Part shown: one piece after another, positions 1 through 64,000 of the stretch | Layout: every line of letters begins with the position of its first letter | How positions within the stretch are numbered: position 1 is the stretch's first letter | Assembly: GCA_963828195.1 (NCBI GenBank) | Contig: CAWHDT010000009.1 | Location: forward strand, 96,001 to 160,000 | Reading direction: 5' to 3' | Source: Candidatus Bathyarchaeota archaeon | GTDB lineage: Archaea > Thermoproteota > Bathyarchaeia > Bathyarchaeales > Bathycorpusculaceae | Length of the DNA: 64,000 nt | Translations under genes and position numbers: made by a program | The notes under the pieces: generated by a model | The model's database searches: none | Told to the model about the DNA's origin: nothing | The model's input: the letters and a program-made list of their open reading frames with translations, nothing else

Positions 1-166
1 GATGTAAATAATAGACCTCCTCATAGGTCGGCAGTGCCCGATTCAGCCTACCCAATCGCGTTTGCTCCCCAAGCTGCCCCACGGGTTCTGTCTCCCATAG
101 ACGCTACCTACTTGGTTTTCTATATGAACCAAATAGACGCATCTGCAGGATCCAAATAACTAAAAG

Positions 167-865
167 CTAATCGCCATTTTTACTATCAACATAGAATTGG
201 AGTTTTACTTTGGATGACTTTGCTCCGTCATTTTGAATTATTATGTACCATTTACCTTTTCTCGGAACTACATAGTCTACGCTGGCTTCCAAAATGTTTT
301 CATGACAGTTTTCGCTATCGAAATCTTTTGCTTCATCCCATTTATCGAAGTTTAGAGAATCGACAAAGTAAATGTTGATGCATTGACTTGAAGTAATCTC
401 ACCCTTCAGATGGTCTCCTTTTTTGAAGTCTTCAAATTCATAATGATAACCACCCATTGAAGGTATAATGATTGTTTCTTTTCGCAGTATTTCTCTTTCG
501 CCTTTTCCTGAATCATTTTTATCTTTTTCTTCATTTTTCCCTTCATTTGAATGCACCTGAATACTTACGTTTGATTGATCATGCGCCATTACCTGAATAC
601 CTGACGACTTTTTCTGAACTTGACTATTAGGTGATTCAGATGGTCGCTTTGTTTCATTGAGGTTTGAGAAATACTTTGAAACAGCCGTACCGATAGTTTC
701 TGGCTTCCAAAAACAGCCGATTCCCAACACAAGAAAAACCATTGCAAAGGCATAGAGTAATTGGTCAGTAGTATTCCAAGCATTGTTAATTGCTAATACA
801 AGTAGGATAACGAAACCAAATGAACTGCCTATTCCAGCAACATAGCCGTCTTTTTTCTTGTCCAT
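167..865 (-). CDS. Membrane protein with two N-terminal TM helices and a C-terminal GOLD-like (emp24/p24-type) beta-sandwich domain
   Basis: 232-aa ORF; two hydrophobic segments, polar linker, then KKGDHLKGEITS..INIYFVD...YVVPRKGKWYIIIQN pattern. Confidence 0.6.
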   Translation of the reverse strand: MDKKKDGYVAGIGSSFGFVILLVLAINNAWNTTDQLLYAFAMVFLVLGIGCFWKPETIGTAVSKYFSNLNETKRPSESPNSQVQKKSSGIQVMAHDQSNVSIQVHSNEGKNEEKDKNDSGKGEREILRKETIIIPSMGGYHYEFEDFKKGDHLKGEITSSQCINIYFVDSLNFDKWDEAKDFDSENCHENILEASVDYVVPRKGKWYIIIQNDGAKSSKVKLQFYVDSKNGD

Positions 866-1186
866 ACTTGCTATACTACCCTTTTATCTTTAATATTTTT
901 GGGAAATAAACAGTTTAAAAAAAAGAAAAAAGGATTTAGTTTATTTGGAAAAAGATGTTTTTCTAATATGGAGAAATTGCATGTTGATGTGAATTATTAG
1001 TAATGCTAACCGTAACATCAAAAGCGTTACAATAGGCTTCAGAAATCATTTTTGATTTGCACCTCTACCATGATATACGGGCAGGTTGTTACTTAAAAGT
1101 GTCAGGGCACGGACAAAAAAACAAGCGATGACAAAACACAAAACCTGAAAAATCTTAAATAGAAAGTCACCACATAGCAAGCCCTT

Positions 1187-2110
1187 ATGCCAACAAAAGC
1201 GGATTTGTTATCTAAACTTGATGAAAATTGCCTAAAAACAATAGCTAAAAGCGAAGGCTATCCAGTGCCTAAAACTTTTGGCAAACGTGAACTTGTCAAA
1301 TACTTAGACGGATTACTGACTCTTGAAAAAATCAAAGAATATACCGCCGAGGTTTACGAAAAGGAAACGAAAAGAGAAATCATTAAAGAGACAATCAAGG
1401 AACGTGGAATAAAAGTTAAGGTAAAAGAGTCAGAGAAAGTCGAAATAAGTAAACCCCAATTAATAAATGAAGTTATAAGCAGTAAGGCGAAAGTAGACAA
1501 AGCAGTGATAGAAGAACTTGCCACTTATCTTCATGAACCTATGCCAAAAGGCAGTGGGTATAACCTTTATAACAACATGAATGAGAAAATGCTCGAAATG
1601 GTTCATCGAATTTTCATCAAAAATGAAAGTGATGGGAAAGGCAGATTTTTAGAATTCCAATTTGCTAATTTCTTAATGAAACATACGAAAGCTGATGTTG
1701 CACGGCTAAAGATTCGCTACACCTTGGATAAAGTTGGCGAAATAGATGTTCTCGGATTTGACTCTGACGACCATCCAGTAGTTTTTGCCGAATGCAAGGA
1801 TAGACCAGTAAAGTATGAAGATATGGATAAATGGCTGTCAAACATTAGACGCATGCATTCAGAATACGAAGGTTCGCTTGAAGAAGCATATTTTGTGGGT
1901 TCTTCTGGGTACACGGACGGCACAATTAAGCGTGTTGAAGATTTAAAAGAAATCGATGCTAAAAAAGGCTGTGTAAAAACTGTCGATATTGTTTCACAGA
2001 TATTTACCTTTGCTACCAGCAACAAAGACTTTGCTAAATCTGGCGGCGTTTTCTTCGAGATATATGATGTAAGGCAGAATCAATTCGTTAAGATATTACC
2101 GCGAAATTAG
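1187..2110 (+). CDS. Restriction endonuclease-like protein (Mrr-type PD-(D/E)xK domain at the C-terminus)
   Basis: GRFLEFQFA...GEIDVLG...VFAECKDR catalytic pattern and YFVGSSGYT motif; TATA-like CTTAAAT upstream. Confidence 0.75.
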   Translation: MPTKADLLSKLDENCLKTIAKSEGYPVPKTFGKRELVKYLDGLLTLEKIKEYTAEVYEKETKREIIKETIKERGIKVKVKESEKVEISKPQLINEVISSKAKVDKAVIEELATYLHEPMPKGSGYNLYNNMNEKMLEMVHRIFIKNESDGKGRFLEFQFANFLMKHTKADVARLKIRYTLDKVGEIDVLGFDSDDHPVVFAECKDRPVKYEDMDKWLSNIRRMHSEYEGSLEEAYFVGSSGYTDGTIKRVEDLKEIDAKKGCVKTVDIVSQIFTFATSNKDFAKSGGVFFEIYDVRQNQFVKILPRN

Positions 2111-2684
2111 CCACTCGCGAAACCTAATTAATTTTTTCCTATCCATTTACGAATGGCGGAGCATTGGCTGATGCCAGTGTAATGCTGGAAGAATCGCTGG
2201 AGATATTGTAGAAGTGCGGTTTTAAGCGTTAAAAAAATGCGGTGAGCGTCATATGATAACCTATGAATCTACAGAGATTAATAGAACAGTGTCTTAAAAC
2301 TACAGTTTTCAGTGCTGAAACCATATCACAGGGTCTAAAAAAAGTTTAATCAATTGCTGAATCCGCTAAAACTGGAAAATTTTATTAACCTCAAAATTAA
2401 AATAAAAAATTTAAGTTATGCAAAAAATCAACGAACAACCCAAAGCTGCCTAAGAAATTTGCAATTGCTTGACTCTATTTTAAGGTCACCCCAAAATTTT
2501 AGGTCTGACCAGCACACTGGAGCCTAAAAAACCGGTCACTGTGCAACTTCTCCCAAGCCAAAGAGAAAAACGGGAAGCTAAAAATAAACAAAAATGTGCA
2601 ACTATGTTATCTGAAGCTGAAAAGGTTGGGTTACAAGCAAGTTTTTAGGGGGGAATAAAACTCGGTATTGTTTGGTGATGATGG

Positions 2685-5306
2685 ATGAAAGCGGTGTTTG
2701 CGGCACTGTTAGTTGTTCTTTTAAGCGGATTAGTGGTTTTCGGCGCAACTCCTTTTGGAAAATCACAAGGCTCCACGTCAGCTAACATTGTGATATCTCC
2801 GTCATCTGTAACTGTGAACGTCGGCCAGTCCGTCCTGTTCAACTCGTCTGTTTTGAATTTGCAGGGTTATCCCATTTACCAATGGTACGTGAACGGCACT
2901 GCGGCGCCGGGGGGAGTTTATTCCTCTTGGGCTTTCACACCGACGGCACCGGGATGGTACAGTGTATCATTAGAAGTTTCGACAACAGTGACCGAGGCCA
3001 ACCCCAATCCCAATAATTCGACTTCTACATCCGTTTTGGAGCCCGCTGGAGTATCTAACACGGCGCAAGTTCTAGTAACCACGTCTTCGCCCACCGGGTC
3101 ATTTGGATATTCAAATTCGACTTCGCAAGCCAACGGGCATGGCGAGCAGTATTTAGCTGTAGGTTCAAGGTACACGTTGTCTGTCGATGCGAACGTAACT
3201 TCCATTTCAGCCGATATGAGTTTTAACTTTGTAAGCTACCCAAATGGGTCAATCATATACTCCTTCGCCATCTACAACCAAGAAAACGGGTTACTAGGCA
3301 GCCTAATCGCTCAAACCAGCCAAGGCGCACTAACCAACAATGACCCCTCGGCAATGGCATGGCATACTCTGTGTTTTGCGTCGCCTGTCACCCTAACCCC
3401 CGGAGCATACTGGCTTATGGAACTTGATAACGGCAGCGGCGGTAACAGCATAATGATCGCTTCAAACCCAGACGTTAGCGGCGTTTCAACTGTGGAGGCA
3501 GAAGCCGGCAGCACGACTTTTCCAACCACGTTGAATTCGCCGATCTACACGCAAAATTACGCTGAATGCATCTTTGCATCCTACACTACAGGCACAACAA
3601 CAAACCCCATCAGCGGCTCAACACCTATTCCGACGCCGACAACAAACAATGGCGGCACCTCAAACTGGCCAATGTTTCAAAATGACCCCTCACATTCGGG
3701 CTACTCCACAATTGCTGGTCCAACAACAAACCAAACCCTGTGGATTTACCCAACAGGCAGCTCAATTTTATGTTCCCCCGCGGTTGCAAACGGCGAAGTC
3801 TACGTGGGCTCCAACAAAGGCGCAGTTTACGATTTGGATGCCGCAACTGGAAACACGATCTGGATTTATCAAACCGGCGGCGCCATTTATTCTTCTCCAG
3901 CAGTTGCTAACGGTGTGGTCTACGTTGGTTCGTGGGACGATTGCCTTTATGCTTTGAACGCTACTAATGGCGAGAAATTGTGGAGTTACCAAACAGGCAG
4001 CTACGTGCAGTCTTCTCCCGTCGTTGTTAACGGGGTCGTTTACATAGCGTCTTATGACGCAAGCGTTTATGCTTTAAACGCAGAGACTGGAGCTTTGCTG
4101 TGGAGTTTCGCAACAGGCAGCGGCGCGGTAGGTTCTTCCCCGGCTGTTGTCAACGGCGTCGTCTATATAGGTGATAACGGAGGAAACGTTTTTGCCTTGA
4201 ACGCTTCTAACGGAGACAAGCTGTGGAGTTACAAAGCCGGCGACACTATTTATTCGTCAGCAGCCGTAGCCAACGGCGTAGTCTACGTAGGCGCCGACTC
4301 AGGCAATAATGGCAGCATCTGCGCGTTAAACGCTAATACAGGGTTGGTGCTGTGGACTTATCAAACAGGCAACTTATGGGTGTATTCCTCTCCAGCGGTC
4401 GCCAACGGAGTAGTCTATGTGGGCTCTTATGCACCTCAAGGCCAAGATGAAGGCAGCCTTTACGCCCTGAATGCTTCCAGCGGAGGCTTGCTGTGGAGTT
4501 ACCCGACAGGCGGCGAAGTATTTTCATCTCCAGCAGTCGCCAACGGAATAGTCTATATCGGCTCTGAGAACAACAATATCTACGCTTTGAACGCGACCAG
4601 CGGGGTTAACTTATGGAGTTACCAAACAGGCGACGATGCGGGTTGGTCTTCTCCAGCTATTGCCAGCGGGGTTCTTTACGCCGGCTCAGAAGATGGTAAC
4701 GTGTACGCTTTTAGTTCTTCCACTCCATCTACCACGCCAACTTCAACGGCTACTCCAATTCCGACAAATGAGTCAGCTACAACCGCGCCTGCAACGACAA
4801 ACACAACAGTGGACCTTGCAATCAGCGGAAACATAACTAGCTCACAGATGTCTGACGTCACAATTTCAACAAACCAGTCAGCCACCTCCTTGTCTTTCAC
4901 GGTGACGGGCGTGAGCGGTACGATAGGCTTTGGCAATCTGACAATCCCCAAAAGCGAGGTACCTGACGGTTCCATCCCGATAATCTATATTGACGGCCAA
5001 ATCGCTCAAAACCAGGGCTACACGCAGGACAGCAGCAACTACTACGTGTGGTTCACAACCCACTTTAGCACGCACCAAGTAACAATAGTGTTCGCTAAAA
5101 CATCTTCGGATAGCTCTATCATGCTTCAGGCGATTTATGGAGTAGCAGTTGCTGCGGCAGTCGTGGTGATTGTTATGGTTGTCCTCAAATTAGCGATAAA
5201 AGACAAACCGCACAAGCAGATGGCAAGCGGTCAACCTTCGACAATAATTCCCAACAATCAAGCCGCCTCCCCCCTACTATTTACAACTCATTCTGCGAGT
5301 AAATAG
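2685..5306 (+). CDS. Secreted, C-terminally anchored PQQ-type beta-propeller repeat protein with Ig-like and DUF4082-like N-terminal domains
   Basis: Signal peptide; about 8 repeats of SSPAVANGVVYVGS..D..YALNA..G..LWSY; Thr/Pro linkers; C-terminal TM helix. Confidence 0.85.
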   Translation: MKAVFAALLVVLLSGLVVFGATPFGKSQGSTSANIVISPSSVTVNVGQSVLFNSSVLNLQGYPIYQWYVNGTAAPGGVYSSWAFTPTAPGWYSVSLEVSTTVTEANPNPNNSTSTSVLEPAGVSNTAQVLVTTSSPTGSFGYSNSTSQANGHGEQYLAVGSRYTLSVDANVTSISADMSFNFVSYPNGSIIYSFAIYNQENGLLGSLIAQTSQGALTNNDPSAMAWHTLCFASPVTLTPGAYWLMELDNGSGGNSIMIASNPDVSGVSTVEAEAGSTTFPTTLNSPIYTQNYAECIFASYTTGTTTNPISGSTPIPTPTTNNGGTSNWPMFQNDPSHSGYSTIAGPTTNQTLWIYPTGSSILCSPAVANGEVYVGSNKGAVYDLDAATGNTIWIYQTGGAIYSSPAVANGVVYVGSWDDCLYALNATNGEKLWSYQTGSYVQSSPVVVNGVVYIASYDASVYALNAETGALLWSFATGSGAVGSSPAVVNGVVYIGDNGGNVFALNASNGDKLWSYKAGDTIYSSAAVANGVVYVGADSGNNGSICALNANTGLVLWTYQTGNLWVYSSPAVANGVVYVGSYAPQGQDEGSLYALNASSGGLLWSYPTGGEVFSSPAVANGIVYIGSENNNIYALNATSGVNLWSYQTGDDAGWSSPAIASGVLYAGSEDGNVYAFSSSTPSTTPTSTATPIPTNESATTAPATTNTTVDLAISGNITSSQMSDVTISTNQSATSLSFTVTGVSGTIGFGNLTIPKSEVPDGSIPIIYIDGQIAQNQGYTQDSSNYYVWFTTHFSTHQVTIVFAKTSSDSSIMLQAIYGVAVAAAVVVIVMVVLKLAIKDKPHKQMASGQPSTIIPNNQAASPLLFTTHSASK

Positions 5307-5370
5307 CAAAATCCGCTGAAAGAAACGACAAATAAAAGAAAGCTTACGCCCGAAGCGTTGCTTAAAAAAG

Positions 5371-6195
5371 TTAGAGGTATTTTTCGTAGGTTTTAAGCTG
5401 CGGATTGTTGGCTTTGTTGACGAAGAGTTTGCCTGTGCCGTGCTCTGCCAGGTCGCCTAAAAACACGTAGAAGGGTCCTGCGACGCTTTGGGTGTCGTCG
5501 ATTTTGACTTTGGGTTTAACGCTGTCAACGGTGAATCCCGGCATTACCTCTTGAATTGTGCCTGTTATGACGATTTTGCCGCCTGTCATCAATGCGCCCG
5601 CCCGCGTGTCACATTCCTTATCCACAAGGATTGAGCCTTCGCTCATGTGGTAGCCGAGGAATCTGCCTGCGCCGCCTTTGATTTTAAGCACTCCGCCTTT
5701 AAGGTAGCAGCCTACATCGCTGCCGACTTTACCGTCAACAACTATCAAGCCGCCCTTCATGCCTGTACTGCTGCTTCCACGGTACGGAGAAGCCAAGTAG
5801 TCACCTGCATCGCCGTGAACCTCAATGGTTCCCGCTTTCATCTCGTTACCTGTCCACCCGCCAACGTTGCCGTTTATCGTGATTTTGCCGCCCAGCATTT
5901 TTTCGCCAGTGTGCATGCCGCAGTCGCCGTTGACGACGATTTCCCCATTTTTCATGCCTGAGCCTATGCGTTTAACTTTGCCGCAGTCGCCGTTTATGGT
6001 TATGTCGGGGGTTTGAGCTGGGTCTTCGATTATTTCGAAGAGGTCGCCAAGTTTCAGTTGGCGGTTTCCTTCCGTAACGGGCAGAGCTGCTATTTCAGCG
6101 GTGGTTTTGCCTTTGAAAACAGCGGGGCTTATGCATGCTGCCTGAACGGGCACTTCGAATTTTCTAAGGGGCACAAGAGTTATCATTTTAGACAC
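5371..6195 (-). CDS. fwdC: Formylmethanofuran dehydrogenase subunit C
   Basis: GxxMxxG/GXGXG beta-helix repeats; last gene of the fwdDBAC operon. Confidence 0.95.
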   Translation of the reverse strand: MSKMITLVPLRKFEVPVQAACISPAVFKGKTTAEIAALPVTEGNRQLKLGDLFEIIEDPAQTPDITINGDCGKVKRIGSGMKNGEIVVNGDCGMHTGEKMLGGKITINGNVGGWTGNEMKAGTIEVHGDAGDYLASPYRGSSSTGMKGGLIVVDGKVGSDVGCYLKGGVLKIKGGAGRFLGYHMSEGSILVDKECDTRAGALMTGGKIVITGTIQEVMPGFTVDSVKPKVKIDDTQSVAGPFYVFLGDLAEHGTGKLFVNKANNPQLKTYEKYL

Positions 6196-7879
6196 TTGCC
6201 TTCACAGTTAATTTTTCTGGAACTTTCAAGTAATGGTCAAACACTGGGTAATTGTCGTATTCAATGGTCCAGTACTGCTTGAACTTGCGTTTCATTTCCT
6301 CATCGATCACGCAGGGCTCTTTTGTCTGCACATCAAGCCACATGGTTCTGCCGCTGGCTTTGCTTACTACTTCGCCGTCTTTAACCACAACTTCCCCGTC
6401 CTTAATCGTGTAAGCTGCGTGCTTGAACGCTTTACGCGCAAGCTTGAACTGTTTAGCTATATCGGTTGTTTCAGGATTAATAGCATATATAGCGACGTCT
6501 GCGTCTGCACCCACGCCGAGGTGACCCTTATTTTTGAGACCCAGCGCTTTAGCTTGCCCCGCACGAGTCATAATTGCCAACTCATACAGCGTCAATTCCC
6601 TGTCAATTGAGGGTAACAGGCTCTTTTTCAATGCTTTCTTGTGAATGTGATTTAGCGTTGCCTGACGTGCATCTTTGCTGGTGAGCCAAGCGAGAATTCT
6701 TGGGTAAGCAAAAAATGGTCCCGCGTTCGGGTGGTCTGTTGTCATGAAGATTTTCCAAGGATCCTTAATTAGCAAGGCTAACTCTAACCCGATTGACCAC
6801 TGTGTTGCATTGACGGCGTTGTTTTTCTTGTATGAGAAGGGTATGATTCCGCCGCTTGTCTCAGTTTCAACGTCGCTGTTAACCCATTTGTGGCCGCTTA
6901 GCTCGTAGAGCTCGAACTCGAAAGGTCCGTCAGCAGTCATGGTTGTGGTGTCTGTGAAGATGATTTGCCCCATGTCAACGGTCACGTGGCTGTGTGCGTT
7001 GATGTAGCTTGAGATTTCTTCTGCTGCTGATTTAAAGTGACCCCAGCCGTCGCCGGCATAACTGCTGAATTGCAAGTGGGTTATGTGCGCAACTGGTTTG
7101 CCGTCTGTTGAAAGGTCTTCAAGCGCCCGCATGGTGTCAAGCGTAGTGGTGTAGTTGCCTGGCAACCCCAGATTGTTCGTGTGAAGATGAATGGTGTGGG
7201 GAAGATTGAGCAATTTGTTAACTTTAACTAAACCCCTCATTATTTCGCGTGGAGTAATGCAGAAGTTTGGAACTTGATCGTCAATGGTGTGTACGTTGTG
7301 TCCGAAACCCCATGATTCTAAGCCGCCTGGGTTCACGATTTTTATGGCGTAGCCTTTGGTTATGTCAAGCATCCAGGCAACGTGCCGTGCACATTCCTCG
7401 ATGTTGCCTTTAGAGAGGTTCTCCAGCACAAACCACCAGTCGCCCAGCAGCGGGTACGTGGCTTTGTCAACAAGCGGAATATCGTTTAATTCTTCATGTG
7501 TGTGTTTGGCTTCCAGAGGCGCCATGGATGGATTCATGATTGTTGTATAACCCATCTCTGAATAGCGGTAACCAGTAACGAATGTAGACGGAATCGAGTA
7601 GCCAGTGCCAGCGCGAGTCATAGCTGTTTTGCGCACCACATCTTTAACGTGGTCTTCGGGACGAACAATTCTGCCAGTGTTAACTTCGCCGCCTGCAACG
7701 TGAGTGTGAATGTCAACGCCGCCAGGCATAACCGTCAATCCTGCGGCATCAATCACTTGAGCCTTGCGCGTTACTTTCTCAACGATTTTGCCGTTTTTGA
7801 TGGATATATCCATTTTTTCGCCGTTAACACCGTTTATGGGGTCAAAGACGAAGCCGTTCTTTATGATTAACTCAGTCAT
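6188..7879 (-). CDS. fwdA: Formylmethanofuran dehydrogenase subunit A (amidohydrolase)
   Basis: MPGGVDIHTH, IKIVNPGG, IHLHTNNLG, TTDHPNAGPF motifs. Confidence 0.97.
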   Translation of the reverse strand: MTELIIKNGFVFDPINGVNGEKMDISIKNGKIVEKVTRKAQVIDAAGLTVMPGGVDIHTHVAGGEVNTGRIVRPEDHVKDVVRKTAMTRAGTGYSIPSTFVTGYRYSEMGYTTIMNPSMAPLEAKHTHEELNDIPLVDKATYPLLGDWWFVLENLSKGNIEECARHVAWMLDITKGYAIKIVNPGGLESWGFGHNVHTIDDQVPNFCITPREIMRGLVKVNKLLNLPHTIHLHTNNLGLPGNYTTTLDTMRALEDLSTDGKPVAHITHLQFSSYAGDGWGHFKSAAEEISSYINAHSHVTVDMGQIIFTDTTTMTADGPFEFELYELSGHKWVNSDVETETSGGIIPFSYKKNNAVNATQWSIGLELALLIKDPWKIFMTTDHPNAGPFFAYPRILAWLTSKDARQATLNHIHKKALKKSLLPSIDRELTLYELAIMTRAGQAKALGLKNKGHLGVGADADVAIYAINPETTDIAKQFKLARKAFKHAAYTIKDGEVVVKDGEVVSKASGRTMWLDVQTKEPCVIDEEMKRKFKQYWTIEYDNYPVFDHYLKVPEKLTVKASV

Positions 7880-9399
7880 TCAGCAACAACCTCTGCTTTT
7901 TTGTGTTCTTTCTTAGTGTGAAGCTCCTTTTTTGGCTCTTCGCCAGCTTTTTGTGCTTTAATCGCCCGGACTTCTTCGAGGATTTTCGTGAGGAGCTCTT
8001 CATCGTTTAGGATTCCTTCCGGTGGCTCGACAACTTTGCGCAGCATAATGGGCACATGATCCATGCGGTAAGCTGTACCCTCATACTCTATGCCGCACCA
8101 CTGCGTTGGAAAAACCACGTCGCCGAGCCTTGAGATGGCGTTCATATCTGGGTTAATGGTGATAATGGGGTGCTTCATCATATTTTGCATAGCTACCTTA
8201 GGAAAGTGCGCACCTGGATCGGATGAAATACATAGTGTTGCATCGTTGTCTCCGCGTCTTAGAAGATCGATGGTTGTGAATTCCCCAGGGTTGTATTGGG
8301 GATACCCCTGCGAGAAGTCAATGGCGTATGGGTAACCAGTCGTCCAAGCGAAAACCACGTTTGCGCCCGTAACGTTGAAGTGCCCTCGCATGGGCGAAAT
8401 GACAAATTTGGTTCTTCTGTTCAGGTCCCTTGTTAACGCGATTGCTATTTCGATGTTTCTGAATCTGCCAGCGCTCTGCGTTAACCCCAAGCCGAAGAAG
8501 ATCACGCCGAAATCGCAGTTTACCATGGCATCTGTTACTTCTTTTAGGTATGCAACTGGAACGCCGCCGACTTTGTCAAGATCCAGTTCTTGATCAGCCA
8601 CTAAACACCGCATGGCGTCAAGTATTTCATAATCCTTGTTTGGTTGAACCTGAATAAAGTAGTCAGCTGCCTCAGCAGTCATGGTTTTCCTCACGTCAAC
8701 AACAATCAGTTTACGACCTGCCTTCTGCATTGTCCCCGGCGGCGCATCTACCACGCATGCGTCCGGATGAACAGGCGGATTATAATCCCCTAATATTCGC
8801 CGTGAAGCCGCTTCCACTTTTTTCTTGCTCTGCGTGCCCTTCAACTTTTCAAGGTAACTTTTCCATTCACTGCCCTCAAAACGTCCATCAGTGAAACTGG
8901 TGTATCTTTCAAGGTGCCTCGGGTGCGAAGTCCACGGGTTGCATGCCCAATAAACAATCAGGTCCGCCCGATGCCTCACTTGCCCAAGAGTGCAGGCGGG
9001 GATGCCGATTTCCTGCGTCGCCATAACTGATGGCCCGTGGCAGACGCTGCAGCAGTTATCGAGGGCTGAGCCTAATTCTTCAGCTAACTGAACACCGATT
9101 CGCTGTGCCTCGCTAGTTGAGCTGCTCCAGCCGAACAGAAGTGGATACTTTGCGTCAGTGAGAATTTGAGCTGCCTTATGCACTGCTTCATCCATCGATA
9201 CAGGAACCAGTACGCCGTCCTTGCGTATCATGGGTTTCAGGATTCGTTCATCGCTCTTGTACCCGTGAACCATTTTAGCTTCGCATTGGGCGCAGCCATT
9301 CTTCATTTTAACAATCTCGTTATTTTCGACAGTAACCTCAATGTCGTCACATAAGCAGCCGCAAATTGGGCAAACAACTGATTTTATCGTTTCTGCCAT
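7876..9399 (-). CDS. fwdB: Formylmethanofuran dehydrogenase subunit B (Mo/W-pterin), Cys form
   Basis: CPICGCLCDD Fe-S motif, SVCHGP, PMRGHFNV, GTAYRMD. Confidence 0.96.
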   Translation of the reverse strand: MAETIKSVVCPICGCLCDDIEVTVENNEIVKMKNGCAQCEAKMVHGYKSDERILKPMIRKDGVLVPVSMDEAVHKAAQILTDAKYPLLFGWSSSTSEAQRIGVQLAEELGSALDNCCSVCHGPSVMATQEIGIPACTLGQVRHRADLIVYWACNPWTSHPRHLERYTSFTDGRFEGSEWKSYLEKLKGTQSKKKVEAASRRILGDYNPPVHPDACVVDAPPGTMQKAGRKLIVVDVRKTMTAEAADYFIQVQPNKDYEILDAMRCLVADQELDLDKVGGVPVAYLKEVTDAMVNCDFGVIFFGLGLTQSAGRFRNIEIAIALTRDLNRRTKFVISPMRGHFNVTGANVVFAWTTGYPYAIDFSQGYPQYNPGEFTTIDLLRRGDNDATLCISSDPGAHFPKVAMQNMMKHPIITINPDMNAISRLGDVVFPTQWCGIEYEGTAYRMDHVPIMLRKVVEPPEGILNDEELLTKILEEVRAIKAQKAGEEPKKELHTKKEHKKAEVVAE

Positions 9400-9404
9400 A
9401 ACAA

Positions 9405-9806
9405 TTACCTTCCATACTCCTCTTTCAAAAGTTCATTAAGCGTCAAAACGGTTTGGTTTGGGGCAGGTTCAACTTCCACTTGGAAGCCCTTGAACAGGGG
9501 CATGCCCATGCCGAATGTTTCGTCTCCGCAGATGGCGTTTGCCCAGAGTCCGCAGGGGATGAAAACCAAGCCGGGGTTGGAGCCGTAGGGGTTTTTTTCT
9601 GCTTTAACGATGACTGAACCGTACTTCGAAGTTACCTTGACGTTTGATCGGCTTTTTATGCCCAGTTTCTTCAAGTCAGCTTCATCGATGACGCAGATGG
9701 AGGAGCTGTCAAAATACTCTTTTGAGCCCTTCCCCATTTCTTTCCCAACACCCTGATCAATAGTTCGACCAGTAATCAAAATCGCAGTTAACTTTTGCTC
9801 AACCAT
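9405..9806 (-). CDS. fwdD: Formylmethanofuran dehydrogenase subunit D (molybdopterin dinucleotide-binding)
   Basis: LITGRTIDQG, VFIPCGLWAN, GMPLFKG motifs; operon position. Confidence 0.93.
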   Translation of the reverse strand: MVEQKLTAILITGRTIDQGVGKEMGKGSKEYFDSSSICVIDEADLKKLGIKSRSNVKVTSKYGSVIVKAEKNPYGSNPGLVFIPCGLWANAICGDETFGMGMPLFKGFQVEVEPAPNQTVLTLNELLKEEYGR

Positions 9807-10069
9807 GGTCTACGACCTTACCCAATAAAGTTTAAGCAGTTATATTTAAAATTAAGTTAAAAAAACCTCAAAATCCACCTTTAACTCAAGACATCAAAAA
9901 AATCAAGCACATGAGTAAAACGCAAAACTAAAAACACTTAAGCTTAAGGAACCTGAAAAATAATTTTAATTAAGATTGTTTCTATTAATAATGAACAAAG
10001 ATACCTTAACATATCAGAGTTAGAAACTTTGTTAATTTACGGAATTACATCTTAACCTTTTGATGAACA

Positions 10070-10375
10070 TTACCATATACCGATAGAAGTAAGTTTCTTG
10101 TGCAAAGTTTCACTTACGATTCTGTCAGCCTCTTTTTGTTTGTCCCCCAGTATCTCAAAATTGTGATTATAATTTGCTGTTACTGATCCAGTTAGAACTA
10201 ACTGTCCAACTCCCATTTCACCTGAGTCTATTTCACCCAATTTTTCTTTGGTTCCATATTGAAGGTTAAGGTCAGTGATTTTAGCATTAGGAAAGGCTTT
10301 TTTAAGTTTTTTATTAGTTTGTATTTCAAGTTTTTCTAACCATTTTGGTTTTATAACTTCATTCTCCATAAACAA
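10070..10375 (-). CDS. Hypothetical protein
   Basis: 101-aa ORF with upstream GAGG and a CTTAAAT TATA-like box. Confidence 0.55.
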   Translation of the reverse strand: MFMENEVIKPKWLEKLEIQTNKKLKKAFPNAKITDLNLQYGTKEKLGEIDSGEMGVGQLVLTGSVTANYNHNFEILGDKQKEADRIVSETLHKKLTSIGIW

Positions 10376-10602
10376 GCCTCATTTGTAATCAGAGATATTC
10401 AGATTTAAGATTTTTCTATATCTGTTCTTTTCGGTACATTTTCGGGAATAACTGTTAGTTTTCAGTTTACCCAGAACAGCCTTTTATCGTTGCGACTTTT
10501 CACACGTAACTTCTCTCAGGAATCTCAACAGGGGACAAATTGTTTGTCCAAAAATAATCAGATTTCCCTAATTAATCAAGTTTCTAATCGCTTAAAAATT
10601 TA

Positions 10603-10622
10603 GTAAAATTTCGTTGGCAGTT
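10603..10622. repeat. 20-bp direct repeat GTAAAATTTCGTTGGCAGTT, copy 1
   Basis: Identical to 10936-10955. Confidence 0.85.
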
Positions 10623-10633
10623 ACTACATCTAG

Positions 10634-10879
10634 TTAACAATGGCGCTCTGAAAGTTCTTTGGCGAACCTCCACATGATGAACCCGATTGCAGCGATAATG
10701 AAACTTACGATTGCAAAAGCGTCTACATGAATCCACGGTATAAGAGGGGACAACTCAGTGTACTGGTATTGTGGAAGCCCAAGTTGCACAATCACTCCGT
10801 AAATCCAGGCTAACATTCCGAACAAGAAAAGGAATTCGCCAGTAACCTTCAAAACAATCAACTTTAGATCTGCAGTCAT
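10634..10879 (-). CDS. Small two-TM membrane protein
   Basis: 81-aa ORF with two hydrophobic helices; lies between the two 20-bp repeats. Confidence 0.7.
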   Translation of the reverse strand: MTADLKLIVLKVTGEFLFLFGMLAWIYGVIVQLGLPQYQYTELSPLIPWIHVDAFAIVSFIIAAIGFIMWRFAKELSERHC

Positions 10880-10935
10880 CAGAGTAGTTCCTATGTTCTT
10901 AAAGCAAAAGCCTGAATACCCTAATAAGAATTCTT

Positions 10936-10955
10936 GTAAAATTTCGTTGGCAGTT
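10936..10955. repeat. 20-bp direct repeat GTAAAATTTCGTTGGCAGTT, copy 2
   Basis: Identical to 10603-10622. Confidence 0.85.
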
Positions 10956-10968
10956 TTGAACTAAGTTC

Positions 10969-12357
10969 CTAACCCTTGAATGCCATTGGTATTTTTCGCT
11001 TTCTTACCGTAAGCATGATAATAGCGAAAAGTGATAGCACTAAGAGTATAGCTAAAACTTCTATTGTTGGAAACTCTGGAACGGTAGGCGTAGGAGTAGG
11101 GGTTGGGGTTGAGGTAAATGTTGAATTTTGGATAGGCGTCGGAGATGGTGATGCGTTTGTTGTGGATATTGGAGCATTTAGATTAGGCAATGCTTCGGGA
11201 TTAGGTGCAGTTAGGAAGGGAACAAAGTTCACAATTCCTAAAGTAAAGTCATCTTTGAAATCATACATTGTTTGATTAATAGCTTGAACATCGGTTGTTC
11301 CCCACCAATTATTGGATGCGTCAACATTTTTTGATTGACCTTCGTAGCCTGTTATTACCAATTGAATATTAAGAGTGTTGTTTAGGAAGTTATTTTCAAT
11401 TATCGTTGGCTGATAAGCATTTGAAACCCATATTCCCACATTATTATTAGTAATGGTATTATTTTGTATTGTCAAAGTCGTCTGTATAACAGCGACGTTT
11501 GGGGAAAAAATCTGTATTCCATAGCCGTTATCAGAAATGAGATTGTTTTCGATTAGAACATTCCCGATTGGTCCGCCAAACCAGTTAAACCAAATACCGT
11601 CCCGAAAACCGCTTTGATATTCTGCATCAGAGATAACGTTATTTATTATTGTTGCACTACCACTTGCATATGAAATAGACCCGTTTACTATATTGTTATT
11701 CGATAATGAGCAGTTACCGCCATTCATGAGGATGAAGTTCGAGATTGTATTTCCATGAATTAAAGGCGAACCACTCAAGATAGATATTTCTGCACCGCTA
11801 ATTGTGTCATTGCTTATGTTAACAGAAGTGCTTAAGTCTATTTCAGTAAGGTTAACAACCGCATTTTCTATTATAGAACCTGAATTGGTTGCATCATTCC
11901 ATCCTGTACTGGATGGAGAAAATGTGATATATGAATAGTATGCTGGACCTAATTCTGTGACCCCAGCCACGTTACCATTTATTTGTATTGGGTTATTGTT
12001 TGTTCCTATTGCAGACAAAACACCATTAACCAGTATGTAGGCAGATGCATTTCCCATGTTTATTGTTGCACCTTGTTGGATAATAAGTGAACCATTGACC
12101 ATAATGTAATAGCCGTTAAGGTTTAATGTACTTCCCATTCCAATTGTTAGGGCTGTCCCGCTACTTATCAAAATATCTCCTGTAAGGTTGTACGGACTAT
12201 TTGCTTGCGTCCATGTAGTATCAGAAGTGATTATGCCATTGACGGTTGTACCGCTTTGAGCCAATCCTAAAGGTGTAGTTGCGAATATTACGGTCATACT
12301 TGACACGGCTAAGATAAAAACAAGAAGCAATGAGAAACTCTTACTGATAATGCTCAT
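10969..12357 (-). CDS. Secreted parallel beta-helix (pectin-lyase/NosD-like) surface protein with PEF-CTERM-like sorting signal
   Basis: Signal peptide; Asn/Ile-rich IxNNxI repeats; NNWWG; PT linker then VPEF, TM helix and basic tail. Confidence 0.85.
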   Translation of the reverse strand: MSIISKSFSLLLVFILAVSSMTVIFATTPLGLAQSGTTVNGIITSDTTWTQANSPYNLTGDILISSGTALTIGMGSTLNLNGYYIMVNGSLIIQQGATINMGNASAYILVNGVLSAIGTNNNPIQINGNVAGVTELGPAYYSYITFSPSSTGWNDATNSGSIIENAVVNLTEIDLSTSVNISNDTISGAEISILSGSPLIHGNTISNFILMNGGNCSLSNNNIVNGSISYASGSATIINNVISDAEYQSGFRDGIWFNWFGGPIGNVLIENNLISDNGYGIQIFSPNVAVIQTTLTIQNNTITNNNVGIWVSNAYQPTIIENNFLNNTLNIQLVITGYEGQSKNVDASNNWWGTTDVQAINQTMYDFKDDFTLGIVNFVPFLTAPNPEALPNLNAPISTTNASPSPTPIQNSTFTSTPTPTPTPTVPEFPTIEVLAILLVLSLFAIIMLTVRKRKIPMAFKG

Positions 12358-12407
12358 ATTTAGCCTTAGAGAAGGTTTGGCGATAAAAGGCTTATCGTAT
12401 ATATTCC

Positions 12408-12450
12408 TTGACTAACAATAGTCAATGTTTCTTGACTAAGAATCGGTCTA
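12408..12450. promoter_or_regulatory. Tandem palindromic operator-like sites TTGACTA-N4-TAGTCAA
   Basis: Perfect dyad at 12408-12425, degenerate second copy at 12432-12450, upstream of the beta-helix gene. Confidence 0.5.
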
Positions 12451-12543
12451 ATTCTGCGCTATACAGATTTAAGACTTATTGTATCTTCAAAAAGTCAAAA
12501 AAATAAAAAAGAGAAAAAGATAATGTCCGTAAGTGACTTGCTC

Positions 12544-12625
12544 CTATTTTGGCGGGTTGTTGTCTCGACCTTTTCCAGGATGGGTTGCCCGTTGTGCTTG
12601 GCTTTCCACCCTTCCCGTTACCCAA
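12544..12625 (-). pseudogene. Frameshifted small peptide MGNGKGGKPSTTGNPSGKGRDNNPPK
   Basis: GAGGTGA Shine-Dalgarno then TTG; removing one base near 12578 gives a 26-aa Gly/Pro/Asn-rich peptide ending at TAG. Confidence 0.45.
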
Positions 12626-12799
12626 ATTTTCACCTCAACTCTACGTAGTTTAATTCAGTTTTAAATTTTAGGCTTTTATAGAGGGCAATTCCTAAGTTTC
12701 CGTCGCTCTTTTAAACCGTATTTCATCTGCTTCAGTTGGTTTTCGCTTGATTAAGCGGAGTTAACAGAAGTTGAAGGGTAAATTTACCTAAAGAACGGG

Positions 12800-13171
12800 T
12801 TATTTGAGTTTTGCGTGCTCAGCTTCAAAAGAGGCGTTATAAGTTCTTTTGCCACTAGTGTTTAGTGCGCAGGTGACTTTTCCTTTCAGGGTCACTCCTC
12901 TTAGCCGCCTCAGGTCTTTGGTCATGTCGGGTTCGGTGTCGTCAAACCAGCACATGACGTAGCGGTCAGCGGCGCCTTGGGGCGACGTAAGATAGTCAGC
13001 GTCTCCCATCAACGTGAAAAAATCGACAAGGCTGCCCGTCACTTTAGAGTCGCCGCCTCGGGCAAGCGTAATTTTCTTTGTCTTAACAACCACAAAGGGA
13101 TCCACTTCAGGGTCAACATCTCGCTCCTTAAAAATGCAGACAACCGCTTTATTCCAGACAAACTCGGACAA
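12800..13171 (-). CDS. Hypothetical protein (probable start TTG at 13171)
   Basis: Open frame; GAGGA upstream of the TTG. Confidence 0.65.
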   Translation of the reverse strand: MSEFVWNKAVVCIFKERDVDPEVDPFVVVKTKKITLARGGDSKVTGSLVDFFTLMGDADYLTSPQGAADRYVMCWFDDTEPDMTKDLRRLRGVTLKGKVTCALNTSGKRTYNASFEAEHAKLK

Positions 13172-13324
13172 AACACATTCCTCAAAAACAACAATAGCTA
13201 AAAGAATTATATAATTATATTGCAACCCGCACATCCCAACGTAATCGTAACCAAAAATTTTCTTCTGCCGCTGGCGATTACGCGCAGTAGCAGTTTTTTT
13301 CAGTCAGTGCGCTGGTCAGACTCT

Positions 13325-13405
13325 ATTAAAAAAGGCGCTCTTACAGCAATCTTCCAACAGGCAGGATTAACACGCGAGGAATTCATAGAATTAACCGAAA
13401 AGTAA
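13325..13405 (+). pseudogene. hicA: C-terminal fragment of HicA toxin
   Basis: IKKGALTAIFQQAGLTREEF matches the HicA C-terminal helix pattern; no N-terminus directly upstream. Confidence 0.75.
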
Positions 13406-13413
13406 TTTGAGGC

Positions 13414-13460
13414 TGGAGCGTTCGGCGGGATTTGGACCCGCGACATTGCCTTACCAAGGT
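13414..13460 (-). repeat. att-like duplicate of the tRNA-Thr 3' half (anticodon loop to CCA)
   Basis: Matches 14336-14383 with 2 mismatches and 1 indel. Confidence 0.9.
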
Positions 13461-13534
13461 GTGCATTGTCGGGTGGATGGGAAACTCGGTTTATATCAAA
13501 GCTTATATGGTCAAAAAGATGTTCTCTATCATAA

Positions 13535-13768
13535 GTGGCAGTTATGGTAAAAATCAACGGTAACAAATTCACTGTAATCTTAAGAGAGGAGCCCGACGGT
13601 GGTTATTCAGCGCAATGCTTGGAACTTCCCGGAGCAATCAGCGAAGGATACAACCGCAAGGAAGCGCTTGTCAACATTAAAGAAGCCATCGAAGGGTACC
13701 TCGAAGCTTTCCCCGAAGAGGTTGACCAGCTTAAATGCAAGAAAGAGCTGGTGGAGATAACTGTCTGA
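13535..13768 (+). CDS. hicB: HicB family antitoxin
   Basis: FTVILREEPDGGYSAQCLELPGAISEG..EEAL.NIKEAI pattern. Confidence 0.9.
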   Translation: MAVMVKINGNKFTVILREEPDGGYSAQCLELPGAISEGYNRKEALVNIKEAIEGYLEAFPEEVDQLKCKKELVEITV

Positions 13769-13916
13769 AAAGTTGCCGTCTACATCTTGGCGTACGGTAA
13801 TTAAAGCTCTCAGCAAAAAAGGCTTTAGAGTCGCGGGTCAAAGAGGCAGCCACATATTTCTTACTGATGGAAAACATAAACTTACGGTTCCACGGCATAA
13901 CCCTGTTCTTGAATAG
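13761..13916 (+). pseudogene. hicA: HicA toxin, N-terminal two-thirds (CTG start overlapping hicB), C-terminus missing
   Basis: LSEKLPSTSWRTVIKALSKKGFRVAGQRGSHIFLTDGKHKLTVPRHNP then early stop; GSH catalytic motif. Confidence 0.8.
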
Positions 13917-13959
13917 CCCTCAAAATATCTTCAAGATAGAGCTTGATGTCTCTTGTCAT
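13882..13959 (-). pseudogene. Truncated HEPN (DUF86/HepT-like) toxin, N-terminus only
   Basis: MTRDIKLYLEDILRAIQE start overlapping the MNT stop (ATGA); runs into the hicA remnant and stops. Confidence 0.7.
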
Positions 13960-14255
13960 ACATAGATTGTCTCGTCAAGTATTTTATCCTTGATTCGTGT
14001 TTTAAGAGCGTCTTTTTGAACTAAGTCAACCTTCACCTTTAGTTTTCGACTTAAAAACTGTTTAAGCCCAATAAAATCCACCAAGTCAATGTCATTTGGC
14101 TCAAAAAAAGATACAAGAATATCCAAATCGCTTCTTTCATTTTGACAGCTCTGAGAATATGAACCAAATATGCCTACGGTTTTCACTTGAAACTCCTTTT
14201 CTAGGACTGGCTTAAGTAGCATAAGTTGCCTTTTAAGTTCATCAAGTGTTCTCAT
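13956..14255 (-). CDS. Minimal nucleotidyltransferase (MNT antitoxin of MNT-HEPN)
   Basis: GIFGSYS...SDLDILV and VKVDLV motifs; 99 aa. Confidence 0.9.
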   Translation of the reverse strand: MRTLDELKRQLMLLKPVLEKEFQVKTVGIFGSYSQSCQNERSDLDILVSFFEPNDIDLVDFIGLKQFLSRKLKVKVDLVQKDALKTRIKDKILDETIYV

Positions 14256-14335
14256 AGGCGCCTTCCATTTCTTTCTATAATTGAATTAATCTAAAAAAGT
14301 TTGCTAGACAACCAAAACACGACTAAAATATAATT

Positions 14336-14412
14336 TGGAGCCTTCGGCGGGATTTGGACCCGCGACCATTACCTTACCAAGGTAACGCCCCACCGGGCTA
14401 GGCTACGAAGGC
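14336..14412 (-). tRNA. tRNA-Thr(GGT), CCA encoded
   Basis: Cloverleaf GCCTTCG...CGAAGGC-T-CCA; anticodon arm TTACC-TTGGTAA-GGTAA. Confidence 0.95.
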
Positions 14413-14530
14413 AAACAATTTGTTCCCGTGAAAGAACTGCGTCTTGGCAATAAAATGCTTACGGTCGCAGCATCAATGATTTCTAAAAAAGAGTGTGCTA
14501 ATATGAATGGCAATAGTTAATCAAAGTTTA

Positions 14531-15286
14531 TTATTTTAACAATTTTTCTGGAACCATCCTCATGTATTTGTTGACATAGAACATGTCTGGTTCATGTTTG
14601 GTTGCCCTAACTCTAATGTCAAATTTTGGGTCTTGAGGATTAGTACTGTCAAATAGAATCAAACCTATGCCAAATACTAAGCAAAGTGATTCAAGTCTTT
14701 CTTTATCTTCTACGTCTGAAGCGTTGGGTATCACAATGTAAGTTTTATGACTAAAGGATCCATATGCACAAGCTTGACCAAAAGCAGTAATCAGGCCCTG
14801 AGTATCGGTTTTTATTTCAGCAGATACAATAATGATTTGGCGCTGAATTATTTCACCTAATGTAGCTCTTTCAATGCCTATTACGTCGGGTGTTCCCCAT
14901 TTATCACCGAAAGATTTTCCGCCTAATGGTATTGCTGTAGTGCACTCGCCAAGATCATTCTCTAGAAAATCAGCGAATGATGCATAGAAATCAATTTCTC
15001 TAACTGGAACGATATGCAGCTGGCTTTCTGATGTTGCAGTATTTTGTTTTTCCTTAAAAGAAACGTGCCTAAAAAGTCCTCTGCCCGCTTTATAGACCTC
15101 TGAAGGCTTGGTTGAATCAAGATTCCAAATCGTTCCTCGAATGTGGTTTACATTTGCATCGGGCAAACTGTTCTTTATTTGTCTTATTAAATTAGAATAT
15201 CGAACTCCCTCAGGGCTGTTCTTGAGAATTTCAATCGCTTTTTCCTCTATCCGTTCTTTGTAAGTTCGAGTTGGCATAGTTATCAA
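14531..15286 (-). CDS. HTH plus PD-(D/E)xK nuclease-like protein
   Basis: N-terminal winged-helix-like region; TPDVIG...SAEIK...FGQACAY restriction-endonuclease pattern. Confidence 0.7.
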   Translation of the reverse strand: MITMPTRTYKERIEEKAIEILKNSPEGVRYSNLIRQIKNSLPDANVNHIRGTIWNLDSTKPSEVYKAGRGLFRHVSFKEKQNTATSESQLHIVPVREIDFYASFADFLENDLGECTTAIPLGGKSFGDKWGTPDVIGIERATLGEIIQRQIIIVSAEIKTDTQGLITAFGQACAYGSFSHKTYIVIPNASDVEDKERLESLCLVFGIGLILFDSTNPQDPKFDIRVRATKHEPDMFYVNKYMRMVPEKLLK

Positions 15287-15373
15287 ATGAAGACTTTGAA
15301 TTTAAGAACTTATTGCAAGAACTCCTTAACAGATATTAAGGTAAAATCCTTTTATACTAAACCTTAATCGCAT

Positions 15374-15461
15374 GCAGGGGTCTCCAAGCCTGGTCAACGG
15401 AGTAGGGCTTAGGACCCTATCGCGTAGGCGTTCGTGGGTTCAAATCCCACCCCCTGCACCA
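15374..15461 (+). tRNA. tRNA-Leu(TAG), CCA encoded
   Basis: GCAGGGG...CCCCTGC-A-CCA; anticodon arm TAGGG-CTTAGGA-CCCTA; long variable arm. Confidence 0.96.
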
Positions 15462-15763
15462 CTCTAAGTAAAAGTATAGCTTTTTTTGGTATGTTTGCCT
15501 GGTTTTTTGTGATCTATCGTGTTAAATGACAATGAATAAAAAATAAAATTGAGCGTTTTAAGAGAGGAAATGCCCATAGCGATCAAACAACTTAATTGCA
15601 ATAGCGGGTCACATAATAAAAATTGAAAGTAGAATTTTCTAGTTCTTGTTGCAGTAGAGAAGTTGGAATCATAAAGGTAGGCGGTATCGGAGTCTTTTCA
15701 GTGGTTCTGTTAAGCCTCTGTTGCTTGACAGAATTCTTCTCCGTGTGAAAAATCGTCCCCAAA

Positions 15764-15985
15764 CTATATTTCGTTGTAGCGGTTGCAGTTTGGACACTTT
15801 AACACAACATTCTTGAATTTTCCTTCGATGATGTTCTCGCCTAGTTTTGATCCACAATTGCCGCATAGGTAAGTAGTGTTACCACCCTTGCTTTTTATTA
15901 CTGGCAACGTTTTGGATGCAAAAACGGTTCGGTTTCCCTTTTCTGGTTCTGGTATAGTTTTTAATTTTCTGTCCATTTTATCCAC
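15764..15985 (-). CDS. Small zinc-ribbon protein
   Basis: YLCGNCG...KCPNCN two CxxC pairs; 73 aa. Confidence 0.7.
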   Translation of the reverse strand: MDKMDRKLKTIPEPEKGNRTVFASKTLPVIKSKGGNTTYLCGNCGSKLGENIIEGKFKNVVLKCPNCNRYNEI

Positions 15986-16110
15986 TTACTTCGGCTTTTA
16001 TTGGTTTGACTTGGATTATAAGTTTATTGTTTTCTGCTCTTTTCGATTAGCAGTTTCAAATCAATTACACTGATAAAAAAGGGGAATGCGTGATGCCTCC
16101 ACGACTTTAG

Positions 16111-16134
16111 GGGTTCAAATCCACCCCCTGCACC
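16111..16134 (+). repeat. tRNA-Leu 3'-end duplicate (att-like) no. 1
   Basis: GGGTTCAAATCC-ACCCCCTGCACC; 1-nt deletion relative to 15436-15460. Confidence 0.9.
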
Positions 16135-16156
16135 TTTAAGCACTCGTCAAAACTCT

Positions 16157-16208
16157 ATGTCCTCGTGTCCATGTGCGTCCTTGATGGACATTTGCGGACA
16201 GGCGGGCA
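16157..16208. repeat. Dyad-symmetric six-box site GTCC-4-GTCC-6-GTCC-5-GGAC-6-GGAC-4-GG(G)C, copy A
   Basis: Boxes at 16159, 16167, 16177, 16186, 16196, 16204; same spacing as 17591-17642. Confidence 0.85.
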
Positions 16209-16215
16209 ATGTTGT

Positions 16216-17598
16216 CTATACTTGCCGATGGTAACCAAGCATATCTTCTGCCATGTTCTTTAAGCTGGGATCAACAAAATAAATTTTGGTTTTGCCCTTA
16301 CTCTTTATGGCAAGTATGGATCTTTCGTTTAATGCTTTTAGATGCTTTGCAAGAGAGCTTTTCTCGGCTGCCGTTGCTTTACTAAGTGCTTCATCCCTTC
16401 CGTAGGTTTCACCTTTCTGGAAAAGATACATTAGTATCTTGTATTCTGCGTCGCTGGGTTTTAGCATCTTGACATATGACATGCCAGCTTGATCAAGAGT
16501 AATTTTCTTATAAACTGTTGAGTCGAGCTTCCTTATGTCTTGGCTTGGCAAAGCAGATAAGAGCAGGTTGGAAAGCTCGTCCAAGATTAAGCGTATGCGA
16601 CCTTCATATTTTTCGTAGATTTCTGATAGCAACTTCTTATCTGCAAATTTGTAGATGGATATGCTAGGATCAATTGAAGCATCAGAATACATCTGTGATA
16701 AGAAAGCAAGTACATCTTCTTGGCATGGAGCAAGTACTTGTTCATAGTGGAATATGTCGGGATGGATTGGTTTTAGTCCATTTCTCCTTTTCAAAACTAT
16801 AATTACGTGAGCTAAATTTGCGTTCGTATAAAAGACATCTTTCAACAGTGTCATGATTGTTTTCTCGATTTGAGCGTTTTCTAGTTTGTCTACCTCATCT
16901 AGACCGATTACTACGCCGCGATAGCCCATGGTTTGCAAAAGGGCAAATCCTCGTCTCAGCAGATTAACAAAAACTGTATGAGAAAGAGTTTCAGTCCTTG
17001 CAACCAGAACCTGTTCTTGTTCCTCCTTAGTCAAATCCACCTTTATTATCGGAATTCCGACCGTGCTTGACAGACCCTGTGTTTCTATTGTTCCATTTGT
17101 AAATGTAATTTGATCAGAAGCATAAAGAATGGATAGAAAAGAGAGTTCTTCAAGGCTTTTACTTATTGATAATTTCCTTTCAAACAATCTCTTTAAGGTT
17201 CCAAGCATACTCGCATTACGCAAAGCTTCGGTGCTGATGGCAGAACCGAAAGCTCTTAAGAATTCTTGCTCGACGCCTTTAGCATTCTCAACCCCTACAG
17301 GAACTCTGTACTTTATCGTGAAATAGTTATCTTTAGTAAGAATGTTAAGTACCTTATTTAGGAGTGAGGATTTGCCTACTCCTAGATCACCGTGGAGGGC
17401 TACTTTGTAGCTTTTGCTCGTGGAGATTCCCATGTATATTTTTTCAACGATTTCTTTGCGATCTCTAAACAAGCTCTCGTCACGTTTCAGGCTCGCTTTG
17501 TCGATACCCGGTTCAAATAGTTCAAAGACCTGAAATGGGTTTGCTTTCAAATTAAACCGCGAGAGCGCCTTAACACTTGCTTGGTAATCAATGTCCAT
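16216..17598 (-). CDS. P-loop AAA+ (STAND/KAP/Orc1-like) ATPase with C-terminal winged HTH; start at 17598 or 17616
   Basis: FNLKANPF, Walker A GDLGVGKS, Walker B VVIGLDEVDK, GRIR, C-terminal wHTH (KSSLAKHLKALNERSIL..KGKTKIYFV). Confidence 0.85.
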   Translation of the reverse strand: MDIDYQASVKALSRFNLKANPFQVFELFEPGIDKASLKRDESLFRDRKEIVEKIYMGISTSKSYKVALHGDLGVGKSSLLNKVLNILTKDNYFTIKYRVPVGVENAKGVEQEFLRAFGSAISTEALRNASMLGTLKRLFERKLSISKSLEELSFLSILYASDQITFTNGTIETQGLSSTVGIPIIKVDLTKEEQEQVLVARTETLSHTVFVNLLRRGFALLQTMGYRGVVIGLDEVDKLENAQIEKTIMTLLKDVFYTNANLAHVIIVLKRRNGLKPIHPDIFHYEQVLAPCQEDVLAFLSQMYSDASIDPSISIYKFADKKLLSEIYEKYEGRIRLILDELSNLLLSALPSQDIRKLDSTVYKKITLDQAGMSYVKMLKPSDAEYKILMYLFQKGETYGRDEALSKATAAEKSSLAKHLKALNERSILAIKSKGKTKIYFVDPSLKNMAEDMLGYHRQV

Positions 17599-17642
17599 AT
17601 GTCCACACTTGTCCATTATGGACGATACTGGACACGCGGACA
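17591..17642. repeat. Dyad-symmetric six-box site GTCC-4-GTCC-6-GTCC-5-GGAC-6-GGAC-4-GGAC, copy B
   Basis: Boxes at 17593, 17601, 17611, 17620, 17630, 17638; overlaps the ATPase start and abuts a TATA-like box at 17641-17648. Confidence 0.85.
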
Positions 17643-17781
17643 TATAAGGTTTTTTGAACACAACCAACGCGATTTTCTGTTTCCGAGAGTTCTTCGTGTT
17701 TTTCCAGATGAAACAATCCCAATAAAAAAGGAAGAAAGCTGCAGAAAAAACGGTGGCTGGCGATATCGCCAGTTTGTGGGG

Positions 17782-17807
17782 GGGTTCAAATCCCACCCCT
17801 TGTACCA
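17782..17807 (+). repeat. tRNA-Leu 3'-end duplicate (att-like) no. 2
   Basis: GGGTTCAAATCCCACCCCTTGTACCA; 2 mismatches in 26 bp. Confidence 0.9.
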
Positions 17808-17929
17808 TATGGATTATTTTTGGTTAAACCGAAAGTCGGGTGGCTATCTTGTTAATGGAGAATAATCTGCGGAAGGCTTAAGCCTTAAGCCTCCATCTCT
17901 GTTTACACTAAGCACGGAAAGGTTTTTGC

Positions 17930-18169
17930 ATGGTTCATCGAAGAGTTCGAGGCGGAAAGTTCAAGATAAAGCATGTTGAGAAGCAACCTCCCGTTGAGTT
18001 GGGAGAGGAATTAGATGTGCACATAACCGACGTTTGTCCTAGCGGAGATGGGATGTCAAAAATTAGGGGCTACGTCATAATTGTGCCAAAAGCCAAGCCG
18101 AGAAACCGAGTGAAGATAAAGGTCACGCAAGTCGGCGAAAAAGCGGCAACGGGCGAAATAATCGAGTAA
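17930..18169 (+). CDS. Single TRAM-domain protein (archaeal RNA chaperone type)
   Basis: PPVELGEELDVHI....GDGMSKIRGYVIIVPKAKP..RVKIKV. Confidence 0.9.
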   Translation: MVHRRVRGGKFKIKHVEKQPPVELGEELDVHITDVCPSGDGMSKIRGYVIIVPKAKPRNRVKIKVTQVGEKAATGEIIE

Positions 18170-18204
18170 TTCTTTTTAATTACTTTGGTGCTAACTATGA
18201 AATT

Positions 18205-19479
18205 CTACAGCATTTGAGCTATGCTCGCGATGAAGAGTATTGTTGTTATTATGATGGTTGCTAATGCTAATGTCAAGGTGGCTTTCCCAAGTTTGTATTT
18301 GCCCATTAAATCCTTGTTTCGGGTGATAATTATCAGAGGTATTAGAATAAACGGCAGCAGGAGCCCATTTAGGTATTGAGTGAAGATCATTACTTGAATT
18401 TGGTTTGGTATGAACGCGAAAATTGCAGAGATAACGAGCGCCAAGACGAATACGAACCTGAATCTTCTCGCCTTAATGCGGCTCTCCAGACCCAAAAATC
18501 CGAAGGCGGAGTAAACGGTGCCCAACCCCACGGTAACCACAGCCAATATTCCAGCGAAAGCAAAGGCAACTGCGAAAACGTCCACCCCTGCTAAACCAAA
18601 TTTGATTCTGAAAGGCGCTGCTATATCGGCGAAGCTAGTTACCGATTTGCCCCCGATGAGCAATGCGGCACTTGCGATTATGACGATAGTGAGAATTGTG
18701 CCCATCAGGATGCTGACAAAGGAATCGACTCTTTCTTTCCGCACGCATTTCCGCTCTTTAGCTAATTCTTCTTTTCTTTCGCATTCGTCTTCTTTCATCA
18801 GGTCTTCAACTCCTTTCTCGTGGTGATGAGCCCACCCTTTTTCGTAAACTAATCCGCTGTGGAGGATGACGTAAGTAGGTGTAATGGAAGCGCCTATTAT
18901 CGCCTCGGCGTAGTAGAAGGAGTTAGCTTTCACTGATGGAACAAGGGAATTGTAAACTATCTGGCCGAAGTTTGCGTGGAGCGAGAAGAGAAAATATAGG
19001 TAGGCTAAGAAGATGGCAGTGACCAGGATCATCAAGATTTTCTCTAATGTGTCGTATGAGGTTAAGAAAACAAGAAAAATATTCAGCAGAATCGATATGG
19101 ATACTGCTATGGGGTAGGCTATGTTGAATAGGAAAGAAAACGCGAGGCTTAGACCAATTATTTCAGCAGTTAGTGTGGCAAGGTTCAGAAACAGCGAGAC
19201 TGCGAATAGCGGAAGTGAATAGCGTGGTCCAAACCTTTGGTGTATATTTTCCGCTAAAGTTTTTCCAGTGACGACGCCTAGCCGGGCACTAATCTCTTGT
19301 ATTCCTATTAGCAAGATACCTGAGTAGAAAGCTGCCCATAACACTGAAAAGCCAACCGCTGCCCCAGCCGCTGTTGCCGCAACGATGCTGGCAGGATCAA
19401 ACAGCTCTACTGAGACGAGGACTGCGGGGCCAAAAACGGAAATTACCGTTAAGACCTGCTTTAGGTTAATCTTTTTCAT
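18205..19479 (-). CDS. NRAMP-family divalent metal transporter
   Basis: QEISARLGVVTGKTLAE motif; about 11 TM helices. Confidence 0.88.
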   Translation of the reverse strand: MKKINLKQVLTVISVFGPAVLVSVELFDPASIVAATAAGAAVGFSVLWAAFYSGILLIGIQEISARLGVVTGKTLAENIHQRFGPRYSLPLFAVSLFLNLATLTAEIIGLSLAFSFLFNIAYPIAVSISILLNIFLVFLTSYDTLEKILMILVTAIFLAYLYFLFSLHANFGQIVYNSLVPSVKANSFYYAEAIIGASITPTYVILHSGLVYEKGWAHHHEKGVEDLMKEDECERKEELAKERKCVRKERVDSFVSILMGTILTIVIIASAALLIGGKSVTSFADIAAPFRIKFGLAGVDVFAVAFAFAGILAVVTVGLGTVYSAFGFLGLESRIKARRFRFVFVLALVISAIFAFIPNQIQVMIFTQYLNGLLLPFILIPLIIITRNKDLMGKYKLGKATLTLALATIIITTILFIASIAQML

Positions 19480-19606
19480 GTGCCCATTTTCCTTCAGATA
19501 TCAGATGAAGATGCCGAATCAATGTCTAAAATATTTTAAACTTAATTATTAAACATTACAATTAGAGACCAGCCTTCCAAACTTCGACCTTTTCCCATCT
19601 TGCTGG

Positions 19607-19633
19607 GGGTTCAAAATCCCCCTCCCCCGCAAC
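19607..19633 (+). repeat. Degenerate tRNA-Leu-like 3'-end duplicate no. 3
   Basis: GGGTTCAAAATCCCCCTCCCCCGCAAC. Confidence 0.65.
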
Positions 19634-19851
19634 TAAATTTATGAGAACTTGGAAATTTCTGCAGAAACTGGTGAGTCATTCGCCCTCATTATTTTTATAA
19701 ACAAAAATTGGTGAGTAATAGCGACGGCTGAATCGGAGAGAGATTTCTTCTCAATAGTTTTTTAAGGCGATACGCCATAACGTTCCAATCACTGTAGGCA
19801 TTTACCTATGGTCGGGAGTTAATCACTATCCACGTCAAGGGATGCAAAATC

Positions 19852-20961
19852 ATGAATAAAAAATTGCTAGTAGCCATTTTTGTAACATGTTTTCTTTTTT
19901 CAGTCGTAGTTTTTTCCCAAATAGCCTATTGTCAAAAATCAACACCAAGCTCTACGACACAGCCAACCCCCGCTAAAGCAGGAATACTTGGAAGCACCTC
20001 TGCCTTATTACTTATTGGCGGAATCGTAGCGGTTGTAGCGGTAGTTGTTGTAGTAACTTTTGTTTTCGTTTTTAAGAAGAGGGGGCGTGGAAAGAGTCTA
20101 AATGGTGGAGTTTCCACTGGTGCCTTCGAAGAGCGGGTGATAAAAAAATTCAATGGTAAACCAAGTGACCCATCTACGGGCGTAAGCGGGTTTACTGAGG
20201 GAGGTCAACCTCTTTTGATCAAACAATCCGATCCTGTCCGCTTGGCTGATGTAGAAGCTTTTGTCAAAGTGCTAGTAAAAGGAGGAGCACAAAAGGGCAT
20301 AATTGTTGCACCCGATTTTGATGACACAGCTCTGGAGGGAAAAATTACCGCGTCGGAAAATGGAACTGAGCTTCAGCTGCTACGCATAAATGAACTGATG
20401 AATAAGCGTTATGCTAATAGAATTAAAGAGCTTGCTATTTCACAGGTTTCCTTTGAGGCGCCAACTACATATGCAACAGATGACCCAGTGACCAAAACAC
20501 CAACTTTTGTTGAAAGAACGCCAAATGAGCCGCAAAAAGACGGTCTGAAACCTCGTGTCTTCATATCTAACAGCAGCACCCAAGTTTCTGACCAGATAAA
20601 GAAAATGTTGGATTTTCTGCATTATGACTACGTTATGGGCGATAAAGAAGAAACAACTGTGCCAATTTCTGAAAACAAATTCGGGTTGATGCAAGACTGT
20701 GATTGCGCAATAATAAACATCGCTGCCGCTGAACAGGAGCGAAGGTACAGCGGCCTCTACATCCTTAATTCGAACGTAACCTCTGAAATCGACGCGACCT
20801 ATCTGAAATACAATACACAGGTTATTCTGTTGGTTGAGCGAAAAGTAGAGTTGCCTCCAAATCTTAAGGGTCTAAAAAGGATTGAATATGACAGTGATGA
20901 TTTATCTTTCAACGCAGCAATGGATCTCAAGAAGGCATTGGAAGACTTTAAGAAACTATAG
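19852..20961 (+). CDS. Membrane-anchored protein with degenerate Mrr-like domain and C-terminal TIR-like nucleotide-binding domain
   Basis: Signal peptide and TM; KQS..V...VEAF...KGIIVAPDF (Mrr-like); PRVFISNS...CDCAII...NSNVTSEI...LPPNLKGL..IEY (TIR-like). Confidence 0.75.
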   Translation: MNKKLLVAIFVTCFLFSVVVFSQIAYCQKSTPSSTTQPTPAKAGILGSTSALLLIGGIVAVVAVVVVVTFVFVFKKRGRGKSLNGGVSTGAFEERVIKKFNGKPSDPSTGVSGFTEGGQPLLIKQSDPVRLADVEAFVKVLVKGGAQKGIIVAPDFDDTALEGKITASENGTELQLLRINELMNKRYANRIKELAISQVSFEAPTTYATDDPVTKTPTFVERTPNEPQKDGLKPRVFISNSSTQVSDQIKKMLDFLHYDYVMGDKEETTVPISENKFGLMQDCDCAIINIAAAEQERRYSGLYILNSNVTSEIDATYLKYNTQVILLVERKVELPPNLKGLKRIEYDSDDLSFNAAMDLKKALEDFKKL

Positions 20962-21010
20962 TTTTTTCATCCCTCAAATCAAACTAGGTCAAAGGCTCTG
21001 CCGTCCTAAA

Positions 21011-21033
21011 GGAGTTCAAATCACAACCCTGCA
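21011..21033 (+). repeat. Highly degenerate tRNA-Leu 3'-end duplicate no. 4
   Basis: GGAGTTCAAATCACAACCCTGCA. Confidence 0.55.
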
Positions 21034-21255
21034 TTTTTAGCACTGCGTCGCGAACCATAGCTCTCAGCGAGAAATCGGTCCTAATAATCCTAACAATTGT
21101 ACCACCTTAATGATCCGTGGCGCCTATAACGCGAATCGTTTTTGCCCATAAAAATCACGGATTTCAGTTAGCCAAGTATCAAAATAACCACTAAATAAAA
21201 TAAAATATAAGTCTTCATTTACCTGCAAAGATGAAAGTAGCCTCCCCGTTCTATA

Positions 21256-22284
21256 TCAAAAAGTTGATATGTATTGTTGTCGGCTTGGCCATCTTTCGGG
21301 TATTTTCCTTGTGCTGGCTTCAACTTTTTTTATGCCGCAGGTCCTTGAGATTTGGTCTTGTATGGCGAATGACTGCGCCGTGTCTCTAACCATAGCTGAC
21401 AATTGCAGATCATAATCGCCGCTAGTTTTTGTAATTATAATTACATCAGGTATTTCCGTAAGTGACTCAACAACCGTTTCCGGCAGGGTGTCGGGAGCGG
21501 CAACAGCTATGTTGAAATCAATTATCGACGTGTATCCAATTTTATTTGGGTTTATTTGGATTGAAACCTTTATTGAGCCCTTTTCCCTGAGCTTATGATA
21601 CCTATTTACCACTGTGTCAGTTGACAATTCCAGTTCTTTCGCAATTTTAATAAACGACGCGCGTCCGCCCATCGTAAGCTTTGCCACTATTTGCCTGTCT
21701 AACTCATCAATTGCAATTTCATCGATCAGTGTTCGGATTGGTTTATTTGATTTAAGTTGATTAAGAGTGTTGGTGCCTTTCAAGGCGCCTGTGAAATTTA
21801 GGTTTTCAGGAATATTTCTAACGCCAGTCCAGATGTAAGTTTTTAGTCCTGTAGTGGGAAGTTTTCTCTTAATTATCTGCTTCACATCGTTCAATTCATT
21901 TAAGTCCCTTAAAGTTGCAATTGCCCTCACATTGTAAACACTGTTATACTGGCGGTAGGCACGTATCTCCGTTATTTTCTCTATAAACTCCATAACTTGA
22001 TCTATTTGCTGAGCATCAATACTGATGAGCAGAGTTGCAAGCGCGGCATTTCCGAAATGGCCAAAATTCATCTGAATTGTTGCCCCGTTAATTATGCCTT
22101 TTTTTTCCATTGCCCTGAAACGTTTCCAAACTTTGTTTTCCGAGACTTCGCATTCTCTGGCTATTTCACCAAAACCTACCCGACCATCTTGTAATAGTTT
22201 TTTCAGTATTTTAGAATTAAGCTCATCGATTTTAAACACGTTATTTTCTCTAAGTTCTTCACTTTTTCGGGTTTTGGGATTCAA
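21256..22284 (-). CDS. Lrp/AsnC family regulator, tandem double HTH-RAM
   Basis: Two IDELD..I...L..DGR..F..IA HTH units; SGDYDL. Confidence 0.9.
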   Translation of the reverse strand: MNPKTRKSEELRENNVFKIDELNSKILKKLLQDGRVGFGEIARECEVSENKVWKRFRAMEKKGIINGATIQMNFGHFGNAALATLLISIDAQQIDQVMEFIEKITEIRAYRQYNSVYNVRAIATLRDLNELNDVKQIIKRKLPTTGLKTYIWTGVRNIPENLNFTGALKGTNTLNQLKSNKPIRTLIDEIAIDELDRQIVAKLTMGGRASFIKIAKELELSTDTVVNRYHKLREKGSIKVSIQINPNKIGYTSIIDFNIAVAAPDTLPETVVESLTEIPDVIIITKTSGDYDLQLSAMVRDTAQSFAIQDQISRTCGIKKVEASTRKIPERWPSRQQYISTF

Positions 22285-22363
22285 AATTTCTTATTTCCTT
22301 GCAGAATTTTAAAGAAAATTGCAAATTTATCGTTTTTGGCTAATTTAACGTCTGCGGCTTTGT

Positions 22364-23344
22364 TTAGAAAGTCGATATATATTGGCGCGGTGATGGCCAT
22401 TTGTCTCGTACTCTTACTACTTCCATATCAATTTTTATTATTTCTTGAATTTTCCCAAGTTCTTCTTGAATTGAAAGTAACTGCTCTAAGTCCCGTATCA
22501 TTGCCCAAATTTGCAAATCGTAGTCTCCAGTTGTTTTCATGATGCTTATAATATCAGGGATTTTACTGATTTTCTTAATAATTACTGAGTTTTCCTGTGA
22601 GGTAGCGGTGAAAAAAATGCATATAGCTTTGTATCCGATTTTTTTAGGATTTATTTGAATTGTAGCTTTCAATACACCGTTTTTCTTTAGTTTTTCGTAC
22701 CGCCTTTTAACGGTATCAGCTGCGATTCCTATTTCTGTAGCAAGTGCCTCAATGGGCATCCGTCCGTTCTCAGAAAGTTTGTCAGCTATTTTCTGATCAA
22801 TTTGGTCGATGACTAAGGTTTGAGCGCTGCTCTTTTTTTTAGAACTTGACTGGAAAGTGCTTGTATCCTCTATATTTTTTATCTCATCTGGAATTATTGC
22901 CAAGTTATAATTCATTTCTTTTACATCTGTCCAGATTCCAGTTCTCATTTCGAAAACGGAAAAATGATTTTTGATGTCGTCTTTGATTTCGTTTAATTCT
23001 TCAAGCGTTCTTAGAGTTACGACAACATCTATATTTCCTTTGATTTGCCTGCTGTAGAAGGAAAAAACTCCTGGCATTTTTTGCAGGTACTCTATAAGTT
23101 GCTTTTCTTGCCGTGAGTCAAAATTGATTAGAATATGCGCGACTGCCTTGTAGCCAAAGCTCTTATAATTAATGTGTATTGTCGCACCTATGATTATGCC
23201 AGCTTGTTCCATTTGGGCACGATTTTTCTGAACAATTTCTTCAGTTGTTCCTATTTTTTCCGCAATTTCGCTGTCGCTTTTGCGTCCATCGGATAATAAA
23301 CTTTTGAGAATTTTTGCTTGAACTGCACTAATTTGCTCGGTTAA
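22364..23344 (-). CDS. Lrp/AsnC family regulator, tandem double HTH-RAM; frame extends upstream of the called ATG without a canonical start
   Basis: In-frame LTEQISAVQAKILKSLLSDGRKSDSEIAEK HTH upstream of 23212; paralogue of the neighbour (shared WPS.RQYISTF-type end). Confidence 0.8.
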   Translation of the reverse strand, partial: LTEQISAVQAKILKSLLSDGRKSDSEIAEKIGTTEEIVQKNRAQMEQAGIIIGATIHINYKSFGYKAVAHILINFDSRQEKQLIEYLQKMPGVFSFYSRQIKGNIDVVVTLRTLEELNEIKDDIKNHFSVFEMRTGIWTDVKEMNYNLAIIPDEIKNIEDTSTFQSSSKKKSSAQTLVIDQIDQKIADKLSENGRMPIEALATEIGIAADTVKRRYEKLKKNGVLKATIQINPKKIGYKAICIFFTATSQENSVIIKKISKIPDIISIMKTTGDYDLQIWAMIRDLEQLLSIQEELGKIQEIIKIDMEVVRVRDKWPSPRQYISTF

Positions 23345-23590
23345 GACCTTTTATCCCTCGTAGAGATTCTTGGTACTTTGTCTTTATATTTAAATTCATC
23401 GCACATTTCGCATTTCCCGTCCTTTTACCGTCTGCATTCGCAGATTCTGGCTTTGTAATCCGAGCTCCTATTATTTTCCTTTTATTGTCGAAAATGGCAA
23501 TTTTATCCGATTTTATTTAAGGTTTTAAAAACGTTTAAATGTACACAACGGAAAAAGTCTAGTCACAAAATAAAAAGGAGAAAAAGAAAA

Positions 23591-26467
23591 ATGCAAATTG
23601 TTAAAAACAAAATCGCAGCAATTGTGATTGCTATATTCTTAACACTTTCAATAGGGGCTTCAATAATGCTTATTCCAACTGCTAGTGCACATAACCCTCC
23701 GATTACAATTCCAACCTACGCCTACATATCGGCGTCGCCTAATCCGGTAGGTGTCGGCCAGCAAGTGACCATTTATATGTGGCTTAACCAGGTTTTCGGC
23801 TATTATGCTGCTGCAGGAGCCACAACAACAGCCGACTATGCACAGGTAACAAATAATTACAGATTCCAAAACTACAATCTGACTATCATAGCACCTGACG
23901 GTACAACAAACTCAACGATTTTCAGTTATATTGCTGATCCAACATCAGACCAGTACCTATTATACACCCCAACCCAGACTGGAACATATCAACTCATCTT
24001 TACCTTCCCAGGACAAGCCTACAATCAAACCACCCCAGGCGGTAGCGGCACTTATGACCCAGCTTCAGTGTTGATTGGCGACACTTATGCGCCAAGCTCA
24101 GCAAACACAACGATGACTGTGCAGCAAGCACCAATTCCCGCAGCTACAGGCAGCTCCCCGCTTCCAACACAATACTGGACATATCCAATATACGGTGAGA
24201 ACACCTACTGGTACACGATTTCGTCAAACTGGCTCGGTTCAGGTTCTCCAGTCAGTTCTGCAACGGGCTATGGCGGTCTTTCCTTTGCCACTGCTTACCC
24301 AACATCATCAGCAATCCAAGCGTATCCCGGAGATGCCGTTGGACCACTAACTAGCCATGTTATGTGGACGTATCCAGTTGAAGAAGGCGGAGTTGTCGGA
24401 GGAAACGAATTTACCAGCGGCGGTTCCTATCCAGGCAATCCTCAGGGAGTCGGATACTTTGAAGGATCAGCTTACAACAACCGATATATAAATCCAATAA
24501 TATTGGACGGCAACATATACTACACAGAACCAGTAACATTAACAGGCCCTTCCAGCGGACCAACTGTTTGCCAAAGCCTACAAACAGGACAAATAATTTG
24601 GAGCAGTACACAGATACCCGCGCTATCATTCGGCTACATATACAACGTATGGTCCGTTGACCAACATGGAGTTTATCCAGCAATCTTATTCACAGCCAAC
24701 TTTGCCCGTGCTTTTGACGCATTCACAGGGGATCCACTATTCAACGTAACTGGCGTTCCATCAGGCACAATAGCCCAAGGACCAAGTGGGGAACAGTTAA
24801 GATACGTCCTAACGAACGACGGCACCACCGCCTCACCAGCCTATTATTTAGGCGAGTGGAACTCATCTAGGCTTTGGGAGACAGTTGAGAATCCATGGAG
24901 CCTTGCGGTTGTCGATAACCCAACGCTCTACAACGACTCTACAAGTTCTGGCGCTGCTTTAACCACAGGCCAATCACAGGAGGCAAACGTGACAGAACCT
25001 GCTCTAGGAGCTGTTGCCGGTAACAACAATAACGAACCTGCCACCTCCAATTACGTTGTCTACGGAAACGTCGTAAATGTCAGCAACGCACTATACAGTT
25101 ATGACTGGAACGTTTCGACACCAGCGCTCAACACCATGACCACCGCACCTACAATACTTGCAGCTCTAGCCGGAAACGTGCTGCTTTGCAAGAACGGCAC
25201 TTATCCGGTTGCCACCGCAACAAGCGTTACAGGCGCATTCAGCTCAACCCCCTACACATACTTCGCAGTCAACCTCAACGCAACTAGAGGCCCAATCGGC
25301 GAAATTCTATGGTGGAACACAATTACGCCATCAGGCACCGTGTCAGTCTCATTTGGCGGAGTTAACCCGACAGTTAACGTCTTCGTTGAAGCATACAGAG
25401 AAACCACACAATTTGTCGGATACAGTCTGACAACAGGACAGGAAATATGGGGTCCAACTGCACCTCAAGCAGCCTTTGACTACTACGGCAGCCCAGGAGC
25501 AGGAACAATAGTCAGCCAACTAGCTTACGGGAAACTCTACAGCAGCGCTTTCGCAGGAATACTCTACTGCTATGATTTAACTAATGGAAACCTACTTTGG
25601 ACCTACGGCAACGGCGGCGAAGGTAACAGCACTAACGCAGGCTTAAATACGCCCTACGGCGATTACCCAACCTTCATAAACGCAGTCGGCAACGGAGTAA
25701 TATACACCGTGACTACTGAACACACCATCATCGACCCAATTTACAAGGGCGCACTGGCACGTGCCATCAATGCCACAACCGGAGCAGAAATCTGGACCTT
25801 ATCGGACTACACAGGCGAATTCACACAAACAAGTTATGCCATTGCTAATGGGTATGCAACATTCTTCAACGGCTACGATGACCAAGTTTACAGTGTGGGC
25901 CAAGGACCAAGCGCAACCACGGTAACAGCGCCACAGACTGCTGTCACAGCAGGCGCTAATGTAGTTATCCAGGGTACAGTGATGGATATTTCAGCGGGCA
26001 CACAGCAAACACAGCAGAAAGCGGACTTTCCAAACGGCGTTCCGTGCGCATCTGACGCAAGCATGAGCGCTTGGATGAGCTACGTATATCAGCAACAACC
26101 AATGCCAACCAACTTCACCGGCGTTACAGTTTCAATAGACGCAACTGACCCTAACGGCAACTTTGTCCACCTCGGCGACGCTACAACCGACGCTAAAGGC
26201 TTATTCACTTTCACTTGGACACCTCCAAGCGTTCCAGGCAGCTACCTAGTCACAGCAACATTCGCTGGCACCAACGGCTACTGGGGCTCAAGCGCAGAAA
26301 CCGGCATGACCGTACAAAACGCAGCAGCAACACCTGCACCGACAGCGACACCTGCATCAAACCTCGCAACATCATCAGAACTAACACTTGGAATCGCAGC
26401 AGCAGTAATCGCTATAATCATCGCAATCGCAATAGTCGGCTTGCTCTTACTAAGAAAAAAGCCATAA
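23591..26467 (+). CDS. Large secreted, membrane-anchored PQQ-like beta-propeller/Ig surface protein (paralogue 1)
   Basis: Signal peptide; SPNPVGVGQ; PLPTQYW.YPI; FPNGVPCASD; TM plus RKKP tail. Confidence 0.85.
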   Translation: MQIVKNKIAAIVIAIFLTLSIGASIMLIPTASAHNPPITIPTYAYISASPNPVGVGQQVTIYMWLNQVFGYYAAAGATTTADYAQVTNNYRFQNYNLTIIAPDGTTNSTIFSYIADPTSDQYLLYTPTQTGTYQLIFTFPGQAYNQTTPGGSGTYDPASVLIGDTYAPSSANTTMTVQQAPIPAATGSSPLPTQYWTYPIYGENTYWYTISSNWLGSGSPVSSATGYGGLSFATAYPTSSAIQAYPGDAVGPLTSHVMWTYPVEEGGVVGGNEFTSGGSYPGNPQGVGYFEGSAYNNRYINPIILDGNIYYTEPVTLTGPSSGPTVCQSLQTGQIIWSSTQIPALSFGYIYNVWSVDQHGVYPAILFTANFARAFDAFTGDPLFNVTGVPSGTIAQGPSGEQLRYVLTNDGTTASPAYYLGEWNSSRLWETVENPWSLAVVDNPTLYNDSTSSGAALTTGQSQEANVTEPALGAVAGNNNNEPATSNYVVYGNVVNVSNALYSYDWNVSTPALNTMTTAPTILAALAGNVLLCKNGTYPVATATSVTGAFSSTPYTYFAVNLNATRGPIGEILWWNTITPSGTVSVSFGGVNPTVNVFVEAYRETTQFVGYSLTTGQEIWGPTAPQAAFDYYGSPGAGTIVSQLAYGKLYSSAFAGILYCYDLTNGNLLWTYGNGGEGNSTNAGLNTPYGDYPTFINAVGNGVIYTVTTEHTIIDPIYKGALARAINATTGAEIWTLSDYTGEFTQTSYAIANGYATFFNGYDDQVYSVGQGPSATTVTAPQTAVTAGANVVIQGTVMDISAGTQQTQQKADFPNGVPCASDASMSAWMSYVYQQQPMPTNFTGVTVSIDATDPNGNFVHLGDATTDAKGLFTFTWTPPSVPGSYLVTATFAGTNGYWGSSAETGMTVQNAAATPAPTATPASNLATSSELTLGIAAAVIAIIIAIAIVGLLLLRKKP

Positions 26468-26526
26468 AACAAAAAACAGTAAAAAACCACAATCTATCTT
26501 TCCCTTTTTTAGTCCTAAAAAGCAAC

Positions 26527-26640
26527 GGAGAAAAGAATAGGGGCTGAGAAGGCTCTGGGTGAATTAACAAAGAGCAATTGCCTTTAGCAAGCAATTCATC
26601 TTTTCTCCTTTAAATTTTTCCCAGAGCCTCAGCAAACCCC
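26527..26640. other. Intergenic element with interleaved inverted repeats (candidate structured RNA or MITE remnant)
   Basis: GGAGAAAAGA/TCTTTTCTCC and AGGCTCTGGG/CCCAGAGCCT perfect 10-bp pairs plus an inner AATTGC/GCAATT hairpin. Confidence 0.4.
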
Positions 26641-26851
26641 ACTTTTATATTTCGTTTTTAATCACCCAATTGTTTTTTTGGAAAACATAGCTTAGTTTTG
26701 TCAACCTGCCTTATGCATTGAACCTTGTTACCGCTTTTCTTTCTCATTCAAATGTTGCTCGCTTGAATAGAGCTCAGAGAAGCAAAAAGGAATAGAAAAA
26801 AAGATTAGTAAGAGCAATGCACGTATAAACATTGAACAGTGAAGGAATTTA

Positions 26852-28609
26852 ATGGAAAAAAGGCTTTTTCAGGTTTGCTTTTTCTTGGCGCTCTTCAGTT
26901 TGCTGCTTATCGCGCCGATTGGGAGAGTTTCAGCCCAAACAGTGTGGAATCTAGAGGTATCTGACTTGTCAAACAACACGGTTACCTATAGTTACAGTCA
27001 GATTTTGGCGATGCCGCAAACCAGCATAGACTCACCTGAGTACTGTTACGGTACCTTGGTAACCAGCGGCGTCTGGACCGGAGTAAGCATGAGCTACTTG
27101 CTCCAACAAAGCGGATTAACGTCAGCGGTCGCATCAGTAAACTTCATGGCAACGGACGGATACACAGTAAGCCTCCCGTTAACCGAAGTCACCCAGCCAG
27201 ACGATATCATAGCCTACCAATCAAACGGCGCATCCCTAACGGAAACACTGCGTTTGGTGATTCCTGAAGACAACGGCAACGAGTGGATCGCAATGCTCAC
27301 TTCAATAAGCATGAGCACAGCCATAGTTTCACCTGGGCTTCCCGCTGGAACAGGAGGAGGGTCATTCCCATTGCCTTCAACGATGCCCACTCCAATATTT
27401 TCACCTACTCCAGCGCCAACAACGACACCCACATCAACACCGTCTCCTAGCCCATCACCTATGCCCAGCCCATCGACAAGTCCTTCAACAAGCCCCAGCC
27501 ATCTCCTAATTTGGAACTACACCACAGGAAACGCAGTTGAGTCATCTCCTAATGTTGTCGGCGGCGTCGTCTACGTTGGGTCACAGGACGACGAGGTTTA
27601 TGCTTTGAATGCGGCAAACGGGGTGCAAATCTGGAATTTCACCACTGGCGGCTACGTGTTTTCTTCGCCTGATGTAGTTGGAGGCGTCGTTTACGTCGGT
27701 TCATATGACCACAGAGTTTATGCGTTAAACGCCACCAACGGAGCCCAAATCTGGAACTATACTACGGGAGGCTATGTATCTTCTTCGCCAGATGTCGTCG
27801 GCGGAGTAGTCTACGTTGGCTCGTACGACGATAAAGTCTACGCTTTAAACGCAACGGACGGAGTTCAAATCTGGAGTTACACCACAGAAGACCTCGTGCG
27901 TTCTTCCCCCACAGTCGTCAACGGGGTCGTCTACACAGGCTCAAGCGACACTTACCTATACGCATTAAACGCCGCCAACGGAGCCCAAATTTGGAACTAC
28001 ACCACGGGAAGCGCGGTGGTTTCGTCTCCAACTGTTGTTGACGGCGTCGTCTACGTCGGGTCAGAACACTCAAACCTCTACGCTATAAACGCAGCAGACG
28101 GAGCCAAACTCTGGAACTACACTACGGGAAACTCTGTAGAGTCATCTCCAGCAGTTGTCGGCGGAATCGTTTATGTTGGCTCTGAGGACGCTAAGGTTTA
28201 CGCTTTAAACGCCACGACCGGAGTCCAAATTTGGAACTACACTACAGGAAGCGGGGTGGTTTCATCTCCCAATGTGGCTGGCGGCGTTGTTTACATCGGA
28301 TCAAGCGATGGTAAAATATATGCATTAAACGCTGCGAGTGGCGAGCAAATCTGGAACTTCACCACTGGAAACGCTGTGGTTTCGTCTGCTGATGTAATTA
28401 GCGGCGTTGTCTATGTTGGCTCAGGTGACGGCAACCTTTACGCTTTGAGAGCTCGCCCGATAACAAGCTCTGAAGTTCCAACAACTTATATTATCATCTC
28501 GGTAGCAGTGATAATAATTGTAATCGCGATGTCTGCATTAGCGCTTAGAAAAAGAAAAATAAGCGCAAACAACCCCAATTCGCTCGATATAGCTCAAAAT
28601 TTCATCTAG
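26852..28609 (+). CDS. Fusion of a sulfite-oxidase/MsrP-like molybdopterin domain with a PQQ beta-propeller, membrane anchored
   Basis: YCYG Cys, WTGVS..LL, F.ATDGY, LRLVIP...G.EW; PS linker; 8 PQQ repeats; C-terminal TM. Confidence 0.85.
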   Translation: MEKRLFQVCFFLALFSLLLIAPIGRVSAQTVWNLEVSDLSNNTVTYSYSQILAMPQTSIDSPEYCYGTLVTSGVWTGVSMSYLLQQSGLTSAVASVNFMATDGYTVSLPLTEVTQPDDIIAYQSNGASLTETLRLVIPEDNGNEWIAMLTSISMSTAIVSPGLPAGTGGGSFPLPSTMPTPIFSPTPAPTTTPTSTPSPSPSPMPSPSTSPSTSPSHLLIWNYTTGNAVESSPNVVGGVVYVGSQDDEVYALNAANGVQIWNFTTGGYVFSSPDVVGGVVYVGSYDHRVYALNATNGAQIWNYTTGGYVSSSPDVVGGVVYVGSYDDKVYALNATDGVQIWSYTTEDLVRSSPTVVNGVVYTGSSDTYLYALNAANGAQIWNYTTGSAVVSSPTVVDGVVYVGSEHSNLYAINAADGAKLWNYTTGNSVESSPAVVGGIVYVGSEDAKVYALNATTGVQIWNYTTGSGVVSSPNVAGGVVYIGSSDGKIYALNAASGEQIWNFTTGNAVVSSADVISGVVYVGSGDGNLYALRARPITSSEVPTTYIIISVAVIIIVIAMSALALRKRKISANNPNSLDIAQNFI

Positions 28610-28943
28610 TTGTCGGCGTTGCCTTGCGAGGTAAATGCTATTTTTTTTGTCTTTGTAGGTCAGCACAGCTCTTACTTTTTTGTGGCTAGTTGACCCAGTA
28701 TGGAGTTAAACGATACTGGTCCCTTAACAGCATACAGGACCGACATCCCATTGCATAAACGATATTATTTTTAGTAGAGTAGCAACTCAGCGAATGGAAA
28801 CGCCAGCACTAAGACCACCAAGTGCTTCCATCTGCTCCCTCTAATTTGGCGAAAGCAATATAAAGCTAAATTGGTTAAGGGTGAGGAAGCGAACGAGAAA
28901 ATTAAGTTTCTTGCTCGATAAAAAATTTGAAGGAAAATAAAAA

Positions 28944-31808
28944 ATGCAAAATCTAAAAAAGAAATCAATGGCTATTTTGATCGCTTTAGTTCTAACAATC
29001 TCTATAGGAGCTTCAATGGTATTAATGCCTAATGCTAGCGCACACAGTCCACCTTGGAACATTACAGATGCGGCGTTTCTACAAGCTGCACCCAACCCAA
29101 TCGGTGTGGGGCAAACTCTCGTAGTGACTTTTTGGACAGCCCAACCTGTGCCTAACGCACTCATCACCAACAACATAAGAAAAGGAAACTACACCCTTGC
29201 TGTCACATTACCTGACGGAACAACTGCAACCCTATGGACACCTAGCGAAATCGTTTCCAACACCGGCGGCGAACAAACCATAACGTACATACCTACAGAA
29301 ACAGGCCAATACCAGTTCAACTTCCTCTTCGGAGGAATGACATACCCAACTCTGGCACAAGTAACGTCAACCGTACCCCTCACAGCAGCAACAAATGCAT
29401 CAATCAACGCTCTTGCAGGAGACATTTACGAGCCTGAAACCGCAAGCTTAAATGTCACCGTACAGCAACAACCCCTAACTCAAACTTTCTATCCGCTTCC
29501 AACAGCCTACTGGACTCGCCCAATAGAAGGTGAAAACATCTACTGGTACACGGTTGCATCAAACTGGCTCGGACCATCTTCTGGACAATTAGGCACTGAC
29601 AACGTTGGTGGCTTTAATAATTACCAGACTTCTGGTACAGCGCCAACTTCAGGTCACATAATGTGGACAATGCCCATTGAGTTCGGAGGAGTCGTCGGCG
29701 GAACCAACACAGCTGTTCCTGGAGCAACATACTACTCAGGCAGTTCATATGAACCAAGATTCTACAACGCATTAATTCTGAATGGAAATCTATACTTCAA
29801 GATGCCTATTGGCGATTATGGTACGATGACCGCTGTAAACGGCGTTTACTATGGCGGAGATTTCGTTGACATAAGCTTAGCTACTGGAAAAGTTGTATGG
29901 GCAAATGCTAGTCCAACATACGATCCAACATGGGGTCAACTATTCAACTGCGTTAACCCGAACCAATCCGGAGTTACTGGCGGATACCTATATCAAAGCT
30001 GGACCGTAGCTGGAGCTGTCAGCAATGCTGCAGGCAGCACGGTTACACCTGCTAACGTAACTTGGATAGCTTACGACGCATTCACAGGCGACTGGATGTT
30101 TAACATAACCAACATTCCACAAAGCCAAACCGTTTACCAAACAAGCAGCAACGGAATATTAAGCGGCTCAATGCTAAGCGAAGTAACATCAGCTGCAGGC
30201 ATGGGTCCAAGCGGTGAACTGCTAAAACTATTCCTTGGCTACAATACTGCAACCCAAACTGGATGGATAGCTCAATGGAACACTACTGATATACTCGAAA
30301 ACCCACTCATTGAAATGAGCGAATACAGACCTGTCGGCACAATAGTTAACGGCGGAACTTCAGGAGCATACGACTGGAACATGACAATAAGCGGCGGTGC
30401 TTTAGACGGATTAGCTGTCAACGCAACTGCTCCGAATGGAGTTTCTCTAACCGGTCCAACAATCAACACATACATTCCTGGCGACATTTTGGTTGGAACA
30501 AGCAGTGGACTATCACAAGGTGTCGGTCCTCAATACACTCCAAACCCATTCACAATGTGGGCAATTAACCTCAACGCAACAGTGGGTCCAGTAGGAAAGG
30601 TATTGTGGGTCCAAAACTACACTGCGCCAAACTTAATGAACGGCAACTCGTACTTAGGCAGCTACACTCAGAGATTCGGACAGGTAGATCCAGTAAACAA
30701 TGTCATCACGATGCAGATCGGTGAAACAATGGAGTGGATGGGCTACAGTTTAACCACCGGAAACTATATGTGGGGTCCAACAACCACAGCGTTCCCAGAT
30801 GGCTACCAATACTTCGGCAGTGGACTAGGTATCGGACAATGCGCGACTACTGCTTACGGCAACATCTACGTTCAAGGCTACGGCGGAACTATTCAATGCT
30901 ATAACACAGCCACCGGCGTTCTAACCTGGATATGGGGTAACGGCGGCGAAGGCAACAGCACCAACGACGGAATCAACTCACCTTGGGGTCTATTACCCAC
31001 CATGATTACTGATGTCTGCAACGGAATGGTCTACGGCTATACTACTCAGCACGGAAACGGCGCTCAATCACCTTACTATGTCAACGAATTTGAATTCTGC
31101 CTCAACGCAACCACAGGACAACAAATCTGGGCTATGAACGGTCAATCTCCAAACGATGGAGGCGGAGGATATCCACAAAACATCATTGCAGACGGACAAA
31201 TGCTCTACTACAACATGTACGACAACCAAATCTACGATATCGGACAAGGACCAAGCTCAACTACCGTTACAGCACCTGATGTCGGCGTGACAACTGCCAC
31301 ACCAATAACAATCACAGGCACAGTGACGGATGTTTCACCAGGCACACAACAAACAGAGCAAAAAGCAGACTTTCCAAACGGCGTTCCATGCGTATCTGAC
31401 GCAAGCCAAAGCCAATGGATGGAATACGTATACATGCAAAAGCCAGAGCCAACCAATGTAACCGGAGTTCCAGTGACAATATCAGTCGTTGACTCGAACG
31501 GCAACAGCAGAGTTATAGGCACAACAACAACTGATGCAAGCGGCACCTACAGCTTAGGATGGACACCTGACATCACCGGCGCATACACTGTAATAGCTTC
31601 TTTCGCAGGATCAAACTCGTATTGGGGATCATCCGCTGAAGCACACTTCGACGCCGCCGCGGCACCAGCAACACCCGCACCATCCGCTACACCAGTATCA
31701 GGGCTAGCATCGACAAGTACCGTAGAGTTAGGAATAGCAGCAGTAATAATTGTGATAATCATAATTGGCGCAGTACTTGCACTGTTGCTTCTCAGAAAAC
31801 GACCATAA
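28944..31808 (+). CDS. Large secreted, membrane-anchored PQQ-like beta-propeller/Ig surface protein (paralogue 2)
   Basis: Same conserved blocks as 23591-26467 (PNPIGVGQ, PLPTAYWTRPI, GNGGEGNSTN, FPNGVPCVSD); TM plus RKRP tail. Confidence 0.85.
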   Translation: MQNLKKKSMAILIALVLTISIGASMVLMPNASAHSPPWNITDAAFLQAAPNPIGVGQTLVVTFWTAQPVPNALITNNIRKGNYTLAVTLPDGTTATLWTPSEIVSNTGGEQTITYIPTETGQYQFNFLFGGMTYPTLAQVTSTVPLTAATNASINALAGDIYEPETASLNVTVQQQPLTQTFYPLPTAYWTRPIEGENIYWYTVASNWLGPSSGQLGTDNVGGFNNYQTSGTAPTSGHIMWTMPIEFGGVVGGTNTAVPGATYYSGSSYEPRFYNALILNGNLYFKMPIGDYGTMTAVNGVYYGGDFVDISLATGKVVWANASPTYDPTWGQLFNCVNPNQSGVTGGYLYQSWTVAGAVSNAAGSTVTPANVTWIAYDAFTGDWMFNITNIPQSQTVYQTSSNGILSGSMLSEVTSAAGMGPSGELLKLFLGYNTATQTGWIAQWNTTDILENPLIEMSEYRPVGTIVNGGTSGAYDWNMTISGGALDGLAVNATAPNGVSLTGPTINTYIPGDILVGTSSGLSQGVGPQYTPNPFTMWAINLNATVGPVGKVLWVQNYTAPNLMNGNSYLGSYTQRFGQVDPVNNVITMQIGETMEWMGYSLTTGNYMWGPTTTAFPDGYQYFGSGLGIGQCATTAYGNIYVQGYGGTIQCYNTATGVLTWIWGNGGEGNSTNDGINSPWGLLPTMITDVCNGMVYGYTTQHGNGAQSPYYVNEFEFCLNATTGQQIWAMNGQSPNDGGGGYPQNIIADGQMLYYNMYDNQIYDIGQGPSSTTVTAPDVGVTTATPITITGTVTDVSPGTQQTEQKADFPNGVPCVSDASQSQWMEYVYMQKPEPTNVTGVPVTISVVDSNGNSRVIGTTTTDASGTYSLGWTPDITGAYTVIASFAGSNSYWGSSAEAHFDAAAAPATPAPSATPVSGLASTSTVELGIAAVIIVIIIIGAVLALLLLRKRP

Positions 31809-32009
31809 AAGCCATAAAACAAAAACATAATAAAACCTCTTTTCTTTTTTTTATATTGCTTCTAAATCAAGTTTGTTGATAAGTATTATTACTTTAAAAT
31901 TATGGGCCTAACAGCATGCTTGCATGTGCTTGGAATAAAAGTTCAACCGTGACCCATAGGGATAAATCAAGCGGTAACAGGAGGGCTTTCTTTATTCGAA
32001 GTAAAAAGC

Positions 32010-32693
32010 ATGAACAAGAAAACGAAGTTACTGGCGATAACTATTGCAGTCGTCATCATTGTCTCACCTCTAGCTGTTTTCAACTTCGTTAAATCACAAA
32101 ATATCAACTCTCAAACGTATTTCCCCAATTATCCTATCCGCGTCGCATGCGTTGGAGACAGCATCACCCAAAACAGCGGGTACCCTTCCGACCTACAATC
32201 AATGCTTGGAAATAACTACACGGTAGGTAACTTTGGCGTCAGCGGGTCAACCGTGCTGCTTAATTCTTGGGAACCCTACATGAACCAGACTCAATTCCAA
32301 GACGCCAAAGCATTCGAGCCCAACATCGTCGTTATTATGCTTGGAACTAACGATGATCTTATGGATCTTCACCCATATAATGAAAGTTTCGAAAGTGATT
32401 ACGCTGAACTGGTAACCTCATTTCAGCAGCTCCAAAGCAAACCACATATCTGGATTGTAACGTCGCCGTCGATTTTCAGCAACAGTTCAGATTTAAGTCC
32501 CTCATACTTGACGGATACAATTATTCCGAAAACCGAGGATTTGGCAAACAAAATGAATTTGCCTATAATTGATGTTAACAGCGCTTTTGGCAACAGCAGT
32601 GACCTCTTCATAGATGGAGTGCACCCGAACAGTCAAGGAGCAACCCTGATTGCAACCGAAGTGTACGATTCCATAAATTCCACTTATAACTAG
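32010..32693 (+). CDS. SGNH/GDSL hydrolase, N-terminally anchored
   Basis: GDSIT, NFGVSG, LGTND, DGVHP blocks. Confidence 0.93.
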   Translation: MNKKTKLLAITIAVVIIVSPLAVFNFVKSQNINSQTYFPNYPIRVACVGDSITQNSGYPSDLQSMLGNNYTVGNFGVSGSTVLLNSWEPYMNQTQFQDAKAFEPNIVVIMLGTNDDLMDLHPYNESFESDYAELVTSFQQLQSKPHIWIVTSPSIFSNSSDLSPSYLTDTIIPKTEDLANKMNLPIIDVNSAFGNSSDLFIDGVHPNSQGATLIATEVYDSINSTYN

Positions 32694-32768
32694 GCCAAAC
32701 TTACTGGCACTAAAGAAATTAAATAAAAAAGCACATTTGAGATATCAAGCCGTAAGTATTTGCGTTTT

Positions 32769-33515
32769 TTATTTTGCTGGCTTGAGTTTGCTTAAGAATA
32801 TTTGGTAAACGACGATGGCTGCGTAGAAGCCGTATGAAAGTATAAGTTTTGGGCGGTGAACGGCGTACTTTAGGTCGCTGACCATTAATTCGACGTGTTT
32901 TCGGGTTGTCCATACTTCTTCGGGACGAAAATGAATGCAGTACGGTACGTAAACCCCTAAAACCTTGTAGCCTTTTTTTTCAATCCAATCTTTGATGTAA
33001 CCGTCCTCGTAAGTATGCAGTTGATAGGGTATTTTGATGTCTTCAACTGTTTTACGCCGAATCAGCGTGTCGTGGGTTCCGCCTCTTTTATCAAATATTT
33101 TTATTGTAACCCTTTCAAACAGATATAGCAATTTTTTCGATTCTCTTAGCACCGACCAAATTTCGATTCCCCAAACGGCGCCTACATTATCTTTAACTAG
33201 TTTTTCCGCCTCAGCAAACCAGTTTTTAGACAAGATAACGTCGCTGTCAACGAACATGAACCAATCGCTCTTCACCATTCTGATTGCAGTCTGCCTAGCG
33301 GTGCCTCTTGTTCCTTTTTCTTGAACAAAGCTAACGTTCCCGTATTTTTCTTGGAACTCTTTCACTATATCAGCGGTTTTATCAGTGGAGAAGCCGTCGA
33401 CAACAATGAGGCGGTTAACTGGAACGTTCCTGTAAACAGAATTAATACACTGCTTCAACATGTGATCGCTGTTCATTGTGAGAATGGCAACATCTATTGG
33501 CTCCATCATAATCAA
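32769..33515 (-). CDS. Glycosyltransferase family 2
   Basis: IVVDGFSTDKT, FMFVDSD. Confidence 0.92.
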   Translation of the reverse strand: MIMMEPIDVAILTMNSDHMLKQCINSVYRNVPVNRLIVVDGFSTDKTADIVKEFQEKYGNVSFVQEKGTRGTARQTAIRMVKSDWFMFVDSDVILSKNWFAEAEKLVKDNVGAVWGIEIWSVLRESKKLLYLFERVTIKIFDKRGGTHDTLIRRKTVEDIKIPYQLHTYEDGYIKDWIEKKGYKVLGVYVPYCIHFRPEEVWTTRKHVELMVSDLKYAVHRPKLILSYGFYAAIVVYQIFLSKLKPAK

Positions 33516-33637
33516 CCTACTTTTTTATAAATAACCTTTTTATCTTTACCTGAAAAGAAAGTTTTCGGTTGCTTGCTATCATCTTCTTCGGCTGCTGGTC
33601 TATCAAATTTGTTATCCTCTTTGGCGCGAAAACATTT

Positions 33638-34807
33638 TTAATAACCCATTAAGCCACAGCATCGGGAGCATATTGGAAAAACTCCATTGTCGCAGCTTCT
33701 CAGGGCGCGTCTAAATTTGCGGTGTTTTTCATTATTGTATATTTCAAGGATGCTTGATTCCATAATGTTTCCTGTAACAAAATCTGGAAAATCTCTACAT
33801 GTTACGGTGTCTCCGTTTGGCATTACATCTAACTGGAACCACGGTGAAACACATTTTTTGTATCCGAAGAAGTTTTCGGGTTCGGTATAGTAGGTTCGAA
33901 TCTCCTCTGGTTTGAGGTCAGGCACAAACAGAATTGGCATCTTAGTTTTTGTAGATTTTATTTGTTGTACTTGCTCAGCGATTTTGTCTATGTTCAGTTT
34001 TGTGGTGTCGCGTACGTAGCCTTTCCATGCGAACGGTGTTACGCCTAACTTTTCCTCCGCTATTTTTGTGTGTTTCTGCCCTATCCATTCTTTAGTGAAC
34101 CAAGAGTAGTAAATCGTCATACCGTCAGGGCTTAGTTTTTCAGCCTCTTTCACAGTGTCAACTAAAGTGGATTCGTTGTTCTTGGAAATTGTTGTGATAA
34201 TAAAAATGCCGGGTTTCGTCTTTTTCTTCTGTTTCTTTATTTTTTGAATAGCCAATATTCCTTTTTTTGCTGTATCTAACGCGCCTGGGACGCCTCGGCA
34301 TTTATCGTGGATCTCTCTTGGGCCATCAAAGGAGACGCAAATCATGTCCCACCCGTTGTCAACAATTGTTTCAGCGTTTCTTTCTAATCCAACCCCGTTT
34401 GTAACAACTTGTACTGTTAAGCCTTTTTGTTTCATGTAGTTGACAAGGGGAACCAGTGGTTCGTAGAGAAAAGGTTCTCCGCCCGTTATGTAAACGTGAA
34501 CTTTTTTTGGAGCAACTTCGTCTATTACTTTTTTGTAAATTTCAACTGGGACTTCCCCTGTGACTTTTGGTGTGTCGTCCCTTGCGTTGTATCCGGCTTG
34601 ACCCCATTGTGCACAGATTGCGCATCTGTGATTGCAACGATGGGTAATTCTTAGGCTCAGCAACCCAAGGGAAGAGCTGGCTCCATCTTCATTTCGGTAG
34701 TCTATTCTTGATTTAACCATCCCTCTGTATGAGACTCTAGCAAGGCTCATCAGGAGTTGGGGGTTTCTGCACATCGGAGTCATGAACTGTGTTGGGATTC
34801 GTCTCAT
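33638..34807 (-). CDS. Radical SAM protein with SPASM/twitch domain
   Basis: CNHRCAIC, TGGEPF, C-terminal CVSPW...C...CSRCC. Confidence 0.92.
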   Translation of the reverse strand: MRRIPTQFMTPMCRNPQLLMSLARVSYRGMVKSRIDYRNEDGASSSLGLLSLRITHRCNHRCAICAQWGQAGYNARDDTPKVTGEVPVEIYKKVIDEVAPKKVHVYITGGEPFLYEPLVPLVNYMKQKGLTVQVVTNGVGLERNAETIVDNGWDMICVSFDGPREIHDKCRGVPGALDTAKKGILAIQKIKKQKKKTKPGIFIITTISKNNESTLVDTVKEAEKLSPDGMTIYYSWFTKEWIGQKHTKIAEEKLGVTPFAWKGYVRDTTKLNIDKIAEQVQQIKSTKTKMPILFVPDLKPEEIRTYYTEPENFFGYKKCVSPWFQLDVMPNGDTVTCRDFPDFVTGNIMESSILEIYNNEKHRKFRRALRSCDNGVFPICSRCCGLMGY

Positions 34808-34881
34808 GAATACTACTCGTTGCTCTACCTTTTAGGAGGGTGTACAATTTAAATTTGACCCATAAGCATTAAAATTTAACG

Positions 34882-35031
34882 TTACTTAAGCCTCAAACCA
34901 ATTGTGTATCGAAGTGTTTCAGGCCAATTGTTTCCTCGATTTTTTGTAACGTAGTTAAACATCGGAAGAAAGACTGCTTCATAAGCCTCACCTAAAGTCT
35001 TCATCAACTTCATATTCTCTCTCACAGTCAT
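34882..35031 (-). pseudogene. Possible remnant of a SnoaL/ester-cyclase-like gene (N-terminus only)
   Basis: GGAGGT SD; MTVRENMKLMKTL resembles the N-terminus of ester cyclase family proteins, then diverges; 49 aa. Confidence 0.35.
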
Positions 35032-35252
35032 CAAAATAACCTCCATCTTCTGCTTTTTTAATTGGATGATTCAATCAGTTGAAATTTATAATTTAGATAA
35101 TTTCGTAGAAACATAATTTCTTCGAAGTTTATCAAAAGTTTTTTGGAAAAATTTGTTTTTCGATCGCCTCTTTTAGCTTTTAAGCATAATTTTATTAACG
35201 ATTAACAACAAAGGTTCTGTAGTTAGACTACCTTAAACAAGAGGTATTTTTC

Positions 35253-35633
35253 TTGGATAACGAAAACGAAATTTTGGAAGAGCTAAAGAAAATTAGGGAA
35301 GCACTTGAAAAAGCTCCACCGCCAACACCCCCAAAAGGATTATGGAACGAATTCAAAGATTTTCTAAAATCCTACAAAGTTCTTGGCTTAGCTGTTGCAT
35401 TCGTTTTAGGCTTATACCTCGGCGCCTTGGTTCAAGCAGTAGTTAAAGACTTTATTATTCCGCTCTTAGGCTTAGCGATTCCAGGTTTGACAAACTTAGC
35501 TACCTACGTGGTTGCGGTTGGGAAGCAGTCATTTGGCATCGGCGACTTCTTAATAGCTCTAATTACCTTCATCTTTGTGGCACTTATCGTGTTCCTCATA
35601 GTGAAGGTTGCCAAAAGATGGAGGATAGATTAA
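35253..35633 (+). CDS. mscL: Large-conductance mechanosensitive channel
   Basis: EFKDFL...VLGLAVAFVLG...LV..FIIP; FGIGDFL.ALI.F. Confidence 0.93.
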   Translation: MDNENEILEELKKIREALEKAPPPTPPKGLWNEFKDFLKSYKVLGLAVAFVLGLYLGALVQAVVKDFIIPLLGLAIPGLTNLATYVVAVGKQSFGIGDFLIALITFIFVALIVFLIVKVAKRWRID

Positions 35634-35838
35634 ACTTTCCCTCTTTTTCTTTTTTAAGAACTCTTTTTTTTTAAAAATAATAACCATGTATCATTTTATC
35701 AGTTGAATAGATCAGAAAACACTTTTTGATTTAAGTTAAGATGGCAAAATATAATTCTCAGAAACAAACGAAGACATCAATAAACAATTGAAAATTTATT
35801 TAAAACAAAAAATAGAAAAATAGATGTCTCTTATTTAA

Positions 35839-36402
35839 TTGTCTGCGGTGATGAGTTTGGCGTTGGATTGTTTTCTTCCCGGGAAGACGATTTTGATAGA
35901 TGCTTCAGGATGGAGTGATCTTTTATTGGGTGTAGTGGTCGGAGCGCTCAAGCCTCCTAATCCTATGGTGATGGAGAGGAGAATCCCCACTTCTTCTTTT
36001 CAGCCGCCGAACTTTAAGAATAGAAAATATCTGGATGACGCCGTAAAGATTGCCGACGAGATTGTTACGGTTATGCAGCCTGACAGTGAAACCTGTTTTA
36101 AGGTTTGTTCAGAATATGTGCTTTCCAATTTAGCTGTGTATTTACTTAGCTTAGGGTTCAAAGTTCAAAGAGTCGAATCCACGGGTGAGCTTAAGCAGTT
36201 AGTTGAAAAAGGATATGTGAGATGGTGTGTTGAAAAAGGAGTGCCTGAGGAAGTGCTCAAAGACCAACGACGCTTCTGGACATTTCTAGAGTGGGTTTCA
36301 GAAAAGCCTCACTTGAGAGAAAGCCTTGTGAAGACTGGCTGGGCAAGTTGGGAGCAAAAATGGAGAGAAGAAATATTCAAAAAACCTCTTAAACCCACCT
36401 GA
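35839..36402 (+). CDS. RNase H-fold-like hypothetical protein
   Basis: ILIDASGWSDLLLGVVVG resembles RNase HII GxDEAGRG..GP.VV; KTGW near the C-terminus. Confidence 0.5.
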   Translation: MSAVMSLALDCFLPGKTILIDASGWSDLLLGVVVGALKPPNPMVMERRIPTSSFQPPNFKNRKYLDDAVKIADEIVTVMQPDSETCFKVCSEYVLSNLAVYLLSLGFKVQRVESTGELKQLVEKGYVRWCVEKGVPEEVLKDQRRFWTFLEWVSEKPHLRESLVKTGWASWEQKWREEIFKKPLKPT

Positions 36403-37207
36403 CAAAATTGTTCATCATCTCAGAGGAAAAAAAGACGAGCTATTTTTTAAAAAAATATGAAAATATTAAAAGGTCAACCCGCCGAAACACTTTTTTTTAT
36501 CTGCGAATCAGAAGAGCCATTGTCGTTTTAATTAATGAGAAAAACAGGTTGGGTCTGAGCCTTAAACATGTCCGCGGTCCATTGAGGCGATGTCTTAGTC
36601 GCTTCATGGTCTTTCACCGTTTTGACCACGTCGCTCGTCACCTCACTGCACATTGCATGTCCAGCCCATTGAAGCAAAGTCTTTGTCGCGCATCAATTTT
36701 CCGCTGTTTTAATTGACGCGTTCCTTGCTTCAACACATTGCGTCTAAAGCGTGCTCCCCGACCTGCAAAATACTAATAGGTGAAGGTTTGATTTAACGTA
36801 TCTTGAACAAAAGCACAGCAATAGACCTGTACGTTAAGCCGATAAAAACCTCCTTTCTATCTAAACTCTCTTTCAACAGCCGAAACTATCTTCAAGAGCC
36901 GGAATAAACCGATTACGTTTTTGACATAAACTACGCAATTTGACATGAACAGCGCAATTTTTCCTGAAACTAGCGAAACCGACTGTTCACCCAAATTAAG
37001 GGACACTTATTTGTAACGCGTGCGATAGCCCTTTAACGTTCATTATGTGGGGCGTTTATGGGCTGCGTTTTTTCTTTTTGTTTCATTTTGCAAAACCCTT
37101 AGAATTGTAGTTTTCATTCAATTAATGTTAGAAGAAAACCGGGAACTTTAATCGATAAACTATTTATGGCACACCTGACACACCAGATAAAACTTTAGTG
37201 GAAACTG

Positions 37208-38888
37208 ATGGTTGAGTACAAGTGGGTTGCGCTTTCGAATACTACGATAGGTATGCTGATGGCTTCAATAGACAGCACCATCGTTTTGATAGCTTTACCC
37301 GCAATTTTCAGGGGAATTAACCTCAACCCATTTACCTCTTTTCAATATCTGCTCTGGCTATTGTTCGGCTACAGCATCGTAACCGCCACCCTGCTGGTTA
37401 CCTTCGGCAGAATATCTGACATGTTTGGGCGAGTAAGACTCTACAATTTAGGTTTCGCAATCTTCACGGTCGGCTCGGTGCTGTGCTCCATAACTCCCAG
37501 CATGGGCACTTTGGGCGCAACTGAACTTATAGTTTTCAGGATAATCCAAGGAGTCGGCGGAGCTTTCCTCTTCGCAAACGGCGCCGCAATTATAACCGAC
37601 GCGTTTCCTCCTAACGAACGTGGAAAAGCGCTGGGGATAAGTCAGGTAGCTTTCTTGGCAGGTTCGTTGATTGGCTTGGTTCTTGGGGGAGTTCTGGCTG
37701 TTTATGATTGGCGACTCGTGTTCATTGTGAGCGTTCCGGTTGGCGTGGTCGGTACTGTTTGGTCTTATTGGAAACTTAAGGAGCTTGGCACTATCAGGAG
37801 GAATCAGAAACTTGATGTTTGGGGCAACGTAACTTTCGGCGCTGGTTTAACCCTTGTTTTAGTTGGGATCACATATGGTTTGATTCCGTACGGCTCCTCG
37901 TCGATGGGGTGGAGTAGCCCATGGGTAGTCGCTTCTCTTGCGGCTGGAGTTGGGCTTCTTGTTGCGTTCCCATTCGTTGAACAGCACGTGTCTGATCCGA
38001 TGTTCAGGCTTGAACTTTTCAAAATAAGGATATTTAGCGCTGGAAATCTCGCTTCGTTTTTAGGATCCCTAGCAAGAGGCGGCGTGATGATTATGCTTAT
38101 AATCTTGCTTCAGGGTATTTGGCTTCCGTTGCATGGGTATAGCTATGAGTCCACTCCATTCTGGGCAGGTATATTCATGATACCGCTGTCAATTGGCTTT
38201 GTGATTTCTGGTCCGATCAGCGGTTGGCTGTCCGATAAGCATGGTTCAAAATTGCTCGCTACGATGGGTATGGTCGTAGCTGGAATTGCGTTTCTGGCTT
38301 TTGCGTTGTTTCAAGCGAATTTTGAGTATGTCCCATTCGCTATCGTGCTTCTTATAATGGGAATTGGTAACGGTCTGTTCGCTTCCCCCAACATAGCCTC
38401 GATAATGAATTCTGTTCCGCCAGAACACAGAGGAGCCGCATCTGGAATGCGCGCAGCAATTCAGAACAGTGCATCGACGATAAGCATAGCGATATTTTTC
38501 ACTATAATTATCGTTTCGCTTAGCGGCAGTCTCCCCGGAGCCTTAAGCTCCGCCGTTATAAGCGCGGGAGCACCACAGCAGCTTGCGCACACCTTCAGCT
38601 CAACTCCTGCGTCAGGTGCACTGTTCGGTGCGTTTCTAGGCTACAACCCCGTCCAGACAATACTAAATACGCTGCCGTCGTCGGTGGTGAGCTCCATCCC
38701 CAATGCTACGGTTCAGTTCCCTCATAGGAAAAACATTCTTTCCTAACGCGATCTCAGCTCCCTTCATGTCAGCGTTAAGAGTAGCCTTCATTGTCGGCGC
38801 ACTAATGTGCTTTGCAGCCGCAATCTGCTCTGTCCTCAGAGGCAACAAATACGTTCATGGACAACCAACGGGCGACGCTAAAAGATGA
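37208..38888 (+). CDS. MFS drug:H+ antiporter (EmrB/QacA, 14-TM) with a 1-nt frameshift at about 38719-38721
   Basis: [30 protein letters not shown]; last TM continues in another frame ([12 protein letters not shown]..). Confidence 0.85.
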
Positions 38889-39042
38889 GCCATTCAAAGG
38901 ACGCTAAAGTCTAAAATTCTGGAGCAAAAAATAGTTTTTTGTCAGCATCGACTCAATTAGCTTCTTGTCTGTCCATCTAAATAAAGTAATAAAAATTTGT
39001 CTCCAACATTCTTTATTAGGCTCGTTTTTCTTAACAGAATCT

Positions 39043-39471
39043 ATGCCGAAAATCAAAGATATCATGACTAAGACTGTTGTTTCAGCCTTTGTTAGTAACA
39101 GCGTTTTTGAAGCGGCTGAGCTTATGAGTTACAAAAGAGTGAGTTGCTTGGTTATCATGGACAGCGAAGCGCCCATTGGAATAGTTACTGAAAGAGATAT
39201 CGTCAGAAGGGTCGTGGCGAAAAAATTACCGCTGGACACCAAGGTTTCGGAGATTATGTCTAAGTCTCTTATTACAGTTGATCCTGAAGCTTCAATTAAG
39301 AAGGCTGCTAGGCTGATGTCAAGCAACAAAATTCGAAGACTTCCAGTGTTAGAGCAAAACAGATTAGTCGGGATAGTTGTGGCTGCTGATTTTGTGCGGA
39401 ATCTCGGGAAAAAGACAATCTCTGAAGAAATAATAGAAGCTATGGGCCGCTACCCAGCCACTTTTCCATAA
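39043..39471 (+). CDS. CBS-domain pair protein
   Basis: IKDIMT, GIVTERD, KVSEIMS, IRRLPV. Confidence 0.92.
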   Translation: MPKIKDIMTKTVVSAFVSNSVFEAAELMSYKRVSCLVIMDSEAPIGIVTERDIVRRVVAKKLPLDTKVSEIMSKSLITVDPEASIKKAARLMSSNKIRRLPVLEQNRLVGIVVAADFVRNLGKKTISEEIIEAMGRYPATFP

Positions 39472-39607
39472 AGATGTTCTTGCTGATCAAGTTACAAAAT
39501 CTGTGGTCTGCATATGAAGCACTACATGCATGGAAAGCGAAATCTGCCAATAGTTTTTCGGTTGAATGGCGCACTCAAGAAAACCGGCGCTTTCGTAGTT
39601 CTAAGTC

Positions 39608-40474
39608 CTAAAAATCTAATTGTATTTGCGGCGGATTTGGCGGCGGCTGTGTTTCAGGCGGGGGTTCAGGGGAAACTTCGGGTTTAGGTTTTTTGCTCAT
39701 GGAGATTTTTTTGGGGAGGTAAACTGCTGCAAAACCTAAGCCGACAAATATCATCGCGAGTTGTGCGGCTTGGCCAATTTGGTTTGTGGTGGCTACTCCT
39801 AGAAAATCAGTGGCGTCAAATAAGCCGTGGATTAGTGCAAGTACCAAAATGTTTCCTCCTGACCAATAATACGCGATGCACATGGCTAAACCGAAAGTTA
39901 TTAATTCTATAAACGGCAGGACGCTTGCGATGCCATAAGTGAATGCGTAGTAAGCATGAACAGAGGCAAACATTACACTCGAAACAATCGCCAACGGAAT
40001 CCAGTATCTGCCTTTAGAGATGCTGAGTAATCCGCCGTAGATGAAGCCGCGGAAAAGGTACTCTTCAGCTGGACCGACCACAAGTATGGAGACAGGGATC
40101 ATTAGCCATGCAACGTTTGACGGTACGTTAAGTACGGGATTCGGCTTGTTTAGCAGGCTTGCAGCGTGTGGGGCAAAATGCGTTATTATAGTCAAGGCTA
40201 TTATGGAGAGTAAAAGGCCGATTACGGTTAAAACGCCGAATAGTGATAAGCCGAATTTGGCGGCTTCTTTATTGTTTTTGCCCGCTCGATTGAGCAGTTG
40301 CCTGCCGAAGAGGAGGCTGACAACGAGAGCGGGTATTCCATAGACGACCAGGTAGCCCGTTATTGATCCATAACGTATGAAATATTGGGAGTAGACAGCA
40401 ATGTAAATGACTGCTAAGCCTATGAGATAGAATTTCTTTGGTAGAGAGTTGGTGGGAAACATCTTTGCATACAC
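39608..40474 (-). CDS. CPBP/CAAX family intramembrane metalloprotease
   Basis: EEYLFRG, FASVH, HGLFD. Confidence 0.92.
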   Translation of the reverse strand: MYAKMFPTNSLPKKFYLIGLAVIYIAVYSQYFIRYGSITGYLVVYGIPALVVSLLFGRQLLNRAGKNNKEAAKFGLSLFGVLTVIGLLLSIIALTIITHFAPHAASLLNKPNPVLNVPSNVAWLMIPVSILVVGPAEEYLFRGFIYGGLLSISKGRYWIPLAIVSSVMFASVHAYYAFTYGIASVLPFIELITFGLAMCIAYYWSGGNILVLALIHGLFDATDFLGVATTNQIGQAAQLAMIFVGLGFAAVYLPKKISMSKKPKPEVSPEPPPETQPPPNPPQIQLDF

Positions 40475-40776
40475 ACAAACAACAAATTAATGCGGTTGCC
40501 AAATGAGGTTTCAATCCTCTTTGTAAACATTGCGTTTTAAAAAATTGAAGAAGCCAAAAGATTCTTTTTAACCAATCTTATGAGATTCAAGCCGGAACTG
40601 CCCTTCAGATAAAGTCGGTTACCTCTCAGTTAGGAAGGAATATTGAAGATTTTTGCGAGGAGTTGCAAAAAATATTGAAAGAGAGTTCCTAAACAAACGG
40701 GCGATTAGTCGCCTTCTCACAGGGAAGAAAGTTACCTGTAAAGTAAAATGTAATTTTTTACTTTTGTTTAAAGCAA

Positions 40777-40899
40777 TTATTTCTTTCCTTTAGCAGGAAG
40801 CTGCTGTCTCATCTGTTTCTTTTTTGCGTCCTTCTCTCGCTGAGCTTTCTTTTGCTGTTCAAGCTGTGTATTCTTCTTTTTCCTTTTCATAACACTCAT
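40777..40899 (-). CDS. Small Lys/Gln-rich basic protein (40 aa)
   Basis: GGGGTGA SD then MSVMKRKKKNTQLEQQKKAQREKDAKKKQMRQQLPAKGKK; below the ORF-track cutoff. Confidence 0.5.
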   Translation of the reverse strand: MSVMKRKKKNTQLEQQKKAQREKDAKKKQMRQQLPAKGKK

Positions 40900-41438
40900 A
40901 TAGTCACCCCTCACCAAGCAAACAAACGCATCCACATTCTAAAACGTTACCCTTTACCTTCCCATTTCTAGAAGAAAACTTGGAAACTTGCACAATATTT
41001 TATTAATTAATTCAAGAAACGCCAAATTTTTTTCGAGCCAGAAAAAGCTTTCTGAATCTGAATATCAAAAATCAGTTATTTATCTTGCTTAAAGTCAAAA
41101 ACTTGTAGCGATTAAAGTTCTGAGAGAAATCATTATGAACACTGACGATTATTATATTCATTGGAACCGGTAATCACGCTTTGGGCTGTGTCAATCTTTG
41201 ACGATCAAGACTTTGCTTTGCGGATGCGTTTACGAAGAGAAAGATTGGATGCTTGTGAGAATAAAAGAGTGCGAAAGGCATCATAAGCAGCGAACAAGGA
41301 AGCGCGAATACAGGCCAAAAGCCGAATGTAACAGAAATGATACAAAAGGCGAATAAACCTTTAAACGTTGAAAATTGAACAAAAAAGAATAAAGCACTCA
41401 AGGCACATTCTTTCTCGTAAGTTAGAGCGATGTAACCT

Positions 41439-42227
41439 ATGTCCGAACATAAATCCGAATGGCCTGAATCCGGCGATCTCGTAATCGCCACAATAGAGAG
41501 CGTGATGGATTATGGAGCCTACGCTAACCTCGATGAATACAGTAAACGTGGGTTCCTTCATATCTCCGAAATTTCCAGCGCCAGAATAAGAAACGTCCAC
41601 GACTACGTTCGTGAAAAACAAAAAATGGTTCTGAAAGTTCTCCATGTAAACCTTGAGAAAGGCCACATTGACTTATCTCTCAGACGCGTTACAAAACGTG
41701 AAAGGATTGAAAAAATCAAAGCTTGGAAAAGAGATCGCAAGGGCGAAGTCCTTCTGCGTGCTGTTTCAGAAAAAGTTGGGTTGCCGGTTCATGAAGTTTA
41801 CCAGAAAGCAGGTATTATTCTTGAAGAAAGCGTCGGTTTATATGATGGCTTTGAAAAAGCTCTCAAAGACGGCGCAGAAGCCCTAACTAAACTGGGCGTA
41901 CCTGAAGATATCGCCAAAGCTTTTGTTCAAGTTGCCGAAGAACGCATCCATATCAAAATGGTGAAAGTCAGAGGCACACTTGAAATTCGATGCATGAAAC
42001 CCAACGGCGTTAAATGCATTCAATCAGCATTCATCGATGCAAAGAAAGCGCAAAAAGCTAAAGACGCTAAAATCGAATTTTGCGTGATTGCCGCTCCTAG
42101 ATATAGCGTGGAAGTCTCGGCTGATAACTGGAAACGCGCTGAAGATCTTCTGGATGAAGTAAGCCAAGGCGTAGTCTCCAACATCACTAAGGCAGGCGGA
42201 CACGGTTCCTTTAAACGAGAGAAATAG
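41439..42227 (+). CDS. eif2a: Translation initiation factor 2 alpha subunit (aIF2-alpha)
   Basis: WPESGDLVIAT S1 domain, GFLHISEI, GHIDLSLRRV, AAPRY. Confidence 0.96.
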   Translation: MSEHKSEWPESGDLVIATIESVMDYGAYANLDEYSKRGFLHISEISSARIRNVHDYVREKQKMVLKVLHVNLEKGHIDLSLRRVTKRERIEKIKAWKRDRKGEVLLRAVSEKVGLPVHEVYQKAGIILEESVGLYDGFEKALKDGAEALTKLGVPEDIAKAFVQVAEERIHIKMVKVRGTLEIRCMKPNGVKCIQSAFIDAKKAQKAKDAKIEFCVIAAPRYSVEVSADNWKRAEDLLDEVSQGVVSNITKAGGHGSFKREK

Positions 42228-42235
42228 GTGAATAA

Positions 42236-42574
42236 ATGAGAGAACCAATTGACAAAGTAATTTGGGGTCACGTAGAAAAACTTGGCAGAGGCACCCGAGC
42301 AAACTATGAACCTGGCAAAAAAACCATTACTTTCTGCTTCAAGAGAGGCGAAGAGACTTCAAGTGAGCAACTAAGGAAATTACGCGAACAACTTATGGAT
42401 GAATTAAAACAACTAGGCTACGCTAGCCACATGAAATACAACGGGGAAGTAATTGCGGAAAACATAGAAGAACAAGATGTAGTTCTAACCAGAAAAAATC
42501 ACCAGCTCTCAATTCGCCTAAGCAAGAAGGGTTCTGGAGAAAAAGAAAAGGACGTTTCAGAGCAGCCGACTTAA
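42236..42574 (+). CDS. Hypothetical protein
   Basis: 112-aa ORF with GGTGA SD directly after aIF2-alpha. Confidence 0.7.
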   Translation: MREPIDKVIWGHVEKLGRGTRANYEPGKKTITFCFKRGEETSSEQLRKLREQLMDELKQLGYASHMKYNGEVIAENIEEQDVVLTRKNHQLSIRLSKKGSGEKEKDVSEQPT

Positions 42575-42711
42575 CTTTTCCCATAGGGAACAACTTTAGG
42601 AACGAAAGCTTTGACGACGAGACCTTAGCCAGCGCAGGCTTAATATGCAGCTTTTGTATGGCTAAATATGGTGCAGATAAGAGTTTTCATTGAAATCCAC
42701 GGTGAATATAA

Positions 42712-43719
42712 CTGTTAACTATTACCCAACTTAGGAAGCATGAAGAAGGAAGATGGCAATCCGATACGTTAGAGTCTCTGCCAGAGAAGATTAGTGAAGG
42801 TTCTGTGTTGTGGGTTGATGTTGAGGACCCGTCGGACGCAGAAATCAATGCTCTCCAAAGCAATTTCAAGTTAGATGAACTATGTATTAAGGAATTGACT
42901 GCAGAAGGACAAAGATCGAGCATTGAGGAGCAAGAGAGCCATGTAGCCTGCCTTCTTAATTTTCCTAAAAGAGACGGCTTTGTTTCCGATGGGAAAATGG
43001 AAAGTCTCGCGTTATTGGTGGGCAAAAAGTGGATTATCACGGTTCACAATGGTTACTCAGATATAACATGTGCCGTTTACAAAAAAATTAGCACACATGG
43101 TTATTTTGCACTTTCACTTGCGCCTTCCACCGATATCCTGTTATATATATTCTTAGATTTAACCACAAATGAGTACTTTTTGATCTCTGATTTAATCCAT
43201 GAAAAACTGCTGAATCTGACTAAAAAGGCAGGAGCACTCTTTAGGGAAAGACCGAGAACGTTGGATACAAGCTTCGGAGCAGAAATCACGAAGTCAAGAG
43301 ACCGAGTGTTGACCCTGAGGCAATCCATAGGCCCAATGCGTGAAATAATGGGAAAAATAACTAGGGGCGAGTTTGCCCTTGTTTCCAGCAATTCAATGCC
43401 CCGTTTTGAGGATCTGTACGATAGAACAATCTCCCTGATTGAGGTGGTGGATAACCATCGTGAAGAACTTAGGGATATAACTGATACCTTGATTAATGTT
43501 CAAACCTTAACCACCAACAACATAGTCAGAGTCCTCACCATTATTTCAGCGATTTTTCTTCCCTTAGCCTTGATTGCCGAGATATACGGGACCAACTTCG
43601 GAAGAGGATATCTTGTGCCCGGCAGCAGTAGCTCGTCTGGCTTCTATATTATGGTCGCAATAATGATAAGCGTGGCAGTAACCCTTATTGTGACTTTCAG
43701 AAGAAGAGGCTGGCTATAA
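42712..43719 (+). CDS. corA: CorA-family Mg/Co transporter (probable CTG start at 42712; track start 42805)
   Basis: LWVDVEDPS, RVLTIISAIFLP, YGTNF (variant of GMN), RRRGWL end. Confidence 0.88.
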   Translation: MLTITQLRKHEEGRWQSDTLESLPEKISEGSVLWVDVEDPSDAEINALQSNFKLDELCIKELTAEGQRSSIEEQESHVACLLNFPKRDGFVSDGKMESLALLVGKKWIITVHNGYSDITCAVYKKISTHGYFALSLAPSTDILLYIFLDLTTNEYFLISDLIHEKLLNLTKKAGALFRERPRTLDTSFGAEITKSRDRVLTLRQSIGPMREIMGKITRGEFALVSSNSMPRFEDLYDRTISLIEVVDNHREELRDITDTLINVQTLTTNNIVRVLTIISAIFLPLALIAEIYGTNFGRGYLVPGSSSSSGFYIMVAIMISVAVTLIVTFRRRGWL

Positions 43720-44114
43720 AATCGGCTCTAAAGCTCAATATCCAATCTCGAGTTTTTAAGATACTCTATCACGTTAAACAAGCGACGTGTACGTCAAATG
43801 CTCAAAGGCGCTCACGGTATGAATAGTCTGCCTGCAGACTTCGCCGTCAATATTACATTCGCGTTGCGCTTTCCACAATCGGCATTTGTGCTCTCATGGG
43901 GATTCCTCTCCATGTAACCAAACGATACAGCAAAAACCAGAAGCTAAATCCAGTCTTCGCCACACTTTTCTTTATTGAAAAGTGAGCCTGCTCTCCAGCT
44001 AGTTCAAATCCGCTGGTCTGCTTCAAAAAATTAGTGCGCAAGGTTCAATTGTGTAAGATTTAAATGACTTCTCATTGTTACTTGCTTTCATTAAATATTC
44101 CCTGAGAGCTCTTC

Positions 44115-44813
44115 ATGTCATTGATACCTGCAATCTCTAATCCGTTTCTGGGGGCATTCGCCGGCGGGTTATTATACGGATTGGCAGTTTGCACCGCTGC
44201 ATGCGTACCCTACATTGCAAGTTATATTGCAGGGATAGGCGCTGGGTTCCGCAAAGGCGTTGTTGTTACAATGATTTTTAATTCCGGGCGGATAGCAGCT
44301 TACGCCTTAATCGGCTGTTTGGTCGGTTTGTTTAGCGGTTTGTTCAGATTAGCTCTATCTGATACTGCAATTTCGCCGTTTCAAATTTACTCCTCAATTA
44401 CCTTCAGCGTAGTAACCATGGTTATCGGCGTTAGCGTTCTTCTAAAGTTAAGGACACCATGCGAGTGCAAAACACCAAACAGCAAAACCTCATTTGCCCA
44501 ACGAATGACGGACAGGTATGGGTTTGATTTCGGCGCTTTTTCCCTTGGTTTAAGCAGAGGGCTAATCTTGTGTCCACCGTTGGTAGCCCTTTTGGTTTAT
44601 TCCTTACCTTTCTCAACTCCAATTGGCAGCGTGAGTTTAGCTGTTTTGTTTGGTTTGGGAACTGCCCTTTCTCCGATGTTACTGTTAGGCGGAGCTACTG
44701 GGTGGCTTCTTAACAAGGCACCCTTGCTGCGGAAATGGATTTCAATAGGCGGCGCTGGACTGCTAATACTTCTTGGAGTCGTCGAATTAATAACGGCATT
44801 AACCAAACTCTAA
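44115..44813 (+). CDS. DsbD-like / sulfite exporter TauE-like membrane protein (DsbD_2)
   Basis: CTAAC, GRIAAY, G..RGL.LCPP, FGLGT. Confidence 0.85.
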   Translation: MSLIPAISNPFLGAFAGGLLYGLAVCTAACVPYIASYIAGIGAGFRKGVVVTMIFNSGRIAAYALIGCLVGLFSGLFRLALSDTAISPFQIYSSITFSVVTMVIGVSVLLKLRTPCECKTPNSKTSFAQRMTDRYGFDFGAFSLGLSRGLILCPPLVALLVYSLPFSTPIGSVSLAVLFGLGTALSPMLLLGGATGWLLNKAPLLRKWISIGGAGLLILLGVVELITALTKL

Positions 44814-44873
44814 AAGTCTAAAATATGTCAAAACAGCTCGAAAGAAAGAATTAGGAAAATCAACCACACACCA

Positions 44874-46091
44874 CTAATTTTGTTCTAACCAGTTTCTCGA
44901 TTTCATCATTGTTTGTCCTGCAAACTTTATTTCCAATGCATCGTCATATGGACATGCTTCGACGCATCGTGCGCAGAGGATGCATCTGGATTCGGTTACG
45001 TCGCCGCCTTTCTTCTCGAACACGTCGGTTGCTTGGGTTGGGCAGACGCGTTTGCAGACTCCGCATTTGGTGCATTTTTCTTGGTTTTTGGTGAGTTTGG
45101 TCATGGCGATTTGCTTGAAGGGGGTGAAAGTGCTGAATAACGCGGTTAAGCCGCCTAACGGGCAGATTCTGCACCAAAACCGCCTGTAGACAAAAGCTAA
45201 AGCCGTCACTGCAATTAAGACAGATAAATTAATCGACGTAACGTAAAAACCAACAATCCAATCGGGCCCATAGACTATTTTCGAGACGTAGGACCACTTC
45301 ATTTCGCCTAAAGCGCACTCAATTAAAATGCAAAGCGGCCTCATTGGACAAACCAGACAGAACGGCTCGTTAAGGGCGCCGACATTTCCCGCTTCAGTTC
45401 CCTCAGGTCCTCCAGGTTTGGTTCCAGGCACAAGTTGCGTGCCGAAAATGGCGTAGGATGCGAAGATGACGCTTAGAATTAGAAAAATTGCAATTATGAC
45501 GTATCGTGATTGTGCAAGTGCTTTATTTGTTTTTGGGGAAAAGCCCAGATGCCGCTGTTTTGTAGCTTTGCGGATTCGGGTTAACACATCCATGTAAAGA
45601 CCGAAGGGGCATAGCCAACCGCAGAAAAACCTTCCCAAAATAATAGCGGCTATGGCGACCAAGGCTATGACTATTCCTATCTTCTCTAAACCCGAAGTAG
45701 AGTAGATGACGTTATAGCCTCTTGGAAAGTTCCAAAAGGGGAAAATGTACGCTTGAAGTTGCCAAATAGGACACGTAACTGTTCGCCCATTAGGATAGTA
45801 ACATGCTAAAACAGGAATCGAGAAACCGTCTGGAAACTGGTTCCCCAAAAAATTTGATCCAACCAGGAGGCTGCGCGGCGAGGGACCCAGTGGCAGAAAC
45901 AGAGGCGTATCAAAGGGACCCAATATTAGCCCCATAAATATTGCGACAACAGCGTTTATTTGAACGAAAACCCTAAGGCTGCTGACTTTGCTGGTCTTAT
46001 CCTTAGCGAGTTTTAAAATGAGGTAAATGCCCACCACTATTATTGCGGCGAAAACGGGTAATACGATGTATGCGGGGTTTGACCACGTCAT
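44874..46091 (-). CDS. NapH/RdxA-like membrane 4Fe-4S polyferredoxin
   Basis: GRFFCGWLCPFG, RRFWCRICPLG, two CxxCxxCxxxCP clusters. Confidence 0.92.
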   Translation of the reverse strand: MTWSNPAYIVLPVFAAIIVVGIYLILKLAKDKTSKVSSLRVFVQINAVVAIFMGLILGPFDTPLFLPLGPSPRSLLVGSNFLGNQFPDGFSIPVLACYYPNGRTVTCPIWQLQAYIFPFWNFPRGYNVIYSTSGLEKIGIVIALVAIAAIILGRFFCGWLCPFGLYMDVLTRIRKATKQRHLGFSPKTNKALAQSRYVIIAIFLILSVIFASYAIFGTQLVPGTKPGGPEGTEAGNVGALNEPFCLVCPMRPLCILIECALGEMKWSYVSKIVYGPDWIVGFYVTSINLSVLIAVTALAFVYRRFWCRICPLGGLTALFSTFTPFKQIAMTKLTKNQEKCTKCGVCKRVCPTQATDVFEKKGGDVTESRCILCARCVEACPYDDALEIKFAGQTMMKSRNWLEQN

Positions 46092-46127
46092 CTTACTTTT
46101 TCCACCTGCTTAATTGCTCAATCATGG

Positions 46128-46832
46128 TTAATTATCACGCCATTTTTTGCCAGCTGTTTTTACTTTAACCACGACTGCAACCACCACCACTGCGACGAAT
46201 GCGGCTGCTATTGCAATAGCTACTGAGTGCTGTTGGTAAAAGGGTACGTTTGAATTGTTCCCAAAATATTCTGTGTGAGCTATGTTTACCGTTCCATTTG
46301 CGTCATCGACGGTTATTGTTCCGTCACGTGAAATAGTCCAGCCCTGCCCTTGAGCCAAAAAGACGTTGTTGTTGACGGTAATGCTCCATTCGGCCCCCGG
46401 ATCAAATTCTGCTATTTTGGGGCTCAGGCCAAGGTTTACGGTTTGCGAGCCCTGCCCTACAACTGTATATCTTAGCCTTACACTTGGTGACGCAGCGTTG
46501 TTGGTTGCCGTGTATGAGAATATTGTTACATTTGAGTTTTGAGCAGAAATCTCCAGGACTGCCAGCGGTTGTGATCTGTTCAACCGCAAATTTGCAAAAA
46601 CCCAAATGTTATTTTCAAATGTAGCATTGGAATAGGTGCCATTTACTCCAAAACTGATGCTGCCATTGTACGCGGGAACAAAAAATATTTCTGAATTGTT
46701 AAAGGCTGTGTTAGTTTGCGCTTGAGCGTAGCGGCAAGTTAAGGGAAAAATGACGATAAAAAGAACTAGTAAAATTCCAACCGAAATTTTAATTAGATTA
46801 ATAGTTGCCAAGCCGCGCACACTGTTAAACAT
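46128..46832 (-). CDS. Secreted protein with C-terminal TM anchor
   Basis: Signal peptide, Asn-rich beta region, terminal TM plus basic tail. Confidence 0.75.
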   Translation of the reverse strand: MFNSVRGLATINLIKISVGILLVLFIVIFPLTCRYAQAQTNTAFNNSEIFFVPAYNGSISFGVNGTYSNATFENNIWVFANLRLNRSQPLAVLEISAQNSNVTIFSYTATNNAASPSVRLRYTVVGQGSQTVNLGLSPKIAEFDPGAEWSITVNNNVFLAQGQGWTISRDGTITVDDANGTVNIAHTEYFGNNSNVPFYQQHSVAIAIAAAFVAVVVVAVVVKVKTAGKKWRDN

Positions 46833-46953
46833 AGTAATCGCAGAGTTTGGCTATTAAGTCTTTTAGTACCAACAGTTTTTGCTTCAGATTCTGTCAGGCA
46901 TTAAGATGACCTTTTTGAAACAATACTGGTCTTTAGTAATTGCTAAAGGCCTT

Positions 46954-47853
46954 TCAGACATCGGCTAAGGTTTTGATGGATGGTCTCTTCTTTTTTGCGT
47001 TGAGATTGCCTTTGTTCTTGAAGTAGTTTACCGCGTAATCAATTGTAAGCTTGAGTTTTTCGCAGAAATTTATAATGCAGAACATAAGTAATATGGCGCC
47101 TGTCCAAACTAACATTGTGCCTTGAATAGCGTAGGGTGTTGCAGGGATTGACGGGTCAGGCGACGTGAACTTGGCGGCTGGAAACAAAAGGAACAATCCA
47201 GAAATTAAAAGAGCAAAAGACGCTACGAATAGAGACAATATTGCCAAAGTAGACGGTGCTTTAAGTTTAGCTACGCTGAAGTGACTCCACAGAATGAAGC
47301 CTATAATCACCATTGAAACTGAAATGTAAAGCAGTTGAGAGTAATTGAGAAATGAGCAGTTGTATTCAGCGCCCATAAATTGTGTGTTGTAGGCGACTCT
47401 TTCAGTTCCCCACGCGTAGGCGCCCCATGGCAGATTCTTTTCCGTAAGGACGTTAATTTGCAGGTAAACAATGACTGCGCATATGGTTCCTGTAACAAGC
47501 AATGTGAAACCGGAGGCTGAAAGAACTGCGCGGCGGCTAACTTTGCCAAAGCTTGAAAGTTTCCAAATAAAAAGACCAGTAAACGCTGAAGCGACTCCAA
47601 TGTCGAATAGTTGAGTGTACTTGAGAAATTGAATTGGCCAGGGCAGATACGTGATATCTCCGTAGACGGCTGTAAACGGTTTTAATTGGAGCCTGTAACC
47701 GTTGATGTAATCCCAGAAAGGATAAGAATTTAAGATTTGTATGAGGAAAAATAAGTATCCTGATAAAACTGAACCAGCTAGAAAAAGTATTTTCCCCAAG
47801 AACCCGTATTTTTTTACGGTTATCTTTCGGGTGTCTTTCCCTATTTTATCCAC
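46954..47853 (-). CDS. Polytopic membrane protein with an internal repeat
   Basis: About 6 TM; repeated FLKYTQL / FLNYSQL segments. Confidence 0.7.
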   Translation of the reverse strand: MDKIGKDTRKITVKKYGFLGKILFLAGSVLSGYLFFLIQILNSYPFWDYINGYRLQLKPFTAVYGDITYLPWPIQFLKYTQLFDIGVASAFTGLFIWKLSSFGKVSRRAVLSASGFTLLVTGTICAVIVYLQINVLTEKNLPWGAYAWGTERVAYNTQFMGAEYNCSFLNYSQLLYISVSMVIIGFILWSHFSVAKLKAPSTLAILSLFVASFALLISGLFLLFPAAKFTSPDPSIPATPYAIQGTMLVWTGAILLMFCIINFCEKLKLTIDYAVNYFKNKGNLNAKKKRPSIKTLADV

Positions 47854-48077
47854 TGATCTTTTTCCCCTTAAATCCGTGATAAAGTCTGTCGTTTGGAATT
47901 AACATTTTGGCTATTTCTGCAACGCAAATTTAAAACTTTGCTGAACCAAAAAAGACCCGAATAAACGCTGAGTCCTATGCAGTTTTTATTTTGCCACAAC
48001 CAAGTAAAATTAAAGCATATATCCTCAAAAAACAAAGCTAACTCCAGAAAGCCATTGAATGGAGAAGTAGGAAAAAC

Positions 48078-48644
48078 GTGTCACATAAAGGGGAAGCATA
48101 TTCGGCGTCTGGCGCCATTTTTTTAGATAACCCGATAAGACGGTTGATTCAGCCGCCTTCGGAACTCATAGAGAAACTTTCCATAAACGCAAACGATGTC
48201 GTCATGGATTTCGGATGTGGACCAGGCTACTTCACTGTGGAACTTGTAAAAAAAGCCAAATCGGTGATAGCGGTTGACCTCTCGCCTGAGATGCTAAATA
48301 AAGCCCGGAACAAAGCGAAGAAAGCAGGAGCTAACAACATTCAGTTTTTGCAAAGTGACGGCACAATCGTTCTACTTGACGAAAAATCGGTTGACCTGAT
48401 TCTTCTTGTAACCGTTTACCATGAGGTCGGCGAGAGCGAAGCCGTTTTAAAAGAGTTCGGCAGAATTCTCAAGCCCGAAGGCAAACTGGTAATTGTGGAG
48501 GTCATAAAGAGGGGAATCTTTCCTGGCGCACCAGTTCAAAACCCAGAAACGCTAAAGGCGGAGGTTGAATCGTCCAATTTCAAGCTGAAGCAAATGCAAC
48601 CCTACAAGCGATTCGGGATTTTCTTCTTTACCAAAAAATATTGA
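48078..48644 (+). CDS. Class I SAM-dependent methyltransferase
   Basis: VMDFGCGPG, AVDLSPEML, RILKPEG. Confidence 0.92.
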   Translation: MSHKGEAYSASGAIFLDNPIRRLIQPPSELIEKLSINANDVVMDFGCGPGYFTVELVKKAKSVIAVDLSPEMLNKARNKAKKAGANNIQFLQSDGTIVLLDEKSVDLILLVTVYHEVGESEAVLKEFGRILKPEGKLVIVEVIKRGIFPGAPVQNPETLKAEVESSNFKLKQMQPYKRFGIFFFTKKY

Positions 48645-48717
48645 TTAGCACTATGCCTGTCTCCGCATGGTATTTGCAGGAAAAAAGAGGAACTCAAATG
48701 GTTAGGACTGTGCATGC

Positions 48718-49791
48718 TCAAAAGCCGAAGCTGTTGATTACTGTGCCGGAGTTTGCGTCGATAACAAGCACGATTTTGTTTCCTTTATGGTCATACTTTG
48801 CGAACCATATTGGAACATGCATCAGTTCCACGTCGCCGACATCCGAATTGGTATTTATTGACTGGATCATGTGATATTTCGCGTGTGCCTTTTGTGATTG
48901 CAGCTGATCTACCAGGGTCTTTGCTTGAGATTTGGCAACTTCTTCGCTGATGTCGCCGTTAAGGATCTTAATGCCTTTAGGTAATTTCGAAATGTCGAAG
49001 ATTTCTCTGCCTTCGAGATTAAATTGGTAATCCTTTGGCTGATAATCTGTGAGAGCCTTCAGCGCAATTACAGGAAAATTGTAGTTTGCATCCATCTGTT
49101 CAGCTTTTTTCATTCCGCCTCCAGACCCCATTCCCATTCCGTAAAACATTATTCTTATCCGCTTTAAGCCGAGAACGTCGCTAAACGGGTTGCCTATTGC
49201 AAATCCGTCTCCAAAAGCTCGTCTTCGTCCTCCGCCTCCGAAGCCGCCTCGTCCTCCTCCGCCGAAACCGCCGCCCATTCCGCCGAATATCACACCCATC
49301 AACGCTGCGGTTGAGGCTGTCTGGGCAACTTGGGCTGTTTCATTTGTTGCCACGATTTGGGTGCGTGCAGAGACGCTGACGATCCAGTAAGGCACGAAGG
49401 TGAGGCTCATTTCTTCTTGTTTTGAGTCTTCATGAAGGTGTCTATGTAGAAGTCCCTTATCCATTAAGGGCGTTATTATTCCGTTCACCTGGTCAACGGT
49501 GGCGACCTTTAAGGGCAACATTGTTGATTTCTGTATGTTAGTCCAACCTTGATTCCCTAAAGTAACTGCGCTGCCGCAATATTCGCATGTTATAACCATC
49601 TCTCCAAATTTGGGCGCTATAGGTGCACCGCAACTTGGGCACTTCAAAGATGTTACTCCAGCCGGCGCAACAACAGGTGCCGATGGGGCTGGCGCTGGTT
49701 TAGGCGCTGAAGTTATTCCGGTGCTTGCTCCACATTTTGGGCAGAATGCTGCATCATCGGGAATCTGAGCACCGCAATTTTGACAAATCAA
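48718..49791 (-). CDS. Double zinc-ribbon protein with Gly/Arg-rich central insert
   Basis: CQNCG..FCPKCG, CPSCG..CEYCG, VPYW, GGGFGGGGRGG, VPIW. Confidence 0.85.
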   Translation of the reverse strand: MICQNCGAQIPDDAAFCPKCGASTGITSAPKPAPAPSAPVVAPAGVTSLKCPSCGAPIAPKFGEMVITCEYCGSAVTLGNQGWTNIQKSTMLPLKVATVDQVNGIITPLMDKGLLHRHLHEDSKQEEMSLTFVPYWIVSVSARTQIVATNETAQVAQTASTAALMGVIFGGMGGGFGGGGRGGFGGGGRRRAFGDGFAIGNPFSDVLGLKRIRIMFYGMGMGSGGGMKKAEQMDANYNFPVIALKALTDYQPKDYQFNLEGREIFDISKLPKGIKILNGDISEEVAKSQAKTLVDQLQSQKAHAKYHMIQSINTNSDVGDVELMHVPIWFAKYDHKGNKIVLVIDANSGTVINSFGF

Positions 49792-49954
49792 TTTTTCACC
49801 AAACTACTAATTTAAGTTTCCATCTCTTAAATTTTCCTCAAATAACTCGGTAAATAGCCTTGAACAGTTTCGTGTTTCTGCAATTTATCCGCGCCTGATT
49901 TTCAATGTTCTTTAGGGAAAAAAACTAAATACCAGAATATCGCATCATACCCAT

Positions 49955-50647
49955 ATGGCGTTTAAAAAGAAATCTAATAACAAAGTCTATGCCGCCGTCA
50001 TCCTTCTAGTTATACTGGCTATTTCAGCCGCCGCTGTAGTCTATGTAGTCAACCAGCATCCCGCTTCTCAACCGGTAAACGTAGGCGTGAAGGTCGGAGA
50101 CACATTCTATTACAATCTGACGGGCACCTCAGTTTTGTTTGATACAGAGGCCACAACCCCAGCCTATCTCTATCAATATAACAATACAAACTACTACCAA
50201 GTTACCATAACGGGAATTAACGGCTCCACAGTCGATTTTGATACTTTATGGACATTTACAAATGGTTCAGCACCGATCGCCAACCAAGAATGGGTCAACA
50301 TAGCGACGGGTGCGAATAGTGGCGATTTCTGGGCTATCTACCCTGCAAACCTTAATGTAAATAACTTGCTTAGTCCCAAGGGATATGATGGGCTCATCGT
50401 TAATAGCACCACCACAGAAACATACACTGCCTCAACCAGGACAACAAATTTCTGGTCAATAGATAACATTTTTACGGATACGAACGATCCGACAGGCAGC
50501 ACACAGCAACAAAACTATATACAAGTCTATTTCGACCAGCCAACAGGAATACTCACCAGCCTAACCAACCTAATAGAATACAACAACCCAGCGTACAACT
50601 TAGTCATCACATGGCAGCTTAACAGCACGAACGTTTGGACAGTTTAA
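49955..50647 (+). CDS. N-terminally anchored extracellular protein
   Basis: Basic N-terminus and TM; VGVKVGDTFYY; Asn/Thr-rich. Confidence 0.8.
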   Translation: MAFKKKSNNKVYAAVILLVILAISAAAVVYVVNQHPASQPVNVGVKVGDTFYYNLTGTSVLFDTEATTPAYLYQYNNTNYYQVTITGINGSTVDFDTLWTFTNGSAPIANQEWVNIATGANSGDFWAIYPANLNVNNLLSPKGYDGLIVNSTTTETYTASTRTTNFWSIDNIFTDTNDPTGSTQQQNYIQVYFDQPTGILTSLTNLIEYNNPAYNLVITWQLNSTNVWTV

Positions 50648-50829
50648 GCCTACTCCATTTTCAAATAACAGGCGCTGCTCGAGAAGATTTTTTTAAATGT
50701 AACTCTGCAGTTTTTCTTTCTTTATAAAGTTGGGCATAAAATTTTGTGTTTCCTGTTGTGTCCTCGTTTTTTAGAAGGAAAAAGAAATAAGCGCCGAGAA
50801 CTTCAAACTACTAGAGGTTTTGTTAAGTC

Positions 50830-51237
50830 ATGTACGACGGATATGTGCTTTTCTGCAATAAAGCGTCACAGCAGCAATGTTTAAGTAGAAAACGCTTTAC
50901 TTGCGCAGAAAAAGAATCTAAACCTTTAGAAGAACTTAAGGTGGGTACCATAATCTTTCTCTTTAACACCGATGACAAAAGTTTGGTTGGGCCATTCACT
51001 ACATTGCCTGAAGGAGACGAATTAGATGCAGGCGCATGGGTTGAAAATGAAGAACACCAATACCCCTACGATGATATCAAAGTAACCTGGGAGGATCTCC
51101 ACATCATTCAAAACGCACAGGAGAAGCTCCCGTTCCTAACTGACCCCAAAACCTGCAAGCTATCAACTGGTCAAACGCAGCGGATTTTGGATCTGCTAAA
51201 AGACGGACCACTTTATCTCAATGATAAAACAAGATGA
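50830..51237 (+). CDS. DCD-like (PUA/EVE superfamily) domain protein
   Basis: GYVLFCN..SQQQCL....F and LKVGTIIFLFN......GPF pattern of DCD domains. Confidence 0.6.
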   Translation: MYDGYVLFCNKASQQQCLSRKRFTCAEKESKPLEELKVGTIIFLFNTDDKSLVGPFTTLPEGDELDAGAWVENEEHQYPYDDIKVTWEDLHIIQNAQEKLPFLTDPKTCKLSTGQTQRILDLLKDGPLYLNDKTR

Positions 51238-51258
51238 TGCAGCTAAAATTTTGTAGTT

Positions 51259-51423
51259 CTAAAATTTCTTGGCGTCCAAGCTGACAATTTTGTGGCAGTT
51301 GATGCAACGAGTCAAAGTCAACTCGAAACCATTGAGAATATCAAATTGCCTATCCGTGTACAATCTTTGATTTTCATGGTCACAAATAACCTCGCCAGTG
51401 ACAACTAGCTTCTCCTCAACCAT
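51259..51423 (-). CDS. Small Cys/His metal-binding protein (54 aa)
   Basis: GGAG SD; CDH...RCINCH. Confidence 0.55.
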   Translation of the reverse strand: MVEEKLVVTGEVICDHENQRLYTDRQFDILNGFELTLTRCINCHKIVSLDAKKF

Positions 51424-51591
51424 TCTCCTTCCCCAATTATTGTAACTTGAAATAAAGTAATAACTCTTTTGGAATCCAACATTGCAGGATATAATTTGCT
51501 TTACTCTTACTCGTTTAATTAAACTTGAAAAAAATCGCAAAAGACGTGAAGCGTTAAATAGCATATTTGCTTTGGATTAACAACATATCAC

Positions 51592-52677
51592 ATGGAGAAA
51601 GTTAGGTTGAAGAGTAAAGGTCCCTTGTTTATTGTTCCTTGGAGATGCACTTTTGAGTGCGGCAGCAGTTGCGTTCACTGTACTTCTGCAGGAAAACCCG
51701 CTGTTGCAGACGAAGTTGATACTGCAGGTGCATTGAAAATTGTCGATGAAGTTTCCGATTTCGGCGCAAGCTTCTTCGGAATTACCGGGGGGCAACCGTT
51801 TCTGCGAAAGGATCTTTTTGAAGTCTTAAGTTATGCCCGAAAGCTTGGTTTGAGCACAAGCATCATAACTGATGGTCGCTTAATAGACCAGAAAACTTTT
51901 GAAAACATCGTCAAAAACGAAGTTAAAATTTCTGTAAGCATTGACGGTGCAGAGAAAACAAATGATGCTATTCGAGGCAAAGGCGCTTATGCAGCCGCGG
52001 TTTCAGCGATAGAGAAGTTTTCACGTGAGAAACTTTTAAACTGCCTCGTATACACCTTTGCCAACGCCGGCGGCTCTGTGACAAACGCTAACGAGGAAGA
52101 TATGCGTCACGTCCTTGATTTAGCCCGCCGATATGATGCCCGCTGGGTGGTTTTCCACGGGTTTATCCCCTACAGCAAAGACAAAAGCAGCCTCAAAGCT
52201 GACCTCACCCCGAAGCAGTACGAGTGGGTCTGCAACAAACTCTACGATTTGACCTTAGAGTACAAGGGGAAACCTGAAATCAACATCTACATTCCTTTCT
52301 ACGCTCGAGTTGCAAAGCAGCGGGGAATGCCTGATTTTGAAAAATGGTACAACAACTTTTTTTTGGGCAGATGCTTCTTCGGCAAATTCATGAGCATCGC
52401 AGAAAACGGCGACGCCATACCCTGCAGCTACAACGACGCCTACAGAATCGGCAACATCAAAGACAAATCGTTGAAAGAAATATGGGTTGAAATGCAAGAC
52501 AGCGAGTTCTTCGCCAAGATTAAAGACAAAAACAACATTAAAGGCAAATGCGGCGTCTGCGAATACAAAGACATTTGCGGCGGCTGTCGCTCCGCAGCCC
52601 TGTTTTATACAGGAGACATTTCAGGTTCAGACCCAAGATGCGCGTATGTCCCCGTGGCTTTGAAACCAAAAGCATAA
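51592..52677 (+). CDS. Radical SAM/SPASM protein (PqqE/AhbC-D-like superfamily)
   Basis: CGSSCVHC, TGGQPF, SPASM C..G...PC...CGVC....CGGCR..DPRC. Confidence 0.92.
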   Translation: MEKVRLKSKGPLFIVPWRCTFECGSSCVHCTSAGKPAVADEVDTAGALKIVDEVSDFGASFFGITGGQPFLRKDLFEVLSYARKLGLSTSIITDGRLIDQKTFENIVKNEVKISVSIDGAEKTNDAIRGKGAYAAAVSAIEKFSREKLLNCLVYTFANAGGSVTNANEEDMRHVLDLARRYDARWVVFHGFIPYSKDKSSLKADLTPKQYEWVCNKLYDLTLEYKGKPEINIYIPFYARVAKQRGMPDFEKWYNNFFLGRCFFGKFMSIAENGDAIPCSYNDAYRIGNIKDKSLKEIWVEMQDSEFFAKIKDKNNIKGKCGVCEYKDICGGCRSAALFYTGDISGSDPRCAYVPVALKPKA

Positions 52678-52884
52678 GCCTATACTATTTAATCTTCAAC
52701 AATAGTTTTTGCCAATCGACGCTTCCAATTTTTGAGCGACATTGCTGTATCTACGCAGCCTTTATTTTCCAAGAGAAAAAAACAAGTCTCTGACCTGTTG
52801 CTTAGGATAAGTAGAGGCGTGGCGTGTATCCAAAAATGTACGGAAGAGAGAGGGGTAAAGGGAATCTGGATACACGTCACACGT

Positions 52885-53208
52885 TTATGAGCTTCTCAGG
52901 TGCTGTCGGAAGAGGGCGCCGTACTTTTGTCTTGATTTGTTGTAGTTTAGCTGTGCTTTGCTGTTGGGGTGGAGGATTTTTTGTGATTGTTTGCTTGTGA
53001 TGAAGACTGATCCGCCGTTTTTGAGGTGTTCTTTGACTTGAAAAAAGTTTACTTGTTTCGACTCTTGAACTTCAACGTCTTCGCTGCTATCGTTGTCCAG
53101 CAGTAGAACTTGGAATAGCGGCGCTTTAGCTTTTTTATTTGAAAAAAGATTACTCAAGAATATTTCCCTTCTTACAGTTTGAGAGTAATTTATATTTAAT
53201 TTGAACAA
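52885..53208 (-). CDS. Hypothetical protein (true start probably near 53157)
   Basis: Open frame, HLKNGGSVFITS. Confidence 0.65.
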   Translation of the reverse strand: MFKLNINYSQTVRREIFLSNLFSNKKAKAPLFQVLLLDNDSSEDVEVQESKQVNFFQVKEHLKNGGSVFITSKQSQKILHPNSKAQLNYNKSRQKYGALFRQHLRSS

Positions 53209-53252
53209 TTCTTAAAGCTATGTGATTGTCAACAGACTACCACAAGGTTATA

Positions 53253-53909
53253 TTACTGCAGAATGAACGAAACGATCCGTTTATCTTTTAACGTTTTCAC
53301 CGACAAATCAGACTTTTCTTTCTCAAGTTCCGCCTCAGAATAAACACCTGTTTCAACAGCAACGCAGCTCATACTTGCTGATTTTGCAGCTTTAACACCG
53401 AAAATCGAATCCTCAACAACCACGCACTTCTCCGGTCTCGCCTTCAGTTTAGATGCAGCTTTTAAGAAAATTTCTGGGCTCGGTTTCGAATGCGAAATTG
53501 ACTCCGCCGTCAAAACTGCGTTGAAGCATTTTTCTATGCCTTTGGCTTTAAGCAAGTGAACGATCACTGAGCGGTTATTCATCGATGCCAAACCCATTTT
53601 CACTTTGCCAGTTAACTCTTCAAGCAACTCTCTAGCCCCGGGGAACAGCTTCACCTGGTCAGTTAACTCGATTTCAAGTTCGCTCTTGCGCTCAACTAAC
53701 TGATGAATCAGTTTTTCGTCAAACGCCATTTTGGTCGCCTGCAATATGTCTCGAAAGGTGTCAGCTGCGCCTATTCCTATGCGGCGTTCAATGTAGTTGT
53801 CGGTTACTGTGCAATTTACTTCCCTTAGGGTTTGTTGGAAAGCGATAACGATTACCTTTCGCGTATCGCCTAGGGTTCCGTCCCAGTCAAAAATAACTGC
53901 TTCAAACAT
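53253..53909 (-). CDS. HAD-family phosphatase (beta-PGM/CbbY-like)
   Basis: FDWDGTL, KPSPEIF, VVEDS. Confidence 0.93.
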   Translation of the reverse strand: MFEAVIFDWDGTLGDTRKVIVIAFQQTLREVNCTVTDNYIERRIGIGAADTFRDILQATKMAFDEKLIHQLVERKSELEIELTDQVKLFPGARELLEELTGKVKMGLASMNNRSVIVHLLKAKGIEKCFNAVLTAESISHSKPSPEIFLKAASKLKARPEKCVVVEDSIFGVKAAKSASMSCVAVETGVYSEAELEKEKSDLSVKTLKDKRIVSFILQ

Positions 53910-53920
53910 GGCTAATCGTG

Positions 53921-54727
53921 CTAGTTTAGGTTTAGTTTCTCCCTGATGGCTTGGCTTTTCTTGGTGGCTTCTTCGATTGCCCGCATCATGGCTGGTCTAA
54001 TTTGGCTTTGTTCAATTTGATATATGGCTTCGATTGTTGTGCCGCCTGGAGTGGTGGTCATGTCCTTGATTTTGGAGGGGTCAAGATGCAGGTCAACAAC
54101 AAGTTTGCCTGAACCAACAACCGTTTGAGCCGCACAAGTCAACGCGATGTCCCGCGGCAACCCAACCTTCAACCCAGCATAAGTCATAGCCTCAATGATA
54201 ATTGACATGTACCCTGGTCCGCTGCCGCTTAGAGCTGTTATGGCATCCATATATTTCTCGTCCATTTCCTCGCAAATCCCCATCATGTTCAGCAGTGTTT
54301 TAACTTTTTCTTTGTCTTGCGCAGTGACGTTTGCTTCACAGCAGTAAGCAGTGTAGGCTGCCTGCACCAGCGCACCCAAGTTAGGCATGATGCGCACTAT
54401 CTTTGCGTCAGAAGCATTCTTCTTCAAAAAGCCCAGCGGGACGGTAGCCGCGACAGAGATTAACAGTTTGCCCTTTATTTCCAGGCTGATCTCTTTGAGA
54501 ACCTTTTCAACATCGCCAGGCTTAACAATAATGAAAACAATATCGGCGTCATCAGCAGCTTTTTTGTTGTCTGTGGACGTTTTTACGCCGAGGGCTTCAA
54601 ATTCCCTGAGCTTCTCAATAAAGATGTCGACTGCCGTTATTTTGCCTTGATACCCGCCTTTGAGCAGGCTTTTGATGACGGCGCCACCCATCATGCCAGT
54701 GCCGATTACTGCAATTTTATCATTCAT
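53921..54727 (-). CDS. proC: Pyrroline-5-carboxylate reductase
   Basis: IGTGMMG, RIMPN, TALSGSGPGY, TPGGTT. Confidence 0.96.
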   Translation of the reverse strand: MNDKIAVIGTGMMGGAVIKSLLKGGYQGKITAVDIFIEKLREFEALGVKTSTDNKKAADDADIVFIIVKPGDVEKVLKEISLEIKGKLLISVAATVPLGFLKKNASDAKIVRIMPNLGALVQAAYTAYCCEANVTAQDKEKVKTLLNMMGICEEMDEKYMDAITALSGSGPGYMSIIIEAMTYAGLKVGLPRDIALTCAAQTVVGSGKLVVDLHLDPSKIKDMTTTPGGTTIEAIYQIEQSQIRPAMMRAIEEATKKSQAIREKLNLN

Positions 54728-54820
54728 AACTATCCCTTGTTACTTTAACGACTGGCGACTTTGCTCTTAAACTTTTTTTGTCTGCCGTTCTGCATGCTAT
54801 ATTTACTGCATTTTTTTGGA

Positions 54821-54844
54821 GTAAATACTAGACCTCCTCATAGG
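54821..54844. repeat. Dispersed 24-bp repeat GTAAATA(A/C)TAGACCTCCTCATAGG; second copy at 4-27
   Basis: 23 of 24 identical to positions 4-27; both intergenic. Confidence 0.75.
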
Positions 54845-54942
54845 GTAGGTGGTCAGGTTCAGGGCTTTTTTCACGTTAGTTTTCGTGTTCAGGGCTTAAT
54901 CTGAGGTTTTCGTCACCAGCAAAAAACACCAAAAAATTTCAT

Positions 54943-56187
54943 CTAACACGTAGGGTTCGCTTGGTTCGCTTTTTTGTCCGAAGATGCTAATAGTTTTAGT
55001 AGTTTGTGAATTGTTGCTGTCGGCGCATTTGTCCTGATGCCTCGTGTGTTAAAGTGGGTTGGTGCTGCTTGGAAACCGTTTTTTCGGAGGGCATCGAGGA
55101 GCGCTTGTATGGCTGGTGAGGGCAAGCCTAGTTTTCCGCTTAATTTGTCAACTACAAAGTATGTTATGGGGGCTGAGGCTTCATCTTTGGTTAAGTTGAG
55201 GAGCTTTGTGATTCTGGCGCTGTTTCTGAAAGCCACGGCTCTGTTTTCCTTTAACATTAACTCAACGAAAGCCTGGTTAATGATATCTCCGAGCCATAGT
55301 GGACCTGCGTAATCCATTTTTGAGCCGCAACTGGGGCATTGGAGGCTGCTGAAGGGTTGATGCGTGGTTTCTCGGTGAAGGCAATTGTAGCAGTGCAGGA
55401 TGTACCCGAGGGTTTTGATGCTTTCATCTGCTTTCTTTGCGCCGTAAGCGATTTGACTGTAGAGTCGGATGTAGTGTTCGCTGCTGTGGCTGAAGAGGAC
55501 TTGGATGCCGATGTCATGCTTCGCCGCCAACGTGGCGGTGCAGCCCGCTAAAAGCCGAACCGCAAGCTCATGGCAATACTCCGTTCGCATGGGTCTGCCA
55601 CCGTATTTTCGCACGCAAGCTTTAGCATGTACCCCGCACAGAGGCGCGAGGTCGGTTGCTGTCGAAGCCAATAAACCGTTGTTGCGGATTGCTTGAAGAG
55701 CAGAATCCAAGAATGGCGCTGGAGTTCCAAACGGGTCAACATCCACTAGGTCAAACCTTTTCTTGGGCGAGGCATTGCAGCTTAAAACGCAGTTTGCATC
55801 TTTATGCTTGACCGTGACCAACTTTTCAAATCCGTTGAGTTGCACGTTGTGCTTTGCAAGCTTGAATGCATGCTCGTTTATGTCGCTGATTAAAACCCGC
55901 TTTACGCCTTGGATTTCAGCGGCGAAGCGGATTCCCCGGATGCCTTGGCTGGTGAAGGGGTCACAGATTGAAATTTCCCTGTTAACCATGCGTTGGTACG
56001 CTTGGAACGCTAAAACGGTGAGATCGCGGTTAAACTCCATAACTGGGTTGTAGAAGACTGGAGCTCTGGACGGCGCATAGTCGGAGGGCACAACTCCGTA
56101 GGCTTCCAGTTTGGGCACTAACACTTGCACTTTGCCTTCCTTGATTATTTCGCTTGGAAAATCAGCTACGTACCCGTCATCAACCAT
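54943..56187 (-). CDS. trm1: tRNA (guanine26-N2)-dimethyltransferase
   Basis: VFYNPVMEFNRD, GIRGIRF, DVDPFG, TATD, CYNC..CPSC, GPLWLG. Confidence 0.96.
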   Translation of the reverse strand: MVDDGYVADFPSEIIKEGKVQVLVPKLEAYGVVPSDYAPSRAPVFYNPVMEFNRDLTVLAFQAYQRMVNREISICDPFTSQGIRGIRFAAEIQGVKRVLISDINEHAFKLAKHNVQLNGFEKLVTVKHKDANCVLSCNASPKKRFDLVDVDPFGTPAPFLDSALQAIRNNGLLASTATDLAPLCGVHAKACVRKYGGRPMRTEYCHELAVRLLAGCTATLAAKHDIGIQVLFSHSSEHYIRLYSQIAYGAKKADESIKTLGYILHCYNCLHRETTHQPFSSLQCPSCGSKMDYAGPLWLGDIINQAFVELMLKENRAVAFRNSARITKLLNLTKDEASAPITYFVVDKLSGKLGLPSPAIQALLDALRKNGFQAAPTHFNTRGIRTNAPTATIHKLLKLLASSDKKANQANPTC

Positions 56188-56266
56188 GCACGTGTGCTCC
56201 AGAGGTTTTGTTTATCAAAAGAATTTTATCGCCATATTAGACTTCTGGTTAATGCGGTGAGAATCG

Positions 56267-56830
56267 ATGCGGAAGCGAGTTTTGCTCTTGACAGGTGCTC
56301 CGGGCGTTGGGAAAACCACGGTGCTAATCAAAACTGTGGAGGCTCTCAAAACTGAGGGCGTGAGCGTCGGAGGCATGATAAGCCGTGAAGCAAGAGAAGG
56401 CAACGTGCGGGTCGGTTTTGAAATTATTGATTTAGCCAGCGGCAAGCACGGGTGGCTAGCGCGCGTAGACCAGAAGATTGGTCCTCAAGTCGGCAAGTAC
56501 CACGTTAACTTAGAAGACCTCGAAAAAATCGGGGCAACTGCCATCGCAGAGGCAACCCAAAAATGTGCGGTCGTCGCCATTGACGAGATTGGCCCTATGG
56601 AGCTTTTCTCGCAAACGTTTGGACAAGCTGTAAAGCAAGCGTTAGAAAGCAAAAAACTTGTGTTGGCGGTCGTGCACGCGAAAGCCAGAGATCAACTGAT
56701 AAGTGAGGTTAAAGGAAGAGAAGACGCTGAGATTTTTACGGTTGTTTTTGCTAACCGCGAAGGGCTGCCCCAACAGCTAAGTAAGCAAGCGTTAACTTTT
56801 CTTTTGTCGGCTAAATCCAATCGGTTTTAA
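56267..56830 (+). CDS. Nucleoside triphosphatase (THEP1/NTPase_1)
   Basis: TGAPGVGKTT, RVGF, VGKY, IDEIGPMEL. Confidence 0.94.
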   Translation: MRKRVLLLTGAPGVGKTTVLIKTVEALKTEGVSVGGMISREAREGNVRVGFEIIDLASGKHGWLARVDQKIGPQVGKYHVNLEDLEKIGATAIAEATQKCAVVAIDEIGPMELFSQTFGQAVKQALESKKLVLAVVHAKARDQLISEVKGREDAEIFTVVFANREGLPQQLSKQALTFLLSAKSNRF

Positions 56831-57197
56831 TTTCTTTTACGGCTTTAAAATGGGGGTCATCCGAAATGCATGGCGCTTTAAGAAATAAGGCTGTTGCCGC
56901 TATTATGCTGTCAGCCATTGACATCCCGTATTTTATGCCAAGTTCTGCTGATGATCTTGCGATTGTAGCGTCAACTTCTATAATTTTATAGTCCTGTTCC
57001 AGAACTGTTGCTCTTAATATCGCCGTTTCCCTGCCTTCTCTTCTAAGTGTCACCTGATATACTTCATGTATAACAACCGCGGAAATGAAATGTTCATTGG
57101 TCCTTTTCCACAATTCCCTTAGCTTTTTTACGGTTGTAGGGTCAGGAGTGTAATAATTTTCTACAAAAAACCTCGTATCATAAACGGCTCTAGACAT
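56811..57197 (-). CDS. vapC: PIN-domain toxin (VapC)
   Basis: YDTRF, ISAVVIHE, SMADSIIAATA, SDDPHF. Confidence 0.92.
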   Translation of the reverse strand: MSRAVYDTRFFVENYYTPDPTTVKKLRELWKRTNEHFISAVVIHEVYQVTLRREGRETAILRATVLEQDYKIIEVDATIARSSAELGIKYGMSMADSIIAATALFLKAPCISDDPHFKAVKEIKTDWI

Positions 57198-57435
57198 CTT
57201 GAGCCCTGAGTTCATCAAGTAGCTTCTTCATTTCTTCTACGGTGGCGTATTTAGCGCCCGACCCAGCAAGATCAAACGTTGTTAATTGCCGTTTAAACAA
57301 TATTCCATCTTTAGTATCCAGGACTTCGAGCTTTGTTCCTTCTTCTATGTTGTATTTTCGTCTAAGACGAACAGGAATGGTTGTCTGTCCCTTTCTTGTA
57401 ACTACCACCACTTCAGGCTCCAATTCCACTACCAT
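57190..57435 (-). CDS. vapB: AbrB/MazE-type antitoxin (VapB)
   Basis: VTRKGQTTIPVRLRRKYNIEEG; overlaps vapC. Confidence 0.9.
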   Translation of the reverse strand: MVVELEPEVVVVTRKGQTTIPVRLRRKYNIEEGTKLEVLDTKDGILFKRQLTTFDLAGSGAKYATVEEMKKLLDELRAQDV

Positions 57436-57491
57436 ATGAACCCACATACTACAAACACTTAAGTAGTACTTATAAAAGTTACTACAGCTGC

Positions 57492-57905
57492 TCAGATGTC
57501 TTCCGCGCATTTGCTTATTTCGCTTATTGCATCCGAGAAATCTTTTTTGGCGGGTTTTATTCCTTTTTTGGACACTGACATAAGGTTCTTGTAGCCTTTT
57601 TCAGAAAGTTCCCGCTCTAAACCCTTTAAGGCGCTACCTTTCGCAATTGCATACGTGCAGAAAAGAATCGTTTTTTTGTTTACGCCCTCTGGCAGTTTTT
57701 TTACAAATAAAGAAACTTCTGGAACCGCTCTTAAACCCATTACGGGTGTGCCGATAATAAGCAAATCGAAGTCAGTTGCCACCGTTGTTTGTACCGATGC
57801 GATGTCAAAAAGTGGCGCTTTCAGCGATTCAGATATTGCCTCTGCAAAACGTTTCGTATTTCCGGTTCTGGAAAAGTAAAAAACTGCCGTTTTCAGGTTT
57901 CCCAA
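57492..57905 (-). CDS. Flavodoxin-like protein
   Basis: YFSRTGNT, IGTPV. Confidence 0.9.
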   Translation of the reverse strand: MGNLKTAVFYFSRTGNTKRFAEAISESLKAPLFDIASVQTTVATDFDLLIIGTPVMGLRAVPEVSLFVKKLPEGVNKKTILFCTYAIAKGSALKGLERELSEKGYKNLMSVSKKGIKPAKKDFSDAISEISKCAEDI

Positions 57906-57910
57906 CTAAT

Positions 57911-58204
57911 TCACTGTTTCCTATTTTTTGCCTTAAGTTTTTTTTCTTGCTGTTTTGGCTGTTCATCCCAGTATTTGTCGAATTCTTCTGGATCCATTAT
58001 GTCGAGGCTTTTTAGTTGCTGGCTGAAGGCGTCCAGCGCGCAAGGATTGTTGAGGTGTGCATGGTAAACTTCGATTAGAAGGTTTATAGCCATCGACTGG
58101 GAAATCGGCTTTTTCGCCATAAACGTTAATTCTTCAGCGGTCTTCGCTAAATCTTCGTAGATTTTATCGGGCAAATTAAGTGTTTTAACCATATTTTCCA
58201 CCAA
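57911..58204 (-). CDS. Hypothetical protein, possibly ribbon-helix-helix
   Basis: KTLNLPDKIYEDL N-terminus; in operon between two flavodoxins. Confidence 0.65.
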   Translation of the reverse strand: MVENMVKTLNLPDKIYEDLAKTAEELTFMAKKPISQSMAINLLIEVYHAHLNNPCALDAFSQQLKSLDIMDPEEFDKYWDEQPKQQEKKLKAKNRKQ

Positions 58205-58741
58205 TCACAGTCTCTCTGCTAATTGCTGCGCGTTATTTTTGATTTTCGACAAAGCCTTAGCCGTCGGTTTTCCCCTGAGGTCTCCAAGCTTGCCTTGAGT
58301 GCTTAAATCTTCCCTTCCGTGAAACTCGCTGGGCACGTACCATTCACCAACCACTTTAAAACCGAAATGCTCAAAGTACTGCCTCACCGTTTTCCCAGCA
58401 GGAGTCGCCTCAGCTATGCCTGTGTGTGGTCCAGAATAAGTACAGAAAACCAGCGCGTTTTTGCCTTCCACTTTTGGGGCACATGGCTTAATTTTTCCTT
58501 GGCTTCGGTACAGGTTCAGTTTGGCTTTTAGTAAGTCAGCGACGGGTTTAGCGGGTTGCCACTCAATTGAGGGAGAGCCAACACAAACCAAATCATAATC
58601 AAAAAAATCTGTTCCAACGGCTTCTTGAGGCTTTTTCAACTCAACTTTTAAGCCCCCATTTTTTAAGCCTTCTTTGATGGCATAAGCTACTTTTTCGGTG
58701 TTTCCCGTGCTGGAAAAGTAAACTATTAACGCTGACTTCAA
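58205..58741 (-). CDS. Flavodoxin-like protein
   Basis: YFSSTGNTEKVA, VGSP, FCTYSG. Confidence 0.9.
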   Translation of the reverse strand: MKSALIVYFSSTGNTEKVAYAIKEGLKNGGLKVELKKPQEAVGTDFFDYDLVCVGSPSIEWQPAKPVADLLKAKLNLYRSQGKIKPCAPKVEGKNALVFCTYSGPHTGIAEATPAGKTVRQYFEHFGFKVVGEWYVPSEFHGREDLSTQGKLGDLRGKPTAKALSKIKNNAQQLAERL

Positions 58742-58887
58742 ACTTTCACTTCTGACTAACCCATTTCTTCAATGAACGATAAAAACTGTTTTGTATTCTG
58801 GATAGGCCTAAGGAATTTTTTTTGCTCTTGTCTTAAAGGTTTTTTAAACTATAAATACCATGCAAGCCATAATTAAAACAAACGCAG

Positions 58888-60132
58888 GTGACGGTTTTGC
58901 GAATTGGCTTTTTCGTGTATGAGTATCCGCCTCAAATTGTTGGTGGTTTAGGCACTTACGCTGAATACATCACTCACGAGTACGTTGACATAGGGCATGA
59001 CGTCTCGGTTTTTACACTCAATAATGGAGCTTTAAAAACCAGAGAAATCCTCAAAGGCGTTGAAGTCCACAGACCGCTTATAGCTGACGCAAGCAACATC
59101 TGGCCATTCTTCGTGGTGGATGACCTCAAAAAATGGGGTACAAACATCAAATTCTTCAACGACATCTTCATGTATAACGTTCTGAGCGCCACCAAGTTAA
59201 TCAACGCTTTAATTAAGAAAGAGAAATACAATTTTGATGTGGTTTGCGTCCATGACTGGTTAAGCAGCATTTCGGGCTTGGTAATTAAGAATGAATCGAA
59301 AATACCCGTAGTTTTTCATGTGCACAGTACAGAGTGGGGCAGAAGCGGTGGGGCAGGGTCGGAAGTGGTGTCCCATTTAGAGGCAGCCATGGCCCAAAAC
59401 TCCGACCGCGTAATAACGGTAAGCTATGCTATGAAAGAAGATCTCATTAAACATGGCTGGCAGTCCTCAAAAATCAGCGTCGCGTGGAACGGCGTGGATC
59501 CTGAAATATACGACCCTAAAAAAGTTCGAAAAGAAGAAGTGGATGCCCTCAGAAAGAGCTATGGCATTCCGGACGGTTGGAACATGCTGCTTTTCGTTGG
59601 GCGGCTCACTTGGGTGAAAGGAGTGGGCAATTTAATGCAGGCGATGCCTCTGGTTCTCAAAGAATACCCCAATACTAAACTTGTCATTTTGGGCAAAGGG
59701 GATGAGCAAAGCATCATTGAAACGGCAGGCAGGCTCAACATCAAAGACAAAATTGTCTGCCGCTTCGAGTTCGTCACCGAAAAAGAAAGAATTCTCCACT
59801 ACGCCGCCTCTGACGTATGTATTTTTCCATCAACTTATGAGCCGTTTGGAATTGTATGTTTAGAAGCTATGGCTATGGAGAAACCTGTAGTGGTAGGCGC
59901 GAGAGGCGTAGTTGGCTTCAAAGAGCAAGTGATAAGTCGTGGCACTGACCAAACTGGCGTACACATCAACGCTGAAGACCCCGCGGATATAGCATGGGGA
60001 ATCAACCTGACGCTGAGCAACCCAGAAAAAGCCAAAAACTGGGGCGAAAACGGACGGCGCAGAGTGCTGGAGTATTTCACGTGGCACAAAGTCGCTGAGC
60101 AAACAAGCAAAATCTACGAGTCACTACTTTAA
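58888..60132 (+). CDS. Glycosyltransferase family 4 (glycogen-synthase-like)
   Basis: EYPP..VGGLG, HDWL, FVGRL..KG, EPFGIV.LEAMA. Confidence 0.93.
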   Translation: MTVLRIGFFVYEYPPQIVGGLGTYAEYITHEYVDIGHDVSVFTLNNGALKTREILKGVEVHRPLIADASNIWPFFVVDDLKKWGTNIKFFNDIFMYNVLSATKLINALIKKEKYNFDVVCVHDWLSSISGLVIKNESKIPVVFHVHSTEWGRSGGAGSEVVSHLEAAMAQNSDRVITVSYAMKEDLIKHGWQSSKISVAWNGVDPEIYDPKKVRKEEVDALRKSYGIPDGWNMLLFVGRLTWVKGVGNLMQAMPLVLKEYPNTKLVILGKGDEQSIIETAGRLNIKDKIVCRFEFVTEKERILHYAASDVCIFPSTYEPFGIVCLEAMAMEKPVVVGARGVVGFKEQVISRGTDQTGVHINAEDPADIAWGINLTLSNPEKAKNWGENGRRRVLEYFTWHKVAEQTSKIYESLL

Positions 60133-60173
60133 AGATCCAAAAAACGATAGAATTAATAAAAAAGTTAAGGAAT

Positions 60174-61139
60174 TTATGTTGCAAGCATGTCGGCTACTTC
60201 GAGCAACCTCAAGTTTATCGGCTTTCTGTTTTTAGCGGCTTTTTCAAGCTCAACGCTCACGATTTCACCGCTCTGCAATCCAACCGCCAAGTTGCCCTGT
60301 TCTTGGCAAATTAATTCAACCGCTTTATTGGCGAATAAACTTGCAAGCAGCCTGCTTCGTGCTGTGGGGCTTCCGCCACGCTGAGCATAACCAAGAATTG
60401 ACAGCCTGACTTCAGACTCCGTTTGCAGTTGCATTTCTTTCGCTAATTTATTTGTGTCACTGAAGCCTTCTGCCGCAACTATTATGCCAGCCCTTTTGCC
60501 TTTCTTAGCGTTTTCCTCGATAAGTTTTACAATGTCGTCAATGTTCATCGGGTTCTCTGGAATCAAAATAACTTCGGCACCGACGCATATTCCTACTTCC
60601 AGCGCTAAAAATCCTCTTTTTCGACCCATCACTTCCACAATAAATATTCTTTCATGAGAAATCGCCGTGTCTCTGATTTTGTCAATGGCGCCTACGGCAG
60701 TGTTAACTGCGGTGTCAAAGCCGACTGTTTCATCGGTTCCGTAAACGTCGTTGTCGATTGTGGCGGGTATCCCAACCATTAAAGCATCACTTTCTTTGCT
60801 TAGATCTAATCCCCCTCTGAATGAGCCATCGCCTCCAATGACGACTAACGCATCAACGTTGTTTATTGAAAGTGTTTTTGCTCCTTTTTCAGCTCCGCCT
60901 GGTTCCTCAAAATCTATGCACCGCAAAGTATGCAGAAAGGTGCCTCCTAACTGGATGATGCCGCCGACGCTTCGAGGAGTCAGCTTTCTAAACGAATTAG
61001 TTAATAGTCCATCCCACCCTCTCTCGAAACCTATAATTTGAAAACCCTTCGCGTGCCCTATGCGAGTGACAGCGCGGATTGCGGCGTTCATGCCGGGCGC
61101 ATCTCCACCCGAAGTAACTATTCCAATAGTTTTCGCCAA
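60174..61139 (-). CDS. pfkA: ATP-dependent 6-phosphofructokinase (probable TTG start at 61139)
   Basis: TSGGDAPGMNAAIR, GGDGS, PATIDND, EVMGR, LGYAQRGG. Confidence 0.95.
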   Translation of the reverse strand: MAKTIGIVTSGGDAPGMNAAIRAVTRIGHAKGFQIIGFERGWDGLLTNSFRKLTPRSVGGIIQLGGTFLHTLRCIDFEEPGGAEKGAKTLSINNVDALVVIGGDGSFRGGLDLSKESDALMVGIPATIDNDVYGTDETVGFDTAVNTAVGAIDKIRDTAISHERIFIVEVMGRKRGFLALEVGICVGAEVILIPENPMNIDDIVKLIEENAKKGKRAGIIVAAEGFSDTNKLAKEMQLQTESEVRLSILGYAQRGGSPTARSRLLASLFANKAVELICQEQGNLAVGLQSGEIVSVELEKAAKNRKPINLRLLEVADMLAT

Positions 61140-61257
61140 CCAAATTCCTCTTCTTAATCTAAAATCTGGATAAAAGATTAAAATGTTTAGTATGACTGTT
61201 AAGGGCGGGAAATGCCAAAACACATAAATTCTCTACTTTAATCTTTATGGACTTTGT

Positions 61258-61411
61258 CGGGAGGTAGCTCAGCCTGGCAGAGCTCTCGAGCCTGCTAACT
61301 TGCTTAGCTGGTGGAGACGCTGTAGAGGTCTACCCATGGTGGGCTTCATTCTAGCCTGCACAGGCCACAGAAACCGAGCTGTCGCAGGTTCAAATCCTGC
61401 TCTCCCGACCA
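61258..61411 (+). tRNA. tRNA-Tyr(GTA) with two BHB introns (61289-61318 at 30/31; 61326-61372 at 37/38)
   Basis: C1-G72/A73; spliced anticodon arm CTCGG-CTGTAGA-CCGAG; both introns form bulge-helix-bulge motifs; CCA encoded. Confidence 0.9.
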
Positions 61412-61553
61412 ACTTATTTCTTGGAAAAAATCGAGTTTTTGATGGACGTACCCTTGGTTTTCAGGCTTGATTTGGCGTGGCGCATTCGTGAGAGTTTGTG
61501 AAGCCGATTTGAAACTCTTATATATTGCAGATGATTATTCACTGTTGAGTGTC

Positions 61554-61862
61554 ATGGCTGAAGTTTGTTCAACATGCGGGCTTCCTAAAGACTTATGCGT
61601 TTGTGGAGAAATCGAAAAAGAGCAGCAGAGAATACGCGTCAGGCTTGAAACTCGGAAATTTGGCAGACCAACCACCGTTATCGACGGCATGGAAGACAAA
61701 AACATAAACTTAGCAAACATTGCGCAGAAACTAAAAACATATTGTGCATGCGGCGGAACCAGCAAAAACGGCCAAATCATGTTGCAAGGCGACCACCGAG
61801 ACAGAATACGCGAATTCTTAATTAAAATGGGTTACCCCACAGAAAACATCGAAGTCCAATAA
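61554..61862 (+). CDS. sui1: Translation initiation factor aIF1 (SUI1)
   Basis: CSTCGLPKDLCVC, LKTYCACGGT, LQGDHR. Confidence 0.96.
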   Translation: MAEVCSTCGLPKDLCVCGEIEKEQQRIRVRLETRKFGRPTTVIDGMEDKNINLANIAQKLKTYCACGGTSKNGQIMLQGDHRDRIREFLIKMGYPTENIEVQ

Positions 61863-61878
61863 ACGCAAAGTCGAAGCA

Positions 61879-62136
61879 GTGGTGCAAATGGCTAAAAAAG
61901 TAGATGGTATTCGCGATGTATTAAAATCGATTAAGCATCAAAAACGGGGAACGCAGATTTTTTGTCCGAGATGTTGTAGCCCAAAGTTGAAGCTGACAAG
62001 CAATCTTTCTGTTTGGTTAACGGGTGCACAGTATTTATGTGAAGAATGCGGTTACGTTGGGACCGTAGTTATGGTGCTTGAAAAAGAAAAAGAAGAAACT
62101 GATGCTTCGTCAGAAGAAAAGAAAGAAGATGTTTAA
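61879..62136 (+). CDS. Small zinc-ribbon protein
   Basis: FCPRC...YLCEECGY. Confidence 0.8.
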   Translation: MVQMAKKVDGIRDVLKSIKHQKRGTQIFCPRCCSPKLKLTSNLSVWLTGAQYLCEECGYVGTVVMVLEKEKEETDASSEEKKEDV

Positions 62137-63074
62137 TCGGGCAACTCAAGATTCAATTGTTTCTTAAGTGTTTTGTATCGGTTGCGCACGGTTACTTCTG
62201 TTACGCCTGCGGCTTCAGCGATGTCTTTCTGCGTTTTTTTCTCGTTGTTCTGCAAGCATGCAATGTAGAGGGCGGCAGCTGCTAACCCCATCGGGTCTTT
62301 CCCGGCGGCAGCACGTTTACGTCTTGCATCTCTGAGAATTTGGATGGCGGCACCTTGGGTTTTGCCTGAAATGCCAGTTTTCTCTGCAATTTTAGAGACA
62401 TATGTGAGTGGGTCAGCAATAGGCATATGAACATCAAGTTCACGTAGCAGCAGTCGGTAGCATCTCGCCACGTCTTTCTTATCGACGAGGCTGGCTTCAG
62501 CAATTTCTCGCAGTGTTCGTGGTGTTCCGCTTCCACGGCAAGCAGCGTAAAGCGCGGCTGCAGCAATGGCGGCGATTGATCTGCCTCTGACCAGTCCCTT
62601 GTCTAGCGCTTTTCGATAAACAACGGCGGCTTTTTCTTTGATTGGCGGTGGAATGTACACTTTATCGGATAGACGATCAAGTTCTGCCATGGCTTGAGCC
62701 AGGTTTCGATCGACGGATGAGTGGACTCGGCTGCGTATTTGCCATTTCCTAAGGCGCCACATTTGCAGTCTTGTGGATAGGGGCAGTTTTCTTCCAAACG
62801 CATCTCGGTCTACTTGGCTGATGGCTGTGGATAATCCTTTGTCATGAACGGAATAAGATGTGGGGACTCCAACTCGGCTTCTTGACGCTTTCTCCTCTTG
62901 AGTGAAAGCTCGCCATTCTGGGCCTTTATCCATCATTTGCTCGTACAAAACTAAGCCGCAGTCGCCGCACACGGTTTCTCCCGTGTCATAATCGTGAACT
63001 AGGTTTTCGCTACCGCACTCCGCGCACTTGTCAGATAACCGCGCCTGTGGTTTAGTTACTTCTTTTTTGCTCAT
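62133..63074 (-). CDS. tfb: Transcription initiation factor IIB
   Basis: Zn ribbon CAECG..CGDCG, GPEWRAF, two cyclin repeats, VTEVTVRNRY. Confidence 0.98.
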   Translation of the reverse strand: MSKKEVTKPQARLSDKCAECGSENLVHDYDTGETVCGDCGLVLYEQMMDKGPEWRAFTQEEKASRSRVGVPTSYSVHDKGLSTAISQVDRDAFGRKLPLSTRLQMWRLRKWQIRSRVHSSVDRNLAQAMAELDRLSDKVYIPPPIKEKAAVVYRKALDKGLVRGRSIAAIAAAALYAACRGSGTPRTLREIAEASLVDKKDVARCYRLLLRELDVHMPIADPLTYVSKIAEKTGISGKTQGAAIQILRDARRKRAAAGKDPMGLAAAALYIACLQNNEKKTQKDIAEAAGVTEVTVRNRYKTLKKQLNLELPD

Positions 63075-63376
63075 TTTTTTTACTCCTTTTCAACATGCGT
63101 AGAACCGTCACTATAGGCCAATCTGGCGAGAAAACAGTACATTCGGCCCGCGCAAACTAAGCAGATGAACATTAGTAATATTTAAGCTTTGTGGTATTAA
63201 TAAAGTTATTGCACACTTTATTCAACAAAATTACACATCACAAAGACAATGTTGATGGAAAACAGCCTAAGAAAAATGTTAACGAAAAACAAAGAAGCAA
63301 CCTCAACGTTCCATGAAGAACGCTTATTAGGATAAAAAATGTCCTAAAACTCTAGCACAGCAAAAAGAAGTCATGC

Positions 63377-63452
63377 AGCCCGGTGGTGTAGTGGTCAAGC
63401 ATAGAGGGCTTTGGACCCTCCGACGAGAGTTCGAATCTCTCCCGGGCTACCA
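63377..63452 (+). tRNA. tRNA-Gln(TTG), CCA encoded
   Basis: AGCCCGG...CCGGGCT-A-CCA; anticodon arm GAGGG-CTTTGGA-CCCTC. Confidence 0.95.
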
Positions 63453-63589
63453 TCATCTAGAGTGTAATTTATACTTCTTAAAATGGCGAATAGGGGGCTC
63501 GCCAATCCCCCATTTTCTTTTTCTTCACTCTAGAAAGATGGTAAGAGGTTTCTTAGAATGGATAACCATGAGTTAATGATGATTAGGTT

Positions 63590-63775
63590 TTGGCTTTCGC
63601 ATTGGGAGGTTTTTGCCTAATGGACGGAGCCCGATGTATGGATTGCGCAGACTGGTTCGGTTCTTGCCACCGACTACTAAATGGGCGAAGACAGCTCAAT
63701 CAAATAGCTTCTAGCGATGCATGCAGCCGCTTCATACCCAAAAACACAAGAGTTGTTCAGGAGGTCCAGCATTGA
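63590..63775 (+). CDS. Small Cys-rich hypothetical protein (start may be ATG at 63620)
   Basis: GGAGGT SD; CMDC...C...CSRF. Confidence 0.55.
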   Translation: MAFALGGFCLMDGARCMDCADWFGSCHRLLNGRRQLNQIASSDACSRFIPKNTRVVQEVQH

Positions 63776-64000
63776 GCAATTTACAAATTGATAAGGTAGA
63801 CGCCATCGATTGGTTGACTGATGAGCGATGGATCGCTTTCAGCTTCTATGGCGGCTTCGCACAGTTTTTAGAGCACTATTACTTTATGCCTGGAACACCA
63901 AAAAACTCAGAGTTCGAAGTAATGGTTGCCAGAGTCTCAATCAACGGACTAAACGGTATAGCACCCTTTTACAGAATCCGAGATAGCGTTGAGAATCGTG
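63772..64000 (+). CDS. Hypothetical protein, 3' end beyond the window
   Basis: GGAGGT SD and TTG overlapping the previous stop; frame open to the window end (LSNLQIDKVDAIDWLTDERW...). Confidence 0.55.
   Translation, partial: MSNLQIDKVDAIDWLTDERWIAFSFYGGFAQFLEHYYFMPGTPKNSEFEVMVARVSINGLNGIAPFYRIRDSVENR

Follow-up and report, generated by a model that had tools for sequence, protein, structure and literature searches.

The scars that insertions leave at tRNA genes are textbook knowledge. Integrons are polar arrays of small, mostly single-gene units that have a recombination site at one end and depend on a tyrosine recombinase at a fixed site. The CIMEs of streptococci are stretches of DNA whose flanking att sites are related to those of an autonomous element; they lack a recombinase, lie in tandem at one site and, once accreted with a conjugative element, are mobilised in cis. 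In the tycheposon islands described for Prochlorococcus (bioRxiv 10.1101/2020.12.28.424599), tyrosine recombinases target the 3' parts of tRNA genes, a partial tRNA copy alone separates the elements, newcomers push older elements inward, and degenerate remnants and more partial tRNAs are scattered through the islands. Among archaea, a study of Thermococcaceae (PMC9897764) describes viruses and plasmids integrated in tRNA genes as single inserts of about 9-23 kb, each bounded by one complete and one partial tRNA copy, and the partial copies were used to trace integration events and rearrangements.

The window analysed here, 64,000 nucleotides long, comes from a soil or peat Bathyarchaeia MAG and holds an array of small units behind tRNA-Leu(TAG). 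The array resembles the tycheposon islands in its apparent tandem accretion at a tRNA gene, with copies between the units; it differs in lying in an archaeon, in consisting mostly of single-gene units of 0.65-1.8 kb with no integrase or integrase fragment, and in that about 38 species share the same small units. Compared with the reported Thermococcaceae inserts, up to four copies lie within 5.7 kb here and bound integrase-less units. The units are like CIMEs in their related att sites, their tandem arrangement and their lack of a recombinase or transfer genes of their own; unlike CIMEs they are far smaller, have no known transfer apparatus and are only putatively mobile. The polar array of small units with a site at one end also recalls integrons, and a preliminary description had proposed integron-like accretion. 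That comparison did not hold up: the site is a tRNA gene, no intI or other resident integrase lies beside it, the genes run both ways, there is no common promoter, and no attC-type site is demonstrated. The unit ends consist of tRNA-tail copies with an upstream motif, and a palindrome occurs at F2 (the second copy) only. An integron proper was rejected, there being no recombinase in the window and three of the five genes lying on the opposite strand. An element of the SSV type, with a 'suicidal' integrase, was also rejected: the integrase of relatives is intact beside the tRNA, in open frames of 430-470 aa, and no integrase pieces flank the copies in the window. No description of such arrays in Bathyarchaeia was found in the literature searched, subscription journals and supplementary files lying outside the search. 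Unusually, the scars here bound units too small to carry their own integrase, which recur in dozens of soil and peat Bathyarchaeia species; across these uncultured archaea the recurring small units share conserved end sequences.

The tRNA-Leu(TAG) gene (positions 15374-15461, plus strand; ARAGORN and Rfam agree) is conserved at 95-100% in 81 of 81 genomes of the genus. The attachment core (attB/attL) is formed by its last 23-26 nucleotides, which run from the T-stem to CCA. A repeat search and direct reading of the sequence recover four copies of its T-arm/acceptor 3' end, all on the plus strand and 3' of the gene: F1 (16110-16135), F2 (17782-17807), F3 (19607-19632) and F4 (21010-21039). The four same-orientation copies of the preliminary description are thereby confirmed; only two of 40,000 random 38-nucleotide genome windows come within four edits of the core, one of them at distance 0. 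Edit distances to a 23-nucleotide core, taken from the 5' strand of the T-stem to the discriminator, are 1, 2, 4 and 4 for F1 to F4; the reported growth of divergence with distance is therefore roughly right, although F3 and F4 are equal. Alignment against all 44 tRNA predictions gives tRNA-Leu(TAG) as the best or joint-best match for F1, F2 and F4, whereas F3 is closer by one edit to tRNA-Ser(GGA) (three edits versus four). A whole-genome pattern search allowing up to three mismatches returned only tRNA-Leu(TAG), a tRNA on contig 6 with an identical 3' end, and F2, with no matches on the reverse strand and none to the control. In relatives, the positions of F3 and F4 are occupied by clear tRNA-Leu ends: the F3 site matches the tRNA or fragment standing to the left of the TIR unit (described below), and the F4 position in genome G080 holds an exact 26/26 copy. 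[quoted passage not shown]

The intervals between the copies differ in content and in how well they can be followed in relatives. Unit 1 (15462-16135, 0.67 kb) contains a gene for a 73-aa Zn-ribbon protein (15764-15985, minus strand; Pfam match under the cut-off), a class-A arm motif (16075-16102) in which an A-run and GGGG are followed by GCGTGATGCCTCCAC, and copy F1. One contig of sequencing run X1 spans 15543-16493 with no differences. This Zn-ribbon unit (c17) is present in about 38 congeners and lies near three tRNAs, tRNA-Leu(TAG), tRNA-Leu(CAG) and tRNA-Arg(CCT); the arm and a T-arm-like copy are kept at 18 of 31 of its loci, and 11 of the 31 have no att copy. About 25 fragments in relatives carry the class-A arm seen at F1, some of them around integrase-remnant elements (L023, L030). 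Unit 2 (16136-17807, 1.67 kb) comprises an AAA_22 ATPase with a C-terminal wHTH (ORF 16216-17808, minus strand; 28.5 bits, passing the Pfam cut-off), a class-B arm (17738-17772) with the palindrome GGCGATATCGCC (17759-17770), and copy F2. The opening codons of the ATPase ORF are the antisense of F2, and its alignment to the single homologue found in 120 genomes (in G080) begins at residue 69; the true start is probably internal. The class-B arm of F2 matches the attR arms of integrase-bearing elements of 33-36 kb.

Interval 3 (17808-19632, 1.8 kb), which ends in copy F3, had been read as one cassette of TRAM and NRAMP genes. This reading fails: the interval is composite, because the TRAM gene (17930-18169, plus strand; 38 bits, passing the Pfam cut-off) belongs to the backbone, being syntenic with G076, and the Nramp gene (18205-19479, minus strand; 235 bits, likewise passing) lies on a separate single-gene insert at about 18170-19604. 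The Nramp segment occurs alone in eight congeners and once beside tRNA-Arg(GCG), and has no fragment of its own at these other occurrences. Unit 4 (19633-21039, 1.4 kb) consists of a conserved leader starting at 19655, a gene for a 369-aa membrane protein (19852-20961, plus strand) with a restriction-endonuclease-like middle domain and a TIR-like C-terminus, and copy F4. The TIR Pfam match is under the cut-off, and PF10137 is carried by 24 among the 120 TIR homologues listed. The middle domain, earlier called Mrr, may be restriction-endonuclease-like, as suggested by a weak structural match of its model (pLDDT 53) to restriction-endonuclease folds (Foldseek E 3.6e-3). In six relatives, homology to this TIR unit begins exactly at 19655 and stops at 21025-21033. 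The unit is present in about 38 congeners and stands directly 3' of the intact tRNA in three of them (G010, G051, G126). Its boundaries coincide with the tRNA or its copies, as the cassette idea predicted: on the left a tRNA or fragment stands at 12 of 16 loci, the other four having no att copy there, and on the right a fragment at 15 of 16. Among the congeners, the Zn-ribbon and TIR units are mostly delimited by the tRNA or by copies of its fragment. Comparison with relatives gives no support to the other two of the four proposed cassettes, Nramp being without its own copy and the ATPase having one homologue in 120 genomes.

Beyond this genome, tRNA-Leu(TAG) is an integration hotspot in the genus. 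Forty-one tRNA-Leu loci contain 40 same-strand fragments downstream (in 27 loci), none upstream and one antisense, and an intact tRNA with a same-strand downstream 3' repeat is seen at 26 of 40 loci in relatives. Closed units are shorter than 2 kb in 23 of 40 cases. The order of units varies: the TIR unit precedes the Zn-ribbon unit in G010, G096 and G120 and follows it in G118, G088 and G121. In this genome, as in its closest sampled relative (G016), TRAM comes before TIR, and the TIR unit is proximal to TRAM in G087, G126, G059 and G096; the array is therefore only partly valid as the chronological record, newest unit nearest the tRNA, that had been suggested. Gain or loss exactly at the copies is documented by one occupied/empty pair. 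In G120 an integrase-less unit of 3.7 kb, with one ORF of 922 aa and both arms, lies exactly between CCA and the TIR unit, and the sequence after its fragment is the sequence that follows the tRNA in G010. Among the relatives compared, none of the four units of the window itself showed such a pair. A search for circular junctions had also been proposed; no excision or circle junctions occur in the assembled contigs of four public runs; a single contig from these runs has one loose end inside F2.

The relatives also carry candidate machinery. A tyrosine integrase (PF00589, E 3.1e-15) adjoins tRNA-Leu in G050, G063, G086, G005, G082, G089, G017 and others; it is about 440 aa long and combines a Zn-ribbon at the N-terminus with a PF00589 catalytic domain, and its family is found in 106 of 120 genus genomes. 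The integrase-bearing elements at this site are 24-36 kb long, with far ends at 23.6, 33.5 and 35.5 kb, and two of three such autonomous elements have at the far end a GGCGATA(T/A)-type arm, as at F2. Elements that bear an integrase or an integrase remnant also show the arm motifs of F1 and F2 at their far ends, and the arm after the core resembles the arm after the tRNA in integrase-bearing loci; the motifs were recognised, and sorted into classes, by eye, and a loose regular expression performed no better than the control (44 matches versus 55). As first noted, the array has no integrase: the window contains neither a tyrosine nor a serine recombinase, and its units contain no integrase remnant. 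The search for integrases that target tRNA-Leu thus succeeded in the genus, whereas this genome has one distant homologue only (30% identity, on contig 3, with no tRNA seen beside it).

Taken together, we consider tandem accretion of non-autonomous integrative units at tRNA-Leu(TAG) a probable explanation of the array. The attachment site of the tyrosine integrase family would be the 3' end of this tRNA; each integration would recombine inside the T-arm, restoring the tRNA and leaving a duplicate of its 23-26 nucleotides (T-stem to CCA) at the insert's far end, and each new insert would shift the older ones farther from the tRNA. Four such footprints would have been kept in this genome, with integrase-less DNA between them. 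The units would be non-autonomous derivatives of the integrase-bearing elements, retaining the element-side arms by the core: class A or B on the 5' side of the copies and a TATAAGCAAAAC-like arm on the 3' side. Since the units keep these core-side arms and lack an integrase, they would be movable only by an integrase supplied from elsewhere, on which both excision and re-insertion would depend. We infer that recombination in trans, not deletion in place, gave rise to the window's units as small units or moved them as such. At the window's array, present-day mobility is not in evidence. In the four genomes compared, the identity of the TIR unit tracks that of the backbone (88% versus 90% in G016); accordingly there is no sign of recent transfer, and the sequences fit vertical descent.

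Deletion in place is the core of an alternative that we regard as unlikely, namely that pure erosion reduced large integrase-bearing elements to the intervals now seen, which were inherited vertically. For some short units in relatives the evidence of erosion is direct: L036 (265 bp), L040 (1272 bp) and L043 (1305 bp) retain only the last 36-56 integrase codons, further integrase remnants follow fragments in L041 and L042, and the integrase genes at tRNA-Leu in G041 and G044 are broken by stop codons. The agreement between TIR-unit and backbone identity and the shared TRAM-then-TIR order in G016 also favour it. The eroded remnants envisaged in the preliminary description therefore exist in relatives, but the units of the window contain no such remnant, and the spacing of about 10-25 nucleotides between leader and core at 12 of 16 TIR loci would not be reproduced by independent deletions. 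Erosion would also have to explain the differences in order by later rearrangements or homologous recombination between copies, the small units never having been mobile, and this too seems improbable in view of both Zn-ribbon/TIR orders, the occurrence of the Zn-ribbon unit beside three different tRNAs and the precise integrase-less insertion in G120. Far less probable still is an active integron-like platform, in which the tRNA-Leu 3' end captures single-gene cassettes, each with its own module of roughly 70 nucleotides (arm motif and mimic of the tRNA tail), and trans-acting integrases routinely shuffle and exchange them genus-wide. Conserved modules of arm and tRNA tail do end different cargo genes, including tails of the Ala, Arg and Pro types, and the 23 of 40 units below 2 kb, the two unit orders and the mini-units behind at least five other tRNAs of the genome would suit such a platform; against it stand the absence of a resident integrase by the site, genes in both orientations with apparently their own promoters, the lack of evidence for recent exchange or, in the assembled contigs of the four public runs, for circular forms, and the erosion demonstrably at work. 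Chance T-arm-like sequences, or tRNA-like punctuation selected next to genes as processing or termination signals, are very improbable readings. In their favour, GTTCAAATCC is a T-loop motif of generic type, tRNA-Ser(GGA) suits F3 as well as tRNA-Leu does, and F4 lies 49 nucleotides past the stop codon of a same-strand gene. Against them, chance is excluded by the rarity of matches within four edits (2/40,000) and their absence from the pattern-search control; three of the five genes run antisense to the copies, the corresponding positions in relatives hold exact tRNA-Leu tails or the tRNA itself, and integrases stand at the site in relatives.

An extension of the accretion model is more tentative. 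The tRNA 3' ends of the genus could conceivably serve as capture sites for miniature, mostly single-gene modules, a functional analogue in archaea of the integron. The modules, which would comprise genes of defence type, toxin-antitoxin pairs and even metabolic operons, might each end in roughly 70 nucleotides of conserved arm motif and tRNA-tail mimic, and a large family of trans-acting tyrosine integrases might insert, excise and shuffle them among tRNA-Leu isoacceptors and other tRNAs; on each of these points we are doubtful. If borrowed integrases do move the units, abundant uncultivated archaea would trade defence, toxin-antitoxin and transport genes singly, and the att sequences with their integrases would be candidate genetic tools for archaea. 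If the units are eroded relics only, the locus would still be useful, as a datable marker of past insertions and as a caution in annotating tRNAs.

The surroundings of the array contain further landmarks. The glycosyltransferase and radical-SAM/SPASM genes (32765-34870, minus strand), syntenic in relatives, form a backbone anchor that marks the reach of the variable zone behind tRNA-Leu. A second anchor, aIF2-alpha (41439-42227) with the next gene (together 41372-42576, plus strand), lies only 1.2-1.8 kb from tRNA-Leu in some congeners. On the other side, a mirror-image mini-unit (13414-14412, minus strand) is found behind tRNA-Thr(GGT) (14336-14412), which is divergent from tRNA-Leu(TAG): between this tRNA and a 31-nucleotide copy of its 3' end (13414-13444, 97%) lie an MntA-like nucleotidyltransferase (13956-14255) and a weak HicB-like ORF (13535-13768, plus strand). 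Mini-units are also seen behind at least five other tRNAs of the same genome.

The tRNA-Leu(TAG) locus of the window reads, from sequence comparison, as a row of insertion footprints, one behind the other, where a tyrosine-integrase family has its attachment site, and its contents in this genome as integrase-less units that keep element-type ends. The tRNA gene (15374-15461, forward strand) is divergent from a tRNA-Thr(GGT) gene (14336-14412, reverse strand), both being found by ARAGORN and Rfam, and is followed on the forward strand by four partial copies of its 3' end, located by repeat search and by reading the sequence: F1 (16110-16135), F2 (17782-17807), F3 (19607-19632) and F4 (21010-21039). 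Their edit distances to a 23-nt core running from the T-stem 5' strand to the discriminator (the putative attachment, or att, core) are 1, 2, 4 and 4, respectively, and only 2 of 40,000 random 38-nt genome windows come within four edits of this core; the four same-orientation copies of the preliminary description are thus borne out. Their assignment to tRNA-Leu stands for F1, F2 and F4, for which tRNA-Leu(TAG) is the best or joint-best match against 44 tRNA predictions, but F3 is one edit nearer to tRNA-Ser(GGA). Searching the 2.83-Mb assembly with the core pattern (up to three mismatches) returned only the tRNA-Leu, a contig 6 tRNA with an identical tail and F2, with no reverse-strand and no control matches. 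A candidate fifth copy at 21086-21104 was dropped: with 11 edits to the core, it matches no better than chance.

tRNA-Leu(TAG), a hotspot of insertion throughout the genus, was found in all 81 genomes searched. The relatives are Bathyarchaeia MAGs whose isolate names suggest bog and peat samples, and the runs in which the stretch is present come from metagenomes of soil and bog. The genome set has a single genome for each species. tRNA-Leu was mapped in 80 relatives, of which we sampled 40, picked for long contigs, each locus spanning 4 kb before to 16 kb after the tRNA (five are cut by contig ends). Within four edits of the core, the 41 loci including the window contain 41 tRNAs, 40 downstream same-strand fragments (in 27 loci), no upstream fragment and one antisense fragment, and the highest fragment number is the four of the window. 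The 40 closed units comprise 23 below 2 kb, six of 2-5 kb and 11 of at least 5 kb. Accretion, polarity and the modularity of the units are demonstrated. Tandem accretion and islands studded with partial tRNAs are described for bacteria (bioRxiv 10.1101/2020.12.28.424599), and tRNA-integrated elements for archaea (PMC9897764); in the literature searched, we found no description of such arrays in Bathyarchaeia.

Between the tRNA and F1 lies the gene for a 73-aa Zn-ribbon protein (15764-15985, reverse strand; Pfam matches under the cut-off), whose unit is called c17, followed by an AAA_22 ATPase with a C-terminal wHTH (16216-17808, reverse strand; Pfam). Because the opening codons of the ATPase ORF are the antisense of F2 and the alignment of the sole homologue found begins at residue 69, its true start is probably inside the ORF; the peptide that these codons encode also heads an unrelated ORF in L036 (L numbers denote tRNA-Leu loci from congeneric genomes, which bear G numbers). 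TRAM (17930-18169, forward strand) and Nramp (18205-19479, reverse strand), both by Pfam, lie between F2 and F3, and a 369-aa membrane protein, matched only weakly to TIR in Pfam (19852-20961, forward strand), between F3 and F4. Among the matches listed, 24 of 120 homologues of this TIR protein have PF10137. The middle domain, which is modelled with confidence, bears a weak resemblance to restriction-endonuclease folds (Foldseek E 3.6e-3; pLDDT of the model 53), this poor model giving no match at E <= 0.001, and PADLOC gave no match for the TIR and Zn-ribbon proteins.

By our count of matches among 119 relatives, about 38 have the TIR unit, about 38 the c17 unit, eight Nramp and one the ATPase. 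Homology of the TIR unit begins at 19655, 23 nt beyond F3 (six genomes), and stops at 21025-21033, within F4. At 16 loci, its left neighbour is an intact tRNA in three cases and a tRNA fragment in nine, and a T-arm-like copy marks its right end in 15, being exact in G080. The order of units is variable: TIR precedes c17 in G010, G096 and G120 and follows it in G118, G088 and G121, and TIR is proximal to TRAM in G087, G126, G059 and G096 and distal in the window. Depending on the genome, c17 lies near tRNA-Leu(TAG), tRNA-Leu(CAG) or tRNA-Arg(CCT), and at 31 loci, judged by eye, it ends in both an arm motif and a T-arm-like copy (18 loci), in the motif only (two) or in neither (11). That c17 is a universal end gene of elements was ruled out, the fragment-adjacent genes being diverse. 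A precise insertion of an integrase-less unit is seen in a relative: G010 and G120 have the array tRNA - TIR - c17 in common, and G120 has an extra 3.7-kb unit (one 922-aa PQQ/Ig-like ORF) that starts exactly after CCA, directly precedes the TIR unit and includes a class-B fragment, after which the text equals that after the tRNA in G010. Given this precise insertion, the changing order of the units and the different tRNAs near which they lie, it is reasonable to suppose that the small units may move by a borrowed integrase, as originally proposed. Bacteria are known to have att-flanked elements that are non-autonomous.

Other cargo was also noted. In L033 (G002), L028 (G056) and L034 (G075), tRNA-Leu and a tRNA-tail copy, which is exact in G002, enclose a non-oxidative pentose-phosphate operon (transaldolase, transketolase halves fused with ribulose-phosphate epimerase, PRPP synthetase); here, an att-bounded unit seems to contain a metabolic operon. 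In L021 (G013) and L053 (G055), a hicA/hicB unit of 0.75 kb is flanked by tRNA-Leu and by tRNA copies of unusual length (50 and 70 nt, 97-98%).

TRAM and Nramp had been taken as one cassette, of which only Nramp stands as an insert. The window shares with G076 and G016 a collinear backbone of tRNA-Thr/tRNA-Leu, TRAM (17885-18173), glycosyltransferase and radical-SAM genes (32765-34870) and aIF2-alpha (41372-42576), so that TRAM is a backbone gene, not cargo. Nramp is a separate single-gene segment (~18170-19604), once adjoining tRNA-Arg(GCG). In five other Nramp loci, homology reaches about the F3 start in one and stops earlier in four, and nothing tRNA-like follows the segment, which rules out F3 as the scar of an Nramp unit. 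In some congeners aIF2-alpha is just 1.2-1.8 kb from tRNA-Leu, and the full 26 kb between them in this genome is thus a variable zone. In G016, 17.6 kb with one decayed fragment separates TRAM from TIR. Three more stretches between common backbone genes (18174-32764, 34871-40753 and 42577-48078) are without a G076 counterpart; they include two AsnC/Lrp-type regulators and PQQ-like proteins of 958 and 585 aa with many paralogues across the genus. A 251-aa ORF between the divergent tRNAs (14531-15286; weak wHTH match only) is present in G076 and missing in G016, in which only ~120 nt separate the two tRNAs; contigs of two public runs, X1 and X2, connect 14465 straight to 15373, the form without this ORF, as in G016. 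A 151-nt tRNA at 61258-61408 (Rfam, 38.3 bits), presumably intron-containing, was missed by the default ARAGORN run; it marks the assembly as archaeal.

Conserved element-side sequences lie upstream of the copies. All classes of arm were called by eye. The class A arm, in which an A-run and GGGG are followed by GCGGGTGAYATCTCCAC at 8 nt from the core, occurs at F1 and about 25 fragments in relatives; the class B arm (GCTGCGAAGAAA ... TGGCGATATCGCCAG) occurs at F2 and also marks the distal ends of two of three intact integrase elements; F4 has a TIR-type arm. Many units start, after the tRNA or a copy, with TATAAGCAAAAC...GGGGG-like text, variants of which follow tRNA-Leu, F1 and F4 in the window. 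A loose regular expression for the arm motif was not specific (44 genome matches versus 55 in the reversed control), and about six of the 44 look real by eye. In addition, a GYGGGWGAYATCTCC-like arm precedes T-arm copies on contigs C1 and C5 of this genome (C1:6753-6832, C5:519155-519234, C5:638726-638804), with Pro/Arg-, Arg(CCT)- and Ala-type tails, and the same arm, with Ala-, Arg- or Pro-type tRNA tails, is also found in L053, L098, L106 and L107. Its occurrence before these different tails points to a single element family that targets more than one tRNA.

Integrases that would target tRNA-Leu occur in several relatives, G050 among them, where the gene next to the tRNA, downstream and in opposite orientation, encodes a 439-aa PF00589 protein (E 3.1e-15) with an N-terminal Zn-ribbon. 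The family is present in 106 of 120 genus genomes, in up to 14 copies, many adjoining tRNA-Leu(TAG) or another tRNA-Leu. The three intact integrase elements have far ends 23.6, 33.5 and 35.5 kb from tRNA-Leu, and one encodes SIR2, EVE, helicase and AbiEii. This genome has only a single distant homologue (30% identity, contig 3), with no tRNA or T-arm-like site within the surrounding 35 kb, and a fragment 31 kb before the window. The alternative, that the units are eroded remnants of larger elements, has support in relatives, where such decay demonstrably contributes: the short units L036 (265 bp), L040 and L043 retain only the last 36-56 integrase codons, L036 (G005) having an 81-nt tRNA copy 185 nt past tRNA-Leu with only the integrase tail in between, and in other relatives integrase genes at tRNA-Leu are broken by stop codons. 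The window units, however, are without such a remnant. The absence of an integrase, as first described, holds: no tyrosine or serine recombinase lies within the 64-kb window, and sensitive tblastn with four integrases as queries found no remnant there either (best E 0.01, inside the TIR ORF).

Comparison of TIR-unit with backbone identity gave no sign of recent exchange of the unit in four genomes: 88 versus 90% (G016), 87 versus 84-91% (G080), 82 versus 79% (G047) and 79 versus 81% (G051). Contigs of four public runs placed on 14300-22300, with thin and fragmentary coverage, confirm the junctions across F1 and F4 and contain no excision or circle junction, the link from 14465 to 15373 being their only joint. 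One X1 contig follows the window to 17798, mid-F2, and continues with 137 nt of unrelated sequence; this loose end could be an alternative junction at F2 or a relative's locus and, being one contig, is too weak as evidence of a junction.

Copies also lie near other tRNAs of this genome. The reverse-strand tRNA-Thr(GGT) has a 31-nt, 97% copy of its own 3' end 0.9 kb downstream (13414-14412), and between them are an MntA-like nucleotidyltransferase antitoxin (13956-14255; PADLOC PDC-S09, E 1.7e-24), with no HepT partner recognised, and a weak HicB-like ORF. Outside the window, on contigs C5, C3 and C1, further tRNAs have 3'-end copies near downstream, at 0.8 kb for tRNA-Ala(CGC), 1.4 kb for tRNA-Asn and tRNA-Cys and 1.5 kb for tRNA-Ser(GCT). 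For tRNA-Ser(CGA) there are three copies, 7-13 kb away, and for tRNA-Leu(GAG) a perfect one of 32 nt, 13 kb off in inverted orientation, which may be the mark of an inversion.

Follow-up and report, generated by a model that had tools for sequence, protein, structure and literature searches.

A bathyarchaeial ATPase gene of Orc1/Cdc6 fold with private six-box arrays at both ends, in a cassette between tRNA-Leu 3'-end repeats

Archaeal genomes and defence islands contain many copies of winged-helix AAA+ ATPases of the AAA_16, AAA_22 and ATPase_2 types. We know of no function assigned to them in the literature covered. In iteron replicons, such as P1 (repA) and F (repE), the initiator gene is flanked by iterons. 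A comparable layout is found in bipartite bacterial origins (H. pylori oriC1-dnaA-oriC2, and B. subtilis), where the gene for an AAA+/HTH initiator stands between arrays of its own sites and the upstream array lies over the promoter. In the part of PMC3479198 available to us, dnaA is placed between two DnaA-box clusters and loops are described between the arrays, and an excerpt of PMC13643167 describes opposed oligomers on two box clusters. An Orc1/Cdc6 paralogue of Sulfolobales, Orc1-2, serves as a transcription regulator, according to extracts of PMC6061795 and PMC9738581. Finally, cryptic archaeal elements integrated at tRNA genes are bordered by direct repeats that copy the 3' end of the tRNA, and Cdc6/Orc1 homologues are encoded by some of them; the smallest archaeal element named in the available part of PMC6563490 is 2.6 kb long and has an integrase.

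The locus described here lies in a 64,000-nucleotide stretch of DNA from a Candidatus Bathyarchaeota archaeon (the window), in which a first-pass annotation had noticed two identically spaced dyad arrays, with 11 of 12 boxes exact, at the two ends of an ATPase gene. Both arrays were recovered. They follow the 49-bp pattern GTCC-N4-GTCC-N6-GTCC-N5-GGAC-N6-GGAC-N4-GGAC, and all five spacings are equal in the two. The promoter-proximal array (17593..17641, no strand) has six of six boxes and matches at all 24 specified bases; the stop-proximal array (16159..16207, also no strand), 8 nt past the stop codon (16216-18), has five exact boxes and a single mismatch, its last box being GGGC. The array pair is real and far above chance: 100 dinucleotide-preserving shuffles of the window gave an expectation of 0.00 matches and a largest count of 0. 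Across all 2,830,904 bases of the assembly, a search allowing up to two mismatches finds the pattern at two places, both at the ATPase gene, and a reversed control pattern occurs nowhere. Even the three-box half-site GTCC-N4-GTCC-N6-GTCC is confined to the arrays of this gene, in a genome with 9,851 occurrences of GTCC/GGAC. The genome-wide pattern search proposed at first pass therefore found a motif private to the gene and not the operator of a regulon.

The refined box is closer to TGTCCA. The spacers diverge between the two arrays (the central ones are ATAAT and ATCAA), and they self-pair at only 5/12 and 3/12 positions, as against 12/12 and 11/12 for the boxes. Because pairing is limited to the boxes, a reading of the arrays as hairpins or RNA structures was ruled out, and Rfam had 0 families above threshold across 15500-18300.

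The ATPase gene (16216..17598, minus strand) encodes 460 amino acids, with further in-frame ATGs at 17616 and 17643 and a longest open reading frame that extends to 17808. The promoter array overlaps the ATG at 17643-17641, and its box 1 is directly abutted by the TATA-like hexamer TTATAT (17642..17647, minus strand). The stop-codon spacing of about 8 bp, the ATG overlap and the TATA-like abutment reported at first pass all hold. The ATG at 17643 is probably not the start; judging from the geometry, the true start is likely a downstream ATG, at 17616 or 17598, so that the promoter array is probably untranslated, with the TATA-like box on one side and the conserved protein-coding part on the other. 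The N-terminal pattern MSACPxxSxMDxxGHxD, found in six further homologues, agrees with boxes that are conserved and spacers that vary freely. Upstream of the promoter, a spacer rich in T runs (17648..17781, minus strand) that is unconserved among homologues leads to a tRNA-like repeat.

The Orc1/Cdc6 architecture that had been suggested for the protein is borne out by fold. A structure model based on a 50-row alignment (pLDDT 88.6), which superseded an earlier model from 12 sequences (pLDDT 63), predicts an AAA+ base, a lid and a C-terminal winged helix in one chain. Foldseek matched the model to the Orc1/Cdc6 fold (E 2e-8), and the best full-length fold matches were to archaeal Cdc6/Orc1, namely 1fnn_B (P. 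aerophilum Cdc6; Z 17.9, residues 14-460) and 2qby_A (S. solfataricus Orc1-1 on DNA; Z 17.1). These have the same three domains, with 331-337 residues aligned, and the likeness includes a gene beside its sites (presumed ones here) and an inverted-element layout. However, the ATPase has only about 15% identity to archaeal Orc1/Cdc6, and about 130 residues separate strands 2 and 3 of its core. It also misses the TIGR02928 cut-off of 181.3 bits, with 15.4 bits (E 0.0063) confined to the P-loop region, whereas the same model gives 424.5 and 263.3 bits for two canonical Orc1/Cdc6 genes that the genome carries at other places. Unlike Orc1/Cdc6, it is an accessory and rare gene and not a core one, being present in 0/40 relatives and in 1/400 other genomes of the class. 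The boxes, at 4-6 bp with 8-10 bp spacing, are not ORB-like.

The Walker A (GDLGVGKSS) and Walker B (VVIGLDEVD) motifs are invariant in homologues. The protein passes the gathering score of AAA_22 (PF13401; 29.4 bits against 27, E 1.1e-6) and has no match to Pfam ATPase_2 (PF01637) at E <= 0.01; a relative, P0015, is below the ATPase_2 cut-off (28.7 against 33.2 bits). Its weak profile relatives are PF01637, AAA_16 and AAA_22 proteins of 400-460 amino acids with a C-terminal wHTH and the same domain order, and the ATPases SSO1545 (2fna) and PAB2304 (2qen) are fold matches at Z 12.7-13.3. Matches in the ESM Atlas were restricted to unnamed or AAA_16-type clusters. At the C terminus, profiles match HlyU, NolR, SmtB and ArsR chains (1e-7 to 1e-5, positions 350-425), and the winged helix aligns with CzrA (Z 11.7, residues 362-460), making it ArsR-like.

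Homologous loci were then compared. Five are full length (the window, L004, L016, L006 and L005), with 41-100% protein identity, unrelated surroundings and different neighbour genes at every locus; L007 and L008 are truncated copies. The prediction that homologues would be flanked by analogous arrays was upheld. A 5' array lies between the TATA box and the start codon in 5/5 full-length loci (degenerate in L005) and is present in both truncated copies, and a 3' array follows 6-35 nt past the stop in four of the five (the window, L004, L016 and L006). L005 has no 3' array, another gene following directly, so the second array is not obligatory. In 7/7 five-prime arrays a TATA-like box abuts box 1, as TTATAT in L004 and as TTTAAA(T) in L016, L006, L007 and L008. 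The window and L004 share similar DNA from 15 nt before box 1 onwards, and none past the 3' array. By these comparisons, the TATA box, array, gene and array behave as a unit of about 1.5 kb that moves as a whole. None of the 12 public runs listed for this stretch is recorded as RNA; contigs from four of them (four studies) bridge each array.

Over eight arrays, identity is 0.84 in the boxes and 0.37 in the spacers. This supports selection on the boxes and not on the spacers, in agreement with the first-pass view that the diverged spacers point away from a recent duplication. Of 401 class genomes, two match the gene profile and the same two match the motif, which occurs solely next to the gene; the reversed control gives 0. 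The arrays might instead be an operator of the ordinary kind, bound by a host regulator, or have arisen by a recent duplication and have no function, and the palindromic shape agrees with this. Either reading is very improbable, since the motif is missing elsewhere in this genome and in all 399 searched genomes of the class that lack the gene, and since the arrays are kept, with diverged spacers, at 41-76% protein identity.

The first-pass annotation had also entertained the arrays as crossover sites of a tyrosine recombinase that make the gene an excisable cassette. Each gene end does have one dyad around a short central spacer. Partner sites of such a recombinase share an identical overlap of 6-8 bp, whereas the central spacer here is 5 bp and differs within the cassette (as given above); inside L006 it is N0 in the 5' array and N5 in the 3' array, and in L005 it is N4. 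These differences do not fit a shared crossover region. Six boxes also exceed what a core site needs, and no recombinase is present nearby. We therefore disfavor this idea, which has hardly any chance of being correct.

We infer instead that the arrays are private binding sites of the ATPase itself, serving autorepression and the bridging of the cassette ends, a model that we consider about as probable as all others combined. It keeps the core of the first-pass proposal, in which the ATPase recognizes both ends of its own gene, as the best reading, with binding as a predicted step. In this model, the ArsR-like winged helix would read the box TGTCCA, and each array would consist of two opposed three-box half-sites. 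The spacing within a half (8 and 10 bp) is invariant across homologues and the central spacer is free (N5, N0, N4), so each half-site may line up three protomers head to tail, in the style of AAA+ initiators, to give two facing trimers. Because the central spacer varies, a single hexameric unit is not the sole option, and each half may act by itself. The promoter array occupies the whole interval between TATA box and start, and a complex assembled there would block the pre-initiation complex and repress the gene. The array past the stop codon would be a second anchor for the same oligomer, allowing the ends of the 1.5-kb unit to bridge into a loop shielded from outside transcription.

Since the genome has no other site, sequence-specific binding would serve the ATPase's own cassette alone, which would be a hallmark of a selfish, self-maintaining unit. 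Orc1-2 is alike in pairing an Orc1/Cdc6-type AAA+ module and a winged helix for sequence-specific gene regulation and not initiation, but it is a global regulator with many targets, whereas the window ATPase has candidate sites at no gene except its own. It is hard to see what a host would gain from a looped autorepressor without further targets, and this speaks against regulation being the whole function. If autoregulation alone proves true, the locus would be a clean natural six-site, two-operator loop formed by an Orc1/Cdc6-fold protein. The model also turns a "hypothetical ATPase" into a testable proposal, that of a protein that targets DNA nowhere except at the two ends of the gene encoding it.

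Two features went beyond the first-pass annotation, the first being repeats of a tRNA 3' end around the cassette. An intact tRNA-Leu(TAG) gene (15374..15461, plus strand) heads an integration hot spot and is the source of the repeated 3' end, its own copy being 15436-15461. Repeat A (16110..16135, plus strand), a decayed part of the tRNA from T-loop to 3' end with 77% identity to the tRNA copy, is 23 nt outside the stop-proximal array; repeat B (17782..17807, plus strand), a second copy with 92% identity, is 140 nt outside the promoter array. The two repeats are 1672 nt apart and bracket the cassette, with a repeat score of 16 against a shuffle maximum of 13, and ARAGORN called neither tRNA-like fragment as a tRNA. 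An integrative element at a tRNA gene is expected to be bordered on either side by such direct repeats of the 3' part. The ATPase is the sole gene between them, and no integrase gene is present there. Sequence content after tRNA-Leu varies among relatives, and for this reason a clean empty site is not definable.

The second feature is a set of paralogous ATPase genes with the same design. Three other genes of the same superfamily in this genome form single-gene cassettes of 1.3-1.4 kb between direct repeats; two have private arrays at both gene ends, and the third has one at the 5' end only. The geometry common to the four cassettes is a repeat, 36-140 nt, the 5' array, the gene, the 3' array (in 3/4), 10-52 nt and a repeat. 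The paralogues belong with the PF01637, AAA_16 and AAA_22 ATPases; the window protein is itself outside Pfam ATPase_2.

The cassette could be an integrated mini-replicon, in which the ATPase is the initiator and the arrays are origin-recognition boxes. In a circle, about 190 bp would separate the arrays, with a tRNA-like att core, the promoter and the T-run spacer between them, much as inverted ORB elements enclose an unwinding region; once integrated in the chromosome, the origin would be split and silent. The Orc1/Cdc6 fold over the full protein length, sites private to the ATPase gene, the bracketing by tRNA 3'-end repeats and the recurrence of the geometry in four cassettes of the genome all agree with this proposal. 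Precedents are the bipartite origins, with an initiator gene between box clusters and loops (PMC3479198, in part), and integrated archaeal elements whose Cdc6/Orc1 homologues are presumed replication proteins (PMC6563490, in part). The correspondence with iteron and bipartite origins is one of architecture only, namely an initiator gene between two putative own-site arrays; the protein families and domains of life are different, and the window array is itself a 3+3 dyad. Against an initiator role, no consistent AT-rich unwinding element emerges at the flanks, since the window and L004 have a raised AT content there and L016 and L006 do not, and TIGR02928 is not reached. Relatives were also absent from viral contigs (0/168 candidate stretches, with no five-box match) and, by tblastn, from plasmid and phage records, and the protein matched PHROGs only at E > 0.003. 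Direct repeats flanking L004 and L006 were not above shuffles, an apparent repeat (AAATTCT...) at both L004 ends being judged chance in AT-rich DNA. No circle or empty-site joint was reported in contigs of the four public runs, which cannot show absence. On balance, we consider an initiator role unlikely, though worth keeping in view.

Arm-type sites of lambda attP are at opposite ends after integration. By analogy with these, or with AAA+ regulators of the TnsC/MuB type, the arrays could be end sites on which the ATPase organizes integration and excision at the att core, with a recombinase acting in trans. The AAA+ module does match Tn7-like TnsC (VchTnsC profile 8.5e-12; fold Z 14.3), the 3' array is 10-23 nt from the repeat in three cassettes, and three tyrosine recombinases over cut-off are encoded in the genome, all on other contigs. 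However, no transposase (TnsA/TnsB, TniA) gene was present beside any of the six loci examined, nor was a TnsA/B-like or integrase gene in or beside any copy. In relatives, small cassettes without any ATPase are also found between tRNA-Leu fragments, so integration at tRNA-Leu does not require the ATPase. This role for the arrays is quite improbable in our view. If either it or the origin reading proves true, these would be the smallest archaeal integrative elements, and an archaeal equivalent of initiator genes that are flanked by their own sites.

More broadly, the ATPase cassette points to an undescribed class of tiny single-gene mobile cassettes. Searches of the literature on PF01637/DUF234 and COG1672/COG1373 ATPases outside subscription journals turned up no description of such cassettes, and the available part of PMC3424549 gives DUF234 and DUF4143 only as nuclease-fold domains. 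It is possible, and we propose it tentatively, that Bathyarchaeia carry integrase-less single-gene integrative mini-elements of 1.3-1.7 kb, well below the 2.6-kb element with an integrase, in which the ATPase reads private arrays that are an origin, attP arms or both. The sole gene would encode a winged-helix protein, either of the Orc1/Cdc6 fold or of the "archaeal ATPase" type, and on circularization the arrays would come to lie on both sides of an att core and a spacer, the latter some 100-190 bp long. In that case, many unexplained archaeal ATPase genes of PF01637 type would be selfish replicator-initiator cassettes and not host genes. A private cis element is kept at both gene ends through deep divergence, and paralogues follow the same plan with other boxes and target-site repeats. 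In a scan of 1009 open reading frames, the top three inverted similarities between 5' and 3' flanks all fell among the 15 ATPases of the superfamily (hypergeometric 2.7e-6), and each of those three genes has its own box, essentially private to it. For the tRNA-Asn cassette, whose boundaries favor a mobilization role of the arrays, homology between two species has exactly the two arrays as its limits (346-1584 of L045, 83%), and the copies in both species are flanked by tRNA-Asn-like fragments.

The ATPase gene, on the minus strand with its stop codon at 16216-16218 and in-frame ATGs at 17643, 17616 and 17598, lies between two arrays of the form GTCC-N4-GTCC-N6-GTCC-N5-GGAC-N6-GGAC-N4-GGAC. The first-pass annotation had claimed such a pair at the gene ends, and the pair is indeed present: all boxes of the 5' array (17593-17641) are exact, and the 3' array (16159-16207) has one mismatch, its last box being GGGC. 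Shuffles of the window sequence gave 0.00 matches. The genome search proposed in that annotation, with up to two mismatches allowed, matched at these two places only in the assembly (2,830,904 bases, 9 contigs, the window being C9:96001-160000), and a reversed control pattern matched nowhere in it. The genome contains 9,851 GTCC/GGAC occurrences, and a genome-wide search found the three-box half-site and the inner four-box core to be confined to this gene's arrays.

To compare arrays, we used the DNA of four further full-length homologues (L004, L016, L006 and L005) and two truncated ones (L007 and L008). Arrays were found at both gene ends in three homologues. L004 (75% identity) has six exact boxes in the 5' array (1965-2013) and five boxes in the 3' array (3400-3448). 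In L016 (45%), five boxes follow TTTAAAT, with the start codon in place of box 6, and a 3' array of six exact boxes (2783-2831) begins 6 nt past the stop codon. L006 (41%) has six 5' boxes with a central spacer of N0 and four 3' boxes with a central spacer of N5. The expectation of flanking arrays holds for L005 (47%) at the 5' end, where a four-box core includes one degenerate box (GTCT) and has a central spacer of N4, but not at the 3' end; no 3' array was found there, and the next ATPase gene begins 3 nt past the stop codon. The truncated genes retain the array, and a 3' array is not applicable to them. Six more homologues, for which we have the protein alone, begin with MS(A/T)CPxxSx(M/T/V)DxxG(H/Q)xD, which the boxes encode when read in that frame; the residues that vary fall at spacer codons. 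This is consistent with their carrying the same array.

The box consensus is TGTCCA. Boxes have a pairwise identity of 0.84 over the eight arrays of canonical register, and spacers one of 0.37; of 12 spacer positions, only 2 to 7 pair with their counterparts in the dyad. This pattern argues for selection on short protein-binding boxes, as originally proposed, and we rejected a hairpin as the target of selection because so few spacer positions pair. Within a half-site, the N4 and N6 spacings are invariant, whereas the central spacer varies, which suggests to us that each array consists of two independent three-box half-sites. The same variation (N5 in the window, N0 and N5 in L006, N4 in L005) led us to discard the earlier suggestion of tyrosine-recombinase crossover sites, whose central spacer should be identical in the two partner sites.

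In archaeal promoters, the TATA box precedes the start site by ~25 nt. A TATA-like box (TTATAT or TTTAAA) directly adjoins box 1 in all seven 5' arrays, and the start codon comes after the 5' array in L016, L006 and L007. Based on homology, geometry and known archaeal promoter layout, the true start codon in the window is probably the ATG at 17616 or 17598, and the 5' array is probably promoter and leader, not coding sequence.

The family is rare. An index of 5.8 billion proteins contains 13 other relatives of the protein (11 at 65-79% identity and two at 45-46%), and 16 clusters among 1.84 billion representatives match it at E <= 1e-30. A single-protein search was positive in none of 40 related genomes. 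The family profile is positive in 2 of 401 genomes of the class, this genome included, and the six-box pattern (up to two mismatches) occurs in the same two, solely beside the gene, with no matches for the reversed control. Judged from these comparisons, the paired arrays are real, selected and gene-specific.

DNA similarity between the window and L004 starts 15 nt before box 1, with none detected further upstream or past the 3' array; that between L016 and L006 starts 14 nt before box 1. Neighboring genes differ at every homologous locus, and include restriction-modification genes, an AbiV-type HEPN protein, HNH and PD-(D/E)XK nucleases, a DDE transposase and other ATPases; those in the window include a nucleotidyltransferase, Nramp and a weak TIR-like match. 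The limits of similarity and the differing neighbors argue that the conserved unit is TATA-like box, array, gene and array.

This cassette is flanked by copies of the 3' end of tRNA-Leu(TAG) (15374-15461, plus strand), located on the plus strand at 16110-16135 and 17782-17807. The first is separated from the 3' array by 23 nt and the second from the 5' array by 140 nt; the two copies are 1672 nt apart. Genus relatives keep the tRNA-Thr/tRNA-Leu pair, which is followed by short variable segments between more tRNA-Leu 3' fragments; one relative (G013) has four T-loop cores inside 2.3 kb. The repeats and variable segments place the cassette, on sequence grounds, in an integration hot spot, with att-like repeats at its borders. 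No integrase was found inside the cassette, and the five tyrosine-recombinase matches in the genome (three above the cut-off) are all on other contigs. A transposon-like role is disfavored by the absence of a transposase.

Pfam assigns the protein to generic P-loop families only, with AAA_22 barely above its cut-off and AAA_16 and KAP below theirs. An AlphaFold2 model from a 50-row alignment (pLDDT 88.6, pTM 0.84) has archaeal Cdc6/Orc1 proteins as its top full-length structural matches (1fnn_B, Z 17.9, 331 residues aligned; 2qby_A, Z 17.1), followed by ORC/Cdc6 subunits and then TnsC (Z 14.3), BrxC, PAB2304, MalT, NLRs and SSO1545. Profile matches are 8g28_A (3.5e-12), VchTnsC (8.5e-12), S. 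solfataricus Cdc6-1 (2e-8) and RdrA, and the last 90 residues match ArsR/SmtB repressors. Walker A and Walker B are invariant across the family, and ~130 residues separate core strands 2 and 3 of the model. The Orc1/Cdc6 architecture assigned in the first-pass annotation is therefore supported by fold, but not by sequence, since the protein is far below the NCBIfam Orc1/Cdc6 model. Judged from the model, it is a putative DNA-binding ATPase that is Orc1/Cdc6-type in shape and working, yet outside the canonical family, of which two genes are present elsewhere in this genome.

We compared the 5' and 3' regions of 1009 ORFs, each 300 aa or longer, for ungapped similarity. The window gene had the top inverted score (26; median 10; non-ATPase maximum 17), and the second and third scores (21 and 19) also belong to ORFs matching the family profile, of which there are 15 (hypergeometric 2.7e-6). 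Three further cassettes in this genome follow the plan of arrays and flanking repeats. The first, at C1:316573-317658 (L044, G000:C1:316201-317900), encodes a 361-aa ATPase_2 protein, and the 17-nt repeat ACTTACnGGACGTAAGTA occurs there in two copies ahead of the ATG and in three across the stop codon; a 47-nt direct repeat (94%, copies 1327 nt apart) flanks the unit, and we judge that its upstream copy sits where the preceding ORF ends. The second, at C5:222802-223956 (L045, G000:C5:222401-224200; ATPase_2 and wHTH, 384 aa), has palindromic arrays of TATATAGAATTCTCTATAT type ahead of the start and beyond the stop; tRNA-Asn flanks it on one side and a 59-nt copy of that tRNA's 3' part on the other, at a spacing of 1405 nt. 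The tRNA-Asn type of cassette is also present in a second species (L049), likewise between tRNA-Asn-like fragments, and the homology of this copy to L045 runs exactly array to array (83%). The third, at C4:79726-80982 (L046, G000:C4:79401-81300; AAA_14 and DUF4143), has 5' repeats only, two 18-nt direct repeats before the ATG, and is flanked by a 41-nt direct repeat, 1439 nt apart, that looks like a tRNA-Cys 3' part from its anticodon-loop-like CTGCAGA. Two tRNA-Cys genes are located 4.5 and 6.7 kb from it.

Each cassette's box is essentially private to its own gene. ATPase genes adjoining the homologues in L006 and L007 also have their own shared motif at both ends: GTAAAC boxes (L007:3095-4476) surround L007:3255-4316 (minus), and a 28-nt inverted repeat, GCGTyTTTCTTTATATAGGTAAGGGGGG (L006:2618-3922), immediately precedes L006:2653-3894 (minus) at its start and recurs after its stop. 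Box arrays (GTATTATACA; GATTGTAACAA) at C9:78940-79040 and C9:5629-5660 mark the starts of further ATPase_2-type genes (C9:79016-80197 and the divergent pair C9:4258-5628 / 5809-7107), for which we looked for a matching 3' array and found none. That different ATPases have different private boxes amounts to coarse covariation, and points to each product as the putative binder of its own arrays.

We favor self-recognition by the gene's own product. The winged helix would read the boxes of its own gene, and head-to-tail AAA+ contacts would load three protomers per half-site. An occupied promoter array would repress the gene, and the stop-proximal array would permit bridging and insulation. Regulation alone seems incomplete as the protein's purpose, because the array is found nowhere else in the genome. 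The same facts also fit two roles in a circular form, in which the arrays would be ~190 bp apart (23 nt + 168 nt): they could be attP-arm sites, or gene and arrays could be an initiator-replicator pair. Against the origin reading, no consistent AT-rich element was found near the arrays, and no plasmid or viral relatives were found.

The system has known parallels. A report on H. pylori oriC1-dnaA-oriC2, which resembles the window gene in placing an initiator-type gene between its own-type sites, describes loop formation and likens the system to B. subtilis and many plasmids (PMC3479198). Orc1-2 acts as a regulator, according to two papers (PMC6061795, PMC9738581), and integrated thaumarchaeal elements carry Cdc6/Orc1 homologues, the smallest named in the consulted part of that source being 2.6 kb, with an integrase (PMC6563490). 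Our literature search, which covered mainly openly accessible journals, turned up no published account of private arrays on both sides of an archaeal ATPase gene, nor of single-gene cassettes at tRNA genes that lack an integrase. The iteron layout of P1 and F is a further parallel. Initiator-type proteins whose own genes are surrounded by iterated sites are a known theme, which takes a new form here on a tiny mobile cassette, with the binding, oligomer form and biological role of the protein as predictions.

Several minor observations concern the surroundings. The 650-bp segment between tRNA-Leu and the first tRNA-like fragment (15462-16109) is 80-89% identical in many genus genomes, and directly follows tRNA-Leu in both loci in which the join is covered (G056, G001). 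Among its small ORFs, that at 15764-15985 (minus) weakly matches a zinc ribbon. The segment resembles a mini-cassette in its own right within the hot spot. In L037 (G013:C4:10500-20800) and L038 (G056:C1:740600-745600), two or three more tRNA-Leu 3' fragments, spaced ~550-1000 nt, lie past tRNA-Leu(TAG), a layout that recalls a cassette array, with att-like repeats separating very short segments. At 13535-14255, adjoining tRNA-Thr, an MNT-type nucleotidyltransferase gene (13956-14255, minus) and small ORFs look like a HEPN/MNT-type toxin-antitoxin pair. The C-terminal part of a 369-aa ORF at 19852-20961 weakly resembles the CAP12/Pycsar TIR effector domain (E 0.0035, below cut-off), and the ORF is a possible defense gene. 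Finally, a 151-nt tRNA at 61258-61408, called by Rfam (38.3 bits) and missed by ARAGORN, probably owes its length to a long intron in the tRNA gene.
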